From NCBI GenBank assembly GCA_918797485.1, contig CAKKNE010000005.1, forward strand, positions 1,550,001-1,614,000: a DNA stretch of 64,000 nt, read 5' to 3'. Of the stretch, positions 1 through 64,000 are shown in pieces; positions within the stretch are counted from its first letter, which is position 1; every line of letters starts with the position of its first letter. Made by a program: the position numbers and the translations under genes. Source of the DNA: Pelagomonas calceolata (lineage: Eukaryota). The notes under the pieces were generated by a model, which was not told the DNA's origin, ran no database searches, and saw only the letters and a list, made by a program, of their open reading frames with translations.

Positions 1-294
1 TACGCGCGCGCGTGCGGCGCGTGGGAGAGCGACCAGGGGCTGCTGAACCTCGCACGGTACCGCATGCTCGCGGAGGCCGGCTTCGACGGCGACCGCGTCA
101 AGGCGGTCGCGGACCGCGTCCACAGCGTGGCCATGGGCCACTACGACTGGCCGCACGTCGACGCGCGCGGCGCGCTCGCGGCCGCGGGCGGCGAAGCGCT
201 CCACGTCGTCCACCAGTACCACACGCGGCGCGCGCGCGGCGCGCTCCAGGAGTACTACCGCCGCGTGCGGCCCTGGCTCGAGGAGGTCTCGTAA
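1..294 (+). CDS. 3' end of a gene, glycosyltransferase-like (partial, runs off the window start)
   Basis: Frame 1 is open from base 1 to TAA at 292-294 with GC3-rich codons. It contains ESDQGLLN and VVHQY, motifs typical of nucleotide-diphospho-sugar transferase-like proteins. Confidence 0.55.
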   Translation, partial: YARACGAWESDQGLLNLARYRMLAEAGFDGDRVKAVADRVHSVAMGHYDWPHVDARGALAAAGGEALHVVHQYHTRRARGALQEYYRRVRPWLEEVS

Positions 295-320
295 CGACGC
301 GTCACGCGTGCTTCCTTAGG

Positions 321-1487
321 CTAGGCCCCGGGCGCGGTCGGCCCGGCCGCGCCGGCGAGCCGCGCCAGGACGTCCTCGACGGCGTCGCCGCGCGCGAGCG
401 CCGCCGCGACGGCGCGCGCGCGGCGCGGCGCGTCGCCGCCGACCGCCGCGGCGTCCGTCGCCGCGCGGAGCGACGCGAGGGCGAAGCGCCGCGCGCCGTG
501 GTCGGGGTACGCCGCCGGGAACGCCAGGACCGCGCTCCAGTCGCCGACGTCCGCCGCGACGCTGGTGACGGCCGCGTCCGCGGGCGCGACGCCCGCCACG
601 AGCCCCCGGAGGCGCCGCACCTCGGCCGCGCGCGCGTCGAAGCGGCGCACGCGCGCGCGCGCCTCGCGCACGACGAGGCGCACGTCCTCGGGCGGCGGCT
701 CGCGCCGCGCGACGGCGACGACGTCCGCGACGTCGACGTGGGCGTGCGCGAGGTGCGCCGCGCGCAGGCGCAGGCGGCCGCGCGCGTCGGCCGCGTCGGG
801 CGCGAGCTCCAGGGCGAGCGCCGCGCCGCCCGCCAGCTCGACGCGCGCCTCGACGGCGCCGCCCGGCCGCGCGGCCACGCCGACGACGCGCGCGCCCGCC
901 GCGGCCGCGGCCGCCGGCGCCGGCGCCGCCGCCCGCTCGGGCACGACCTGCGTGGACGTCGACGTTCGGGCCGCGTCCGTGGACGGGCCGCGCCACGTGC
1001 CTCGGGACGACCCCACGCGCGGCTTGGTTTCCGCGCGGGGCGCGACGAGCGCCTCGCAGGCGCCGAGCTTCGCGCCGAGCTCCGCCGCGCGGCGGTCGAG
1101 CGCGGCCCGCGCGCGGCGGAGCCGCGCCTCGCCCGCCTCGAGGCGCGCGGTGCCGCGCTCGAGCGCGTCGCGCGCGCGGCCGCGGCCCGCGCGGCGCGCG
1201 CCCGCGCGCACCGCGGCCGCGGCCTGCGCGTCGCCCCCGTCCTCCTCCGGCGCGCCGCCGCCCAGCCGCCGCAGCGCCTCGCCGCGCACCGCCTCCTGGA
1301 AGAGGCGCTCGGCCGCCGCCGCGAGCTCCGCGCGCGCGGCCGCGTAGTCGGTCGCGGCCGCGGCCGCCCGCGGCCGCTGGGCCCGCGCGGGCGACCGCCC
1401 GGCCGCCGCCGGCGCGCCGGCCTCGGACCCGCGGCGCCAGGCCCGGTACGCGCCGCTCGCCGCGGCGAGCTGGACCAGGGCCATCAA
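321..1487 (-). CDS. Hypothetical protein with coiled-coil N-half and possible RWD-like C-terminal region
   Basis: 388-aa ATG ORF with genome-typical GC3 codons. It has a helical E/R/A-rich segment, then beta-rich segments ending WSAVLAFPAAYPD. Confidence 0.55.
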   Translation of the reverse strand: MMALVQLAAASGAYRAWRRGSEAGAPAAAGRSPARAQRPRAAAAATDYAAARAELAAAAERLFQEAVRGEALRRLGGGAPEEDGGDAQAAAAVRAGARRAGRGRARDALERGTARLEAGEARLRRARAALDRRAAELGAKLGACEALVAPRAETKPRVGSSRGTWRGPSTDAARTSTSTQVVPERAAAPAPAAAAAAGARVVGVAARPGGAVEARVELAGGAALALELAPDAADARGRLRLRAAHLAHAHVDVADVVAVARREPPPEDVRLVVREARARVRRFDARAAEVRRLRGLVAGVAPADAAVTSVAADVGDWSAVLAFPAAYPDHGARRFALASLRAATDAAAVGGDAPRRARAVAAALARGDAVEDVLARLAGAAGPTAPGA

Positions 1488-1553
1488 AGCTGCTGGGCGT
1501 GGGCTTTTTTTGACAAAAAAGCGGTTTTGGCTTGCTAGTGTCTTACCGTCGAG

Positions 1554-2100
1554 ATGATTGACTGGGTTTGGCTGCCATCCTCTAAGTTAGAACCCGACCC
1601 CGTGAGACGGGCAAAAGCACTACAATTCTACAACGGCCCAGTATCGACGAGCGACGCGGTCTATCTAGGCCACCAGTTCGGAGGCGGCCAGTATGGGCAC
1701 GTGAGGCGACAGACAGCAATCGCGGCGAGAGCCGTCAGGGCCATCGAGCAGAACGTAGCCGTGCGAAAGTATCTGACCTTCGAACAGACGATGTACGTCT
1801 GGACCAGCCACGCCCGCCCCAAGGCCGAGCTGTGGGCGTCGGTTGCGCCGAGATTGAAGGCGGAAAGGACCCCTGCCGGTCCACTTTTGCTTTGGAAGCG
1901 TGGGAGAAACCGATCCCTGCACCGAGGCGATGGATACGAGGGAAAAGTGGCACGAGCGCGTGCTCGACATATTCAACGATTGCACGCCGGCCGCGCGCTT
2001 GGGTCCAGGAACTGCTGTGTGGTGTCGGCAAAGTAGCTTGGACCGGGCGGACGGATAGCCCATCGAACAGGCCAAGGCACGTCGCTTGCGACCGGCCGGC
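1554..2100 (+). mobile_element. Probable degenerate non-LTR retrotransposon (LINE) RT C-terminal/thumb fragment
   Basis: Lower GC than the flanking genes. VYLGHQF...AIAARA...LTFEQTMYVWTSHARPKAELWASV resembles the LINE RT pattern YLG...KA...L....ly...vRP.leY...vW. The frame appears to shift downstream. Confidence 0.45.
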
Positions 2101-2343
2101 CTCTGTTCGGAGCGAAACCTCACACCACTCGTGTCTGGGTTCTCGGGGGGCAGGGTGAAACAACACCCTATCGCCAATCCCAATAGACACAGTGGCGAAG
2201 CGTTCGGGGTCCGTACTACCTGGGGGTGGGTTCAATAAGTGGCTCTCTCTCTCTCTACAGGCAGGCATCTCTCTCTCTCGAGGAGACGCAGAGCGGGCCG
2301 AGGGGACACGTGTCCGCCGCGTGAGAGCCCCCCCCCCGCGGGC

Positions 2344-3837
2344 CTAGGGCGCGGCCGGCGACGTCGGCCGCTTCGCGCGGATGCTGAACTTGTCCCGCTT
2401 CACGTCCGTGTGGAAGGGCTCCCAGTGGAGCGCCTCGTCCACGACGAAGGGCGGCTTGACCGGGTGCTTCCTGATCAGCTCGTCGAGCGTCGCCGGCGGG
2501 CACCAGACCACGGGCACGCCGTCGACGTGGCGGGCCACGCCCAGGTACTGCAGGGTGGCGGCGACGTCGTCGGCCATGATCGACGTGCGCTTCGACAGGT
2601 CCATGACCGTCGTCGACACCTGGTCGGGCGGCAGCGCCCTCAGGCAGGCGAGGAGCGCCGCGGCCCAGTACGCGCGGTACGCGATGTGGCCCAGGTCGCT
2701 CAGCGGCTTCTCCGGCGCGCCGACGCGCCCCTCGCGCCGCGAGAGCGCGTAGCTGAAGGCGATCAGGAACCGCCCGTAGCCCTTGCGCTGGAACGGCGGG
2801 AACGCGAGGATGCACGCGAGGTTGTAGCCCACCTCCGAGTACTTCTCCTTCGAGTAGTAGCCGACGGGGTGGTGGCCCCGCCCGTCGTGCTCGCACAGCA
2901 CGTAGAAGAGGAACGGGTCGACGTCGAAGTACAGCGTCTTGTGGTCGAGGAACAGCTTCGCGAAGTAGCACAGGTTCTGGCAGTACTCGCGGTGCTCCCG
3001 CCCGTCGACCTCGAACATGGCCAGGGCCGTGTCCCGGTAGATCTCGTCGCCCGGCGGCGCGCGCCGCCTACACGAAGCCGCCGCGCGCGCCAGCTCGCGC
3101 CGCGTCCGGTAGAAGCGCAGCGTGACCTCGTCCACGTAGAGCACGTCCGCGAAGCCGCCCGGGTAGAACTCCTTGGGGTAGGGCGAGAAGTACCACGTGT
3201 CCATGACGTGGCGCCCGAGCTCGACGGCCCCGAAGTTCTTGATCTTCGTGACCTCCTCGTGCTCGCGCAGCGACGCCTCGTCGAGGCCCTCGTGCTCGTC
3301 GTGCTCCATGTCGGCGACGGACGTGAGGCCGCCGGCCGCCGGCCGCGCGCGCGCGATGCTCAGCGCGCCGGAGCCGCCCGCCGGCGCCGCCGGCGCCGCG
3401 GCGGCGCCGGGGCCCGGGCCCGGGCCCGGGCCCGGGCCCGGGCTCGCGCGGCCGTGGCCGTGGCCGCGGCCGTGGCCCGCGGCCTCGGCCAGCGGCCCGG
3501 CCCGCGAGGGCGGCAGCACGACGCGCGCGGGCCGGACCCACTCGTCCATGCGCCGGTTGAAGTCGGCGTAGTGCACGTAGTAGCGCCACCGCGCCGCGTC
3601 GCGCCGCTGCAGGTCGTCCTTCCGCACGTGGTGCTGGTCGGGCGCGTCCCGGTCGTCCGACTCGACGCGCGCGCGGTCGATCACCGTCGCGAGGCGCTCG
3701 CTGCCGTCCGGCGGCCACGCGACGACGAGCCAGCTGCCCGGCTTGAACGGGTGCGCGTCGACGTCGGCCTCCGCCGGCGCGTCCCGGTCGGCGGGCGGCG
3801 GCGCGTCCTTCTTCTTCGGGCCCTGCTTGCGCGGCAT
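2344..3837 (-). CDS. MYST-family histone acetyltransferase (Esa1/Tip60/MOF-like) with chromo-barrel domain
   Basis: Motifs YYVHYADFNRRMDEWV, HEEVTKIKN, TWYFSPYP, YCQNLCYFAKLFLDHKTLYFDV, GYYSKEK, NLACIL, QRKGYG, PEKPLSDLG. Confidence 0.95.
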   Translation of the reverse strand: MPRKQGPKKKDAPPPADRDAPAEADVDAHPFKPGSWLVVAWPPDGSERLATVIDRARVESDDRDAPDQHHVRKDDLQRRDAARWRYYVHYADFNRRMDEWVRPARVVLPPSRAGPLAEAAGHGRGHGHGRASPGPGPGPGPGPGAAAAPAAPAGGSGALSIARARPAAGGLTSVADMEHDEHEGLDEASLREHEEVTKIKNFGAVELGRHVMDTWYFSPYPKEFYPGGFADVLYVDEVTLRFYRTRRELARAAASCRRRAPPGDEIYRDTALAMFEVDGREHREYCQNLCYFAKLFLDHKTLYFDVDPFLFYVLCEHDGRGHHPVGYYSKEKYSEVGYNLACILAFPPFQRKGYGRFLIAFSYALSRREGRVGAPEKPLSDLGHIAYRAYWAAALLACLRALPPDQVSTTVMDLSKRTSIMADDVAATLQYLGVARHVDGVPVVWCPPATLDELIRKHPVKPPFVVDEALHWEPFHTDVKRDKFSIRAKRPTSPAAP

Positions 3838-3909
3838 ACGGACGGACGGTGAGCGAGTTGCCGCGGCTCTAGAGGTCCCCCTTTGTTGCTTGCTATACCT
3901 AGTTACTGA

Positions 3910-3986
3910 ACTAGTGTCTTACAGGCCGCTAGCGTTAGGCCTCAAGCTTTTGGAAGCCGCACTGCTAGCGGCGGTAAGACACTAGT
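3910..3986. repeat. Short inverted-repeat element (TAGTGTCTTA family), MITE-like
   Basis: ACTAGTGTCTTACAGGCCGCTAGC ... GCTAGCGGCGGTAAGACACTAGT. The same terminus occurs at ~1535, 6229-6348 and ~21888. No TSD seen. Confidence 0.6.
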
Positions 3987-4398
3987 TTTTCCCACCGATA
4001 CAGTAGGTAACAGAAAACATCAAGAAGGGCACTTGTGGCTGCCCACGCTCGGGACGTGAACATCTTGATCTGGACCGCAGTAAGTCGGTCAGTCATCAAA
4101 CAAATGATCGCGTCATGGTCCGTGGCAAGAGAACCGTGGGCGGGCGGTTGTTGTCTGCCGGCGACACGTCGGCGAGGCCCGTCCCAGCGCAATCGCGCGG
4201 TAAAACGTCCCCCGTCGAGAGGCGACAATGGCCTTCAACACTCAAACCGCGTGCGACAGGCCAGTCCTCTTGACATATCTTTACTAATTAGTTGGTATAA
4301 AAAGGGGGTGGGGTTTTTGTGTATTTTACTTATCCATCTGCCATGACTTGGATAGGACATAAAGCGTTCCGTCTTGGAGGTACAACAGCGCGGCGCGC

Positions 4399-6133
4399 CT
4401 AGGGTGGGGCGGCGCCGGCGGGCGGTGCTGCGGCGTCCTCGGCCTGCTCCCGCCGGTAGGCGGCCCGGATCTTCTCTAGCTCGAGGTCCGCGGCCAGCTT
4501 CTTGATGTCCCGGCGCATCTCCGCGATGTCGCGGCCGGTGAACCACGCCTCGAAGTCGTGGTCGCGGAAGCACAGGGAGACGTCCCGCCCGTCGACGGCG
4601 AGCCGGGCGCCTCGACACACGGCGCGCGCGAGGAACTCCTGGCCGTAGCGCAGCGTGTAGACGCCGCAGTCGCACGAATTCGTCTGCTGCGGGACCTTGG
4701 GCATCGCCAGCAGCAGGTCCGCCGGCGGGCCGCCCGCCCTCGCCGTCCGCTCCCGGAGCGTGAACGGCTCCTCGTCCGAGTGCCGCTTGCGCCACTCCAT
4801 CTCGAGGAAACAGCGCAGCCACTTCTCGATCTTCTTCGCGCTGTGCATCCGCAGCGAGTCCATATGGATAACGCAGGGCCGCGCCGGGCAATCCTCGTCC
4901 TCGTCCTCGTCCTCGGTGGCGCCGACGTCCAACTCGCGGCGCTCGCGCGCGACGGCGCGCTTCGCGAGCTCGCCCGGGTGGCAGACGATGGCCAAGCTCC
5001 AGTGCAGGTCCTCGACGACGGGCACGAGGAGGAACTTCTTCGCGAAGACGTCGACGCCGCGCGTCCAGCGCTCCACGCGCGCGTGCGCGCGCTGCGCCTT
5101 CTCGCTGTCGGGCTTGAGCTTGCCGCGCGAGTCGCCCTCGCGGAGCTTCGTGAAGAAGTGCGACCTGCGCGGGCGTCGACGAGTGAGATCGTTGACAGCC
5201 CCCACGTCGTCGGGGCAGACGCCCCGACGGCGCCGTCGACGTTGCGGACGCGGTCGTGGACGAGAACGCGTGGACGTCGCGGGCGACGTCGCCGAAGGCC
5301 GGGTCTTCGCCGAGCGGCGAGCGGCGGGCGTCGGCGACGATGACCTTGAGGTAGAAGTCGACGAGGTTGTCGTTGAGGAACTCGTCCGGCTCGAGCCGCC
5401 GGAGGTCGCCCCGCGTGACGACGATGCTGTCGCTGGCCGCCACGCCGGGCGGGTACTGGAAGACCGGCGTCGGGTCCGTCTCCGCGGGCCCCGCGCGCGT
5501 CGCGCGCGTCCGCCGCGGCCGCTCCTTGGTGGCCGGCGCCGGCGCCGCGCCGGCGGCCTCGTCGTCCGACGAGTCCTCGATGCACAGCGGCTGGTCCGCC
5601 GTCGCGCCGGCGTCCGGCCGCCCGCGGCGCGGTCGCCGCGGCCGCGCGGCCGCCGGCGCGGCCGCCGGGGTGGGGAGCTGGCGGCGCGGCCGCGCGGGCG
5701 CCGGCGCCGGCGCCGCGCGGCGCCGCGACGGCGCCACCGGCCGCGGTCCCTCCAGCAAATCCCCCACGGACGGCCCGTCGCGCCGGCGCAGCGGCGGCGC
5801 CCCGGCGACGGGGGGCGCGGCCGGGCGCCGGTGGGCCGCCATGCCCGGGAATGCGCCCACGGCGTTCCGGTAGGCGTCGCGCGACGCGGTGGCCGGCAGG
5901 TTGAGGCCGAAGTCGCGCCGCTCGCCGGCCGCCGGACGGCCGACCTTCGTCTTCCCGAGCCGCGGGCGCGGCGGCGGCGCCCCGGGCGCCGCGTCACCGT
6001 CGGCGAACGCGCCCGCGCGCTCCGGGCGCCTGGCGCGCTTGGCGGCCGGCGCGCCCAAGCCCGAGGGACCCGTCTGCCTCTTGCCCCTTTGGCCGCTATT
6101 CAAGCCGGGCCCCTCCAGACCGAAGCTCGCCAT
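4399..6133 (-). CDS. Ulp1/SENP-family SUMO protease (peptidase C48); 2 exons, intron 5165-5261
   Basis: DLRRLEPDEFLNDNLVDFYLK. Removing a 97-nt GT..CAG intron joins VHAFS to SHFFTKL. Catalytic motifs LHWSLA (His), HMDSL (Asp) and QQTNSCDCG (Gln/Cys) are present. Confidence 0.92.
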
Positions 6134-6228
6134 CTGTTCGGTTTCTTGCGCAGCGCGTGTGACGAGGTGCGGCGAAACAGATTCAATATATATATATATA
6201 ATATATAGCCCTCCGCGGCCGATTCTTC

Positions 6229-6381
6229 CTAGTGTCTTACAGGCCGCTAGCCCAGGGAACAGTCTGAGGAGGTGTCGCCCCGGGGTGCGGCTTCCAGGGC
6301 TTCCCGCGCGTTTAGGCTTCGCGTGGCTAGCGGCCTATAAGACACTAGCAAGCAGGGAAGCTCTGGAAGCCGCGCCCGGGG
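6229..6381. repeat. TAGTGTCTTA-family inverted-repeat element with an overlapping second inverted repeat
   Basis: CTAGTGTCTTACAGGCCGCTAGC (6229) pairs with GCTAGCGGCCTATAAGACACTAG (to 6348). CCCCGGGGTGCGGCTTCCAGGGCTTCCC (~6278) pairs with GGGAAGCTCTGGAAGCCGCGCCCGGGG (to 6381). Confidence 0.6.
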
Positions 6382-7366
6382 AGGTATGAATATTCAATCC
6401 GATCAGGGTTTTTGCGGCGTTTCGGTTAACGCGGACTCCTTCGACCAGCACGCAATCATACCTGCATCTGTGGCCCCCGCGACAGCATGCTAGCGCTCGA
6501 ACCTCATGTGTCGCCGGCCACGTCGATGGGGTCCTGCGCGGATACCATCGAACTCAAAGTCGAAGATATGTGCACGGGCAACTGCTTCGAGTACTCGTGC
6601 TGCGAGACGATGCCCTTAACCGAGGTCTGGGAGTGTAAACCAATTTACTAGGGCTGCCCGTGGGCAGCGAGCACGCGAGAAAGGACATTGCCCTGACCAT
6701 CCATTTGACCGAGGGGGTCTACCCAATAATACAGCCTATGCACATGTCGACGCTAAGGCCACGAGCACAATCTCGTGCAATCAATTATTGACAAAATGGA
6801 ATCTGGCGGGCGGTTGATTAGTCCTCGTCCTCCGACCACCGAGTGTAGGGAGAGCGCTCGAGCGCTCGGTCAGCGCAGCGCGCGCGATTCGCGCAGCGCT
6901 TAGGTCGCTGCTAGCTCTTGCGGCGAGCACTTCCCACCCGTGCGCGCGTGGCTATGGCGTCGAGCTACCGTTTCCGGCGAATTTATTGCTGCTGCCCTTC
7001 TCGTTCTTAGAGGTCGGGGTGCTGTGGTGCGTGCACGCGGACCTCTAAGGACCCTTCTTTTGTTCATTCACGATTTTTTTCGGCGACGGCGTGGAGAGGG
7101 GTCTCGCACGCCGTCGCCACGAGGGTAAATCACATCACTAGTCTTAGTCGGGCGTCGGGAGCCCCGCCGCGGCGAGCTATCTCGCACAGCTTCCAATTTC
7201 GCCGTCTCTCTCTCGTCTGAACCCCGTACCCCCTGTCCGAGTCCGGTAAGGGTAGGCCCGCCGCGGTCCTAGTGGCCAGGGCCCTAGTGGCCGACTTTCC
7301 CGCGGTCCTAGACTCCTAGGTAGTGGGCCTAGTAGTGGCCAGGGTGAGGGTAAGAGACGGAGGAAG

Positions 7367-8103
7367 TTACCTAGCGGCGCAGAGCCTCGGAGCCGTCGCG
7401 GCGCGGTCCCGGCGCTTGAACCGCTCGTCGATGCGGCTCTTGAAGCAGGCCCGCGTGCAGCCGCCCCCGAAGCACGCGCCGCCGTCGGCGGCGTCGGCCG
7501 CCGGGCCGTAGACGCACGGCCGCCGCTTCGCGTAGCTGTGGTAGGCGGCGAAGTCGTAGCCCGCGGCCCGATCGATCTCCACGGCCTCCGTGGCGTGACC
7601 CAACGTCCGCAGCGCGGCGGCGGGCCAGCCGTCGGCGCCGCACGCGGCGACGGCGCGCGGCCCGGGCCCGTTGGCCCAGTAGAGCTGGCGCACGCGCACG
7701 CTGGCCGGGAAGCGCCGCCGCGCGAAGTGGAAGTAGAGCTGGTACTCCGAGAACGCGTTGCGGCGCGCGTTCGCCGCGACGCCCGCCGCGCCGCGGAAGA
7801 GCGCGGCGTGGAGCGGCGCGCCGTGGCGCGCCGCCACGGCGGCCTCGAGCGCCGCCACGACGTCGCCCCGCAGGACCATGTGGTGCGCCACGCCCGAGAT
7901 GTCGCGCCCCGCCGAGTCCGCCAGCGGCGCGCCGGCGGCGCCGAGGAGCCGCGCGTTCGTGTCGTAGTAGAGCTGGTGCGCCTCGCGGCTGAAGGCGTAG
8001 TTGTACGTCGCGCGGCACGCCCCGCCCGCGTCGGGGGCGGCCGCGTGGACGAACGCCACGTCGCGCGTCCAGACGACGTCCGAGTCGGCGACGAGCACGT
8101 CGG

Positions 8104-8141
<38 letters not shown>

Positions 8142-8617
8142 GGTCCCGCGCCCGTCGTGTTCCGCGCGGCGCGGGCGATCGCCCGCCCGCAGTAGAGCTT
8201 CAGGAGCTGCTGCAGGTACCAGCCCACGGCGTACTGGTAGCCGCCCCCGTCGGGGGCGCGCCCGCGGGCCGCGCCGAGCGCGGCGCGCACGCCGGCGTAG
8301 TCAAACGGGAAGTGCGCGGCCTCGTCGAGCCAGCGCGCGACCGGCCGGACGCGGTTCGCCGCCGCGACCGCCGCGTCGACGCCCGCCGCGCGCCGCGACA
8401 CGACCCAGACCTCGGCCACGTCGGCGCCGTGGCGCGCGAGCGACGCGAGGCTCAGCGCCAGCACGCGCGCGTCCTTCGCCGGCGCCGTCGGCACGCACGC
8501 GCGGAGCCGCGGCACGCAGGCGCAGCCGCCGAGGCACGTCGTGTTGGTCGGCGTGCGCACGTCCCAGGCGCGCGCGGCACTCGCGAGCAGCGCGGCCGCC
8601 CGCAGGGCGCGCGGCAT
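7367..8617 (-). CDS. Secreted DUF6492-like / glycosyltransferase-like protein
   Basis: Signal-peptide-like start MPRALRAAALLASAARA. Motifs GWYLQQLLKL, VADSDVVW, HHMV and FSEYQLY. Confidence 0.7.
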
Positions 8618-9279
8618 GGACCCAGCAACAGAAGCAGGTTTCACTACGCTGCTGCGCCGCGCAACTGGAGTCGTCTGCCGGCGTTTACCCCTGCTCTTAG
8701 CAAACAGGTATAGTACATGTTGACCCCCCCCCCCGGGGCCCGGGCCGAGACACTGTGAAAGCACTAGCAAGAGCACGCCGTAACATTGTATGCAGCCAGG
8801 GTCTAGCTAAGAGAAGCAGGCAACCACGTCCCATACTATTGTTGAATCGACCAATCCAATATCACCTCTTACTAGCCAACGATGCGCTATGCTCCTGCGA
8901 TGCATAGGGAAATAGAGTGTGTAGCTCCGGACTTCCCCGGCAGCGTAGTGTAGTCGTCTAACGAAATAGTTTCTCCCATGTTTGATGGGGTTTGTGACGG
9001 GGAATTGCGTCCGTCATACGCATTTTGGTAATTTCGGGGAATGGGAAACTAGGGGGAACGCGATGGATTTTCAGTCTCCCAGCCCCGGGGGTGCTCTGTT
9101 TTGATGCGACTCAGGTCGAATGACCTGGGGAGTGTCAAAACCGACACCCCCTACTCTCTCGTGCGGGTGCAGACTGGCACTGATCTGCCTGGGCCCATGC
9201 AATGTACACGTCCTTAAAATTCACTGCGTGCTGCTCCGCGTTTTTTTGGTGTAACCAATTGGCGTCAGGCCCTTAAGTC

Positions 9280-12136
9280 CTAGTACTGGGTAAAACCCCG
9301 ATCGCCGGAGCGCGCCGCGAGCGCGCGGAGGCAGCGGCGTTCGTCGCTCAGGACGCTAGAGAGGGCTGCCCCGACTGCCTTTCGATGCGGGTAGAACCGC
9401 GCGTGTGGCAATTCCGCAGCCAGCGCGCCGAGGCAGCGGACGGCATCGGCGCGGGCGGCGGGCGGCGCGTTTGAGTCGCACGCGGCGGCCGCGCACGCCT
9501 TTACGGCGCCGGAGGCCGCGGCTTCCGTAGAGGCGCCGCCGCGCGCGAGCGTGAGCAACACGGCGGCCGCGGCGGCTTGGTTTCCATCTCTGCCGGCGCC
9601 GAGCGCGCGCGCCGCGGCCGCCCCCAGGGTTGTGGCCTCCTCGACGATGACCGCGGGCGGCGCACCGCGCGCCAGCGCGACCAAAGCGCGGTCGCGCGCG
9701 GCGCTGGGCGGCGCGGCGGAGAGGATCGGCGTGAGCGCCACGCGGAACCGCTGGCGCCAGAAGCGCGCCAGAAGCGCGCCACGCGGCGCTGGCGCCGTAA
9801 TTTGCGCGACACACGCCGCAGCGGCGTCGGCATTACCAGAGGCGAACGCGGCGGCGACGGCCTCTGCGACGACCTGTGTAGAATGACTTTGTGAAGAATT
9901 CTTGGGTGCACCCGACGCACTGGTTGATTCCACACTGGCGACGACGGCGGCCGTGCCAGGTGGTGCGTCGCGCCGCGCGACGGCCGCGCGCGCGCAGGCC
10001 GACCAGCTTTGGTCGCCGACGCGCGATTCTGCGAGCGCCCGCCGCAGGACCTCACGCGTCGCCGCGTCGCCGCGTGGCGCAAAGAGGAGGAATGCCTCGA
10101 AGCAGGGCCCCGCCTCGGGTACGATGGCCGCGTCGACAGCCGCCGCGCCGCCCCGCGCGAGGCAGGCGCCCAACCCGGCTGCGTCGTTCTGACGCGACGC
10201 GGCCGGCGCCGCACGCGCGGCCGCTTCGGCTGCGGCGGCGCCGACGACGGCCGCTAGGGCGCCCCGCAATGCGAGAGCGGCCGCCGCCGCCTCATGTGAC
10301 GCGAGCGCATCCGCGGCGCGTTGGTGGAGCCGGCCCGCGCGCGCCGCCGCGACCACCGCCGCCGCCACCGCGTCTGCTCCCGGGCCGCCCGCTGCCAACG
10401 CCACGACAGCGTGCGGGGCCCAGACGTCCGCCGCTGCTGGCGCCGCCGCGAGCGCGGCCGCCACGGCCGGGTCGGCGCCAGCGAGCGCCGCCGCTGCCGC
10501 CGCCGGCCGCGCCGAGGCGAGCGCCGCAGCGAGGCCCGGCCGGTCGCGACAGCGCGCCTTGAGGACTGCCGCGACGTTGCCGTCTCCGAGCACCTCCGGC
10601 GGCGCGCCCGCGTGCGCGGCGGCGGCGACCGCGCGGCATGCGGCCTGCGCCGCGGAGCTGCCGCCCGTTGCCGCCGCCGCTGCCGCGACCACCGCGCTCC
10701 TGGCGGCACTATCAAGCCAGGCGGCGGCGCCGAGGCCGCGGGCCGCGCCAAAGAGCTGCGCGAGCGCCCGCGCCTGCGTGAAGAATTGGAACCTGGACCA
10801 TGCGTCGCGATCGCGCCTCTCGCGAGGCCGGCGGCGTCGCACCCCGCTGCGTCGTTGCAAGCTGAAGCGCCCTTTCCGCGCCGTCGCTCACCGCGGGCGC
10901 GGCGTCCGCGCCACCGCCGGCGACCAAGGCACCCAGCGCCGGCGCAACCGCTGCGACGACCGCCCGCCATGCCCGCGGCCCCGCGCTTGCGACGGCCGCA
11001 AGGACCTGCGCCGCGGCGCGCGCGGCGCGCGACGCCGGGGACGCCGTCGCCGCCCGCGCTGCTATGCGCAGTCCCCGTGCGCACGCCACCCTCCTATGCC
11101 AGGCCCGCGCTGCGAGGCGCTGCGCTGCGGCTGCAGCCGGCGCCGGCGCCATCGACGCGACCGCTGCGACCGCCTTCATCAGCTCCTCGGCCGTCGCCTC
11201 AAGGCTCGCTTCCGGACAGACCTCGGCAGCGCGCGCCGCGAGGGTCAACGCTTCCCCGATCTCGTCAGGCGATGCGCCGGTGTCGCGCAGGCACTCGAGC
11301 GCGAGGTCGAGGGCCTCGCTCGCGAGTTCCGGCGCGGCCGTCAGCGCCGCGCGCAGCGCCTCGCGGAGCCCGACCGCTGTGACGCCGTGCGGGTTGCGCG
11401 CCGGCGCGACGAAGGACACGGGAAAGTAGGGCGATAATGCAGCGGCGAGGCCCGCAGCCGCGCCCGCGTCGCCCCAGCCGATAGTGTCCGCCGCCCGGCC
11501 ACAACCGCGCGCGGCGCCCAGGGCCCGCAGGAGGCAGCGCGGGTCGCGCTCGCCATCCACGGCCGCGGCGACGCCGCGCGCGAAGCGGGCCGCGCCTTCG
11601 TTTGAAGCGGCGGCCGCGAGCTCCGCCGCTTTTCCGTCCAGGACGGCGCGCTGCGCGTCGAAAAACCTCTCGCGCGCCGCGCGCGGGAACGCTGGGGCCC
11701 GAACCGCGCCGTCGCCGAACAAACACAGGGCCGCCGCCGCCGCCGCCGCCGCGCCGCCCTCACCGGTCCCGCGGCGCGCCGCTTCCACGACGTCCGCGAG
11801 CGCCCGCAGCGCATGTTCGGCGGACGGCGCGTCGTCCGCGCGCGCCGCGCAGAACGCGGCCAGTGCCGCACAGTCGTCCGGCGGCGGCGGCGCCTCGCGC
11901 ACAAACGTCGCGAGCAGTCGTGACGCGTTTCGCCGGGTGGAACCGACCTCGCTCGCTAGATGCCTTTCTGAGCGCGCGACATAGTCCGCACACGTCGCGC
12001 CGCGTGCTCGAAGCTCCGCCCAGGCCGCCGCCCTCCCTTCGTCGTCGGCCTCACACGCAGCCACGTAAGCCGCGATGGCGACGTCAATCGGGTCGGGTAG
12101 GAGCCATCCGAGGAGGCCTTGCTGGCGCAGCGACAT
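9280..12136 (-). CDS. MMS19: MMS19 (cytosolic Fe-S assembly / NER factor), HEAT-repeat protein; introns 10774-10891 and 9874-9945
   Basis: N-terminal motifs VDGERDPRCLL and YFPVSFVAP..NPHGVT...LR. C-terminal motif RCLGAL...PHRKAV...L.DERR.LR. A GTGAGC..CACGCAG intron joins the two long ORFs in phase 0. Start and last codons are uncertain. Confidence 0.85.
9866..9945 (-). mobile_element. Introner element (64-bp DNA-transposon-derived intron) with 8-bp TSD
   Basis: Perfect direct repeat GCGACGAC at 9866-9873 and 9938-9945. TIRs CTGTGTAGAAT / ATTCCACACTG. On the gene strand the GT donor is in the TSD and the AG acceptor is at the TIR end. Confidence 0.9.
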
Positions 12137-12876
12137 CCGCCAGCACCTGCGTTTGAGATCAAGCTTTCGAGAGGAACTAGGTAGACCCGCCTGGGCCGCA
12201 GGCGGGTGTGCTGCCGTGTCTTCCCAGAGAGTGGCAGCTCTCATTCAATCAGGGGGTGGGAGCAGCGCCTAGTAGCAGAGCAGCTTCCGCGCTTCCTCCG
12301 CTTAAGGCACCGAAGAGCACAGAGCAGGAGCTGAAATAAGTCCCTCTCAAAAACCTCCCGCGTGGATCATATCAGTGTGTGTGTAGTAGAGTAGCTCGCC
12401 AACGCCGCGCATGGGCTTCAAAATCCAAATGTCCCCAGGCGGCCCCGCACGATCACTAGTCATCCTCCTTCCTTTTAGAAATATATGTCTAGTATTACTC
12501 TTGACTTTGAAAACTTATTGAGGTGACTACACTACGCTGCCGGGGAAGTCCGGAAGTACACACTCTATTTCCCCCTGCATCGCACCTAGCACAGCACTCT
12601 AGCACTTTAGCACTCCAGTGGTCACCTCCCACGCCCTCTCTCCGAGTCCAGCCGAGGGACGCATATGTAAGAGATGTAAACGTTATGGGAGGGTACGAGC
12701 TCGTAAAATGGAATAAACTAGGACTCAGCCCAATCATAGCCTCACTGAGTCCCAGATCCGTCGGACCAGGTCCACTACTCCTCCGCTCCGGGAATTAGGC
12801 TAGACGTCGCATTCGAGAACCTAGACGCGTCAGCAGCTCGGGAGTCGGAGGCGCACACACTAGGGGTTGGAAATTT

Positions 12877-15800
12877 CTACACGAAATGCCGCCCCGCCCC
12901 GCACGAGCGGAACTCGGCGGGCTTCGGGACAATATTCCCGCGCGCGTCGCGCTCGGGCTCGGGCGGTGCTGGCACAACGCCGGTGCGGAACGAGGCAATG
13001 GGCGACGGCCGCGAGAACTCGGGCGACGGGACCACCTCGTGGGAAACCTTGTCCCAGCCGTACTCGGTCCCCTGCGTCCGCAGCATGAACTCGCACGCGA
13101 CGCTCAGGCCCGGTTCGTCGCGCACCGCCCGGTCGGGTACGAGGGCCTCGACGGCGTACGAGTTGTCCGTGCCCGCGTAGACGGGCGTCCATGCCCCTAC
13201 GTTTTCGTGGCGGATCCGCCGCCGCGGCACGCTCCGCTCCTGCATCCCGTCCTCGTATTGCACGTCGAACGTGCCGTCCCGCTGGTCGACGACGATGACG
13301 CCGGTGAATTCCGTGAGGAGCGGCGCGCTCTCGGACGCGTCGGACGCGTCGGACGCGTCCGTCGCGTTGTCGCCCGTCCTGGGCCGCGGCTCCCACTCCA
13401 CAAGCACCGCCTCGCCGACGCGCAGCTCGCGGAACCCTCCGCGCATGCACAGAAAGAACGTGGGCTCGCACGGCTTTCGCCGCGCATCCCGCGGCACGGC
13501 GCGCCACCGCAGCCACAGCGTCGTCGGCGAGGCCTTGTGGAGTAAAATGGGCGGCGCAACCGTCAGCGGCGGTACAGCCGAGCGCACGTGCTCGGCACCG
13601 AACCAGACGCACTCGATCGCCTCGTTTGCCGCCCACCGCTCTAATAACCAATACGTCTCCCACGCCCTGTGTGGAAATCAACCAGTGAGTCGAGTGCCTA
13701 ATTCTTCGCGAACTCATTTCTCGGCGACGACGCGGGCCTGCTGGCTAAGTCAAGCGGTGAGGGACCCGCACTGCCGCGCCATCGAGCAGACGTCGCGTCG
13801 CGCGGGGACGTCGATGCGATCATTCAGTGCAAAAACTGCCGCGAAATTTTGATTCGGCACCGGACATATGACACGCGCTTCGCCTCACGCGCATCCTCCG
13901 CGTCCCGCCTGACGCGCTCCCTTTCCAATCTCTCGTGGAACTCGACCGTCTCCCGCTGCTCCCGGCCGGCCGCGTCCTCCAGATCCAGGACCACGAGGTC
14001 GTCGAGCGGCGCGCCGTCGTCTAGGGCCGCGCCCCCGAACACGAAGACGCGGTCGCCGATCGCCGCCATGGCGCAGCCCGCGCGCGCTATGGGCGGCGCC
14101 GCGGGCGCCTCCCTCAATGCTTGCCTCGTGTCCGCGAGGGCGGCGGCTTGTGAGGAAGCCGCGTCGGCCGCCGCCACGACGTGGAGGTCGCCGTCGGGCG
14201 CGTCCCCCCGGCACCGCGCGCGGTCGCGCGCCGCTCCGGCTTTGACGGCAGCGGCCCGCGCGCGCGCGCGCGCTTCAACCACTGCGGGCTCCACCGAGGC
14301 CGCCGTCCCGCGTGGCGCCGGCGAGGTCCACGCCAATTCCCGCAGGTCCAGCACGTGCGGCTCGAGCGCCGTCTCCCCGGCGGGGGGGGCACCCGCGCCA
14401 GCGCGCCCTCCCAGTGCGATCGCACGGTCGGCAAAGCACGCACGCAGCCCCAGAAATGCGCAGCAAAAGTCGTGCCGCGCCGCGACGTCGGCGCCGCCCA
14501 CGCGCACGTCGACCCACTCGCTATTCTTGACGTCCAGCACCTTCAGCGCGCCGCAGAGCGAGTTCACTTCCGCGAGCGCGCGCGGCGCGGCGCCCGATCG
14601 GTCGCCCATCGCCAGCAGCGCGTCGCCGAGGCGTGCCACGTCCTCCTCGCGCCGAAAAGCGTCGCCGGCGGCCGCCGCCTGCGCCGCTGCCAGCGACCGC
14701 GCGGCGGCGCGCGCCGCGCCCGCCGCGCGCGGCGCGGCGAGGGCCTTGAAGGCGGCGGCCGCCTCGCCGTTCCTCAGGCTCGCGACCGCGGCCGGGCCCT
14801 CGGCCGCATGCGCATCGCCGACGGCGACCGCCACGGCCGCGGCGCGGCGGTCGGCCGCGCGCGCGCGCTCCGTGGACGCAGTGGCCGCGCCGGGACCGAC
14901 GGACGACCCGCCGAGCACCAGGAGCCGTGTCACTGGGACCTCGGCGCGGAACGCGCCAGCAGCGCCTGGCTCGACCTTGGCAGCCGGCAGCGCCACGAGC
15001 GCGTGGCCGAAGCAGTTCGGCGGCGGCGCCCCCAGCACCGCGGGCCGCGACCACGTGCCGAGCCGGGGGTCGTGGAGCCAGGGGCCCCCGAAACACGTAG
15101 TCCCGTCGCGTCCTCCGAAGACGCACACCTTGCCGTCGCCGCAGCGCGCCGCCGCCGCGGCGCACCGCGGCTCGGGCGCCTCGCCACCGTTTTCTGGTAC
15201 CGCGACCCAGGCGGGTTCGCGCAGGCGCTCGAGCCGCCGCCGCTCCTTCTGATTGGGGTCGATGCGCGGATCGATTGGCGCCGGCCGCGGCAGGCGCAGC
15301 ACGAACGCATCGTGGAAATAGCGCCCCCGGTCGCCGCGGCCCCCGAAGACCCACATGCGCTCGTCGTCGAGCGCGACGGCGCAATGGCCCGCGCGCGGCG
15401 CGATCAGCTCGGGCTCGGCCAGCGGCGCGACGTGACGCCACACCCTTTGGTCGGCCTCAAGATCCAAAAGGTGGACCTCGGGCCCGTAGTACCGAATTGT
15501 CTGCTCGGGTAGGCGCTCGGTCCGCACGCCCGGGGCCGTCAGCACCGTCGCGTACGCGCGGAACGCCCTGGCGGGCGCGTTCGGCAACTTGGACACGAGG
15601 GCACGGCCCCCGAAGCAGACGAGGCGGTCGCGGCCGAGCGCGACGAGCGTGTGGTCGGCACGTGGCGCAGGCCGGCCCGCGCCGGGGACCGCCTCGGTCG
15701 TGTAGAGGGCGCTCCACGCGCACACCGGCGCGCCGGGCGGCCGCCACGGCTGCGGCGACGGCGGCTGCGGCGGCGAGTGGTGCAGCACCTCGCGCGCCAG

Positions 15801-16478
15801 ACTCGTGAGGTCCTCCTTGAGCCAAGTGTCGCCAGAATCGACCTCGATGCCGCGCGCGGGCGCGCGGCGCTCGAAGACGGAGAGCGCCGCCTCGTTCGTC
15901 GCGGCCGCCAGCTTGGCCTCCCGCTCCGTCCTCGCCTGGCTCGCCTGCAGCGCGAACCATTTCCGCGTGTGCTCGCACGTGCCGAAGGGCAGCGTGCAGA
16001 CGTAGCACTTCCACGGCCGCGTCGGATGCTTGGGCGCGGGCCGCAACGCCCGCGCGCGCACGACGAGCGCCTCGGCGACCGCCTCCTGGATCTTGGGGTG
16101 CACGGAGGCGGCAGCCTCGGCGGCCGCCGTCGCCGCAGCGACGACGGCCGTCGTGTCGTCCTCGTCGGACGAAGCCTCGCCGCGCCGCCGCCGCAGGAAG
16201 GCTGCATGCGCCGCCGCATGCGCGGCAGAACGCCCGGCGGCGCGCGCCGTCGCATCGGCGGGCAGGCACTTCAGCGCCGCGGTTAGCGCCGCCTCGCGCC
16301 AGGCCGCAGCGCCGAGCGCCGCGACGAGCTCCGCCTTCTCACGGAGATCCGACACGTCGACGCCGCGCGCCGCCGCCAGAGCCTTGAGCCGCGGGAAGCT
16401 CATGCCCTCGAGGTTGTCCTGGGGTGCCATGGCGGCGCGGACCTCCATGGCCTCGCAGCGCGGACGAGGGCTCTCCAT
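12877..16478 (-). CDS. Multidomain protein: SAP-like N-terminus, CxxC-C-H finger, kelch repeats, FN3-like domain with Tudor-like insert; intron ~13667-13872
   Basis: Kelch motifs PAPRADHTLVALG..LVCFGG, PRAGHCAV..MWVFGG, VFVFGG. Finger CYVCTLPFGTCEH. A phase-2 GT..CAG intron joins AKRV to AWETYWLLERW, which is in frame with ORF 12877-13587 (ASPTTLWLRW; DGTFDVQYEDG). Confidence 0.75.
13667..13872 (-). mobile_element. Older introner-type intron (~206 nt)
   Basis: The 3' end CACTGGTTGATTTCCACACAG closely matches a terminus of the MMS19 introner. The 5' end CGGTGCCGAATCAA is a degenerate TIR and the TSD is eroded. Confidence 0.7.
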
Positions 16479-17320
16479 AGTGGGCCAATGCGCGCCGTCG
16501 TCGTTAGTTCGCTAGCGTCACACCGCAGCTCTTCGTCGTCCTGGTGCCGCTGCGACCATATGGCGCTGTTGTCTGCCGAGCAGTGATCGCGTCGGGCCAA
16601 AGCTACCCAATTTGGCGCCTTGATATAGGCTTTGGGGCAGCGTAGTTGAGAGAGGGCGCTTCTATGCTGAGTCGGACGGCTTGCGGCCGGCCGGGCACCT
16701 TGAGCGTGTGGGAGACCTGGAAGCCGCGCCCCGGAGCGGTGTCCCAAGTTTCGTACCGTCGGTACTAGTATGTATCTCTATATGCATGATACCTACTGGT
16801 ATGTGCTTGCAGGCGTGCGAGTTTACGACGTTGGCGGGGCATTGGCTATGGCCAGCGCTGTACAGGGCGCCACGATACGGCAGCGCCGCCCGCGCCACGC
16901 TGCCCGCGCGTCGGCGCACCTCCCACGGCTCAGGCTGCCCTCCAACTCTTGCTGGTCCAGCAGCCGCCCTGGGAGCCGCGCGCTCTGGGGCGGAGACACA
17001 CGACGAGACCGTCGCGTACGGGTCACGCGGAATACGCGTCGCGTCGGAGCCTACGGTCGGTCGGGATGGTTTATCGTCGGGGGCGAAGCCGGCGCGGCGA
17101 CGCGCCGCGACAGCAACAGAGGCAGAGGGATCGGTCGTCTGGACGAGACGATGTCTCCGGTTGCTCGCGGCCGTGTCTTATCGCGTATTATGATTTGGCG
17201 TTTTTTAGGTATAATCGCTTACTTAGCCCAGCCAAAGCCAGCCAAAGCTAAGCTAAAAAGCGGCCCCACCACCACCAATTTAAATATGGCGCGCCTCCGT
17301 AGGGGGCCGCGCCCGGCACG

Positions 17321-18997
17321 ATGGCCAAGAAAAAGAAGAGTTTGAAACAAAAGGTGAAAGAAAAAAAAAAGCAAAGGCGGGCAAAGGCTAGAAAGGCTAA
17401 ACAGCCGGCTGCAAAGCCCGCCGCGAAGCGGTCGCCGAAGAAGCACGCCACCCGGCCGACCTTCGACGTGGACCCCAAGCTCACTGATGCTCATGGGGAG
17501 AAACTCGAATATCACGGAGACTACGACTATGACGACGCGCCTGACAACGACAACTGCGACTGGTCCAACCCGTGGCAAGTCGTCGTCCTTCCACCTGCTA
17601 CTAGGACGCCACCTACAAAAGTACGCGTGCGGTATGTGGCCTCGGGTACAGATAATGAGGTTGGCGTCGTGGATCCGGACCGGCTCGTCCGGCGTTTCGT
17701 GATTCATCCGGTAGGAACTGCGGTAGACGTCCGGGCGGACAAGGTGTTGAAGAACGGCGACAAGAAAAAGTCCGAACAAATGGTCATCGTCGGGTGGGAT
17801 GAGGATGCGGGAACGTATCTCGTCGACTGGGAGGGGAGTGTCTCAGACGCGGAAGAGGGCGACTCCGTGTGGGTGACGCTCGACGAGATCGAAGGTAAAG
17901 TGGTGAAGACGTTCAGCGACGGCTGCGTCGAGGTCAAGTTGGCTGACGACTGGGTCGTAAAGTTCAGGAATAACGAGGTGCTCGTCCTGTGGCCGGACAA
18001 GGCGCACATCGTCGACCAGAGCTTCGTGCGGCGGCGAGTATCACGGGCGTGCTCGAGGGCTGTCGCGGGGCAGACGAACCCCACGTGGTTCGTAAAAGAC
18101 GGCGACCCTAGTGTAGCGAACCCCGACTGGTTTTATTCGTGTGTTTATAGGAGAAGATTCTACCCAAAAGAGAAAGTGGCCCGCGAAAAGGCTTCTGGGG
18201 CAAGGCCTTCACTTGAGTTAATGGGCGAGGAGGAGTACTACGCTCACCCGAGTACGAAGGCGAAACAGGCCTGGAGGGACGCCCACCCCGACTACGACAA
18301 GGAACGTTGGAAGACCTACGAACGACCCGTTTGCCCACACTGCGACAGTGGCCTCCTGAAGACGAATTGTTTTTGTGGCGGTCCTGGCACCGGCAATTCG
18401 CGTGCCTCGAACGTTGCCCGCCGCGCGCTCCGTTTAGCTTTAGATGCGGAAGTTGGAGGAGACATGTCGGAGGTCACTGGCTTTACGCCGGCTCAGGCCT
18501 CCCAAATTATGGCTGCCGCCGTTCCGGACGATGTACCTCTCGCGGACTTGATGCGGAAGAAGCTCGTCCGGAGCTGGACGAAGGGTAGGAAAGTCACTGT
18601 CCTCGACAACGAGCACATCAAGCCCATCGCCTTGTTGAAAAAACAGGAGCTGAAAGACCTCGCCGATCCTGTGCCGGCAATGGTCGACGGCGAGCCGAAC
18701 GATGCGTTGCGGCTCGTCAGTCGCATCGAAGGGCTTCAATTCATGATCTTCAGGGAGAATGATTGGAAGTTCACGAAATATCCGCTGTCGACGAGGCAGG
18801 ATCACGAGACGTACATCCGCTGCTTCTACCCCAAGCGCGAGCTGTCGAAGCCAGTCCTAGAGCGCAAGTACTACGCCTTCAAGACGGTGCTCCGGAACGT
18901 CGAGGAGTGGGCCGCGGCCCGCGGCGAGTGGCGCCCCATCGGCGCCCGCGCGGGCTCCCACTCGCCCGCGGCTGTTCAAGCGCTCTTGGCGGAGTAG
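17321..18997 (+). CDS. 558-aa intronless protein: Lys-rich N-terminus, Tudor/SH3-like beta repeats, Cys cluster, C-terminal giant-virus-type HNH-like endonuclease domain
   Basis: Long ATG ORF with lower GC than neighbouring genes. CPHC...CFC. DNEHIKPIA...RIEGLQFMIFRENDWK resembles the iDHikP...NLQpl...eN..K HNH pattern. Confidence 0.6.
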   Translation: MAKKKKSLKQKVKEKKKQRRAKARKAKQPAAKPAAKRSPKKHATRPTFDVDPKLTDAHGEKLEYHGDYDYDDAPDNDNCDWSNPWQVVVLPPATRTPPTKVRVRYVASGTDNEVGVVDPDRLVRRFVIHPVGTAVDVRADKVLKNGDKKKSEQMVIVGWDEDAGTYLVDWEGSVSDAEEGDSVWVTLDEIEGKVVKTFSDGCVEVKLADDWVVKFRNNEVLVLWPDKAHIVDQSFVRRRVSRACSRAVAGQTNPTWFVKDGDPSVANPDWFYSCVYRRRFYPKEKVAREKASGARPSLELMGEEEYYAHPSTKAKQAWRDAHPDYDKERWKTYERPVCPHCDSGLLKTNCFCGGPGTGNSRASNVARRALRLALDAEVGGDMSEVTGFTPAQASQIMAAAVPDDVPLADLMRKKLVRSWTKGRKVTVLDNEHIKPIALLKKQELKDLADPVPAMVDGEPNDALRLVSRIEGLQFMIFRENDWKFTKYPLSTRQDHETYIRCFYPKRELSKPVLERKYYAFKTVLRNVEEWAAARGEWRPIGARAGSHSPAAVQALLAE

Positions 18998-19805
18998 TGT
19001 GGTTGAGTGTCGCTTGTTTGGATTTTTGGTTGTTGGTAAGTATTCTTCACTTTCTTGTATTTATTTTGATATGAGTACTAGGTACCAAGTACCTCGGTAC
19101 CATGGTACCTAGTACCTACCTACCGCAGCCTGAGTACGGTACCGCAGTGGGCCCACACATGTGCTACAAGCTCGTAGAGCTACCAGCTACCCGACCCACG
19201 GTAGAGGCCAAAACAGCGGCCCTCTGATTTCAAGAGGAGCTTTATGATGGGCCCCCGGGGCGTTCCGAACCTATTTAGTGCTGACTTATGTCCAACAGCT
19301 ACGACTCGGATCAGTATCTTAGCAGCAGTATCTGGCTACCTCAGGCTACGGCACACCTAGTGGCTCGCTGTGAGAATACTGTACTTATACTTGCTCTTGT
19401 CCAACGCTCCGATAGTTCCCTCCCTTGTTTTGGCGCGGGGGCGCGTGGTCCAGGGGGTTCAATTTGAAGTTGAAGTTGTCGTCCGTTGATGATCGGTCAA
19501 CGGCCTCCTTTCCACTCATAAATCTCCCAACTTTGCTTTGGTTTCACTATCCTAGTTCTAGTTATTTCAACTATACCTGAAATACCTCGATAAAGCAGGT
19601 CTAATCAAAAGGTCCTTATCATGATATGATGACATATCCGAGGAGGTACCAGTAGTGCGGCCCGGGCGGCGTTGTCTGCTTTGTTTCTGCTAATATGCCG
19701 CGACAAACGAGGGCCGAATAAGAGCCTCCTCTCTTTACTTGTAACTTAGTAATCATCCTTGCAACCTACTAGCAGTCCATTACAACTTCAAGTTAGTACA
19801 CTAGG

Positions 19806-21290
19806 CTAGAGTTCCTCGTCGCTCGAGGCGTCCGGCGGCGGCGGCGCGAACCGCTCCAGCCGCGCGAGCTCAGCGCGCCACCACGCGTCCGCGCGGCCGT
19901 CCGTCAGGCGCGCCGGGGGCTGCTCGGCGGGCGCCGGCGCGCTGGCGCGGAGCCACAGCTCCCACCGCGGTGCTGCCGCGGGCCCGTCGGCCGGCGTCGG
20001 CGGTGGGTCGCCGTAAAGGGTCGACCGCCGGCGGGCCGCCACGGGTGCGTCGGTGTCGGCCGCGTGGCCCTCGTCGAGCAGCAGCGCCAGCGCGTCCTCC
20101 GTCGCCGCCGGCACGAGCGCCGCCGTCACGGCCGTGGAGTGCGACACGTCGGGCGACACGTTCGCCTCGAGCAGGTAGCAGGACAGGTCCTCGCCGACGA
20201 TGATATCCAAACCGAGCCACTCGAAGCCGTGGCCGACCTTCTCCACGTCCAGGCGCGCGGCCGTCTCCGCCACGGCCACGGCGATGGCGCGGATACCGGC
20301 CCGCACGCGCGCCTCGAAGCTGCCCGCGCCGTAGATTCTATCGATGTGCGCCGCCAGTTGCGCCTGGCTCCACATGTTCTCGGCGATGGCGTCGTCCGCC
20401 GCCGGCGCGTCCTTCTGGATCGAGTAATTGCAGAGGTGCGCGAACTTGTCCCGGAGCGACGCGTCCGAGAGCGCGAACCGTTGTTGAGCAAACCGCGCAT
20501 ACGCCTCGGAGAAGCCCCAGAGCACAAGCTTCGGCCGGACGGCCGACAGGAGGACCCACTGGCGCACGTCGAATTTCCGGGCGAGGGGCGTGAGGGGGCG
20601 CTCGATGTACTTCTGCACGACGACACGCCACCGCCGCGCCATTGCCGCCGCCAGCAGTTCTTGGACCGACGTCGAGCAGACGACGCCCTCGCCGCAACTG
20701 CCGCCCGCCGGCTTGAGCACCCATACGCCCGCGGCGCCGTCGACCACTGCAGCCTGCGGCCGTGCGTCGAAAGCCCGCAGCGCCGCCGCGGCCGCCACCG
20801 CGTCGCCGCCCCCCGTGCGGGCCGCGAGCGTCGCCGCCGTGTCGCCCGCCGCGAGCCGCGCCGCAATTTCATCAAATTTACGCCCGGCGCAGGCATCCAC
20901 GAGCGTCCGCCCCAGGCCGGCGTCGCCGGGGCCCGCGCCGCCTGCGCGCAGCGCCGCCGCTGCCGCGACGCGCGCGGCGTCGCCCAGGAATCGCCGGGCG
21001 TGCGCCGGCAGCCGGAGGTCGTAGCAGCGCGGGTAAAACTCGGCGGACGCGTCCGCCAGCGCGGCCGCGAGCGTTGCCTTGTGGCTCAGCCGCTGCGCGT
21101 GGCGAAGATGGTTCACGTAGCGGTCGGCGTCGGCGGACTCGAAGTCCGTTTGCTTCAGGTTCCGCCACGCGAGGTCCCCGCCACAAATGACGCGCGCCCA
21201 GCCCCGCGCCTCAAGGCACGCGATCACATCGCCAAACTTGTCGTCCGCCACAAAGGTTTGTTGACATAGCCCCACGCGCTGCTCGGCCAT
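19806..21290 (-). CDS. Tubulin-tyrosine-ligase-like protein, TTLL3/8 (glycylase)-like
   Basis: WVLKPAGGSCGEG, VVQKYIERP, KFDVRQWVL, HLCNYSIQK, FEWLGLDII, LLEANVSP. Confidence 0.88.
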   Translation of the reverse strand: MAEQRVGLCQQTFVADDKFGDVIACLEARGWARVICGGDLAWRNLKQTDFESADADRYVNHLRHAQRLSHKATLAAALADASAEFYPRCYDLRLPAHARRFLGDAARVAAAAALRAGGAGPGDAGLGRTLVDACAGRKFDEIAARLAAGDTAATLAARTGGGDAVAAAAALRAFDARPQAAVVDGAAGVWVLKPAGGSCGEGVVCSTSVQELLAAAMARRWRVVVQKYIERPLTPLARKFDVRQWVLLSAVRPKLVLWGFSEAYARFAQQRFALSDASLRDKFAHLCNYSIQKDAPAADDAIAENMWSQAQLAAHIDRIYGAGSFEARVRAGIRAIAVAVAETAARLDVEKVGHGFEWLGLDIIVGEDLSCYLLEANVSPDVSHSTAVTAALVPAATEDALALLLDEGHAADTDAPVAARRRSTLYGDPPPTPADGPAAAPRWELWLRASAPAPAEQPPARLTDGRADAWWRAELARLERFAPPPPDASSDEEL

Positions 21291-21413
21291 ATCTGTTACC
21301 CATGTATTGTTTTGCGCATCGTGTCGGTTGTGCTAGCGTGCTCCCATTTTTGTCCTCTGCTGGCACAGTCTACTTTGGTATCTACTTTGGTATCGTATCG
21401 GCATCTACCTCTC

Positions 21414-22109
21414 TAGAGAGAGAAACCTACTAGCCCTTCCTACCCTAGATATGTATCTCCCACTCTCTAATATTTGAGTCTATACATCGAGTGTCAAAAG
21501 CACTACGGTGTAACAACAGTTCACTATAAAACACTCTCGCAGTCAGGCCTATCAGCTCTAAGCTGGTTAGCTAGGACCCTGCTACTTACATAACGCTGCG
21601 ACATACTCTTGCTAGGTTATGGGCCCACAGGGTTCTGCCTATTGACGTAGAGTGTTTTACAGTGAATGCCTAAACAAGGAAAAACACCCAAAAAGAAATC
21701 TAAAGAGAAAACACCCCAAAAGAGCGGTCGGGACCGTCCAAGCAGACTGCCTACTAGGCTAGTAGATGTTCGAGACAGCGCCTTGTAGCGCGGCGTCCGG
21801 GAGAGATATATGAGCACTGCGTGTCAACTAGCTCTAAGGCCGCCCGTGGGACCCAGCGCTGTCGACGTACAAAGAAGCCTGAGTACGCTAGTGTCTTATA
21901 GACCCGCTAGCAAGAGTATGTCGCAGCGTTATGTAAGGTAGGAGGGTCCTGGCTCACCAGCCGAGGGCTGGGCCAACCTAACTACGAGAGTGTTTTATAG
22001 CAAATTGTTGTTACACCGTAGTGTCTGAGACACTCGCTGTATAGACTCAAATTTAGAGAGTGGGAGATACATATCTAGGGTAGGAAGGGCTAAGGGGTTT
22101 CTCTCTCTA
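21414..22109. mobile_element. Foldback/MITE element with ~200-bp imperfect terminal inverted repeats and TA flanks
   Basis: 21416-21615 (GAGAGAGAAACC...CATACTCTTGCTAG) is an imperfect reverse complement of 21907-22107. TA occurs at both outer ends. A third, left-arm copy lies at 26112-26396. Confidence 0.8.
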
Positions 22110-22283
22110 CTTGCCAGCCGGCCCTACCGCAGTAAGGTTGCATAAGGTACCGCGGCGAAGGCCCAGCCCAAAAGCGCACACAGGAGCAGCCCATAAGATT
22201 CCTACCTCGCGCTCGCAGACGAGAGCGGCGAAACCACCGTTACAGCACACAGCCATTTTCGGTCTCGTTACTTAGAGAGCAGG

Positions 22284-22936
22284 ATGACAGCCCAGGAAGC
22301 GGTAAACGTGTATCGAATGGCGCGCTTTGGCAATAACGACGGCCTAAAGAAGCTTCTCTCGGTAATTTTTTTTTTCTTCGGTGCACCACGTTGATTTCCA
22401 CACAGGATCCTAGTGCGCGCGACCGTGCTGGTCTGTACGACATTAACGCTACCGACGACGCGGGCGCCACGGCGTTAATCTACGCCGCACGCGCCGGCTA
22501 CGTCGGCGTCATCAAGCAGCTTCTGGCGCACGGTGCCTCGGCGACGAAGGAGGGCTACGGCGGCCTCGCGCCCCTCCATCACGCGCTGATCCATCTTCGT
22601 GAGCCAGCGTGCCATGCGCTGCTGGAGGCCGGCGCCGACCCGAACCAGGCGGACAGCGGAGGACACACGTCGCTCCATTTCGCGGCGCAAGTCGGCGCCC
22701 TCAACGTCTTAATCACGCTGCTGGAGCGGGGGGGCGATGCCAAACAACAATCCACGAATAAGACGACGCCGCTGCATGTTGCCGCGCAGACCGGCGCGGA
22801 CGCCATCGTCCTGAGACTGCTGGAGGCCGGCGCCGACCCGAACCAGGCGGACAGCGGAGGGCACACGGCGCTGTCCATCGCAAGAAGAATGGGCTACTCG
22901 TCCATCGTCGCGCTGCTCGAGGAGCATCAGAAGTGA
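22284..22936 (+). CDS. Ankyrin-repeat protein; 2 exons, intron 22362-22405
   Basis: MTAQEAVNVYRMARFGNNDGLKKLLS is spliced (GTAATT..CACACAG) to DPSARDRAG. Ankyrin repeats GATALIYAARAG, GHTSLHFAA, TTPLHVAA. Confidence 0.88.
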
Positions 22937-23199
22937 CCACCTCCGGTGCCGCGCCGGATGGCTTCGAGGGGAAGCTAATGTAATCGTGTCGACGTTCACA
23001 AGGAAAACGACCATGTAGCCGTCGTCACAAAGGCCGGCGCGACTAGAGCCGACGTCGTCGCGCAAAAACCGACGCACATTCCTCTCTTGTCGCCTGTTTG
23101 GGCCAGAGTCAATGCCGCCCCCAGTACTAGTAGTAGTAGAAATAATTACTACGTTTGTTTCCCACGAGGCCGCCATGCAGCCATTTTTAAAACTCAGAC

Positions 23200-23322
23200 T
23201 GGCCTGTGCGATATCAACGCTACCGACGACGCAGGCGCCACGGCGTTTATACTACGCCGCGCGCGCCGGCTACGTCGGCGCCATCAAGAAGCTTCTGGCG
23301 CACGGTGCCTCGGCGACGAAGG
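23200..23322 (+). pseudogene. Frameshifted partial duplicate of the adjacent ankyrin gene
   Basis: Near-identical to ~22428-22549 (..INATDDAGATA..YAARAGYVG..LLAHGASATK) with an extra base and several substitutions. Confidence 0.8.
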
Positions 23323-23332
23323 TGCCCGTTGT

Positions 23333-23382
23333 GGCGAACCGCGTGAAGAGGAGAAGCTGTTTGGAGCATCCTGAATGAGCAC
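23333..23382 (+). ncRNA. Degenerate copy of the permuted hammerhead-like motif
   Basis: GGCGAACC...GAGGA...GCATC-CTGAATGAG-CAC. Same element order as 46734 and 61576, and shares GCTGTTTGGAGCwTCCTGAATGAGCAC with the 27.5-kb copy. GAAA is mutated and no stem III partner was found. Confidence 0.4.
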
Positions 23383-23723
23383 GTAGGCCGCCCACTCGCG
23401 GTTAAAAGACGGGCTCCCCCCAGCTCCTACCTCCCGCACGAGCTCACGAGCTCGCCGTGTGTAAACCCCCCCCCTCTCCGTGCTCCCTCCCGGGCCCCGC
23501 TAGCCTCCCCTCTTGCCCCCCTTGAATCGAGGAGGACACCAAAGACCCGGCAGCGCACCGGAATACAAAAAAAAGCCTGCTCTCAACGGCCGCACGCGCG
23601 ACACGCAAACACGGACGGCGTAGATAGCTCAACAGATTGGGGCGCCCCGCGACGAAGGAGGCGACGGACGTGCAGGCCCTCGCGGACAGCGGCAAAACCC
23701 GGACCGCCGCGATTCGGTGCCTC

Positions 23724-24596
23724 ATGAGCCGCCGCCTGGCAGGGCTGCTGGCGCGCCAGAGGTTCCCCAGATACCGAGCAGCCTTTGGGTATGGCTCCGC
23801 CGTGATCCCTCAGCGGAGCACAGCCGCCCCGGCACTGGTCGACGCCGTCCTGTGCGTCGACGACGCGCGGGCCTGGCACGCGGCGAACGTGTTACGGAAC
23901 CCGGCCCACTACTCGTGGCTGAAAACGCTGGGGCCGGCCGCGATCGCGACGGCGCAGGCTACGTATCCCGGCGTCTACTACAACGTGACGTCAGAATTGA
24001 AATATGGCGTCGTGGCGACGGCGGACCTGCATCGGGACCTCGACGCGTGGACGAGTCTGTACGTCGCGGGGCGTCTCCAGAAGCCTGTGGTGTGGGTGGC
24101 GAGCGACGCCGCCTTAAGCGCCGCCGTCACGCGCAACCTGCGGGCGGCGCTGGGCGCCGCGCTGCTGTCGTTTCGACCCGGACACTTCTTCGACGAGCGC
24201 GAGTTGTTCGCCGCCATCGCGAACCTCTCGTACGGCGGTGACGTGCGGTTCGCTCTGCGCGCCGAGGACCCGCGCAAGGTCCGGAACATCGTCGAGGGCG
24301 GCTTGGGCCGCTTCCGGACGCTCTACGGGCCGCACGTGCAAGTCGCGATCGCCGCCGGCGCGCTAGTGCGGGGCGACTTTGGATTGATGGTGCGCGACGC
24401 GGCGTGGTGCCTCGCGCACGTGCCCGAGACGCTTCGCGGCGCGGCCCGCGCCGGCCGTCTATCGGGCGCGCTGCGGAGCTTGGTCCGCTTCTCTTCTGCG
24501 GCCCAGACGCTCAAGGGCGCGCTGACGGCCGGTCCCGCGCGCGCGGTGGGGTACGCGCGGCGCAAACTCCTGAAGGGATCGGGGTACCCATCATGA
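23724..24596 (+). CDS. TAM41: Mitochondrial phosphatidate cytidylyltransferase Tam41
   Basis: AFGYGSAVIPQ, GVYYN, KYGVV...DLDAWTSLYVAGRLQKPV, LSYGGDVR, EDPRKVRNIV. Confidence 0.92.
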   Translation: MSRRLAGLLARQRFPRYRAAFGYGSAVIPQRSTAAPALVDAVLCVDDARAWHAANVLRNPAHYSWLKTLGPAAIATAQATYPGVYYNVTSELKYGVVATADLHRDLDAWTSLYVAGRLQKPVVWVASDAALSAAVTRNLRAALGAALLSFRPGHFFDERELFAAIANLSYGGDVRFALRAEDPRKVRNIVEGGLGRFRTLYGPHVQVAIAAGALVRGDFGLMVRDAAWCLAHVPETLRGAARAGRLSGALRSLVRFSSAAQTLKGALTAGPARAVGYARRKLLKGSGYPS

Positions 24597-24964
24597 TGTT
24601 AGTAGTACCAGTAGTTTCAGCAAATTAGTAAAACTTATTGCCTAAAGGCTTGGTGTTCGTTCGTCCTTTTTTTTAGGATATTCCTTCCTTGATATTTACT
24701 AGTATCACTGACATGATGATTCATTTCTTGTGTTGTGTATAAATCAATAAATAAATCAATAAATAACTTGAAATTTTTTCAACAGCGATTTCTCTTCCCG
24801 GGCGGCTAGGCCGCAGCCTGAGCCTAGCTCTAAGCAAAGCAAATAAACTTGAATAAATAACTTGAAATAACCGTGACTTGAATTCAAGTTCAATAATAGA
24901 ATCAATATGTTACAGATTTACTAAGAAACCCGAGTGAAGAAATAAATTGAAAATGAAATTATTA

Positions 24965-25110
24965 AGCACCGACCGTGACCTAAAAAGCCTGAGAAGGAAC
25001 AAGCTCCTAAGTATCTTCTTCCCGGCGAATCCCGCTCGGTCAGGAAGCCCGAGCTTCGAAAGCAATAAGGTAAGGTAAGGTGAGAATTCTCGCGATTTGT
25101 GCCCCATGAC
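24965..25110 (+). repeat. Dispersed repeat family (copies at ~24965-25110, ~31898-32050, ~53240-53335)
   Basis: Shared core GAC C(T)TAAAAA..GAACAAGCTCCTAAG..CTTCT....GTCAGGA..CCC...GAGCTTCGAAA in three copies. Confidence 0.75.
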
Positions 25111-25137
25111 AAAAGTCGCTGAAACTATATTCTGTTA

Positions 25138-25971
25138 CTACCCCGGATAGAGCGCCAGGAGCGCGCCGGCGAGCGCGCCGGCGAGCGCGGCGGCACGCGC
25201 GGTCAAAGGCGCCGCTGCGTCGCAGTCTCCGAGCCCTCGGAAGCGCGTCCACTGCTTGTTGTACTCGTGGCGCGGACACATGAAGTCGCCTAGCCGGCAG
25301 GCCCAGACGCCGCACCTGTCCAGGACGCGGCACATGATCCGGCCCGAGTTGCGCTGGCAGACCTCACCCTCGGTGCGGTACGGGCCGAGCCGCTCGTAGC
25401 CCACGATGCCCTGCCCGTCCCAGGTCCACGGCGCGCCGACGCCCCAGTGCGCGATTTCTTCCAATACGCCGCCGTGGCCGTGGCCCGGCGGCGCCGGACT
25501 CAGGTCGCGGCACGTGCACGACGACTTCGCCATCGCCTCGAGGTGTAGGCCGTCGGAGTCCCTGCACTCATCGGAGCACATGGGCCCGAAGATCGCGTAG
25601 TTGTCGACGTCGCCGTGGCGGCCCGCGCGGTCCGTCTTGAGCGCGTAGAGCGCGCGCTCGCACATCTGGGCCGCGCGCTCCATGACCTGGCCGTTGCCCA
25701 GGTAGGCCTTGCAGGCGGTCGCGGGCGGGCAGTCGGGGTACGACAGCGTCGACAAGATGCCCCAGAAGCCATCCTGCATCTTGACCCGGACCTCGCGATA
25801 GGGTCGCACCTCTTGACCCGGACCTCGCGATAAGGTCGCACCATAGAGACTGCTCAGGAAACGGTCGTCGTACCAGTTCCAGAAGGCCGTCATGTTGCAA
25901 CTGGACGATAGCGTATGGGCGTCGATGGTGGCGCGGGCCAGGAGGCACCACGACCATGAGGCGGCCCGCAT
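25138..25971 (-). CDS. Cys-rich secreted, possibly GPI-anchored protein of unknown function
   Basis: Signal-like N-terminus MRAASWSWCLLARA, many cysteines, and a hydrophobic C-terminal tail AAALAGALAGALLAL. Confidence 0.7.
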   Translation of the reverse strand: MRAASWSWCLLARATIDAHTLSSSCNMTAFWNWYDDRFLSSLYGATLSRGPGQEVRPYREVRVKMQDGFWGILSTLSYPDCPPATACKAYLGNGQVMERAAQMCERALYALKTDRAGRHGDVDNYAIFGPMCSDECRDSDGLHLEAMAKSSCTCRDLSPAPPGHGHGGVLEEIAHWGVGAPWTWDGQGIVGYERLGPYRTEGEVCQRNSGRIMCRVLDRCGVWACRLGDFMCPRHEYNKQWTRFRGLGDCDAAAPLTARAAALAGALAGALLALYPG

Positions 25972-26111
25972 AATATTTACGGTCAACCACGCGACAGCCT
26001 GGGCTTGAAAGCGGTCAGCTGCTGCGAATAAAAGAGATAAAAAGAGAGCAACAGCGGCAGGGAATATCTACCGAACCTACGGTACCAAAGGTACCGACGG
26101 ACCGTGCCGAA

Positions 26112-26396
26112 GAGAGAGAAACCTACTAGCCCTTCCTACCCTAGATATGTATCTCCCACTCTCTAAGTTTGAGTCTATACAGCGAGTGTCTTTGACGCTG
26201 CGGTGTAACAACAATTTGCTATAAAACACTCTCGTAGTTAGGTTGGCCCAGCCCTCGGCTGGTGCCAGTGAGCTAGGACTCGGACCGTGACCCTGCTACT
26301 TTAGTACATAACGCTCAGGCTGCGACTCGGACATACTCTTGCTAGGTTATGGGCCCACAAGGTCTCGCCTATTGACGTAGAGTGTTTTACAGTGAA
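26112..26396 (+). mobile_element. Partial copy (left arm) of the 21414-22109 foldback element, carrying several 6-nt insertions
   Basis: Collinear with 21416-21666 apart from substitutions and short insertions at 26263-26331. Confidence 0.8.
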
Positions 26397-26580
26397 CGAC
26401 TAGAAAAGAAAAAGACAAATCAGCCAAAAAGAAATCAACTTACGGTACTTAAATAGTGGCGCGACAATATCTGACTACCAAAATGCACATTTCAATGAAA
26501 CGAACGAAAAGGATGGAGGACAATTTTCACCCCATATTTTCCTAAGGGAAACAAGAGCTTACCCTCATGAAAAGGGGGAG

Positions 26581-26711
26581 TGCGATCATAAATAGGGCGA
26601 AATACCCCCCCCTATCCTATACCCTTCCTATACACTTACATCACCCTTCAACACGCAACGCGTAATAAACACAGTTAAAACCAAAACTACTTAGTGTATT
26701 TAAGGTAGCTC
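26581..26711 (+). repeat. Dispersed repeat (near-identical copy at 46492-46583; related ends inverted at ~55403-55485)
   Basis: GGCGAAATACCCCCCCCTATCCTATACCCTTCCTATACACTTACATCACCC..TTCAACACGCAACGCGTAATAAAC occurs twice. The AGGGCGAAATA and TTAAGGTAGCT ends recur reverse-complemented near 55.4 kb. Confidence 0.75.
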
Positions 26712-26807
26712 CGCGGCAGACTATCTCAGCCGCCGTCACGGTACTCCCAAAGGTGCGTACCCCTTTGGTCTTGCATTATTCGCAAGACGAATTGACGAAC
26801 GTCGGGT

Positions 26808-27479
26808 TTAAACTCCCTCCTGGGCCCCGACGAGCGGCGCGAGCGCCTCCTTCGTGAGGCGCCATACTTCCTCGACGTCGCCCTCGCCCCGGACGCTAAG
26901 CAGCGCGCCGCGCCGCGCATACAGATCCACGATGGGCCGCGTCGCCTCCTCGTAGACTCGTATGCGCCGCCGCGCAGTCTCTGCGTCGTCGTCGTCGCGC
27001 TCGCCGCTCGCGCCGCGCACCGCGATGCGTTGAAGGAGAACATCGTGGGGCACGTCATAAAACAACACGCCGCGCACGTCAAGTCCTTTCGTAGCGGCGT
27101 CCGCCTCCCAGCCTTCCACGTTGTCCGCGTTCCGCGGGAAGCCGTCCACCACAACTACGGGCGCGCCGCGCCTCGTCGCCTCGTCGATCGCTCGCCGCAG
27201 GAGCCGCAGCGTCACGGCGACGGGCACGATCGCGCCGCGGTCGAGGCAGTCCGCGATGACGCGGCTCTCCTCCGAGCCGCCGGCGCGCGCGGCGCGCAGC
27301 AGCTCGCCGGCCGAGACGTGCGCCCAGCCGAACTCGTGCTCCAGTCGTGCGCACTGCGTGCCCTTGCCCGCGCCGGGCCCTCCGAGGCAGAAGAGCACGC
27401 GCGCGTGCGGCGCGCCCGGTCGCAGCGCCGCGGCCGCGGTCGCGATCGCGTGCAAAAGCAGCCGCCTCGTCGTACCCAT
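26808..27479 (-). CDS. UMP-CMP kinase / adenylate kinase family protein with an N-terminal targeting peptide
   Basis: GGPGAGKGTQC P-loop, HVSAGELLR, VDGFPRN, RDDD. Confidence 0.92.
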   Translation of the reverse strand: MGTTRRLLLHAIATAAAALRPGAPHARVLFCLGGPGAGKGTQCARLEHEFGWAHVSAGELLRAARAGGSEESRVIADCLDRGAIVPVAVTLRLLRRAIDEATRRGAPVVVVDGFPRNADNVEGWEADAATKGLDVRGVLFYDVPHDVLLQRIAVRGASGERDDDDAETARRRIRVYEEATRPIVDLYARRGALLSVRGEGDVEEVWRLTKEALAPLVGAQEGV

Positions 27480-27524
27480 GGCGGCGGAGCGGTGCAGACG
27501 GACAAGAGCAGGACCCTGGAGCAC

Positions 27525-27573
27525 GGCGAAACGCCGACGAGGAGGCGCTGTTTGGAGCTTCCTGAATGAGCAC
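27525..27573 (+). ncRNA. Degenerate copy of the permuted hammerhead-like motif
   Basis: GGCGAAACGCCGACGAGGA...GCTTC-CTGAATGAG-CAC. The core has a 1-nt insertion and the upstream stem III/UH strand is not convincingly present. Confidence 0.45.
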
Positions 27574-27794
27574 TAAGGCTGTGGAGTCTAAGACAAAGTT
27601 GTTCTCTTGAGTGGCCCGGAGCCACCCTGATCGCGGGGCTACGACGACACCAAATTTGGCGAGGGCTGTGGCTTCGCTTTAGTTTAGTTTAGTAGTGGCT
27701 GACCCGAGAAGGGCCTCCCTTCCTACGCAAGACTACCAGCGACGAACCTTGGGCCTGCCCGTCGGGGCACTCGGGGGTCTCAACACACAAGCAA

Positions 27795-29753
27795 ATGTCA
27801 AAACTCCTAGCGAAACGAAAAGCCAAGGACGCCACAGCCGTCGACCGCCGCATCCTCATCCTCGACCCGGAGAAGTGCAAGCCCAACTCGGCGGCCTATG
27901 CCTTCCTCAAGCAGTACGCTGGCAAGTGTGGGAAGACGTGCATCGAAGTCGAAGGTAAATTAGTCCGCATCTCGGAGGATTTATGTGCCGCGTGTTTAAC
28001 ACGAGCGAAGCATTGTCCTGGTGGTGCCGTGAGCATCGTGAAACTCCCCACCAATCTGAGCACCGACGTCACGCACCGCTATGGCGAGAACGCGTTCGCG
28101 CTGCACGGCCTGCCGTCGCCACGGCCGGGCGCGGTCCTCGGCTTGCTGGGCACGAACGGCATCGGCAAGAGCACCGCGGTGCACATTTTGTCGGGGCGCG
28201 TGAAGCCGAACCTGGGGGTCCTCACGGCGGCCCCGCCGGCCTGGGCGGACATCATCCAATACTACCGGGGGTCGGACCTGCAGAACTACTTCACCGCCTT
28301 GTGCGAGGATCGGCTGCGCGTGGTGGTGAAGCCCCAGCTCGAGCCGTCGCTCGCGCGCAAGTTCACGGGCCGGACGGTGGGCGCGTGCCTCGAGGAGAGC
28401 GACGAGCTGGGGAAGTGCCGCGAGATCATGGAGCTGCTCGACCTCGAGGCGGTGCGCGACCGCGAGGTGCAGGCCCTCTCGGGCGGCGAGCTGCAGCGCT
28501 TCGCGATCGCGCGGTGCCTCAACGTGGCGGCGGATGTGTACCTGTTCGACGAGCCCTCTAGCTTCCTCGACGTCAAGCAGCGCGTCGCGGCGGCGCAGGC
28601 CATTCGGAGCCTCGTCGACGGCGTCGACGCGGCGGCGCGGGCCGATTCGGTCCGGGCCGCGGACGAAGCGCGGCGGCGGGCAGGCGCGACATACGTCGTG
28701 GTGGTGGAGCACGACCTGACAGTTTTAGATAATGTGAGCGACGCAGTCTGCTGCCTGTACGGCGGCCCGGGGGCGTACGGCGTCGTCACGAAGCGGCAGG
28801 CGGCCGCGGCGGGCATCAACCAGTTCCTGGCGGGCTACATCGCGGCCGAGAACATGCGATTCCGCGCCGAGGCCCTGAGCTTCCAGGTGAGCGTCGAGCG
28901 CGACGACGACGGCGCGCGCGGCGTCGAGGCAGTTCACGCGCCGCAGACGCACCGCTACCCAGCCATGAGCCGGACGCTGACGGGGGAGAACTCGTCCTTC
29001 ACGCTCGACGTCGAGGCGGGCAGCTTCCGGGACGGCGAGGTCGTGGGCCTCATGGGCGAGAACGGCTGCGGCAAGTCGACGTTCATGTCGCTGCTCGCGG
29101 GCGTCGAGAGCGACGCGCCCGCCGGCGCGTCGCTCGCGCGGCTGGGCGTGGCCTACAAGCGCCAGCACGTTGGGCCGCGGTTCCGGAAATACCGGGGCTC
29201 GGTACAGGACTTTCTCGAGGCGCATGTGCAGCACGGGCTGGGTGACCGGCTGTTCCGCCTGCTCGTGATGAAGCCGCTGGGTCTGGAACGCATCGAGGAG
29301 CTACCCGTCCGAAGCCTGTCGGGCGGCGAGGTGCAGCGGCTCGCGATCGTGGTGTGCCTGGGCACGCCGGCGGGCGTGTACCTCGTGGACGAGCCGTCGG
29401 CGGGCCTGGACGTGGAGCAGCGCATCGTCTGCGCGAAGGTGATGAAGCGCTGGGTCGTGTCGCACCTCGGCAAGACCGCTTTTATCATCGAGCACGACTT
29501 CGTGATGGCGACAGCGCTCTACGACCGCGTCGTCGTCTACCGCGGCGCGCCGGGCGTGCGCTGCACGGCGGGCGCGCCGCTGGCGCCGGCCGAGGGTTTC
29601 AACGCGTTCCTCCGCAAGCTCGACGTGACGTTCCGACGCGACGCCGAGAATTTCCGGCCGCGCATCAACAAGCGCGGCTCGGTGCTAGACCGCGAGCAGA
29701 AGCAGGCCGGCGACTATTACAACCTCGACGATGGCGGCGGGGGGGGGGCGTGA
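27795..29753 (+). CDS. ABCE1/RLI1-family ATPase with a divergent Fe-S domain
   Basis: THRYGENAFALHGLPSPRPGAVLGLLGTNGIGKST, YYRGSDLQNYF, LSGGELQRFAI, second GENGCGKST and LSGGEVQR, TFRRDAENFRPRINK. Confidence 0.93.
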   Translation: MSKLLAKRKAKDATAVDRRILILDPEKCKPNSAAYAFLKQYAGKCGKTCIEVEGKLVRISEDLCAACLTRAKHCPGGAVSIVKLPTNLSTDVTHRYGENAFALHGLPSPRPGAVLGLLGTNGIGKSTAVHILSGRVKPNLGVLTAAPPAWADIIQYYRGSDLQNYFTALCEDRLRVVVKPQLEPSLARKFTGRTVGACLEESDELGKCREIMELLDLEAVRDREVQALSGGELQRFAIARCLNVAADVYLFDEPSSFLDVKQRVAAAQAIRSLVDGVDAAARADSVRAADEARRRAGATYVVVVEHDLTVLDNVSDAVCCLYGGPGAYGVVTKRQAAAAGINQFLAGYIAAENMRFRAEALSFQVSVERDDDGARGVEAVHAPQTHRYPAMSRTLTGENSSFTLDVEAGSFRDGEVVGLMGENGCGKSTFMSLLAGVESDAPAGASLARLGVAYKRQHVGPRFRKYRGSVQDFLEAHVQHGLGDRLFRLLVMKPLGLERIEELPVRSLSGGEVQRLAIVVCLGTPAGVYLVDEPSAGLDVEQRIVCAKVMKRWVVSHLGKTAFIIEHDFVMATALYDRVVVYRGAPGVRCTAGAPLAPAEGFNAFLRKLDVTFRRDAENFRPRINKRGSVLDREQKQAGDYYNLDDGGGGGA

Positions 29754-30179
29754 CGTTATGTAATGCGATCAGAGGGTAAGCTGGTGTCTTTAGGGACTCG
29801 GCGGCACGTGCTCGCGGCACATCTCGCGGCTGCGCGTCCGAGAAGTTGCCTTTGCCACCGCAGGAGACCCGGGCCCCGCCAAACATGCCGAGGGGCCGAG
29901 ACTATTGTTGGGCTCTTGCACTGTAAACACGAGACAGGGGCTGTAATAACAAGGTATTACCACGAGCCCACGAGCCAACTACCCTTGGGTACGTGGCAAG
30001 GGTGCGCACGGCTCCCGCCCTGATGCGCATGAGATGCGTCTGGACCAAAGGGGGGGCTCAGTACCAAGCTAAATACGCCGCGCGGCGGACGACGGGGGGC
30101 AGGGGATACAATATATACGTGTCTACTGAGACTCTACTCTGCCAGAGAAGGCTATCTAGATAGCTATACGGTTTGGCCC

Positions 30180-30635
30180 TTACTTCAGGGGGATAAAGCG
30201 CGAGGAGTTCGTCGAGCCGATGCCCGGTCGCCCGTGGCGCACGGGCTTGTACGTGATCGAGAATTCGCCGAGGTAATGGCCGACCATCTCGGGCTTGACC
30301 TCGATGCCGTTGAAGACCTTGCCGTTGTAGACGCCCACGACGCTGCCGATCATCTCGGGCACGACGACCATGTCTCTCAGGTGCGTCTTCACGGGCTCGG
30401 GCTTGTCCATGGGCCCGCAGGCCTTTTTCGCCCGGCGCAATCTGGCTACGAAGCGCTTGGGCTTTGCCTTGAGCCCGCGGTAGATGCGGCGGCGCGCGCG
30501 CGCGTGGATGAGCTGGGCGAACTCCTCGTGGTTCAGGTCGAGAAGCTTCTCGAGCTCGACGCCGCGGAACAGGAACTTGCGGAAGGTGCGCTTCTTGCGG
30601 AGCGCGGCCGCGCGCTCCATCTCGGCCTCGTCCAT
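30180..30635 (-). CDS. RPS15: 40S ribosomal protein S15 (uS19)
   Basis: [62 protein letters not shown]. Confidence 0.97.
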
Positions 30636-31295
30636 GGCAGCGGGGCTCGGTCCGCGCTAGACCTGCGCACACGGGGCGCGCGTCCCCCCCCGTCTTGGAT
30701 TTGATCCGCGTCCCTCGCGAGTGGGCAGCACACGGCGACAAGCTTGCTGACGACACACGGGGTCGCGTTTGCTTGTGTTCACGCGCGCACGCCTCGGCGC
30801 GCTCTCGCTCAAAAAAATAACCGCTTCCGCGAAGACGCCGCATCATACGCAACTATATGGCACAAAAAATAATCGCCTGCTCGCCGAGCTTACTCTAGGA
30901 TAGAGTTTTACAGGCGCATTTTGGCGACGGCACCTATAGAGCCTTACGTCCGTTTGAGACATCATGATTGGTTTTCGGACGGATTTATCTCGGACCATCG
31001 CACCGCAGCTGATTTTTCAGCGTGAGGCTGCCCGCACGGTACCAGAAATGCGCACAGCCCATTATTTTAGCATACGGAACCTGCCAGTGCGCCTCAGCAA
31101 AAATCATTTCCCGCCATTTGGTCGGTGTGGCTGTACGCGCATCATGATTGCGCCAAAACCTGCCAGCGTCGACTATTGCGCTCGACCCCCCTATAAATTT
31201 CGAAGTCTCCAAGGAGTCTTAAGCGTCGCAGGCTAATTCAATGATTCATTCTAATTAGAGCTAAGGAAAGGTAAGGAAGGATCTTACTCCAAAGA

Positions 31296-31313
31296 ATAAT
31301 AAATAACTAAATA

Positions 31314-31352
<39 letters not shown>
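31296..31352 (+). repeat. (AAAT)n microsatellite (second tract at ~31827-31872)
   Basis: Direct reading of AATAAATAAAT runs. Confidence 0.9.
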
Positions 31353-31827
31353 GCTAGGATGTGGGGCACATCAACGTATTTAGCGGCCTAGTCACGGTGT
31401 TCTAAGAGGCACCATGTGCCTGAGAAATTTTCTCAACGCTGGCTTCCAGCACCATAGGGTCTATTATGGCACCAAACACAACCCAGGTTATTCCTGGGCT
31501 GCCCCTTGGGCTGGGACACCTCCGTGAGTGTACCAAATTCTAACGCGAGGCTAGAAGCCAGCTAGCAGTTACCCTGGTTACTGTACTAGCCTTAGGCTCC
31601 CCTCGGATTCTCCGGCCAACCACAAAGCCAAATTGGCTGTGGTTTGCGTCGGCCCTCAGATTTATTTAGCCCGCCCTCCCTCCCTGTTTGATGGGGCCCG
31701 GGGAGATCTCCTACCTGTCCCCGGGGTTGGTTGGCCCGATGGGCGGCAACTGAGCAAAGAGTAAATTCCCAACTATTAGTCTGCTGCTACTCCACTAGCC
31801 ACTAAGGAAACTAGGGTAAGCTGAATA

Positions 31828-31870
<43 letters not shown>

Positions 31871-32543
31871 ATCATGATGATCATTATGATAAATTAAGGA
31901 AGACCTTAAAAAAAGGAACACTGGCAAGCTCCTAAGAGCCTTCTCCCTGCTCGGTCAGGATGCCCAACCGGAGCTTCGAAATAGCAATAAGATAACGGCC
32001 CGGGTACAACGAATTTTCAATCTCCCGGGGTAACTTGTCCCCCATGACCAGCCGACAACGGTACTAATTAACCGGTTTCCGGCCTCGGGGACGGGTAGTA
32101 CTATTTTATTAAGGAAGCACACTCCGAGTCTTTCTCGCCGATTCAGAGTTCTAGGCGTTTCGTGGGGGGGGGGGCTACGAACGCATGCTAGACTGTTACA
32201 CGGGCAGCCGCAGCCGTTCTGCGATATTCCGCTGCGAGGCCCCAAGAGTTTTTTTAGCACAGTCCCTGGGCCAGGCCGATCGTGCCCCGGCGAGTCGGGG
32301 TTGTAGCAGCAATCCTTGGATTTACTAGCTGCACGTAGAGGCTGCACTAAGAATAGATTCAGTCATAAACTTGTAGATTGGTTTCCAACAAGCTGCCGCA
32401 CCTTCAAATTACGATGATAATCATAATGATGCACTAGAAAACTCCACAGTAAGTGTGTGTGTGCGGTATAAGCATGAGTCGATTTCCATGTTACAAAATC
32501 CTTGCTTTGAATTGATTTAAGCTACATATGCATTCGTCTGCAC

Positions 32544-35234
32544 TTAAATTTCCAAGTGTCCAGTACCCGGAATGCAAATGCAGTCCAATAGCTCGCCTCT
32601 TGTAGGATCATATGTGTGAGTGAGCGCACGCCAAGTCATGATGAATTCATAAATTTAACACGAACACTATCTTCGTGTAAGAGCCCACTGGAAAAGTTAC
32701 CTATAAGATATCTGAACGCTCCAAATGAATCGTTGGATTGCCCTGGCTAAGTGCCTGCTGCATGCATGTTCGAAAAAACGCGGCATTCCCACGTTTTGAT
32801 ATCAAAAAATATATATTGGTTATTAGAGAAATTGAGTCCATCTGCAGAAGAACTGCGCTTGAACCTATTATATACGAAGTCTGTGTGACTTTGATTATTA
32901 AATGTATTGCCAGAGTTTCAAATCCTGATGATACTGCCATTCTCGATTGTACCTATGACATCCATATCAAGAAAGTCTGCACATGGTGGTCGGTCTCACA
33001 GCTCTTGTGCAGCATAAGCCTGAAGAACCTATTCGAGACCCATTTTGTTTATTTACTCGTCGTAAGTTACTCACATCCTTGGGCATGGCATAAAATATGT
33101 AAAATAGTGTTTCTAGTTGAAACTTGGACAAATGTGACCTATGTTGCATAATGACTCACGAAAGACGGTGCTGTAAGTAAGGCTAAACACAACTTGTTTT
33201 GGCTCAGGTATTGCGTTTTTAGTGGAGGCGGTTGCATGTAGTAACACAGCGGAAGGGAGAATTGAGGTTCTCGTGTAATAGGTGCTTCCGCCCAGGGTGA
33301 TGCAAAAGTTGAATACAAACACTCAGAGGAGTTTAAGTTAAGTCCAAGTGTGGTTAGGTCGGAGCCGAGAGCGAGTGTATTTAGATCTGCGTTTGTCATG
33401 CGGATGACATCAAGCAAGCCAAGCAAACCATATTTGGTTTGATTCTCCGCATCAGCATTGCCTTTAATGTTTATGAGCGCCAATAATCAGAAGATAGTAT
33501 ACTGGCACCTTTAATTGTTGATGTTAGTCGAACACGAGTTGCTCTCGAAGCTAATCCGACATCAACCACACGAGATGCACGATTAGGCTCTGGCTTATTA
33601 CTATGTCCACGCATATCACAATGCCCTCGATCATTTAAGGAGTCTGGCGATAGTGCTGCTAATCCTGATGCATGACGATCAAAAGCGGCAGTGGATAGAC
33701 TGCAACTTGATGATACCTAGGTAATGCTTTTCACATCAAGCGTGCGAACATGAACTCACCGCACCCCGCGACGCTGATGGTTCATGCGTGTCTACATTTA
33801 CTTGCAAATGAGATGATGTCAACAGTCAAACAAAGGACAAGGATCTCACGGTAATTTCGCGCTTTTTTTGTCAAATCAACATCAATTGCATTTCCCGCCA
33901 TCAGACCAGTGACCAGTGCGCCTTGATTTAAGCTCTCGGGGCAACCTGAATTGGAGTTGATCTTCAGGTGAGTTGTTGTACGCTACACAACGCAGAGAAC
34001 TGCATTCTTCGAGTACTGTACTATGGGGGGCCTGCGCGCTGTCATTCAGTTTTGTGGCAAAACTCTGGCTCTGCTGAATGCGCTAATTGTCTTGATGCGT
34101 CCATCTTCATGATCTTGACGTAGTGCGACCACTTGGCTACCCGGCAATGCTGGGAAGTCTTCTGACTGTATTGCAAAGTTTGAATTGCTATCTTGGCCGT
34201 AGTTGAGTGATGTTGGATGTGTTGACAGTCGCTTCTCTGGAGGATTGTCACTATGAAGAACTTCTGATGTTAGTTGATGTATTTCTGCCGACGTAAGTGC
34301 GTCCATTGGTGTTGGGTCCTTACCAATAGTCATTGTATTGTCATTGCAGGGCAGGCTGCTGACCCCAGGCATATCCTCCTCCAGTCTAATGGAAAAGCAT
34401 GTGTTGCTAGTGTAATGAAGAGCATACACTGAATAGGTACGGTTCGCGTGAGGTACAATGTGGTAGCGAGACATGACTGGGTTTAAGTTGTTACCATACT
34501 TAGAAGTTAACTGACGACACAGGGATGGGACCCGGCGAGTGCTGGGAAATCGGACATATCAAATGGTACTCTGCGAGTCTCTCGGTTTGGCGGAATATGT
34601 GCAATATGCCCCCCAGACACCAAGGGTTGATTTGTGGTGTCAGCTAAAAAACGAGACTATAAGGGTTGAGACTTTAAATTACAACGCTTTTTTACTATTT
34701 GAGCTATCCAGTAAACTCTGACCAGTTTGAGATGGCTCATTTGAACCCGTAGATATCCCTCTACTTAACATCGCAAGCAGATCACTAGATGGAGCGAACC
34801 TGTTATACAATTGAGCTCTGAGATTGAGATCTATTGAGAATAATGACATGGGGCAGTGCGGCGTCATAGAATTTTGCCCAGCGATCGCGTGCGTCGCGTG
34901 CGAGGAGAAATTACCTGTAGTTTTAAATATTTACTGGTTTGAAGCTGAAAATGATGACGGACCAGCAGTCCCTCCAGTAAATGGTGAAGAAGTTACTGCT
35001 CCGGCAGCTGAACCTAAGGCCTAGGTATCGGGGCAGTGACGCGGACGACACGTTATCTTGGAACTAGATGGTGCGGTAAGTACTTGGTCATCACGGTTGT
35101 AGTAGTATCTGGATGCATCGAATTCATCCTGAGAAGGCTGAGTAATTGAGTAATATTCTACGGGGAACCTGGTCGTCCTGCGACTGAATGTTGTCTTTGA
35201 AATAGGCCAATTGACGAGATCGCGCGTTCGACAT
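32544..35234 (-). CDS. CNOT2: CCR4-NOT subunit NOT2 (NOT2/3/5 domain), multi-exon; ends approximate
   Basis: Exonic motifs FAIQSEDFPALPG, YGLLGLLDVIRMTNADLNTLALGSDLTTLGLNLNS, LYSTFASPW, FQLETLFYIFYAMPKD, QAYAAQEL, YIFFD. Confidence 0.85.
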
Positions 35235-35496
35235 GGAATATCGCCTCGCGGCTGATAGGGCCGCGGTGTAGAGAGAGACAGATAGATACCGCGTACAATG
35301 TCATAGTCGTACCGTGACAGACATGCGTAGTAACATACTCTAGAGTCCGAGTCTGGTACGAGCTGGCTGTCACCTGTAGCAAGCGAATGTCGTAGCGCGG
35401 TATAATGTAACAAGGGTCCTAGGCAACCTTGTGAGGGACTGCCCCAGTATCCGGCGTGAGTGTTGGGATAAAGCCTGGCAAACTTGAAGTTGGTCA

Positions 35497-35598
35497 CTAG
35501 GATGGGAAGTAGCCTAGGCGGGTAATACAAGTACGGGTTGTGCTTGGATACGTCTCAGTTGAACCTTGGGATCCTACTAGACGTGTATTTCCATTGCA
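35497..35598. repeat. 102-bp sequence with an apparently identical inverted copy at 46584-46685
   Basis: CTAGGATGGGAAGTAGCC...GTGTATTTCCATTGCA; its reverse complement is at 46584-46685. Confidence 0.85.
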
Positions 35599-35974
35599 AC
35601 TAGCCACGGTAACTACGTACGTACGCCGACCAAATTATTACCTCCGAGTCCGAGTAGTCAGCCTGAGGCTATCGTCCCATACTCAGGCTCAGGCTAGTAC
35701 TATCTATACTAGTATACGATATACTAGTAAGGCCCGGGCTCGCTGGCAACGGCCCGGGAGTTTCCCCCGTGTGTAAGACGCGTAGAGGCCGAGGGTCGCC
35801 GGCACTAGCAGCCGCTGCAATATACACTACGAGGGAGTATCCTAGACTTTTTTCCGGGCCGAAAAATTCTGAAGACTGTTGGCGCTGACGTTTCCGTCAC
35901 TCAGTGACTGGCAGCGAGGCGTCGTCGTGGTTGCTGTGAAGAGCACGGTACCGTTTACCTGAAGGTCCACTATG

Positions 35975-37700
35975 TCAGATCTGAGCGGCCCAAAACTTAT
36001 TGTATGCTGCCCTATAGTTCTATAGCATTTTCGTTGGTTTTTCTTGCATACACTGGTTCAGTAGGACTGGTTTCGACGAAGTATGTCTTCGATGGAACCA
36101 AGAATCCGATTGAAGGTGGTTCGCTCCACGTATAGTAGCCTAATTGCATCATGAATCTTGGCAAGCGGGAGTTGCCCTAGCATGTGGTACGTACTTTAAT
36201 GTGCCATTTTTTTCCGTGGCCTTGACCGTCCCCTGGCGGGGTTTGCTAGCGAGAAGCGCGATTTCGCCAAAATAGTCACCAGTCTAATCAAAATATATGA
36301 TGAAATGGTGGAGAAAGCACACAGAAAACATGCGGTGAGCTGTGCGACCTCTTGCTGGTTTCCGTGAGGGTCCGCTTGGATGCAGGTTGCTGTACCCTGC
36401 TTGATTATGAAAAAGCTTGAACCTGTTGTATCATAAAAATCATCCTGGTCACGTTTCAAAGCTGACCAACGTCGCCTTGACGGCAAATTACATCGCCTTC
36501 TTCATAGGCTTCCTCCTGCATTGCATCCGCTAGTTTCGAGAATTCATGCTCCTTAAGCTCTTTGAAAATTTCAACCTAGCGCGTATATCACGAGTAAGCG
36601 CCGCCAGCATTTGGCTCTTGTGGGATGTAAGTACATTTTGTAGGAGACTCTTTATATGTAGGCGCTTTTCAATAGTTGTCTTCATGACAATCACTTTAAA
36701 TGCCTGTTTGCGGGGAATTGCTGGTAAAAGTTGATCTCGTTCACTGTGGGACATACTTTGCGTGGCAATGCATATAGTCTGGACTCAGTTGTCGCTCGGC
36801 AAGTTGCGGCCCTTGGCGTGTTATACATAATAGATAAATCACCAAAAGTCCCACCCGGATTGTAAGTATGGACCAATGTTTCGTGTTCTGACCCGTCTCT
36901 TCGCTCAAAACATGCCACACTGCCTTTATCAACCACGTAAAAATGGTCGCCATCTTCTCCTTGCGTGAAAGCGATTTCACCACGTTTAAGCACCACCTTT
37001 GACATTGCCTTCGTCACTAGTTCTCTTTGCTCCTGTTCGAGGTGACGAAACAGAAAATGTTCTCTAGGGATGGCAATGAATGTTGCACAAGTACTGCATG
37101 AACATGAAGCCAGACACAGGTATATTGCTGCAAGACCTGGAGGATTCGCAGTTTCGCATCCGGGGCCTTCTCGAATTCTGCTATTTCGTCTTGGTCATCC
37201 AGAGCGACCTCTGAGCAGACTGCTTTGCGTTTTTTGGCCCTTGCCAGCTTGATTGATGTTTCTAGAACTCGACTCTCGGAGTCTTCTTCTTGATCAAGGT
37301 CATCCTCATCGAACGAATCTTCTGGTTTTTTCAAAAGGTCGGCTCTGTTTGACACCTCACTACCGACCAATGTTTTCTCACAGACTTGATCAGGATACCT
37401 GCGTCTAAGATTCTGGCGCGCGGATGAGTTCTAATTGATTACTTTTTCTGTAAAAACTCAACAATAAAACCAATGGGATTATCCGGCTTTTCGATCAACA
37501 GTGACTCCACTTTGACGGCTCCAGTAAAGACTAATTGACAAATTAGGACGTACCAATCTGAATGAATAACTGGTTGATGGACTTGGATTGCAGATAATCA
37601 TTTAGCTCGGCTTGGTGCTGACAGCGACAGCCTTCTGAGAGAATTCGAATACTGCATTTACCTGCGCTGCTGATTCTGCAGTAAAGTTACAATCAGTCAT
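35975..37700 (-). CDS. cAMP-dependent protein kinase regulatory subunit (dimerisation domain plus two cNMP-binding domains), multi-exon
   Basis: LLIEKPDNPIGFIV docking-like segment, KRKAVCSE, QGEDGDHFYVVDKG, FGDLSIMYNTPRAAT, YFGEIALL, TFNRILGSIEDILRRN. Confidence 0.88.
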
Positions 37701-38642
37701 TTTGTATCAATTTAGTTACTCTACATTTATACCTACGGTACATATACCTAACTTGAAAACTTGAATAACTTGAAGCATGCACACTGGCAGGCATTGATTC
37801 ATTCAGTTGCCCTGGTCTCCTCTAAGGCCTAGTACAATGCCCACAGACTAGTTATTGGGAACTCGATTTGTCCTTTGCTCAGTTTAAGTTTTTGCCCATC
37901 ATGATGATAGCAAGCAAATTCAAGTTGAACTTGAACTTGAAACCCCGGGCCAATGCGGGAAATCTTACCCTAGCGCGCCGCGGCCCCCCGGGCCCGGGCC
38001 GGGCCGGGCCCGGCCTCGTAGGTTCCCCTCCCCCCTATCCACATACTAGCCTGAGCCTGCCAGTGAGTCACGGTCACGGTATCCGGGCCTACACTGGCAT
38101 TCAATCAACGTAATTATGACACACTCTCGTATTACATAGAGATGCACGAACTCAAATATAATATAATACACACGAACTCAAATTAACAACATGGATGAGC
38201 TACAAGCTCAATTAGATGCAGACGTTGCTGGCCCGGGACTTGAAGCCGGAGACGGGCCACTTTGGACGGGCACTTTGGAGGGCCGGGGGGCGTCACGGTG
38301 TCTTTCTTTGGCCCGGCCTGGGGGCTCCAAAATCACGCCCAGTGCGAGGAACTAAGTGCCAGTGGCGGCAAAAGGAAGGGTTCTAGCGGCGGGTCCGGGT
38401 TCGCGCTCAGGCGGCTGGCTCGCCGCCCTGCCCTGAGTCACGGTGCCAGTGCCAGTCACCGTAGTCTGTTCCTTCAAGTTCTAGTCCAACTTTTATCCCA
38501 ACGGGGGGCGTCTCTCACGAGGCTGCCTAGGACCCTCGCTACATTATACCACGCTACGACTGCTAAGTTGACCTTATATCCCGGATACAGACGCAGTATC
38601 CTTCTCGAGGTAGTAACTATATGAGATGTATTGACGCATGAG

Positions 38643-41256
38643 ATGAAGCGCGCGCTCGAGATCGTGGTGATTGCGATCACCTTCTACCCGCTGGCACGAG
38701 CGGGCTACTCGCCATGTCCCAATTTATGCAGTGGACATGGCAATTGCCCCCTCACTCGTGTTTGCGAGTGCGTGCAGTCCCATGTTGAGACTTTACGCGA
38801 CTACACAGCATAGGTGTTTCAATGGCTGGACAGGTGCTGATTGCTCGCTGAAAACGTGTCCTCTTGGTTCAGCTTGGGCGGATGCAGCTGACACTATCAT
38901 TGGTATGTCAATGCTCCCTACTGGGACATATGTTGTAATCTATAATCAAGAGTGAACCTTGGCTCCTTCGCGCGCAGGCACAGACGATGCGCACAATAAC
39001 GCCGAATGCTCTAATCGTGGTACATGTGATCGCACTTCTGGGATCTGCCTTTGTGAGGAATCGCGCTTTGAAGGAGCTGCTTGTGAACGCAAGTCCTGTC
39101 CAGACGCCTGTAATGGACGAGGACGATGTCAAAACATGAAGTACTCCAATTTCACGAGGACGATTTCAATATGTTTAATGCACTTTTTTAGGTATTACGC
39201 CTCCCTGAAAGACCCAGGCGAAGGTCCCGTCTATACATACTTGTCTAACTGGGATGCGGAAATGATGTACGGATGTAACTGTGATCACGGTATATTTGGT
39301 CCTGACTGCTCCCTACGCTCTTGCCCGACTGGGGACGACCCCCTCACTGAGAGTGTCGTTGATAATCCGCCCGATTCAGCGCCTAGATGACCATAAATCG
39401 AAGAAACCTGATGGCAGGTCTGAGCTACAAGTGACGGCGCAGCAGCAAATAGAATGCAAAGCAGATTCGGGCTATGTTGTTTTGTCATTCCGAAACAAGC
39501 ATACAGATCGAATTCCGTATCACAATTGACGTCCTTCCTGTAGTTACTAGAGGTCAGTGGTGATGAGTATGCCTATAATAGGTATTATGCGAGTGACAAC
39601 GAGGTGCAGGGCTATCTCGAAGCCCTTTCGACAATTTCAAGTGACTATGGACCGGCATTGTCCGTCCAAATGAATGGTTATATAGTTCACAGTGTCTGAT
39701 TATAAGGATCATGACAATGTGCAGTGATGAAGTACTGATTTTCTTTCGATTAGGCCAAGCATTTTGCTCTGCCTCCTCAACTTTGACAAAAATTGATTTC
39801 CTTCAAGACTTTGGCAATTTGCCTCTGATTGTCGCGGATGGCAATGGCCTGGCGCTTTCTGCTAGTACCAGTCCAAAAGTATCCGTCTCCGAGGTTCGCG
39901 CTGGCACCAAGGAAGATGAACCTTGTAAGATTGCGACGTGTCCACACGTACTTAGCACGCTTCAGAACAAAGATGTAGGCTCAAATAGAGGAATTTGTGA
40001 TGAAGAGATAGGCGTCTGTAGCTGCATGGACTATATGACCACATCGGATGGTTATGGTAACGAAGGCCAAAGGGGTGACTGCGGATATGCCAGCCAGCAG
40101 CTAGTTGACTGTCCAAACGAAAACAGTCCGTGTAATATGAAAGGGACCTGTCAAGGTAAACCAACTTATCGCTGTGACTGCCAGCAAGGTTGGACTGGCG
40201 CTGACTGTTCCTTGCTTACTTGCCCGTATGGTAAGACTTGGTTTGGGCGGCCTACAACCGGAGACGATTATGCACACATGACAGACGACATTGTAGAATG
40301 CTCAAATATGGGCACCTGCAATAGAGTTACTGGCACCTGCTCTTGCATGGAGGGTTTTGAAGGTGCTGCATGTAATGTCATGAGTTGTCCGGGCAAAGAG
40401 CCCAATGGCCCTGCCTGTAATGGCCGCGGGGAATGCCTCACGATGGGTCAACTAGCTGAGCACGCAACAATCAACGGGGACGATGCTCTCTTCACCTATG
40501 GATCTACGCCAAATAATCAACTGACCTGGGATTTTGATATGGTATGTGTGTTGCCCAAGTGGTCGAATTATTATGTGTTAATGTAGGTACAGGGCTGCAT
40601 GTGCCACGATGGATTTTTTGGCTACGATTGTTCACTTTTTTCTTGTACCTCCGGAGATAATCCACATACCAATGGACAATCTAACGAAATTCAAACTCTC
40701 TACTGCAAGGCATCTCTTCCTTCGGCGGCTCTGATTCTACGTTTTCGCCGACAATCGACTGTGGAATTGATGTGCTGACAGACTGCGCGTTTGACTCAAA
40801 CGCCCCGCGGTGTCCTTGAAAAGCTCACGAATCGATTCATTAAGGGGTTTCCAAACCCACAGGTCAACAGCGAATCTTGTTGAAGTCGAGGTCGCTCTTG
40901 AATCATTGAGCACGATTGTAGATGTAAGTCTTGGTGCTGTGAGCTCAGATCAGACGACAATCTGCTCAGAGGGTGGATCCTCTACAACTGTAGAGTTCCT
41001 CTCACCGACTGGTGATGTGCCGCTTCTTCAGGTTAGCCTGCTTGATGTAGACTCGGCCTCTGTTCAAGAGCATGTAAAGGGAACCAAGGAGGACGAGGTC
41101 TGCTCTGGTCGGGGGCTCTGCGACCAAACAACTGGTTCCTGTACTTGCTTCTCTGGCTTTGGTTCCAGCGACGGGCAAGGGCGGAAGGGCACTCTTGATG
41201 ATTGTGGCTTTGTCGTCCCAATATTTCGCTGTGAGGATGGTTCATTGGATTGTTGA
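38643..41256 (+). CDS. Secreted EGF/tenascin-like repeat protein of the stramenopile tubular-mastigoneme (SIG1/OCM1-like) family, multi-exon
   Basis: Signal peptide, then CPNLCSGHG. Duplicated module ECSNRG.CDR..G.C.C...FEGAAC...CP..C.GRG.C..M...WD.....GC.C..G..G.DCS...C..GD.P, with GTKED..CS.RG.CD repeats. Confidence 0.8.
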
Positions 41257-41587
41257 GACTATCATAGAAACGTGCAATCAATCTTCTATTGTCATTGTGA
41301 GTATCTTAGCGGAATTATATGCCTAAATAGCCCCTTTAAACGAAACGGTGACCACCCGGTCCTGGTCAGAGTTCCCTGCATTGGGGCCACTGGGAAGGAA
41401 TCGTGGCATATCACTGTCCTTGCCGGTAGCAGCGTCACGCTGACTCGGAGCCTTATATACTGGCCTCCTCATCTGTCGCGTTAGACCACGCCTCCCGAGC
41501 CGCTGACGCGTACGCGTCCTTTGCGACGGAAATTTGGGTTCAAGTTTACCCTAGTTTCTCGGAGCGGAGGAGTCGTGGTCTGTACTC

Positions 41588-42093
41588 ACGGGGCCTGACG
41601 CCAAATTGGTGAGATTTTCAATTGATAGCCCGAACGGGGCGCCTTCGCCCGCTGGGGCCCCAGGGGCATCCTAAGCCCACGGCGACACTAGCTTGCCCCG
41701 AAGGTGCCCCCCTCGAGATGGGGTGAGGTGCCAAAATAGCCTAACGCGCGGGTATTTGGCTTAACTCGCGGGTTTTCAGGGGGTGAAAGTCAAAACTCGC
41801 TGCTATGCTGGCGGTTTCCCCCTCGAAGTCCCCCTTGGTACCCGCGGCGTCTGTAGGAAGCGCAAACACGGCAACCTTTGGTGTATAGTTGCCCAAAAGG
41901 TCGCCTGACGCGGCACGAAACGCCACTGGCGCGACGTTCGCGTGGGGGCCCTTCCGACCCCTCGCATTTTTAGGGCTCCACACTCGGTCAGAATGTGGAG
42001 CACCCCCTGGGGCCCATTTGCAGTAAGTTTCCCCGTTCGGGCTATTAAAGGGGAGGCGCTACAGCCCCCGATTTAATCGGGGTCCGGCCCCGT
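41588..42093. mobile_element. ~506-bp non-autonomous DNA transposon with 8-10-bp TSD and a nested inverted repeat
   Basis: CTGTACTC flanks both sides (41580-41587 and 42094-42101; extendable to GTCTGTACTC). Imperfect TIR ACGGGGCCTGACGCC / GGGGTCCGGCCCCGT. Inner IR ATAGCCCGAACGGGG (41625) / CCCCGTTCGGGCTAT (42031). Confidence 0.75.
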
Positions 42094-42779
42094 CTGTACT
42101 CGACAGCCTCATCATTCTAAAATTTACTACTCAGGCTTCTCGTAGTTCTTAAAAGTGCGACGGAAAAGTTGAGGCGGCCCAAGATGATAAAGGGCCCGGG
42201 TCCGAGTCAAACCATTGCCAGTGTACACCATTTTCGAGCAATATAGGGTACCCGGGCCATGACCATTTTCACTGGCAGCCGTACTAGTACTGTAGTATTC
42301 GCTACGCTCATAGACCATTAGACTTGTAAGCTTAGAAATGTAATAAAACAAATATGCACGCACACGCCATGACGAGGAAACATGAACACTCCCCCCGACC
42401 TGGTTGCGCTCTCAGTGGCACATGCCAGCTACGATAATCTACTTGTACGTTTAACAAGACTCAAAAAGAAGGGGGGTCAAAATGACAGGCCAGAATATGG
42501 TCACGGCCCGGGTACTTCGACAGTCACGGTGACCTCTTCCCCAGTAACTAGTAGTGTCGACGCATCCTTAGAACACCCCGAGGTGTGTCAGTCCCAGGTC
42601 CCTTCATCCCCAAAAGTGCGCATTTTTGGATACTCTAAGGAATCCTTGGGCTCCGAGTCTGGCTTCTCTTCCCCTATGGGCCCTAGGAGGACGACACTAT
42701 CATACTGAATAAATAAATAAAATGCATGCGCATCGTACATAGTGGGCATCTGGTGGCCCTAGCCTGAGAGTGCTGGGGG

Positions 42780-45700
42780 TAGTACTCCTGGAAGGGGAAG
42801 GTCATCAAACCTCGTTGTAGGTCACAGTTGATGGTTCTGATTTTATAGCCTGGGCATTTTCCAATAGTATCCTTTGACCATGTCTTAGTGGCAATGCCGA
42901 CGAAAGGACAAACTATTGGGATTCAAGTGAACTGCTGCTGTCAAAGTCCACCGTGACGCTTTTACGTCGTTCACTCCAAAATATGCCCTAGACAGCAAGT
43001 AGTGTAGGTCGGCTCGGCTGTTCTGAGTCGAGTCTTGCGTTGTCGGTGTGCTGTTTGTACTGGCAGTATATTCTGTTGCCGCTTCTAACCATCGACCACG
43101 CGTGCAGTTGAAATTTCCCAAATTAATTCTTGCATCTACGGTACGTGTTGTGACACCATCTTGCAATCGTTCAAAAATATGAGCCGCATCGTCAAGCTGA
43201 CAAAGTCCCATCAATACAACTCCAAGGGCTCGCGCAGCCTGAAAAGTGTGGTCATGAGATGTAAAGTTGCGCAAATAGACGACGCTAGCTGTTGAGATAT
43301 ATTTTCTAGAACCACATCACATGAGGCACAGGCTTTCAGGGCTGCGAGGGCACGATCGACGGCAAGTTCAATCCCATGAGGGTTGGTGAAAAGGTGAAGT
43401 TTGCTTATAGCAACATTTGAATACAGTGGTGAAAGGAATTTATCTTCATTATCTTCACAGAGTCTTTGAGAGTCTCCTAGTAAACTACGGGCCTTACCAA
43501 ACTCTTTCAATTCGACCCAAATACCGCCTGAAAATACAAGTGCATCAACTATGTGCGCTCGGTTGCTGCCCTCGAACAACCCTGATGAGGCAGTGTTGTT
43601 CAATTTTTGAAGGTGATCAAAGGCGAGTGAATTGACTTCATCAAGATATATACGGCATTGATCCAATTTTCTGGTAATGAGGGCTAGTCTCGCACCTAAC
43701 AGCATCCCGCGAATGTTGGTAGGTACTATCTGTATTGCATTCGTGGCGAGCTCGCCAGCAGTGATGACATCACCAGCTGCGACATGGAGCTGTGTAAGGT
43801 TGGCATATACAGACGCAATTGCTTTATCAGTACAATGTTGCTCAAGTGCTTGAATGTGGTAAATTTTAATACTTTGTATTTTGGCTCCAGAATAACGACG
43901 CAACGGCTCAGAAAGTGCAATAGAAAAACTCTGCCCACATGAATGCAAGGTGCTGAGATCTCTTGTGTTTTTTATTTCATCGGTGATCTCCAGTGCGCAG
44001 ATGCCCCTTACTCGAACGATGCAGGCATCATCACCATTTCCAATGCGAATGCGCTCACCTATGCGCAAGGCAAGAACGGTATGACCAGTCGTCCACAATT
44101 TGCAACAATCGACTGAGTCTAGCCATGCTTCCCCATCCACGCACTTCCAGATTTGACACGACCTTGCGTTTTCACGAGGAGATTTGGCAAGACCGACAGC
44201 GAGTAATACATTAGGATCAATTTCCATATCTTCATAATGAACTTCACCAATGAAGTGAGTGCGTCTGCTGCAATCACGCAGGGCTGCCAAAAAGGCCGCC
44301 TGGGAAGAAACTATATTATGGAGCTCAAATTGAAGCACACCAGTGTTGTTTGACACTTGATATGGAACTGGAATGCCACGATCACGCAGAAGGTCGGCAG
44401 CAGTACAATACGCGTCAACAACTCTTGCAATCACAGCCGGGTCGCGACTACCCATTATAACTCTGCGTTCTAACGACATAGCCAATGCAAGCCAAGTGAG
44501 ATGGTTATCAGCGTCTGCGGCAACAGCAAGACTTAAGACTTCGTGAGAAGTGTGGAAAGCGTGTGATTCGAGACGCAAAATCCCAGCCAATTGGAGGACC
44601 TCGGGTGCGTGAGGCGCTAACGCAAGGGCAGTCTCTGCCGCTTCAAGGGCCATTGGCAAATCACCCAATGCAGCCTGGACCTAGGTCAAGCGCACCATGT
44701 CAAAATTACTGACAGGGCAAAATATCACGCCGAGTACTACTTGTGCAAGGCGATACTGCGCCAAGGCAAAACTTGGCGACAATTTGCAGGCTTGTGTATA
44801 GTAAGGCATCGCTACCTTCATGTTGCCACTTGCATGGTGGCTACGACCCAAAATGAAGTAGGCCTCGGCTTGAATTTCAGGCACCGTGGTGCCTGGATTG
44901 AAATATTCATGGTCGTGGACTAGTAGACACAGGAAACCACAGTGATATGCTCGGCTTGCCAATTTTTCAATCTCAGGGGTGCGTATGATTCGTATTGCTA
45001 CTTTATGTATCTCATTTTTTGAAAGCAATGGTAATGTGGAACTTAACTTCACTCGCCACCAATTCTTTGAGCCAGGTTCCAGTGTTATTTTCAAAACTCG
45101 GGTTTCAAGTGCTTGTTTGTTATTTTGCTCGAACGCTACCCTGATATGTGCGTCAGACTTGAGCAGTGCTCTCGGGTCAGTGTAAGACAGAATGCATGCA
45201 ACATTCGATTGGGCGTAGCCAACGAACAAGGCTTCTTGGTGCTCCCAGAACATGTAGTTGGCGTGATGATTAAGGGCAACAGAGTATGCAGGATTTAAGT
45301 CTCGTGCGCGAATAAGCAATGGTGTCGCTTCATTCCAGACCCCCTGCCTACTCTGGTGCGGATCTTGCAGCACTGCCTATTTGATTTTGAATATATTAAG
45401 TATCGCATACTCGGCGCAGGGAACCTGCTGACTTTTTAATGCAGTTCTCCCCAATGCCAAGTTCACTTGCACGTATGAGTCGCAGAAACGCAGTTGCCAC
45501 TAGAGCTGGAACGCATCTTGGAGAAAGAGCAACAGCACGTTCGAGCGCAGCGAGGGCAGTATTCGTATCTCCAAGGTGGTAAGCACAAAGCCCAATGCCA
45601 ATACGCACACTTGAACCTGCTGCTCTGGGGTCGGAGCGCAGAGCACGCGTGTATAGTTGTAGTGCATCGGCATATCTCTTTTCATGGAACAAAATTGCAG

Positions 45701-46295
45701 CCTTCACAAGCCTGGCACTACACGAGATCTCGTTGCTGTTGCGAAGTAATGAATCAGCGTAATATGTCGCATTTTCCAATGCTCGCGCATCACGATGATA
45801 CTCAGATATCCAGAAGATAGATTTTATCAGCCAGGTCTGTGGGCTCGCGTCAGAAATTTTATCAGCGCGCCCAATATATTCAAGAACTTTTTGTCTCCAC
45901 GCCTACATGCATAGAAGTCCCCCTTCATCCCACTAAATATTAGATGGACTCGCCTCCCGTGCATCTGTCCGCAACTCGCGTATGAAGTTGTTGGTAGCAG
46001 AGGCCGCTAGTAAGTTTAACACACGTAACCGCCCAGCTTCAAAAACTCCTGGTTCTCTTCGGTAAAAGTCTTGCATCTCATACACATCAAACGCTTCGAC
46101 GACGCCAAGTAAAACTTCGCGAAACTGTTCTTCGCGGCCCTGGTTGTGGTAGGCCACCGCGAATTCGCACCATGTGCGCAGGGGTGCCAATTCGGCACGC
46201 AACAGGTTGATCACGTCGGTGGACACGTCCGGCAGCTCGTCGTTGAAGATTTCCACAGTGCTAGTGGAACCGCGCACCGGAATCACAATCGACAT
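42780..46295 (-). CDS. CTR9: CTR9-like TPR protein (Paf1 complex), multi-exon; 3' end approximate
   Basis: N-terminus IPVRGSTSTVEIFNDELPD..DVINLLRAELAPLRTWCEFAVAYHNQG. TPR segments VRIGIGLCAYHLG, ALNHHANYMF, AEAYFILGRSHHASG, NNTGVLQF. Confidence 0.75.
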
Positions 46296-46705
46296 ATCAA
46301 CTACACCACTATTCGCCTCCAAGTATTATTAGAACAACTTTTTAACGCTGACGAGCTTGCGCTTTTGTTTGCAATAATACCAAATTTACGAGGAGCACCC
46401 CCTCCCCCACCAGCCCCACGGAATGGTCCGGGGATGTGTGTTACATTGCTCGCCGAGTCACTCTCAATTGATTCAACATTCCCGCGGTGGCTGCGATAAA
46501 TAGGCGAAATACCCCCCCCTATCCTATACCCTTCCTATACACTTACATCACCCGGGCCCTTCAACACGCAACGCGTAATAAACTGCAATGGAAATACACG
46601 TCTAGTAGGATCCCAAGGTTCAACTGAGACGTATCCAAGCACAACCCGTACTTGTATTACCCGCCTAGGCTACTTCCCATCCTAGGGTACTCCGATATCC
46701 CCTTA

Positions 46706-46806
46706 GTATACACCGCCTGAATACCGGCCACGGGTCGCGCGTCGAAGTAAGCAAGGCGAAACGCGCGGCAAGGACGACCAGGCCGGCGGCTTCCTGATGA
46801 GTACAC
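46706..46806 (+). ncRNA. Hammerhead-ribozyme-like RNA with non-circularly permuted core (copy 1)
   Basis: GTCGCGCGT-C (46734-46743) pairs with ACGCGCGGC (46761-46769) after CGAA. GAAGT (46744-48) pairs with GCTTC (46789-93), immediately before CTGATGAG (46794-46801). Confidence 0.75.
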
Positions 46807-47564
46807 GGGCATAATCATTTATATCAATAGCTATAGTTGGCGCTCGGGGATTCACTTCCTCCCAAGAAACTGGCTATTAACCCTTAAAAAAAACCAAAAA
46901 AAAATATCGGGTTTTAAAATCGATGGTTCATTTTGCCTAGGCGGTCGAGACGGTATGGGTTTTGCCAACCTTTTTTTAGAGCGCCAAAAATAAAATCAAC
47001 GTCGACTATTGCGCTCGAACCCCCCTATGAATTTCGAAGTCTCCACGCAGTATTAAGATTCGCAGTAGCTTAAAGAGGACTCATGGAGGGTGTGTCCACA
47101 TCTTAAATTACCCGACTTGGGGTTGGGCCTAGCTCGCCGCTAGGGTTCTAACCCTAGCCTAGCCTAACCTGCACCCCCGTTATGCAAGCGACTGAGCAAC
47201 TTTCAAACTTAGTGTTTTTGCAATTCAATTTTTCTTCAAGTTGAACGAGTTCCTTGCGCGCTGTTTCAATGCCGGACAAAATCAAATTTTTCATAGAATT
47301 GCCTTCTGCTCGCTTCACGTGCTTGTCCAGTTCAGCGTGTTTCTCACCGTAGAAGATGGCTGATTCTCCGATAATGCTTCTCACCTCCCACTAATTTCTC
47401 GCGCACCGCCTTATCTGGCTAACTCGGCTGTCCCTGAGCGTTCCAATGGCTATGGTGTTTCTTGGGCTGGCCCGGCGTGGCCCCATTGCCCTCAGGTGCC
47501 CCCGTTAGGCCGAAACGGCGTGACGGAGAACCAACTTCACCGGGCCGTAGCTCGCGCGCGAATC

Positions 47565-49547
47565 CTAAATAGATCCACTCGTGGGGACGCCCTGGCGAGT
47601 TGGCACACCAACATTTACTTTGTGTATAGCCCGCCCTGGAAAATAGGGACAGTCGGCATTTGCTTCGATTGCCAGAGCCTGCTTTGTAGCCTTCAACAAT
47701 TGTTTTTTGAAAGGAACAGCAGTGCTTGATTCAAGTTCGCTTGCTGAAGGGCTTAGCATCACTTTTGATCGCATGAATATCTCCGCTACCTCCGCTATAT
47801 TCAATTCAGCATTGCAGAGAAGCACGACAGCCGCAGTTGATAAGTTGTCACCCTCCCACACCCTAGTTCTGTGCTCATAGACATCAAGCACAATATCTAG
47901 CGCTTTAGATAAGCACTTATTTCGGCAGTTCAGTGGTTCTTGGTTGTATAGCAAAATAAGAATCGTGAGAATAGGTCGAATTGCAACTGTCTCTAACTGC
48001 GATGTGACGGAACTTAGAGTAGCACTTACTTGAAAGAGCAATTCTGCGCACCAGGGACCATTTGGCCTCTTAATTGCATAATTCCGCTCGTTCGATAAGT
48101 TTGCGCGTGGGCTCCGGTGGCCTATGGGACACACAAAGCAAGTGATGAATAAGTCCAATGCATCAGATAATGAGAGGGCAGGAGCGTGACAATTGATAAG
48201 CACGAAGGAAATGCGCACAATTGCTTCAACAAACTCCCTGTATGATAGTGATCGACCAGCAAGTTTCACTCTTGCTTGCTTATGGCTTGAACTGAGAGTG
48301 CCTGCATTGAGTGGGCACCGCCACCCCGGGCTGTCGCTTTGCTCTGTATCTTTACATTCGCTTCTATGTTGCAACATGGCAGAAGCGACTGTGCTTTTGT
48401 GTTGGCGGAACAGCCTTTTTAGGATGCTCTGGACTAAACTTTGAGATAGAGTGGGGATGATCTTAGTGTCTTTGCAGAAAAGCAGAAATGAAGATGAGGT
48501 CATTGTGGGTAAATGTCCGCCAGGCCTACCATGTTCTAACAAAGAATACCTGGAGTATGCTCCTCTCAAATCAGAATTGTGTCGCAGCACTATTCTCTGA
48601 AGCCGCAATTGTTCGTGCTTAGCCAATGCCGCATCTTTGCCAACTTGGTCTTCAAGATGCAGATATACTTGAGATTCAGCCGCACAGGAAGCAAGCTCAG
48701 GTTCCGATTTTGTAAAGCTTTGTGAAATCCGATCCGAATGAAAGGTGCCACTACACAAGGCGCCATCATCTCGCATAACTACTCCCATTCCTTCTTTTTG
48801 CCCCTGAACCCAATCGCCCAAATAACGTGCACCATTTGCATAAGAAAAGGTACCTATTCCGTGCCTTTGGCCATCTTTCCATTGACCAAGGTAACGATTA
48901 CATCCTTGCTGGGCAGATTGGGCTGTATGTCCTTCAGCCAGATCAATCCAGATATGCTCACCATTGCCGTTTTGTTTATCATCACACCACTCACCCTCAT
49001 AGTATTCCAGTCTATGCCGCCACAGCATTAATCCCGCACCACACTTAACATCCTGATTCCACCCCCCCTCATAGTAATTGCCGCTTTCATACTGCATTGT
49101 GCCATGGCCACTTCTCTTATTGCAACTCCATTCGCCTTTGTAGTAGCAGGAACTATCTATGTTGTAATACAATATTCCTGTACCATGCATGGCCCCGTTA
49201 CACCAATCTCCCTTGTAGCAAGGGATTCCATGATTCACGCCATGCATTACACCATATCCATGACAAAGTCCGTTCAGAACTGAACCCTTGTAGGAAGATC
49301 CATCGGGCCAGATGTATTTTCCTTTACCTGTGATAGTATTGCGTGTAAACTCGCCCACAAATTTCGTTCCGTCCGGCCAGGTGTAGGTCCCAACCCCATG
49401 CATCATTCCACCAAAGAAGTCCCCCACATATATTGTTCCACGCTCGAAAAAAGCGACCCCATGTCCCTCGAAGTTGTTAGCTCGCCGGCGCGTATGTCGG
49501 TGGCTCACTAGCACCCGGTCTGCGACGGATGTGCGCAGATCGCGCAT
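47565..49547 (-). CDS. MORN-repeat protein, radial spoke head 10 (RSPH10)-like
   Basis: About ten MORN repeats (YxGxWxxGxxHGxG), followed by LRGAYSRYS and LSYREFVEAIVRIS segments. Confidence 0.8.
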   Translation of the reverse strand: MRDLRTSVADRVLVSHRHTRRRANNFEGHGVAFFERGTIYVGDFFGGMMHGVGTYTWPDGTKFVGEFTRNTITGKGKYIWPDGSSYKGSVLNGLCHGYGVMHGVNHGIPCYKGDWCNGAMHGTGILYYNIDSSCYYKGEWSCNKRSGHGTMQYESGNYYEGGWNQDVKCGAGLMLWRHRLEYYEGEWCDDKQNGNGEHIWIDLAEGHTAQSAQQGCNRYLGQWKDGQRHGIGTFSYANGARYLGDWVQGQKEGMGVVMRDDGALCSGTFHSDRISQSFTKSEPELASCAAESQVYLHLEDQVGKDAALAKHEQLRLQRIVLRHNSDLRGAYSRYSLLEHGRPGGHLPTMTSSSFLLFCKDTKIIPTLSQSLVQSILKRLFRQHKSTVASAMLQHRSECKDTEQSDSPGWRCPLNAGTLSSSHKQARVKLAGRSLSYREFVEAIVRISFVLINCHAPALSLSDALDLFITCFVCPIGHRSPRANLSNERNYAIKRPNGPWCAELLFQVSATLSSVTSQLETVAIRPILTILILLYNQEPLNCRNKCLSKALDIVLDVYEHRTRVWEGDNLSTAAVVLLCNAELNIAEVAEIFMRSKVMLSPSASELESSTAVPFKKQLLKATKQALAIEANADCPYFPGRAIHKVNVGVPTRQGVPTSGSI

Positions 49548-50768
49548 AGCTATACTCTGTCTAGGCGTTACGCAATTAAAGATACTACTGCGTAGACCGT
49601 GCCTGGGCCTACGACAAGGCTACGTGTATGCAGGAACATGGGGAAATTTACCCGCGTACCCCTCTCTTGACATTATATATGTATGATTCCAACCCGAGTC
49701 CCGGGCCTCTGGGGGTGGGGGGCTGATTTCAGTCGGACTCCGAGTCGCCCCGGGCCGGGCCGGGTCCGAGTCACCGTGACCGTGACGGCCCGGGCCCGGG
49801 TCCACTGGCAGATTTATACCCCGGCCGGGCCCGGGCCTGGGCGGGGGTCCGGGAACTTCGTGTGGGAACTCCTCTTGGGGCCTAATAGGGCTCACCAACT
49901 TTTGGTGGGGATTGGTACGATCTCACTGGCAGGCTCAACCGTTGTGACCGCTGCCACTGGCAGTGGCAGGCGCTACTAGCTGTTTCTGGTGCTCCGTCCG
50001 AGTCCGCAGCCCAGACGCGGATGCGGCGGGGGAGCACCCCGAGGACTATGCGGACGCGATAAGCGCTTGGCATTTGAGGGGGGCTGCGCATATAGAACGC
50101 AGGCGCTGAACTCGCCGGCCTTTCTCCTAAGACGGCAAATCGTTATGAGCGGACGATGAGACCAGAAGCGTGATAATGAGGTCGTATGGGACCATAGTAA
50201 GCGCTCTGTGGCCTTATTTTTTCAATTTGGACCGAAGGCCCCGCGAAGGCATCCCGAGCGCCGTGTACGGCGGGGTAAATGGGGGCGCTACGGGGTTGCG
50301 GACCTCCGTAGCGGCCTCAGACCCAACCGAGGTGTTATGTGCAAAGTACGAGGCAGCCTGCCTGGGCCGGGCCGGACTACTGCCGAACGAACTACTCTCG
50401 CACCGCGGCGGTCGCCGAGAGACAGTAATCAATCTGTTTTTCTTGTGATGAGGTCACCTCCCGACGCCTCAAAGAGACCTCAGGTCACATGCCTGAGGGC
50501 CAGTGAGAGAATCCCCGGCCCACGGCACGAGACCTCTACAACCGAAAGACTAATTCAAGTTACTAGTAGTTGACCATTAAGCCATACCGCCGCCGCCGCC
50601 AGAAGTCAACACTGCATACGTGACCTGCAGTACAAGAAGAAAATATCGAACGCGGCGGCATGCGCTTGCACGCGCGAAGTGAAAAACCCGTAATCAACCT
50701 TTGTGAGTGCGCTGCTTTGCAACCGCTAGGTCGACGCCCACCCTCGTCCGGAGTTGACAACCGGTCAG

Positions 50769-52091
50769 ATGTTGAGATATTTCCTATTGCTCGGAGGTAC
50801 AGAGTGTCTTGTACCCCCGTATGTGTCACAAAGGTCGAATGATGTTGGTCTCGTATCACAGCGAAATTGCCGGAAGCGCAGTAGCGGCCGAGTAGTCTTA
50901 CTTGGGAGTGGAATACCTCCTGAGTATCCGACACACGACGGTCCTGTAGATTCGGGCGGTGGCCCAATACTCAAAGGAGTGATTCTAGGTGGTGGATCAT
51001 TCGGCTTGGCAATGGCGCACGTGCTTGGCCGTAAGGGTGTTGCTGTAACGCTACTAATGCGAAATAGGTTAGATGCTGAGACGATAAACATCAACCGTCG
51101 GCACCCCAGATACCTGAGTGACATCGAGGTACCTGTTCCCACGTGCGCAACAACTGATGAAAAAGAGGCTTTGCGAGATGCAAGCTTCCTAGTGCACTGC
51201 GTTCCAGTACAACACTCTCGACGGTACCTGCGGAAAATTGCCAAGTTGGTCCCAACTGGAGTACCTGTGCTCTGCACATCAAAGGGCATTGACCGGAAGA
51301 GCCTTAATCTCATGTGCAAAATCTTGCCATCACAGCTTGGTGAAGGCCGGAGCTATGCGTTTCTCAGCGGACCATCCTTCGCACGTGAGATCGCCGAGGG
51401 ACTTGCTACGGCCGTCGTCGTAGCGTCGGAAGACCGCCGTGTTGCCTTTGACTTCCGTGACCTTCTTGCTTCCGAATCATTTCGTGTCTTCACATCAGCA
51501 GACGTTGTTGGACTGGAGGTGGGGGGCGCCGTCAAGAATGTCCTTGCGCTCGCAGCAGGCATGTGTGAAGGGTTGGATCTCGGGACAAATGCGGTTACCG
51601 CGCTTGTTACGCGGGGTCTCTATGAGATGCAGCGCATTGCGCTGGCTATGGGCGGCCGTGCGTCAACTATTGCCGGTCTATCCGGTGTAGGTGACACATT
51701 TGGTACATGCTTTGGTCCACTAAGTCGAAACCGTAATACTGGCGTTCGCCTTGGACGCGGCGAGCGCCTTGATGACATTCTCGCCGATATGGGTGAAGTT
51801 GCAGAAGGCGTCGAGACCGCCTTCGCCCTTGAGCGCCTCATCAAGAAATCGCACAAATCTTATCGTCTTGACCTCAAGTTCCCCATCATATTTGGTGTAG
51901 CTGAGATCCTCCGTGGTGATCGCACTCCTCGAGAAGGACTCGAAGCCCTCATGGGATTGCCACTGCGCCCTGAATTTATTGCGCCTGTATCTGATGCACA
52001 AGCCAATCGACGGAGACCTCTCATTGTTGTTTCAGACTATGAAATCGGTGATTCAGACGAAGATGACCGGGATATTGACTTCGCCGACTGA
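50769..52091 (+). CDS. NAD(P)H-dependent glycerol-3-phosphate dehydrogenase (GpsA type), probably plastid-targeted
   Basis: LGGGSFGLAMA, TSKGI, LSGPSFAREI, GGAVKNVLALAAG, GLSGVGD, SRNRNTG, VAEGV. The N-terminal extension resembles a signal plus transit peptide. Confidence 0.93.
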   Translation: MLRYFLLLGGTECLVPPYVSQRSNDVGLVSQRNCRKRSSGRVVLLGSGIPPEYPTHDGPVDSGGGPILKGVILGGGSFGLAMAHVLGRKGVAVTLLMRNRLDAETININRRHPRYLSDIEVPVPTCATTDEKEALRDASFLVHCVPVQHSRRYLRKIAKLVPTGVPVLCTSKGIDRKSLNLMCKILPSQLGEGRSYAFLSGPSFAREIAEGLATAVVVASEDRRVAFDFRDLLASESFRVFTSADVVGLEVGGAVKNVLALAAGMCEGLDLGTNAVTALVTRGLYEMQRIALAMGGRASTIAGLSGVGDTFGTCFGPLSRNRNTGVRLGRGERLDDILADMGEVAEGVETAFALERLIKKSHKSYRLDLKFPIIFGVAEILRGDRTPREGLEALMGLPLRPEFIAPVSDAQANRRRPLIVVSDYEIGDSDEDDRDIDFAD

Positions 52092-53442
52092 GTTTGGACT
52101 TCGTGAACTTGAGCCCAGGTATTTACAATCTAGCATGTGCTTCTTCTACATACTCGCAGGCACCCCTTGGGTCTGACATAAACTTCAGATTACTAGAAGT
52201 ATAAAGCTTCACGATTACTCGCACGGTCACGGCGCTAGTAGTAGTAGGCCCGAGCGGTCCGAGCTTGATGGATAACTTGGAATTTGAAATTCTCAAGTGG
52301 CGGTGTCCAGAATAAAGTACGCGCTCGATACCGCACTGGCCTCGACCCCCTCGGGCCCCCTCTAGTAGGGGGGGATACCCAAAACTCAAATTTCTATGAC
52401 TCCTCCCGGGACCCCCAGCGTCGTCACCATGCTTTAGAGGGACCTTAGTAAGCTGGGTTTGACCCAGGGTTGATAACAAACGGATCGGATGGCGCAAAGT
52501 TATGGGCGGTAGACGCCTACATTTTTTATACGCGTTTTCGTCAGGAGGCCGAGCGCGGTCAGTGATGATACCAGGCGCTTTCGATACGGTCGTAGTGACT
52601 GGGAAAGTATGCCTGGTCTCGTGACGCCGCGATTGTGACCGTGAGTGAGTCGATGACAATCTCGGCCGAGAACGTGTTCGGGCCTAAGGCGCGTTCCACA
52701 AGGACAGGGGCGTCTCACGTCGTGCGTGTCGACCGGGGAGCCACGCGCGAATGCGCTGAGGTAAGAGAAACGCAGTCCCGTCGCGTCATTTGCCGATACA
52801 GCTGCCCCATGCTGCAAATGGGGCTGCTGCGGGCCGCGGCTGGCGCAACTGACGCGTTCGCAGCGTCCGCAGCATCGCAGACCGACGCCAGGCCACGCGC
52901 AGACGCCTAATGTGCGCTCTCCCGCCCCGCCTTTAGCTGGCAAAGCCCTGAGTGCGTCTCCTCAAGGGAGTGTCGCCAAATTTACCAAACTGTCAGATTA
53001 GTTTGGACCAGCGGGATTTTGTAGGAAGGACTCCTAGTGGGACCCACCTTGACGCTCCATGGCAATATTCCTGCGGTCCAAACTCATTGCCTCCCGCCAG
53101 GACTCCCAAAGTTCGCTAGAGCTAGCGTAAAATACCCGCACGTTACGACCACTGCCCCCCCTACCTCTACCTAACGTCACGGTGCCAGTGTGCCTCAGCC
53201 TGCCAGTCACGGTGAGGTTACTAGTACTAGTAATAAAAAAAGGAAGACCTAAAAATGAACAAGCTCCTAAGAGCCTTCTCCCTGATCAGTCAGGATACCC
53301 AACCGGCCCGGGAGCTTCCGAGTCGAAATAAGGTGAAGATAAATAACTTGAAATAACACTGGCAGGAAAGGAAGACTCCGAGTCCGAGTCATGACGAGCA
53401 ACACTGGCAGTGGCACCGACAACCTGCTGAAGCTATGCCCTA

Positions 53443-54747
53443 TTAATAACCATAGAAATTACAGTAAGGAAACAATGACAATAATGCGGGTGCGAGAAGT
53501 TTCCTTTCCTGCCTTGAATCAACAAGCCTGGCCACATTAGTTGCGAGGCGCTTTGTGGCATTTATAGCAGGGGTATTGAACTGCAGCAGCGCAGACGCAC
53601 AACTTGCAAGGAGCGAGTAGGAAGAAAAAAACACAGCATTTTGGAGTTCAGATTCTAGAAGCATATCCCCAATTTCACATGAAACTCCATCAACTCCACG
53701 ATCGAATTCAGACACAATAAGCATTCCATGGGTAGCGTAGGTGAGGAGCCTGAGCACTTCAACAATGCGACGTCTCTGATGTCGGTGAATATTGATACCG
53801 ACGGTGGCTTGTCCAAGAATGTTGTCTCTCGCTTGATGAAAGTAGCCTTCGGCGATGACTGACCTCCACCCAGCATTCTCAAGAATGGCCAAGACCCGTG
53901 CTCGCCTTGTGATTGTGATCCCGCCGATATGAATGAAGTCAACATTGCCTCGGAAAGAAAAATTCCTCTCCATTGGCTGCGTGGAGACACCTATAGGTTT
54001 AAGGAAGTTACAATGTCGCCCTGCCCTTTTTGCGAGGTCGGCATTTTGGTACGAGTACTCAAGCCATGGATAGCTCGCGCCAATGGGATCAAGGGCAACG
54101 AAAGCCCGGTAGTCATCTACGGTGACACCAAGGAGCGCCCTTCGTGGCGGCATTACTAATGCAGCCTCTCTGGCAAGTTTCCCGGCCACTACCACAGCTT
54201 CATCTCCTTGTTGGTCTTGAGCCGCTATTTGTGCAGCAACGAGAGCTTTTGGCTGCGAGCATAGTATGAGTTGTTCTAAATTTACGAGAACAGCAGTTCG
54301 AGGAAGAAGGTTTGCCCAAGTCCTATTCATTAAGTTTGCATTCAATACTAAATGCTGGCGCTCAATACAGTCGGGCACAAAATTCAAGCATGCTGAAGCG
54401 TTGGCAACTATAATGTCCTCAAAACCAAGGGAAGCGAGGCCTGTTTTGAGAGATACACTCACGTCATCCAAAATATCATTGCAGTTGAAATGATCAAGAC
54501 AGGTTATGGCCCATGTAGCAGGACAGTTCTTGGAGCTTCGACTCAGTCTCACAGCGTCGCCTGCAAGTGAATCATCAACAACACAACTCTGTCGCAGTGT
54601 GCGCAAATAATCTCTCTGATTCATGCGCATCGACTGGGCTGTATCAGGACCGACCCCAACCCTGGAAAGCTCGCATGCCTGGCCATTTGCGAAGTGTACG
54701 GCCACGGCGAAAATCGGAACAAGGTTACTAGACCCTATGATTGACAA
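53443..54747 (-). CDS. Hypothetical protein with a glycosyltransferase-like C-terminal domain; start uncertain
   Basis: 434-codon ORF in low-GC DNA. NLEQ, WLEYSYQN, RRARVL and INIHRH...EVLRL...LIVSE resemble GT-B-like (glycosyltransferase 1-like) motifs. Confidence 0.6.
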   Translation of the reverse strand: MSIIGSSNLVPIFAVAVHFANGQACELSRVGVGPDTAQSMRMNQRDYLRTLRQSCVVDDSLAGDAVRLSRSSKNCPATWAITCLDHFNCNDILDDVSVSLKTGLASLGFEDIIVANASACLNFVPDCIERQHLVLNANLMNRTWANLLPRTAVLVNLEQLILCSQPKALVAAQIAAQDQQGDEAVVVAGKLAREAALVMPPRRALLGVTVDDYRAFVALDPIGASYPWLEYSYQNADLAKRAGRHCNFLKPIGVSTQPMERNFSFRGNVDFIHIGGITITRRARVLAILENAGWRSVIAEGYFHQARDNILGQATVGINIHRHQRRRIVEVLRLLTYATHGMLIVSEFDRGVDGVSCEIGDMLLESELQNAVFFSSYSLLASCASALLQFNTPAINATKRLATNVARLVDSRQERKLLAPALLSLFPYCNFYGY

Positions 54748-56073
54748 TTAGCATTTCGACAAGCAGAACGGCGCGGGAGCTCCACTGGAAAACGAGATAG
54801 CATCACTGCACATGACAAGGTGAGGAGGACGAGGTTTTAGTATACATTATTAGATCGACTGGATTAGATACGTCTTACTAACTTCTTACTGCGTTACCTT
54901 TACTCGAGTCATGCTGCCGCAGGTATGCTACAATGCTTACAGACTGACAACTCGAGCGGTCGGGTGCCAGTACTTGGCCCCACTCGACCTATTTGAGCAC
55001 CTAGATAGACGACCCGAAGCGTCCGGAAGACCCCAGAACTTGACTTGAAGTAGGCCCGGGAGTCACGGTCACCGTGACCGTGACGGCGTGCCAGTGACCG
55101 TGACGGTCACGTCACAGCGGCCCTGTCTCGGAGTTCAAGTTCCCGACTCGGAGTCACTGGCAGCCTCAGGCTGAGTCACTGGCACGGGACAAGGCCCACT
55201 GGCACCCGGGCCGGGGGGTGCGAATGATCGCAAGACCAAAGGGCCCGGGCCCGGGGTACGTACCTCAGGCTTTGGGACTCGGAGTACAGCGGCTGAGACC
55301 GTGACCCGGATGGTCCGCGGGTGGCCGGATGTTATACGGCACTTTCATTTCTAAAGCCTGAGGGAGCCTGAGACCCGGCCCGGGCCGCCGGCCCGGGCAC
55401 TTAGCTACCTTAAATTACACTATCTGCTTGAGTAAAGGTGTATACGTAGAATCTTCCGAGGTCAGGGGGGGGCTATTTCGCCCTAAATCCCAGGAGGCCC
55501 GGCTCTTACTGATAGCCGGACAGTACGCTTGCTAAATTCGGCTATAAACAAAACGCCGATTTAGGGCCTCGCGCAGAGCAGCAGCTTTTCCAAGGGCACT
55601 CGCAGACCGCCGAGCCGGCTAACTCTCATGCCAGTGCGCGCTCTTTTTTTGCGCCTGGCGCGGACGAGTTCCTAGGACCTCCACACGCGCTGGCGGCACA
55701 AATTCGGACTAGTAGTACATACGGTCAATCATGGCATCGCTGAGGGAGGCGTCGCTTTGGGCCACTATGATCATGTCAAAAGCGCGTTAGAAGGCGCGTG
55801 GGATCATTACAGGCCACCGGTGGGTACCGCCGAAATCGCACGGGAAAATATTAGGCCCGGGCGTGTCTACCCATGACGTTGGGGGGGCGGGAACTACGGG
55901 AGCATTTTAAACTCACAATACGGAGCTCCCTTGCTGAACTTTTCGAGCCCTGCCACTGCGGTGCCATTGCTGTTCATCTCACACCCGACGGGTCTTGATG
56001 AATATATATATATAGCGCAAAATCTCCCATGAAATGTCGGACTAAGGCTATCCGTTGAGAGCAACGGCAGCCC

Positions 56074-57602
<1,529 letters not shown>

Positions 57603-57989
57603 TCATGATACGGTATGCCAGTGGGGGATAACTCGGCCGCCCAGGGCACGTGCAGGCCGGCATAACGTGCTGAGAGGCGAGAGTAACGTAGCCATAGTTC
57701 CGGCAATAGGGGGCGATGTCGTTGAATATATATGTCTAGGGGAGTTTTTCACCTTAGCCCAGGCTGAGTACTCGGGCTTGCTCACCAGCCCGATACTTTG
57801 TCGTTGTTTTTTGAACATTTCAGGCAGGAAAAACCCGCATCGACCCAGCCTGAGGCCTTCAAACGCACAAAATCCTAGCTGCCCCTGCCGCGGCCAGCCT
57901 GAGGGGTCACGGTGCGACCGGCCCGGGTCACGGTGAACCTGTGGTTCAAGTTAACTTGATGTATCATGGTGTGGTGACCGTCTTATCGC

Positions 57990-58500
57990 CGCGAGACCGA
58001 TACGATGGTCTCGGCGTTCAGCGGCGGCGATTGTATGTCGACAATTTCTCTATTCGGGATGTTTGCGACTCGGATGGCTTATCAACCCCATGTTTTAGGG
58101 TGTTTGCGACGGGAGAAGCTTCCCGGGCCCGTGATTCAACTCAAAAGAGTGACTCAGGAAAGCGGGAGTAAGCCAGGGCAACGCAACTGCCGGCGTGACT
58201 CGGCTGGTACAGCGATTGTGCTATGATCCTATAGTTACCTACACCGAGAGCTCTTCTCAGGTTCTAGTATCTTCAAATTGTCTTACTAATTTGTCATCTA
58301 TCCAGACGTTCTGTGGTACATCTGCTGGGTCGTCCAAGATCGTTTTCAGTGGAGTCGGCATCCTTTCTAGAGAGGCTTTGAGGTCAAAAGGACAAAGGTA
58401 TCCATCTTTTCTTCTTCCAATTAGGATCCAACGATTCCTGGATTGAACATCACCGCATAGTTCTGAAGGGAGCTTAAGGTGGGACTAAGTAGGAGAGTAA
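57990..58500 (-). pseudogene. Decayed C5 cytosine DNA methyltransferase fragment (motifs VIII-IX)
   Basis: The minus strand reads LPSELCGDVQSRNRWILIGRRKD (motif VIII-like QxRxR), TPLKTILDD, then after stops VANTL and RRR*TPR (motif IX-like). In-frame stops are present. Confidence 0.45.
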
Positions 58501-59859
58501 GAAGGGGCCTAGTGTAGTACTAGGGGGTATATTCTTCGCAGGCCGGGCCCAGTGACTACTAATCAAGACTTATCTAGATCTAGATACAGACTACTAGACT
58601 ACTAGCACCTGTCCTAGCATGCTAGACTACTACCAGCTGGTACTTGGATTAGACACAGTAGGGGGGGGGGACTATGAAACGGCATAGTACACGTACATAC
58701 GCAGCTACCTACGGTACCTACGGTAGCCTACCGCAGTACATAAAGTAGATCAAAGGTACGAGCGGCGTAAACGGCCGGCCTGTACAGCTCGATTGCGAGC
58801 ATTTCGCTACTTGGATCGTCTTCTAACTCCTCCATCGTGCCGAGTTACAGCCCGGCGAAGGTTGCGAGAGCATAGTCGCGTGCGAAGCCATAGTCGCGCG
58901 CACCGGGGCAGCGGTATTGCGGCTGCCCAAAGTACCAGCGCGGGCGTCCTACGACGCCTCCACCCACCTGGTATCGACGCCAACATGACGCCGCTGATGA
59001 ACACGACGGTCTGACGTCAACACGCGGGCACTCTCGGACAGCCATCAGAGAGCAGCCCCACATAGACTTATGGTGCAGTGGTAAGCTCCGTGCGACCGCT
59101 CCGACAATGCATACGGGTCACTAGCTCGATGTCCGCGTGCTTTTCGGGTAGGTCTTGACGCTTGTTACTGCTCTGGCGGCAGCCCGCGGATAAGGCCTCG
59201 ACAGCCTCGACGGAGCACTAAATCGTGGTGTGGAAGGCGACCGGACGGCCAGATGCCTGCGATATCATCCATAAGCATGTCCATGGCGCCAGAACTTGGA
59301 AGGATGTGGCGAAATGTGAGTTAGGAGTTCCAGGTCAAGAAGAGCTGTACCGCTACCTCAAAACTAAGCCAAAACTTGCGTCGTTTGCCAGCCTCCTGGT
59401 CCGCACACACGAGGTGAATTACTGGGGCTCCAAAACTGCCCTCTTTTGTCGTGATGGGACGCGTTGCCTTGAAGTCGTGGGCGGCCAGGCTAGAGCTCCG
59501 CGGTGGTGTTCGTGCGTCGTCTAGAGCCGATTCCGAGAGTGCTGCCTCGACGGGCGGCGCTATTCCGCAATCCCCGTGGGCCCGCAGTAGCCAGAGACCA
59601 CGCTAGGCACCCCTAATTCCTCGATTACGACTACTCTGTCCGAGACTATCATGATCAGTACACTAAGCCTCGAAACTCTGCTATATTTAGTCCGTTGGAC
59701 GCCATGCTTGTACCGAGGCATCCGCCGGTGGACGCTTCTCCCCGCTGGCGTAAAAAGGGGATATAGCTAGTATGAGTTGAAGCGCCAGTGGGGCTAACTA
59801 CGGTTACTATGTCTAATCCTGGTACCTAGGTACTAGTTAGCTGCGCGTTAACTACGGCG

Positions 59860-61060
59860 ATGTCATTATCCTCTGTCGAGGGTCGGCGCGCTGCTGCAGT
59901 TTTGGAGGAAACTATTCGTAAATTAACCTTTCTTGAAGCAATTTCCCCAGATATTCTCCAACATCGTGATGAGTTGACGAAATTCGTTGGGGATGAGGTA
60001 TCACAGATAATAGGAGACCAACGACTGTTAGAGGAGCGCTACGAGGGCTTAATCTCACAACGAAGCAAATTAAGAGGGGTTGCAAACAAATTCAGGTACA
60101 AACTCGTGCAAACAGAAATTGAAGGCGTGTCGCGCAAACTAAGGAATTCTACCAAAAGCCTATGCCAGAATTTGAAAGATAACCCCGACATATCTGGGAA
60201 TCTATTTAAAATTCAGCGCGAAAGACAAGATCTCATTGAAATCATAGAGCAAACGATCAATGAGGTAGGCACACTTCATGCTTGCCTTGCCCATCTAAAT
60301 TTTCGTACAGCTTAGGGAGAATGGCTCATTTACAACACTCATCGCGAAGGTTACCAAAGACATAGACGACCAAAACCGTCTTCGGGGCAGCCTTCGCAGA
60401 GAAAGGGAGATTTCTGATACTGCCCGGCAGCTCGATAAGGAAATTGCTCAAGAAAAGCTCCGTCATCTGAGACAGGTTGCTGAGCAGCAAGCATTAATCA
60501 CGCAGCTGAAGCAGCAGCTCAAATCAATCAAATCCAAGACAGCCATTGATGTGAATTCTCTTCAAACCGTGGCAGAGGCACGAACTTGCTCTACGGCAAG
60601 AGTCCATAGACAAACCGAACGTTCCCAGGAAATAAAGGCTTCCAGTTTAGAACGGCATCGTGAAACGGAAAAGATGGTTCACGCCTCAACTTTGGAATTT
60701 CTTGAGATGAAACAACAAGAATTGGCAAACAAGCTTACTTGGTGGGCAAACAAATATCGAGACGACTATGCTAAGTTGGAGTTGCGCCTCAAAACGCTGA
60801 CACAGGAGCGAATCTCCAACTTGGATCGACTGACTATCTTGAAGAAACGAAGAGACTCTGAACTAAAAGCCGAGCATTCTATGAGGGCTAACATAGAGAG
60901 CAGGGATGAACTTGAAAGGCGCTGTTTAGTTAAGTCTCACAAGGAGCGTGGAGCTGCCGCGGCTATCCAGTCCGCTGTAAGGGCATTTCTCGATCGCAAA
61001 GCAGAAGAGGATGCGCGTCGGGCGGCAGACAAAAAGAAAAAAAAGGGAGGTAAAAAGTAA
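59860..61060 (+). CDS. IQCG: Dynein regulatory complex subunit DRC9 / IQCG-like; intron 60265-60310
   Basis: Coiled-coil protein with STKSLCQNLKDNPDISGNLFKIQRER. A GT..CAG intron joins INE to LRENGSFTTL. C-terminal IQ motif AAAAIQSAVRAFLDRK and Lys tail KKKKKGGKK. Confidence 0.85.
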
Positions 61061-61547
61061 AATGGGCTGCTTTCACTTAGAATGACAAAAAAATGAACAA
61101 CAACAAGACAATGACTCGGATCCGGACTTGCAGCCTCAAGAGGCCTTCACCCTGCGCAGCCGCGGCTAGGTGATAATTTGCAAGTAGATTTGCCTGGTGA
61201 TTAATTCATAACCAGCCCACCCGTGGACTGGAATAGTCTGTTAGGTTGGTTTGTTGTTGCGCGTGGGTCAGCCCCGAAAAAGGTATAAACTCCTTCAGGG
61301 TCACCTGCCCTGAGGGCAGCTAACCCTGGAGGAGTTCATGCCTTTTCCCCTGCCGGGGGCTGCTCCGCAAGGGTGCCAAATCCGGCGTGGGGAGTGATGG
61401 TTCGGGTTTAAGACTTTTTTATTATAAACCACTGATTTCGGGTTTTGGGGAGAAACCATGGTCTAAGTTGCCTCTCTTTAGGTCTAAGTTGCCTTCACGT
61501 AAATATTGTATAATAAAAACCACAAAAAAAAGTATCGGGTTTTAACC

Positions 61548-61647
61548 GTGTATCGCCCTGTCAGACCTTTAGCGTGTTGCGTATCGTAAGCAAACGGCGA
61601 AATACGCGACGAGGACGACGGTGTCTTGGCTCGCCTGACGAGCACAC
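61548..61647 (+). ncRNA. Hammerhead-ribozyme-like RNA with non-circularly permuted core (copy 2)
   Basis: GTTGCGTAT-C (61576-61585) pairs with ATACGCGAC (61602-61610) after CGAA. GTAAGC pairs imperfectly with GCTCGC before CTGACGAG (61635-61642). Stem III covaries with copy 1. Confidence 0.72.
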
Positions 61648-61988
61648 TAGGTCACCAATAAAAGCTAGGGCTAAACCTCATTCCGCGCTCCAGGGCCCTA
61701 CCAGTGCGCTCGGATAGCACTAGAATCGACGGGGTTTCCGAGTCAAGTTTGCCTGGGCGGCATGGAGGTCGGCAGAGAGACGGCATGGGTTTTGCCTAGA
61801 CTATGTATAAGAGTCAGACGGCTTAAGTCAGCCTGAGAACCGAACTTCGCTTCGCTCGCTCAAGTTCGGTTTCCTTTTTGATGTATATCTTGTATCACTG
61901 ATCCTGGACCCCGGGCCAGCCCCCCCGGCCCGGGCCCGGGCCAGACTCCGAGTCAGAGTCGGAACAGAACACGGTACTTTACTGGGGG

Positions 61989-62051
61989 ATTGGAGACTCC
62001 ATTACATCGTTTTGTCCCGATAGGACAAAATGGTGTAATGGAGTCTCCAAT
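61989..62051. repeat. Near-perfect 63-nt hairpin
   Basis: ATTGGAGACTCCATTACATCGTTTTGTCC-CGATA-GGACAAAATGGTGTAATGGAGTCTCCAAT. Confidence 0.85.
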
Positions 62052-62128
62052 ATGAACACACACACACATATATAGTCATACGTCATAAATATAATTTTAA
62101 AATTCTAAAATCTACATTTTGTAAGGTC

Positions 62129-62301
62129 GGGGCGGGATATATCGGTGACGTCATAATTTTGTTGATGTGTCTTTTTTACACCACTTTTTTGATTAGAGGT
62201 TGATTGTCCTATGGGCTTATTCGACCTCTAAAATCGAAAAAGTGGTGTAAACTTGAACTTTGAAAAAGCACTCCGAGTCAACTTATATCATCATCCGCCC
62301 C
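62129..62301. mobile_element. Foldback/MITE-like palindromic element
   Basis: Outer GGGGCGG / CCGCCCC. Inner arms TTTACACCACTTTTTTGATTAGAGGTTGA / TCGACCTCTAAAATCGAAAAAGTGGTGTAAA. Confidence 0.65.
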
Positions 62302-62498
62302 CGTACATGCGGGTATTTGTATACTCAGGCTAGTATTAAGAAGTAGGGAGGATACCTCCGGTGCAGTGCTGTCTAATTGCCTAAGGTGCAGTTCTGCAAC
62401 GGTGTTGTGAGAACGCAGTAATAAGTACTACACTTGGGCCTTCGAGTTACCGCAATGGTTTGGTCATGGGCACCGGCTATTTTTTCTTCGGATTTTGC

Positions 62499-64000
62499 TT
62501 AATTATAGTGTCCTTTCACTTGTGTCTGAGTTACAAGCCCAAGGGTCTCAATGCCAATCAAGGCGATATTGCATGTACTGCAAATATGGCCTTTCATGCT
62601 GTTTGTGTAAGCAGATTTACAAAATGAGCATCGTTCAAGCTGACTTCCTCGATAAATAGGGTCAAGGCTTTTACAATTGATCTCAAAAGGATTTCGTTCA
62701 TCATAATTTAGTTTGAACTCATTTCGTGCCTTTTGCTCGCTCTTCTGAAGGACGGTTTGCGCTTTGTTGTGTAATTCTGACTTTCCCTGCGCCGAAGAGT
62801 CTGGTAAATCTAGCAGGCGACGCGCAAATGAAGCTGCCGTGATAAAGTTCCCTCCTTTGTATGCTTGCGTCATGGCCAAATTAAGAGCAAGAGCAAGATG
62901 AGCCGGCTGTAGATTGCAGTGCGTGAAATAGGCGGATAATTCCATTTGACGGACACCTTTTTCGATCGCATTTGCATGTTTTAGACGGATTGCAGTGACA
63001 TATTCGCGGGTTATGTCCATCAGCTCTCTCACCTAAGCCCCCAATTTTAGATAACAAGGCACACGAGTGGAAAGGAAAATAGGATAGAGGAGAAACCAAC
63101 CTCATTGGCATGTGATCGGCTTTCTGCTATTATCAGAGGGATACACCGCAATATGTGATGAAATCTTTCCCGGGAAGCTTGAAAATTGCCTTTCTGGAAC
63201 AGCCGGTAAGAATTCCTAAGAGCATCGATAAGTTGGGGCATTGAATTTGCTATTCTAGGGAAGCAGCTACCATTAGCCACGTTGCCATCACGCAGCATTG
63301 CAATCTCATATGATGAGGAAAGGGGCAAGCCAGGTACCGAGGATTTAGAGGCAGCGTGTAAGACCAAAAAACGTCCCCGCATAGGACTAAAATTGACGAT
63401 TGATATTTGGCGATTGAGATAATTCATTGATGATCCAAAAGACCCAGCCGCAGCATGATCAGCAGCATGTGCAGAGTTCTTGCACCAACGGTTTTCGGGA
63501 CAAATTCCAGCAACCGGGACTATATATGTGCGAGATACTGCCTCATCAGCCTTGAGATTCGAGCTTGCATAATCGGCATCCTCGTTGGCCGCATCATCGA
63601 TGTCTAGATCCTCGCCCCATCCCCCTACCTCGTCGGATTCCGCCTCCACTTCATCAACTTTGACGTCGTGTTCGTCTAGATCAAGGTCGGCATCCCATCC
63701 CGGGGAACTGGTGTGATCGACGGTGTCACCGTGTTCGCTTTGGTCCTCATATGAGTTCCGAAAAGTGCTCTTTGGTATCGCGAGTAGAGGCCAATTATCA
63801 GATCGTAAGATTGGAGTCGGAGGTTGCATGAGCTGTGAATTGTGCAATACAATTGGGATGGGGCGGCCCGCACTTTGCAGCAGCTCTTTGATTCGCCCTG
63901 CTTCCTCCAGCATCCCATGCGAGACTGCTGTCACATAAGCAAGAGGAGACTGACCGGCCTCTTCTAGAACTCGAGTGCGTTCAGTGGCATCACCAAGAAA
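62499..64000 (-). CDS. COPA: Coatomer subunit alpha, C-terminal part (partial); intron 63033-63100
   Basis: DNWPLL, GW..DLD acidic linker, AADHAAAGSF, ITREYV, ELSAYFTHCNLQPAH, NFITAASFARRLL, YDERNPF and terminal CxxC...CxxC. Confidence 0.95.

Follow-up and report, generated by a model that had tools for sequence, protein, structure and literature searches.

The DNA considered here, hereafter the window, is a stretch of 64,000 nucleotides of Pelagomonas calceolata (contig CAKKNE010000005.1, positions 1,550,001 to 1,614,000). It carries ordinary host genes, with a GC content of 63-78% over the first 16 kb and of 45-55% after 30 kb; at 30000-32000 the value drops sharply, from ~68% to 45-54%, with short-intron genes beyond the step, which is like the border of a centromeric GC trough as reported from P. 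calceolata (PMC9481584). Window DNA recurs in three culture runs and in many marine metagenomes. A segment of an ankyrin-repeat gene is partially duplicated in tandem (22428-22550 and 23199-23322, 92% identical), and at 23619-23743, near the start of a Tam41-like ORF, contigs from runs X4 and X13 exceed the window by 6 bases in length. An ORF of 558 amino acids with a lysine-rich start (17321-18997) adjoins a TA array and is possibly the cargo of a mobile element; it has no Pfam match, and its atlas matches lie below 0.8 and are uninformative. Two pairs of inverted repeat ends, 8886-8955 / 12525-12595 and 35389-35448 / 38501-38560, stand 3-4 kb apart, each around a host gene, and are possibly MITE pairs or gene-carrying elements.

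Several copies of one repeat are also present, and that at 26.1 kb carries a series of short insertions (Table 1). The first-pass annotation had described it as a foldback copy, which proved wrong. Among 29 distinct two-ended copies, a purine tract precedes 8 and one constant motif follows 9, and a 5-bp target-site duplication (TSD) flanks 3 solo copies; on these grounds the repeat is a long terminal repeat (LTR). In a metagenome locus (L028), an ORF with motifs that we take to be RNase-H-like, and thus presumably copia-type, lies upstream of the LTR purine tract; neither this ORF nor its six homologues gave a Pfam match. The host repeat is probably, to judge from these sequence features, the LTR of a copia-type retrotransposon. 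The family has a high read depth, and its pattern had no match in viral and prokaryote collections. The LTR copies 21414-21614, 21908-22109 and 26111-26344 are bounded by TA at both ends and not by TG...CA. A pattern made from this repeat was used to draw 122 loci (482,541 bases) from metagenome contigs; window and loci together come to ~0.55 Mb, a sample built around a single LTR family, in which the loci are short contigs that break at repeats. Many glycosyltransferase and methyltransferase genes are found in loci around the LTR (L001, L013, L014, L047, L057, L066, L070, L073).

The insertions in the 26.1-kb copy turn a dinucleotide XY into XY-C-revcomp(XY)-G-XY, the inverted copy being written rc(XY) or Y'X' below. 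After removal of the five 6-mers the copy is collinear with that at 21.9 kb, except for a change of TA to TA-G-TA at 26302-26306, an insertion missing from the first-pass list. None of the five sites at 26263-26331 was seen in an independent contig. The 8-mer that results from such an insertion, called a scar here, is present at 11 of the 11 coordinates that had been named in the window, and the claimed 6-nt insertion rule is thereby borne out.

Table 1. Scars, scar clusters and repeat copies in the window
Feature	Position	Strand	Remark
Unscarred LTR copy, reference	21414..21614	+	alignment of copies
Unscarred LTR copy, opposite orientation	21908..22109	-	alignment of copies
Scar TA-C-TA-G-TA	24697..24704	.	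in window; absent from allele L050
Scar cluster	24697..24993	.	8 first-round and 1 nested in 24700-25100; differs from L050 in both directions
Scar AC-C-GT-G-AC	24972		named site, 8-mer present; also in L050
Scar AG-C-CT-G-AG	24986		named site, 8-mer present; also in L050
LTR hosting five scars	26111..26344	+	high-copy, probably Ty1/copia-type retrotransposon
Scar TG-C-CA-G-TG	26263..26270	.	absent from 21.4- and 21.9-kb copies
Scar GA-C-TC-G-GA	26277..26284	.	shares one base with next scar (26284..26291)
Scar AC-C-GT-G-AC	26284..26291	.	26.1-kb copy compared with other LTR copies
3-base product TA-G-TA	26302..26306	.	expected alternative at self-complementary XY; no tandem duplication of flanks
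Scar CT-C-AG-G-CT	26314..26321	.	26.1-kb copy compared with other LTR copies
Scar GA-C-TC-G-GA	26324..26331	.	26.1-kb copy compared with other LTR copies
PBS-like motif	26345-26357		directly after LTR 26111..26344
Scar GT-C-AC-G-GT	26735..26742	.	many other repeat copies without scar, in all four runs
Scar TG-C-CA-G-TG	31082..31089	.	most other copies without scar
Scar CA-C-TG-G-CA	31919..31926	.	most other copies without scar
Single-copy intergenic scar cluster	37750..38480	.	four-deep nesting: 19, 4, 2, 2 per collapse round
Scar CC-C-GG-G-CC	46551..46558	.	absent from 26.6-kb copy
Intergenic scar cluster	49700..50004	.	11, 5, 1 per collapse round
Scar cluster including 53305 and 53317 sites	53176..53409	.	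9, 4, 1 per collapse round
Scar cluster hiding copy of 26.6-kb repeat	55053..55397	.	20, 3 per collapse round

Between 31 and 64 kb there are 146 rule 8-mers, where 100 order-2 Markov simulations give 9.0 ± 3.2 (maximum 21) and an order-4 model gives 23.4 (maximum 34). The enrichment over the order-2 expectation is 16-fold, and six of the 12 commonest strand-merged 8-mers of this part are rule words. From 16.5 to 31 kb, 43 rule 8-mers were counted against 8.7 expected. The very GC-rich part from 1 to 16.5 kb gave no specific signal, the rule 8-mer (70 vs 26.5 expected) being accompanied there by 69 words with G..C and 87 with C..C spacers. The comparison with spacer controls, which the first-pass annotation had proposed, shows no excess of the rule 8-mer in 1-16.5 kb. 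The A/T spacer controls are at background (7 vs 7), and the G..C control is also elevated (45 vs 9); its word is one that tandem scars and CCCGGG tracts produce. Forms of the rule with a word of one base (124 vs 142) or three bases (3 vs 0.6) in place of XY showed no clear enrichment. The terminal inverted repeat (TIR) of a small element at 42249-42514 contains the CC/GG rule word, and therefore some of the CC/GG counts are not scars.

The same pattern was found in the 122 loci, where the C..G spacer pair occurs 879 times and each of the other fifteen pairs 57-197 times (only XY containing A or T counted; overlaps between loci kept). After duplicates had been merged, the 2-base class stood at 672 vs 52 for the A..T control and was the sole class to stand out, with 23 vs 10 for 3-base words. 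Over window and loci, long ORFs contain 46 scars in 202,493 bases (0.23 per kb; controls 0.16), and the sequence outside them contains 966 in 344,048 bases (2.81 per kb).

On comparing copies and alleles, it was found that the 6-mers are gained rather than ancestral and later deleted, as other copies are without them, alleles differ and scars nest. Among 40 distinct full LTR copies, those of the window included, 9 of 10 six-base insertions fit the rule, and these lie at nine different positions; 27 of the 40 copies have no scar and the others have up to seven. A set of 43 long alignments, allelic or homologous, has 6 bases as its most frequent indel length once single bases are set aside; of the 13 six-base indels there, 12 fit the rule. 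When 6-nt indels between alleles and copies were classified in a wider set, 40 of 52 did so; several of the other 12 are, by eye, one mismatch off the rule or junction artefacts of TA arrays. Comparison of four runs with 19000-38900 showed 6 bases missing at 26735, 31082 and 31919 (3 of 12 indel rows listed, of 396 in all), omissions that in run X1 are carried by over half the depth. The allele L050 is without the window scars at 24697 and 24859, and a rule scar at ~21893 is carried by the alleles L050 and L101 and missing in the window. Segregating scars amount to ~1 per 20 substitutions (12 scars and 273 isolated SNPs, with slightly different filters).

Collapse of the scars in 31-64 kb, round by round, removed 125, 22, 5 and 2 of them, against 7 and then none for A/T spacers, and therefore the events nest four deep. 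Assembly artefacts are excluded as an explanation: the independent metagenome locus L050 has the 24972 and 24986 sites, gap-free, and a wild-sample contig (run X8) covers 36319-38034 with 0 gaps. The cluster at 55.0-55.5 kb had 0 BLAST matches to the 26.6-kb repeat as it stands and 5 after scar collapse, the best with an E value of 9e-17. Scars lie close together, with 280 of 758 spacings within 30 bases and a spacing peak at exactly 6 bases (38 vs ~13 at neighbouring spacings), and they occur beside low-GC3 genes (3.7 per kb) as well as high-GC3 genes (2.0-3.2 per kb). The scars are derived 6-base insertions, recent and nested, that recur in small non-coding patches, and the rule 8-mers represent a real mutational signature, genome-wide and still active, whose end structure has good support.

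The sequence of the scar bears on its origin. All 16 dinucleotides serve as XY, GC and CG least, and the base composition around the pre-insertion site is flat at 457 isolated sites. A C before and a G after the scar are found at 96 of 845 sites, which is about chance. Both results agree with the earlier statement that the rule is independent of the flanks, and its strand symmetry is supported as well; the constant C and G need an outside source because they are not flank-derived; the ends of an element are the simplest one. Sibling words (XY-CG-XY, XY-C-XY, XY-rc-XY and one-sided forms) showed no clear excess for non-TA XY, with ratios of 0.88-1.24 like those of the A/T controls, and the spacer-less XY-rc-XY occurs at 1.14 times expectation.

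A tail whose final two bases also occur within it in inverted form, whatever the sequence, is the product of an opened hairpin, and the nuclease Artemis prefers to open hairpins two bases past the tip. Two 3' tails of the form XY-C-Y'X' pair over their full length only at self-complementary XY, and XY-C-XY or XY-G-XY is hence expected only there. The seven non-slippage XY-N-XY insertions all have a self-complementary XY (TA in four, AT in two, GC in one) and C or G as N. The chance of this combination is ~1 in 8 per event, which puts seven of seven far below chance; without the four TA cases, which possibly come from a TA-specific element, it is ~1 in 1000. This predicted 3-base product supports the suggestion that two opened hairpins, each keeping its central C, may have annealed via XY, and microhomology of the opened tails would explain the joint. 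At three of the self-complementary XY (GC, CG and TA) the 8-mer itself is depleted; AT shows no such loss.

It is on balance probable that the scars are healed double-strand breaks from the excision of a CMCT-like cut-and-paste transposon with a 2-bp TSD and C...G ends, the terminal base of which is kept in flank hairpins. Insertion of such an element would yield XY[C...G]XY. The non-transferred strand would then be nicked one base inside each element end; with its 3' OH, this C would attack the opposite strand at the element border to give a flank hairpin, XY-C-Y'X'. Opening of each hairpin by a host nuclease two bases past the C would leave 5-base 3' tails, which would anneal via their last two bases and be filled and ligated to XY-C-Y'X'-G-XY. 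At self-complementary XY the whole tails would pair around a C:C mismatch and give XY-C-XY or XY-G-XY. Clusters and nesting would arise if one open patch were hit repeatedly, and landing in open patches would also account for the presence of scars beside low- and high-GC3 genes; re-excision right after gap filling is conceivable, since the filled gap would end exactly at the proposed nick.

The inference of transposon excision made in the first-pass annotation is supported in part, as regards the rule, the derived state and the annealing of hairpins; no element that would make the break was found. Flank hairpins, which had been called established for CACTA, hAT and RAG-type transposases, are described for hAT, Transib, RAG and MULE, where palindromic insertions and joins by microhomology accompany them (PMC5873905, PMC5499845), and no paper was found for CACTA. 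Some points count against the proposed excision. Scars segregate, yet the window and the 122 loci yielded neither a filled site nor a matching TIR family nor a transposase; a dozen segregating scars without a segregating filled site imply that the filled state is short-lived or nonexistent. In the literature found, no transposase is described as nicking one base inside the element and forming a flank hairpin. The dominance of a single repair outcome among the scars differs from excision in plants, where 8 of 94 were perfect (PMC4423477), although the footprints of Ac/Ds in Candida are reported as strongly biased (PMC5873905). The four three-base events at TA could stem from a TA-specific element, and the expected loss of the 8-mer at self-complementary XY is uneven.

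The element was sought in the window and the 122 loci. No filled allele or copy XY[C...G]XY was found at a scar site in these 0.55 Mb, the short contigs of which break at repeats, and no TIR family with C...G ends and variable 2-bp TSD was seen in the window or the loci. In a scan for TIRs with 2-bp TSDs, 15 of 214 pairs starting with C had matching TSDs, which is background level (10-14 of ~200 for other bases), 42 candidates from a scan for large insertions between homologous segments included 0 clean XY[C...G]XY, and scans of repeat boundaries gave no family with variable 2-bp flanks. No transposase was detected among 261 ORFs scanned with Pfam (33 + 84 + 144, a small part of the genome). 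The TIR family and transposase that the first-pass annotation had suggested looking for thus did not appear in ~0.55 Mb, which is weak evidence of absence because the sample was chosen around one LTR family and its short contigs break at repeats. In the P. calceolata gene table, the only DNA transposase among the matches listed is Tc1-like, the species match to the window DNA being uncertain. Searches with three triple-scar patterns and RBBP4 gave no match in viral contigs.

Three candidate agents were rejected. An introner family with CTG...CAG ends, and thus a C...G TIR, has an 8-bp and not a 2-bp TSD; in six copies the flanks match at 8, 8, 7, 7, 6 and 5 of 8 bases. The introns are ~200 bases long and TIR-bearing, and copies lie at 13667-13870 and 22364-22405 of the window, in L032 (2448-2648), in L009 (1421-1551, 1841-1939) and in L073 (5600). 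The first two bases of their TSD on the gene strand supply the GT/GC donor, and the introners of Aureococcus likewise have an 8-bp TSD (PMC9860276). The element at 42249-42514 (42251-42512 in one scan), a small TIR element with C...G/CCCGGG ends, has a TA duplication only, and a candidate at 9465-10080 of L047 is internal to another MITE.

Arrays of TA units, often around LTR insertions, are found at 19075-19145 of the window, in L049 (786-1030, 9853-10458) and in L054 (3970-4459), with spacers that are mostly CC/GG (301) and CCG/CGG (283). They resemble footprints of the Tc1/mariner type, stacked on one another, from an element that targets TA and ends in CCG...CGG. These TA-CC/CCG-TA arrays imply that repeated cycles at one spot do occur in this genome.

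Among known systems, Ac/Ds and other hAT elements share with the scars a palindromic insertion at the joint, a flank hairpin, a microhomology join and a biased outcome (PMC5873905, PMC2921059); in hAT, however, the TSD is of 8 bp and the centre of the palindrome is the complement of the flanking base, whereas here a constant C or G foreign to the flank accompanies a 2-bp duplication. Words of the hAT type for TSDs of 6-11 were found at most once each. The CMCT clade comprises EnSpm/CACTA, Mirage, Chapaev, Transib, Plavaka and ESTA, together with Lanisha, and its elements have mostly CA..TG ends and TSDs of 2-5 bp, with 2 or 3 bp in PlavakaB (PMC12730594). The likeness lies in the C start and G end of most lineages, the short TSD and the kinship to the hairpin-forming RAG1 and Transib; the scar, in contrast, reveals only the first and last base, and neither element nor transposase was found in the window and the 122 loci. 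For any XY, the scar would require that 2 bp be duplicated, and its constant C and G would be compatible with CMCT ends; in ~0.55 Mb no element was seen, nor did the 261 ORFs scanned with Pfam include a DDE transposase such as this clade has, with C(2)C and H(3-4)H motifs. No paper was found that reports this footprint for a CMCT element, older work on En/Spm footprints lying outside the search. The scar behaves like a hairpin-type excision footprint, for which CMCT-like is a candidate label.

RAG and Transib elements would form blunt hairpins without an extra central base, giving a word and its inverse without C and G; the scars do not have this form, as the constant C and G are present. The two systems share with the proposed excision the flank hairpins that a host nuclease opens (PMC5499845), and an active RAG-like transposon with a 5-bp TSD, AanRAGL, is reported from the pelagophyte Aureococcus anophagefferens (PMC9435367). 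Tc1/mariner elements have a 2-bp TSD, and their footprints retain terminal element bases; they are TA-specific, with neither hairpin nor inverted target copy, whereas here all 16 dinucleotides are used and every 6-base scar contains an inverted XY. No description of the rule XY-C-rc(XY)-G-XY was found in full-text literature, most subscription papers being outside the search, in line with the earlier remark that none was known; in the main text of one paper on P. calceolata (PMC9481584) the string 'palindrom' does not appear.

The main rival to excision of a transposon is a host or resident enzyme acting without one, which we regard as unlikely. A break in open chromatin with a 2-base stagger, as made by Spo11 and topoisomerase VI, would be filled, given an untemplated C, sealed into a hairpin, opened and joined, with the same tails and scars as a result; Rev1 has a dCMP-adding activity. 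Three unusual steps would be needed in a fixed order, for which we know of no precedent. Such an enzyme would account for the failure to find a filled site or transposase as well as for the near-absent target preference, the clustering and the high rate, and SPO11 has been reported in P. calceolata (PMC9481584). Simple 2-base duplications are nevertheless no major class: 2-base indels of the tandem type number 8, and rule events 40. Meiotic Spo11 is also mildly disfavoured by scars being at least as dense beside low-GC3 as beside high-GC3 genes, the low-GC troughs being thought recombination-poor in P. calceolata (PMC9481584).

A transposon with a 2-bp TSD and C...G ends might also act without hairpins, and this is rather improbable. 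The C and G would again come from the element ends, a double nick of the Tc1/mariner kind would leave a C tail of one base, and fold-back synthesis on each end would make the inverted XY during repair; the nicks of Tc1/mariner are offset inward, inside the element. Double cuts are depicted for this superfamily (PMC5499845, Figure 1 legend). Direct joining of 1-base tails predicts XY-C-XY or XY-G-XY at any XY, yet 0 of 7 such events are at a non-self-complementary XY and these words have no k-mer excess; fold-back priming without base pairs should moreover depend on sequence, while the target is flat. Template switching in replication, by short inverted copying, can yield strand-symmetric palindromic insertions without an element. 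It offers no source for a constant C and G that the flanks lack, so that the flank test largely refutes it, and the XY-rc(XY)-XY words that it should leave are near expectation, with only the 2-base word class standing out; it is very improbable. Chemistry of the hAT type on a 4-bp TSD C-XY-G, with the complement of the flanking base at the hairpin centre, would produce the same word, and documented hAT footprint arithmetic does give +6 for a 4-bp TSD (PMC5873905). It demands a C before and a G after every scar, in conflict with the 96 of 845 seen and with other flanks at, for example, 26263, and is refuted with next to no probability left. Just as little is given to slippage, to chance, to the deletion of ancestral words or to errors of assembly, which are refuted as general causes. 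The excess of 6-base spacings may include slippage of an existing scar unit, but this group is contradicted by the 16-fold enrichment, by the same scars in independent assemblies, by the nesting and by the scars of different copies, which sit at differing points of a common ancestral sequence.

A wider claim, which is possible but doubtful, is that a 2-base stagger with a constant C sealed in a hairpin at each end represents an undescribed break chemistry and a dominant mutator of open chromatin in a globally abundant picoalga, through a transpososome that re-excises on the spot, the element hence being almost never fixed, or through a host enzyme alone. Scars would then have written ~2% of the non-coding DNA and would be the commonest indel class above one base.

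If excision of a transposon is the true explanation, the scar records the cleavage positions of a transposase class with a 2-bp TSD and C...G ends, probably CMCT, and with them an excision chemistry that was not found described, in which a mariner-type nick one base inside the element is combined with a flank hairpin of the hAT/RAG type. In a small eukaryote genome, short indels could then come mainly from excision repair. If no element exists, the scar represents a new mutational process. Scars erase homology in promoters and LTRs. The scar identifies itself, has a readable nesting order and segregates in the wild; it may hence provide a map of past open chromatin, and the same properties would make scars strain markers poor in homoplasy.

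Follow-up and report, generated by a model that had tools for sequence, protein, structure and literature searches.

The window analysed here, a stretch of 64,000 nucleotides from the genome of the pelagophyte alga Pelagomonas calceolata, raises the question of how a sequence that contains all the elements making up a hammerhead ribozyme's core, in an order foreign to the familiar types, might fold, and what kind of genetic element carries it. The best explanation that we can offer, to which we give an even chance on the modelled structure, is that a hammerhead motif in the block order S, G, C, located at the fixed 3' end of a multi-copy repeat that is likely Penelope-like with a GIY-YIG nuclease, would adopt a fold of four strands.

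Order and geometry of the hammerhead core

Copy 1 of the motif carries a GUC triplet at 46741-43, CGAAA at 46757-61 and CUGAUGAG at 46794-801, as read both directly and by script, and the hammerhead core (C3-A9, G12-A15.1 and U16.1-H17) is complete both here and in a second copy described below. The plus-strand segment 46734..46743 comprises the stem III 5' strand and the triplet, with a predicted cut 3' of C46743 (pair probabilities 0.69-0.93), and is followed by the stem I strand 3' of the cut (46744..46748, +). AGGC, the GAAA core, in which G12 is 46758, and the stem III 3' strand occupy 46754..46769 (+; direct reading and script); the stem I partner strand, the CUGAUGA core (46794-46800) and the stem II strand 10.1-10.4 occupy 46789..46804 (+). 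Stem III is 9 bp long (46734-42 with 46761-69, counting U16.1-A15.1), stem I is 5 bp long (46744-48 with 46789-93, the outer pair being U.G) and the local stem II has 2 bp, G46801-C46757 and U46802.G46756. The AGGC that begins at 46754 is either the partner of an upstream arm (arm b, below) or the 3' strand of this local stem. The first-pass annotation had already located all of these core elements and stems I and III, and reading and script confirmed every one of them.

The strands of copy 1 run in the order UH, GAAA, CUGANGA, which departs from the cyclic order of types I, II and III and bears out the earlier verdict that the motif can belong to none of them. Stems I and III cross, and we judge the pseudoknotted fold that had been claimed to be right. 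A descriptor of this order with paired stems III and I located two sites within the 64 kb, with H17 at 46743 and at 61585, against none in 60 dinucleotide shuffles (1-kb blocks, both strands). Standard models pass the motif by, as had been anticipated: nothing in the window reached the Rfam gathering score, and the best signal was Hammerhead_II at 13.7 bits (E 4.9) over 46754-810. Nested folding, for which crossing stems lie beyond scope, recovered stem III together with a helix d, and the copy 1 region folded no better than its shuffles (z 0.36); pairs of stem I and of the upstream arm stayed at or below 0.02 in the nested ensemble, in which competing pairings were present.

Helix d, whose 5' strand lies at 46724..46729 (+) and pairs with 46781-46786, would extend stem III past a bulge and has six G-C pairs (probability 0.57-0.65 in the nested ensemble). 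The bulge, AGGACGAC at 46771..46778 (+), is identical in copies 1 and 2, an identity found pattern-free by comparing the two; later loci were selected on AGGACGAC and thus add nothing on its conservation. Predicted to be unpaired, the bulge is a candidate tertiary contact or protein site. Further downstream, a terminal hairpin is predicted at 46826..46878 (+), at the 3' end of the element, with -17.2 kcal/mol for 46807-46885 as a value without a shuffle control.

Blocks S, G and C follow each other as in the type SGC ribozymes of Eckert et al. 2023 (PMC10085705), so the strand order itself is not new, and the annotation was right that rearranged hammerheads have been reported; what differs is the chromosomal retroelement context and the possible wiring of stem II through an upstream arm. 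As far as the accessible part of that paper goes, its authors work with blocks S, G and C and, taking the GAAA block to be uninterruptible, arrive at six possible permutations; their rearranged hammerheads come from assembled metatranscriptomes, one SGC variant having been counted in an estuary data set, and the SGC ribozymes cleave at 0.007-0.19 per minute. HRIMA-1 and its variants share with the window motif the S-G-C order, the full core, a 5-bp stem I and crossing stems (PMC10085705). The published ribozymes have a longer local stem II, a helix between the linker and the 3' tail (I-II) and a metatranscriptomic origin, whereas the window motif is chromosomal, has 2 bp of local stem II and, in copy 1, a linker of 19 nt from stem III to stem I, and possesses an arm that can replace stem II; it also lacks the fixed stem I of HRIMA-1 (AUGUU/AACAU). 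In the published SGC pattern, block G is uninterrupted, the local stem II has 3 bp or more and the linker does not exceed 15 nt. A re-implementation that leaves N7 free gave no match in either the window or the 19 family loci listed; relaxed to a linker of 30 nt and a stem II of 2 bp, it gave nine across the window and these loci. The published SGC variants may include a relative.

Copies, subfamilies and covariation

The second copy lies at 61548..61647 (+), with an AUC triplet (61583-85), GAAA (61599-602), CUGACGA (61635-41) and an upstream arm (61548-57). First found by BLAST and not by the core pattern, it has the same S-G-C order as copy 1, to which it is 64% identical (67/104 columns), with the whole core kept and stem III restored via two double changes; its sequence is identical at the allelic loci L067 and L103. 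A metagenome search with the pattern GAAA..AGGACGAC..CTGANGAG listed at least 121 loci (~160 expected), at least 19 of which are family members by BLAST; the remaining listed loci were dropped as chance matches. Three subfamilies, with a mutual identity of 59-75%, make up the family: A, with copy 1, at least 13 loci and at least 14 copies; B, with copy 2 and the two loci allelic to the window, L067 and L103 (among the matches listed); and C, with four contigs of one locus (among the matches listed), mismatches in stems I and III and a stem III register that is one of two possible. Because the search pattern fixes the core, the listed loci say nothing about core conservation.

Stems I and III covary between the subfamilies. 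The alignment comprised 11 distinct rows from all three, including two rows truncated in the arm, and 97% of cells were paired in stem III and 93% in stem I, with two and three double-changed pairs, respectively (in stem I, three columns change on both sides between subfamilies); slid controls gave 24-51%. On alignment A1, in which just two pairs of helix b are in register, a four-helix structure had 93% of cells paired and six double-changed pairs and the plain SGC structure 96% and five; both beat slid controls, and both counts of double-changed pairs lay within shuffles (39/500 and 59/500). Since there are only three subfamilies, each compensatory change is a single event. Stem covariation across genomic copies, which the annotation had proposed as a check, was borne out by the double changes in stems I and III, but not by their number, which does not exceed that of shuffles (39/500).

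Between copies 1 and 2, 36% of columns differ, yet no core base has been lost and the stems are restored by double changes; contigs aligned on L017, although these copies are young, show their sole listed core change at N7, a free position. These observations make it quite improbable, in our view, that the motif has ceased to cleave and persists as a folded signal for the element protein or as a decaying relic. Such a loss would agree with the 5' ends, none of which falls exactly at the cut site in 13 rows (among the matches listed), with the degenerate state of subfamily C and of two relics in the window, and with the finding that a tested Penelope-like element (PLE), of the Poseidon group, inserts in vitro without cleavage (PMC11167929).

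One of these relics, at 27520..27578 (+), has GAAA, a purine-rich bulge and a core with an extra A (18.8 bits in a sequence-only model, rough E 2e-4); an ORF on the minus strand starts close by, at 27479, with the relic immediately upstream of it. The second, at 23331..23387 (+), is very similar (12.3 bits, rough E 0.024). In neither was a 5' arm of stem III recognised. Their extra core A equals the A6a insertion of Perreault et al. 2011 (PMC3088659), reported in the accessible text as having low activity, and the two are possibly an older fourth subfamily. Three viral scans returned 5, 5 and 12 pattern matches, none of which passed the descriptor; one of the 12 from the last scan, L138, gave a weak model match (18.9 bits). 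Prokaryote genomes gave a single pattern match, by eye unlike a family member.

The carrier repeat and its probable reading frame

Copy 1 sits in the 3' terminal module of a dispersed retroelement, here truncated at its 5' end (subfamily A; 46709..46880, +, with homology to some copies reaching 46890); this module copy matches at least 14 stretches in at least 13 metagenome loci at 93-99%. Apart from those at a contig end or an allelic locus, all the matches listed end at 46880-46890. With the longest unit, L017, as the reference for end mapping, 3' ends fell +121 to +133 from G12 in all 11 subfamily A rows that are not cut by a contig end, the 5' ends of A rows were scattered between -353 and 0 from G12, and 12-nt direct repeats flanked 2/13 rows (all among the matches listed). 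Depth in DNA run X1 falls steadily from ~9,400-9,900 near the 3' end of the element to ~510 upstream. Summed contig depth, which marks a repeat and does not equal copy number, is ~10,000-12,000 over 46702-46809 versus ~600 in the flanking genes in X1, and 68-83 versus 5-6 in X5. A common 3' end, ragged 5' ends, direct repeats and a depth gradient together make up the pattern of target-primed reverse transcription.

The layout of L017 adds a reading frame: a module is followed by 59 nt, the first 119 codons of ORF P0010 and a junction into the last 322 nt of the element, with the two module copies 737 nt apart. Runs X1 and X4 carry ~30-50 nt of the sequence downstream of the module in L017 and then diverge, and neither covers L017 270-685; this short downstream sequence resembles a PLE 'tail'. 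The PLE traits found are thus 5' truncation, a fixed 3' end, a tail and a partial tandem (pseudo-LTR; the tandem in one contig), and we regard the carrier as likely Penelope-like, a placement that stops short of any named clade. The ORF and the module are linked in one contig, L017, no reverse transcriptase was found in protein searches, and at the allelic locus L012 the ORF that precedes copy 1 is another one, and broken; these observations would suit another target-primed element, with the GIY-YIG-like ORF as a chance neighbour in L017. We hold that to be unlikely, since module sequence lies both before and after the ORF piece of L017, the initial 30-50 nt of the L017 downstream sequence recur independently in X1 and X4, and partial tandems, tails and 5' truncation are all PLE traits (PMC8557442).

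Searching representative proteins with the L017 ORF gave three matches in total, among them P0004 (E 2e-49), whose cluster includes a full protein, P0009 (395 aa), that is 94% identical over 119 aa to ORF P0010. Read by eye, the C-terminal third of P0009 has IIY..YIG..R..H..E..N without CCHH and a KR-rich block at its end, and would match the Chlamys nuclease trait (R, H, E, N; no CCHH). The top Atlas matches for the ORF were GIY-YIG clusters (0.93; 144 shared features versus a guide of 170), and Pfam, PHROGs and PDB sequence searches did not call GIY-YIG. Predicted folds had a pLDDT of 31 for the whole of P0004 and 50 for the domain, and in the latter, low-confidence model I-TevI was among the tied rows (Z 4.1, rmsd 3.9, 79 aligned). 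Contigs of 2.5-2.9 kb encode P0004 and P0009, and protein searches gave no longer relative. Seven further proteins (P0005, P0006 and P0021-P0025) are ~45% identical to the N-terminal part of the element ORF and possibly represent a second, diverged element family.

Most PLEs carry a type I hammerhead. The canonical and minimal hammerheads of Penelope/Poseidon pseudo-LTRs and of non-LTR retrozymes have circular orders, unlike the window motif, which shares with canonical PLE hammerheads a place in the repeated terminus of a PLE, here a likely one. Naiad and Chlamys elements, as described by Craig et al. 2021 (PMC8557442), have partial tandems, 30-40-bp tails, characteristic nuclease traits and often a KR block separating nuclease from reverse transcriptase; the accessible text reports them to be without canonical hammerheads, some keeping pieces of the core. 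The carrier has in common with them the 5' truncation, partial tandem, short tail, KR-rich block and lack of a canonical hammerhead, and would share with Chlamys in particular the putative GIY-YIG-like domain, in which R, H, E and N are present by eye and CCHH is absent. Unlike Naiad/Chlamys, no reverse transcriptase, CxC motif or microsatellite target was seen in it, and the flanking direct repeats are clear in 2/13 rows among the matches listed. Neither 'Pelago' nor 'Aureococcus' appears in the supplement of PMC8557442. The Naiad_Smim consensus given there ('HHR_half_core') shows, by eye, the S-G-C order and a possible helix before G12; the arm of that consensus is internal, placed between stems I and II, and can also pair with another segment, whereas that of the window motif lies upstream. 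The Naiad_Smim arm is thus as ambiguous as the one described here.

On its 5' side copy 1 is abutted and truncated by an unrelated, very high-copy repeat (46584..46708, no strand assigned; depth several hundred times that of the flanks in X1), in place of which L012 has 875 other bases. A 102-bp inverted repeat (35497-598/46584-685) was considered as a part of the element and rejected, as it belongs outside. Upstream of copy 2, 268 bases (61277-61544), including a 69-nt palindrome (61278-61346), replace ~68 bases of L067; with altered junctions upstream of both window copies, the 5' junction next to the arm is polymorphic in both. The broken frame of L012 (4082-4741, minus strand; ~215 codons, three stops, no clear Pfam match) ends inside arm b, and its upstream part matches 46496-46583 and 26588-26784 of the window and so belongs to another repeat. 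For the reading frame upstream of the module, matches were three short unnamed proteins with unrelated N-termini. An ORF downstream of L113 matched nothing but short, unnamed proteins that have no Pfam family; it shows no connection with the element and was rejected. An A-rich 35-nt motif that follows copy 1 and precedes copy 2 suggested a tandem retrozyme unit of ~210 nt; this was ruled out, as other A copies end before the motif and L067 lacks it upstream. Short motifs near both copies, at 46885-46917 / 61511-61545 and 46947-46966 / 61777-61796, lie outside the A module. Four A copies (L027, L033, L082 and L107) lie in or beside one apparent repetitive host gene family, which reflects either a target preference or sheer abundance.

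The window itself codes for eukaryotic host proteins (TPR, MORN, WD40, coatomer and others), and was present in 20 of 24 listed runs from cultured organisms and marine metagenomes (11 studies). Its G+C content drops from ~70% to ~50% near 30-32 kb; Pelagomonas calceolata is reported to have 63% G+C with troughs of 52% (bioRxiv 10.1101/2021.10.25.465678). From ~30000 to 64000 the window combines low G+C (45-55%) and ordinary host genes with many repeat fragments in the spacers; further palindromes span 61989-62051 and 62175-62251, and (AAAT)n runs occupy 31292-31369 and 31810-31895.

The upstream arm and stem II

Two segments 5' of stem III can pair with the strands of stem II. Arm a (46708..46711, +) is the predicted partner of 10.1-10.4 in an alternative stem II, and arm b (CGCCU, 46714..46718, +) is predicted to pair with 46754-46758, C46714 facing G12. 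All intact copies have G-U-R-Y, two bases and C-G-C-C at this place, with a C opposite G12 in every one. Arm a makes 4/4 pairs in the intact copies of A, B and C (A-U in A versus G-C in B and C opposite 10.2), and arm b makes 5/5 in A and C (outer pair U-A versus C-G) and four in B, where the arm gives G.U at 10.1 and helix b a C.C mismatch. A random stretch of 30 nt would contain a match of this a-NN-b form 0.8-1.5% of the time. Copy 1, a truncated passenger, has one mismatch in arm a: three pairs, the mismatch and two further pairs, its first base having been replaced at the repeat junction. The pairing of GTATAC and CGCC proposed by the annotation stood as far as the bases go (5/6 with GTACAC, and 5/5 for CGCC(T) with (A)GGCG), but 46706-08 are foreign to the element and belong to the very high-copy repeat that ends at 46708, the arm of intact copies being G-T-A-C.

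Duplex energies were -3.1 to -5.1 for arm a in intact copies, -3.7 to -6.7 for helix b without G12, and +1.0 (A) and -0.7 (B) for the local stem II, the arm being ~10 kcal/mol more stable than the local stem and the C-G12 pair worth ~2.4 kcal/mol. Stem II has two options: 2 bp locally, or 4 bp with a strand from upstream that does not adjoin G12. Because the arm pairs with both strands of the local stem, it replaces that stem and cannot prop it; the suggestion of a stem II of 1-2 bp propped from upstream was therefore right about its shortness and about the arm mattering, but not about what the arm does. The arm would be part either of a different, four-strand active fold or of an off-switch.

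As the active structure we favour the four-strand fold over the off-switch, giving it, on modelled energies, a chance that is neither better nor worse than even. In this fold the upstream arm would supply the partner strand of stem II (4 bp) and, two bases on, would build an additional helix with the nucleotides immediately preceding G12. The strand from stem II to GAAA would be split, the core would lie in a four-helix junction that stems I and III cross as pseudoknots, and the cut would fall 3' of C46743. Transcription via a tandem or a host promoter would lead to a cut in the upstream pseudo-LTR and to a unit-length RNA, with a circular product being possible. G12 is the general base in hammerhead cleavage, and would have to leave its pair with C46714 to act as such. 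Since the conserved C can pair with G12, slow cleavage is predicted, with much of the RNA left uncut and copied through.

The same C opposite G12 in every intact copy would also suit a plain type SGC hammerhead with a minimal 2-bp stem II and a linker-tail helix, in which the arm serves as a built-in off-switch: it would open stem II and sequester G12, leaving the 3' copy intact as a template for reverse transcription. This is the main rival reading, and we find it doubtful. Here the local pairs matter: G10.1-C11.1 and the next pair are kept in 11/11 rows, and G10.1-C11.1 next to G12 is the canonical geometry, whose local retention counts against the four-strand fold. This local stem has one-sided changes only and stops at an A.G mismatch, and the published SGC pattern demands at least 3 bp (PMC10085705). 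With -11.9 kcal/mol in B and -7.0 kcal/mol in A, the helix between linker and 3' tail would correspond to the published I-II helix, but it is weak in C (-4.7) and in A competes with helix d. For the B linker the tail is the better partner (-11.9, against -6.5 for upstream pairing), as in published SGC ribozymes, which counts against the four-strand fold; the linkers of A and C pair better upstream. That most genomic copies span the cut site (among the matches listed) also fits an off-switch. What favours the arm as part of the active fold is that it is transcribed first, that no long copy lacks it and that it is ~10 kcal/mol more stable than the local stem; an off-switch of ~10 kcal/mol strength would rarely open, leaving the ribozyme nearly always off.

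Under either fold, cleavage would be incomplete in vivo, 11/13 rows beginning upstream of the cut site (among the matches listed, and for copies selected to hold GAAA). A majority of copies that span the cut agrees with the tested Poseidon element, for which uncut RNA is the main template and cleavage is dispensable for insertion in vitro (PMC11167929, accessible text). The local and arm pair sets are partly compatible, and one could picture a hybrid in which a single G10.1-C11.1 pair is capped by a three-way junction of shortened helices a and b, or, given the partial tandem of L017, a tandem dimer. The hybrid would leave the invariant G of arm b unpaired and lose two pairs, and a dimer has little to recommend it when stems I and III are long enough in one copy and the L017 copies are 737 nt apart; we rate both together as very improbable.

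In its strongest form, the four-strand reading would make this an active split-strand hammerhead outside the six permutations, in a Chlamys-like Penelope element of a pelagophyte alga, a claim that we put somewhat below an even chance. An active split block G would break the assumption of an uninterruptible GAAA and mean that a class of ribozymes escapes both standard and published searches. It would also imply that PLEs with N-terminal nucleases, from animals to stramenopiles, carry overlooked rewired hammerheads, which bears on the point of Craig et al. 2021 that Naiad/Chlamys elements are without canonical hammerheads, some having core pieces. The chromosomal retroelement copy gives the SGC order a genetic context, and if the arm were an off-switch, it would directly answer how a PLE 3' ribozyme spares its own template.

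In a full-text search, with most subscription journals outside it, type SGC occurred in Eckert et al. 2023 alone. Full-text literature that includes few subscription journals gave no report of a hammerhead with Pelagomonas, of a Penelope-like element with a pelagophyte, of hammerhead, Penelope-like element and stramenopile jointly, or of a rearranged hammerhead in a eukaryotic retroelement. Small core insertions are common ground with Perreault et al. 2011 (PMC3088659), where those reported are of 1-2 nt and the accessible main text has no four-way junction, additional stem or stem IV. PMC13725137 mentions hammerhead variants 'containing additional helices'; in the accessible parts of two papers that it cites, PMC10162972 and PMC3088659, no helix is inserted before G12. 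Neither SGC nor pseudoknots come up in the accessible text of 10.64898/2026.07.22.740005.

Contig ends close to the cut site were considered as a sign of cleavage and rejected, as such ends occur in DNA run X4 as well. RNA runs X15, X17 and X18 cover the motif, as assembled contigs from which ends, strand and level are not resolvable; a skipped joint was seen in X15.
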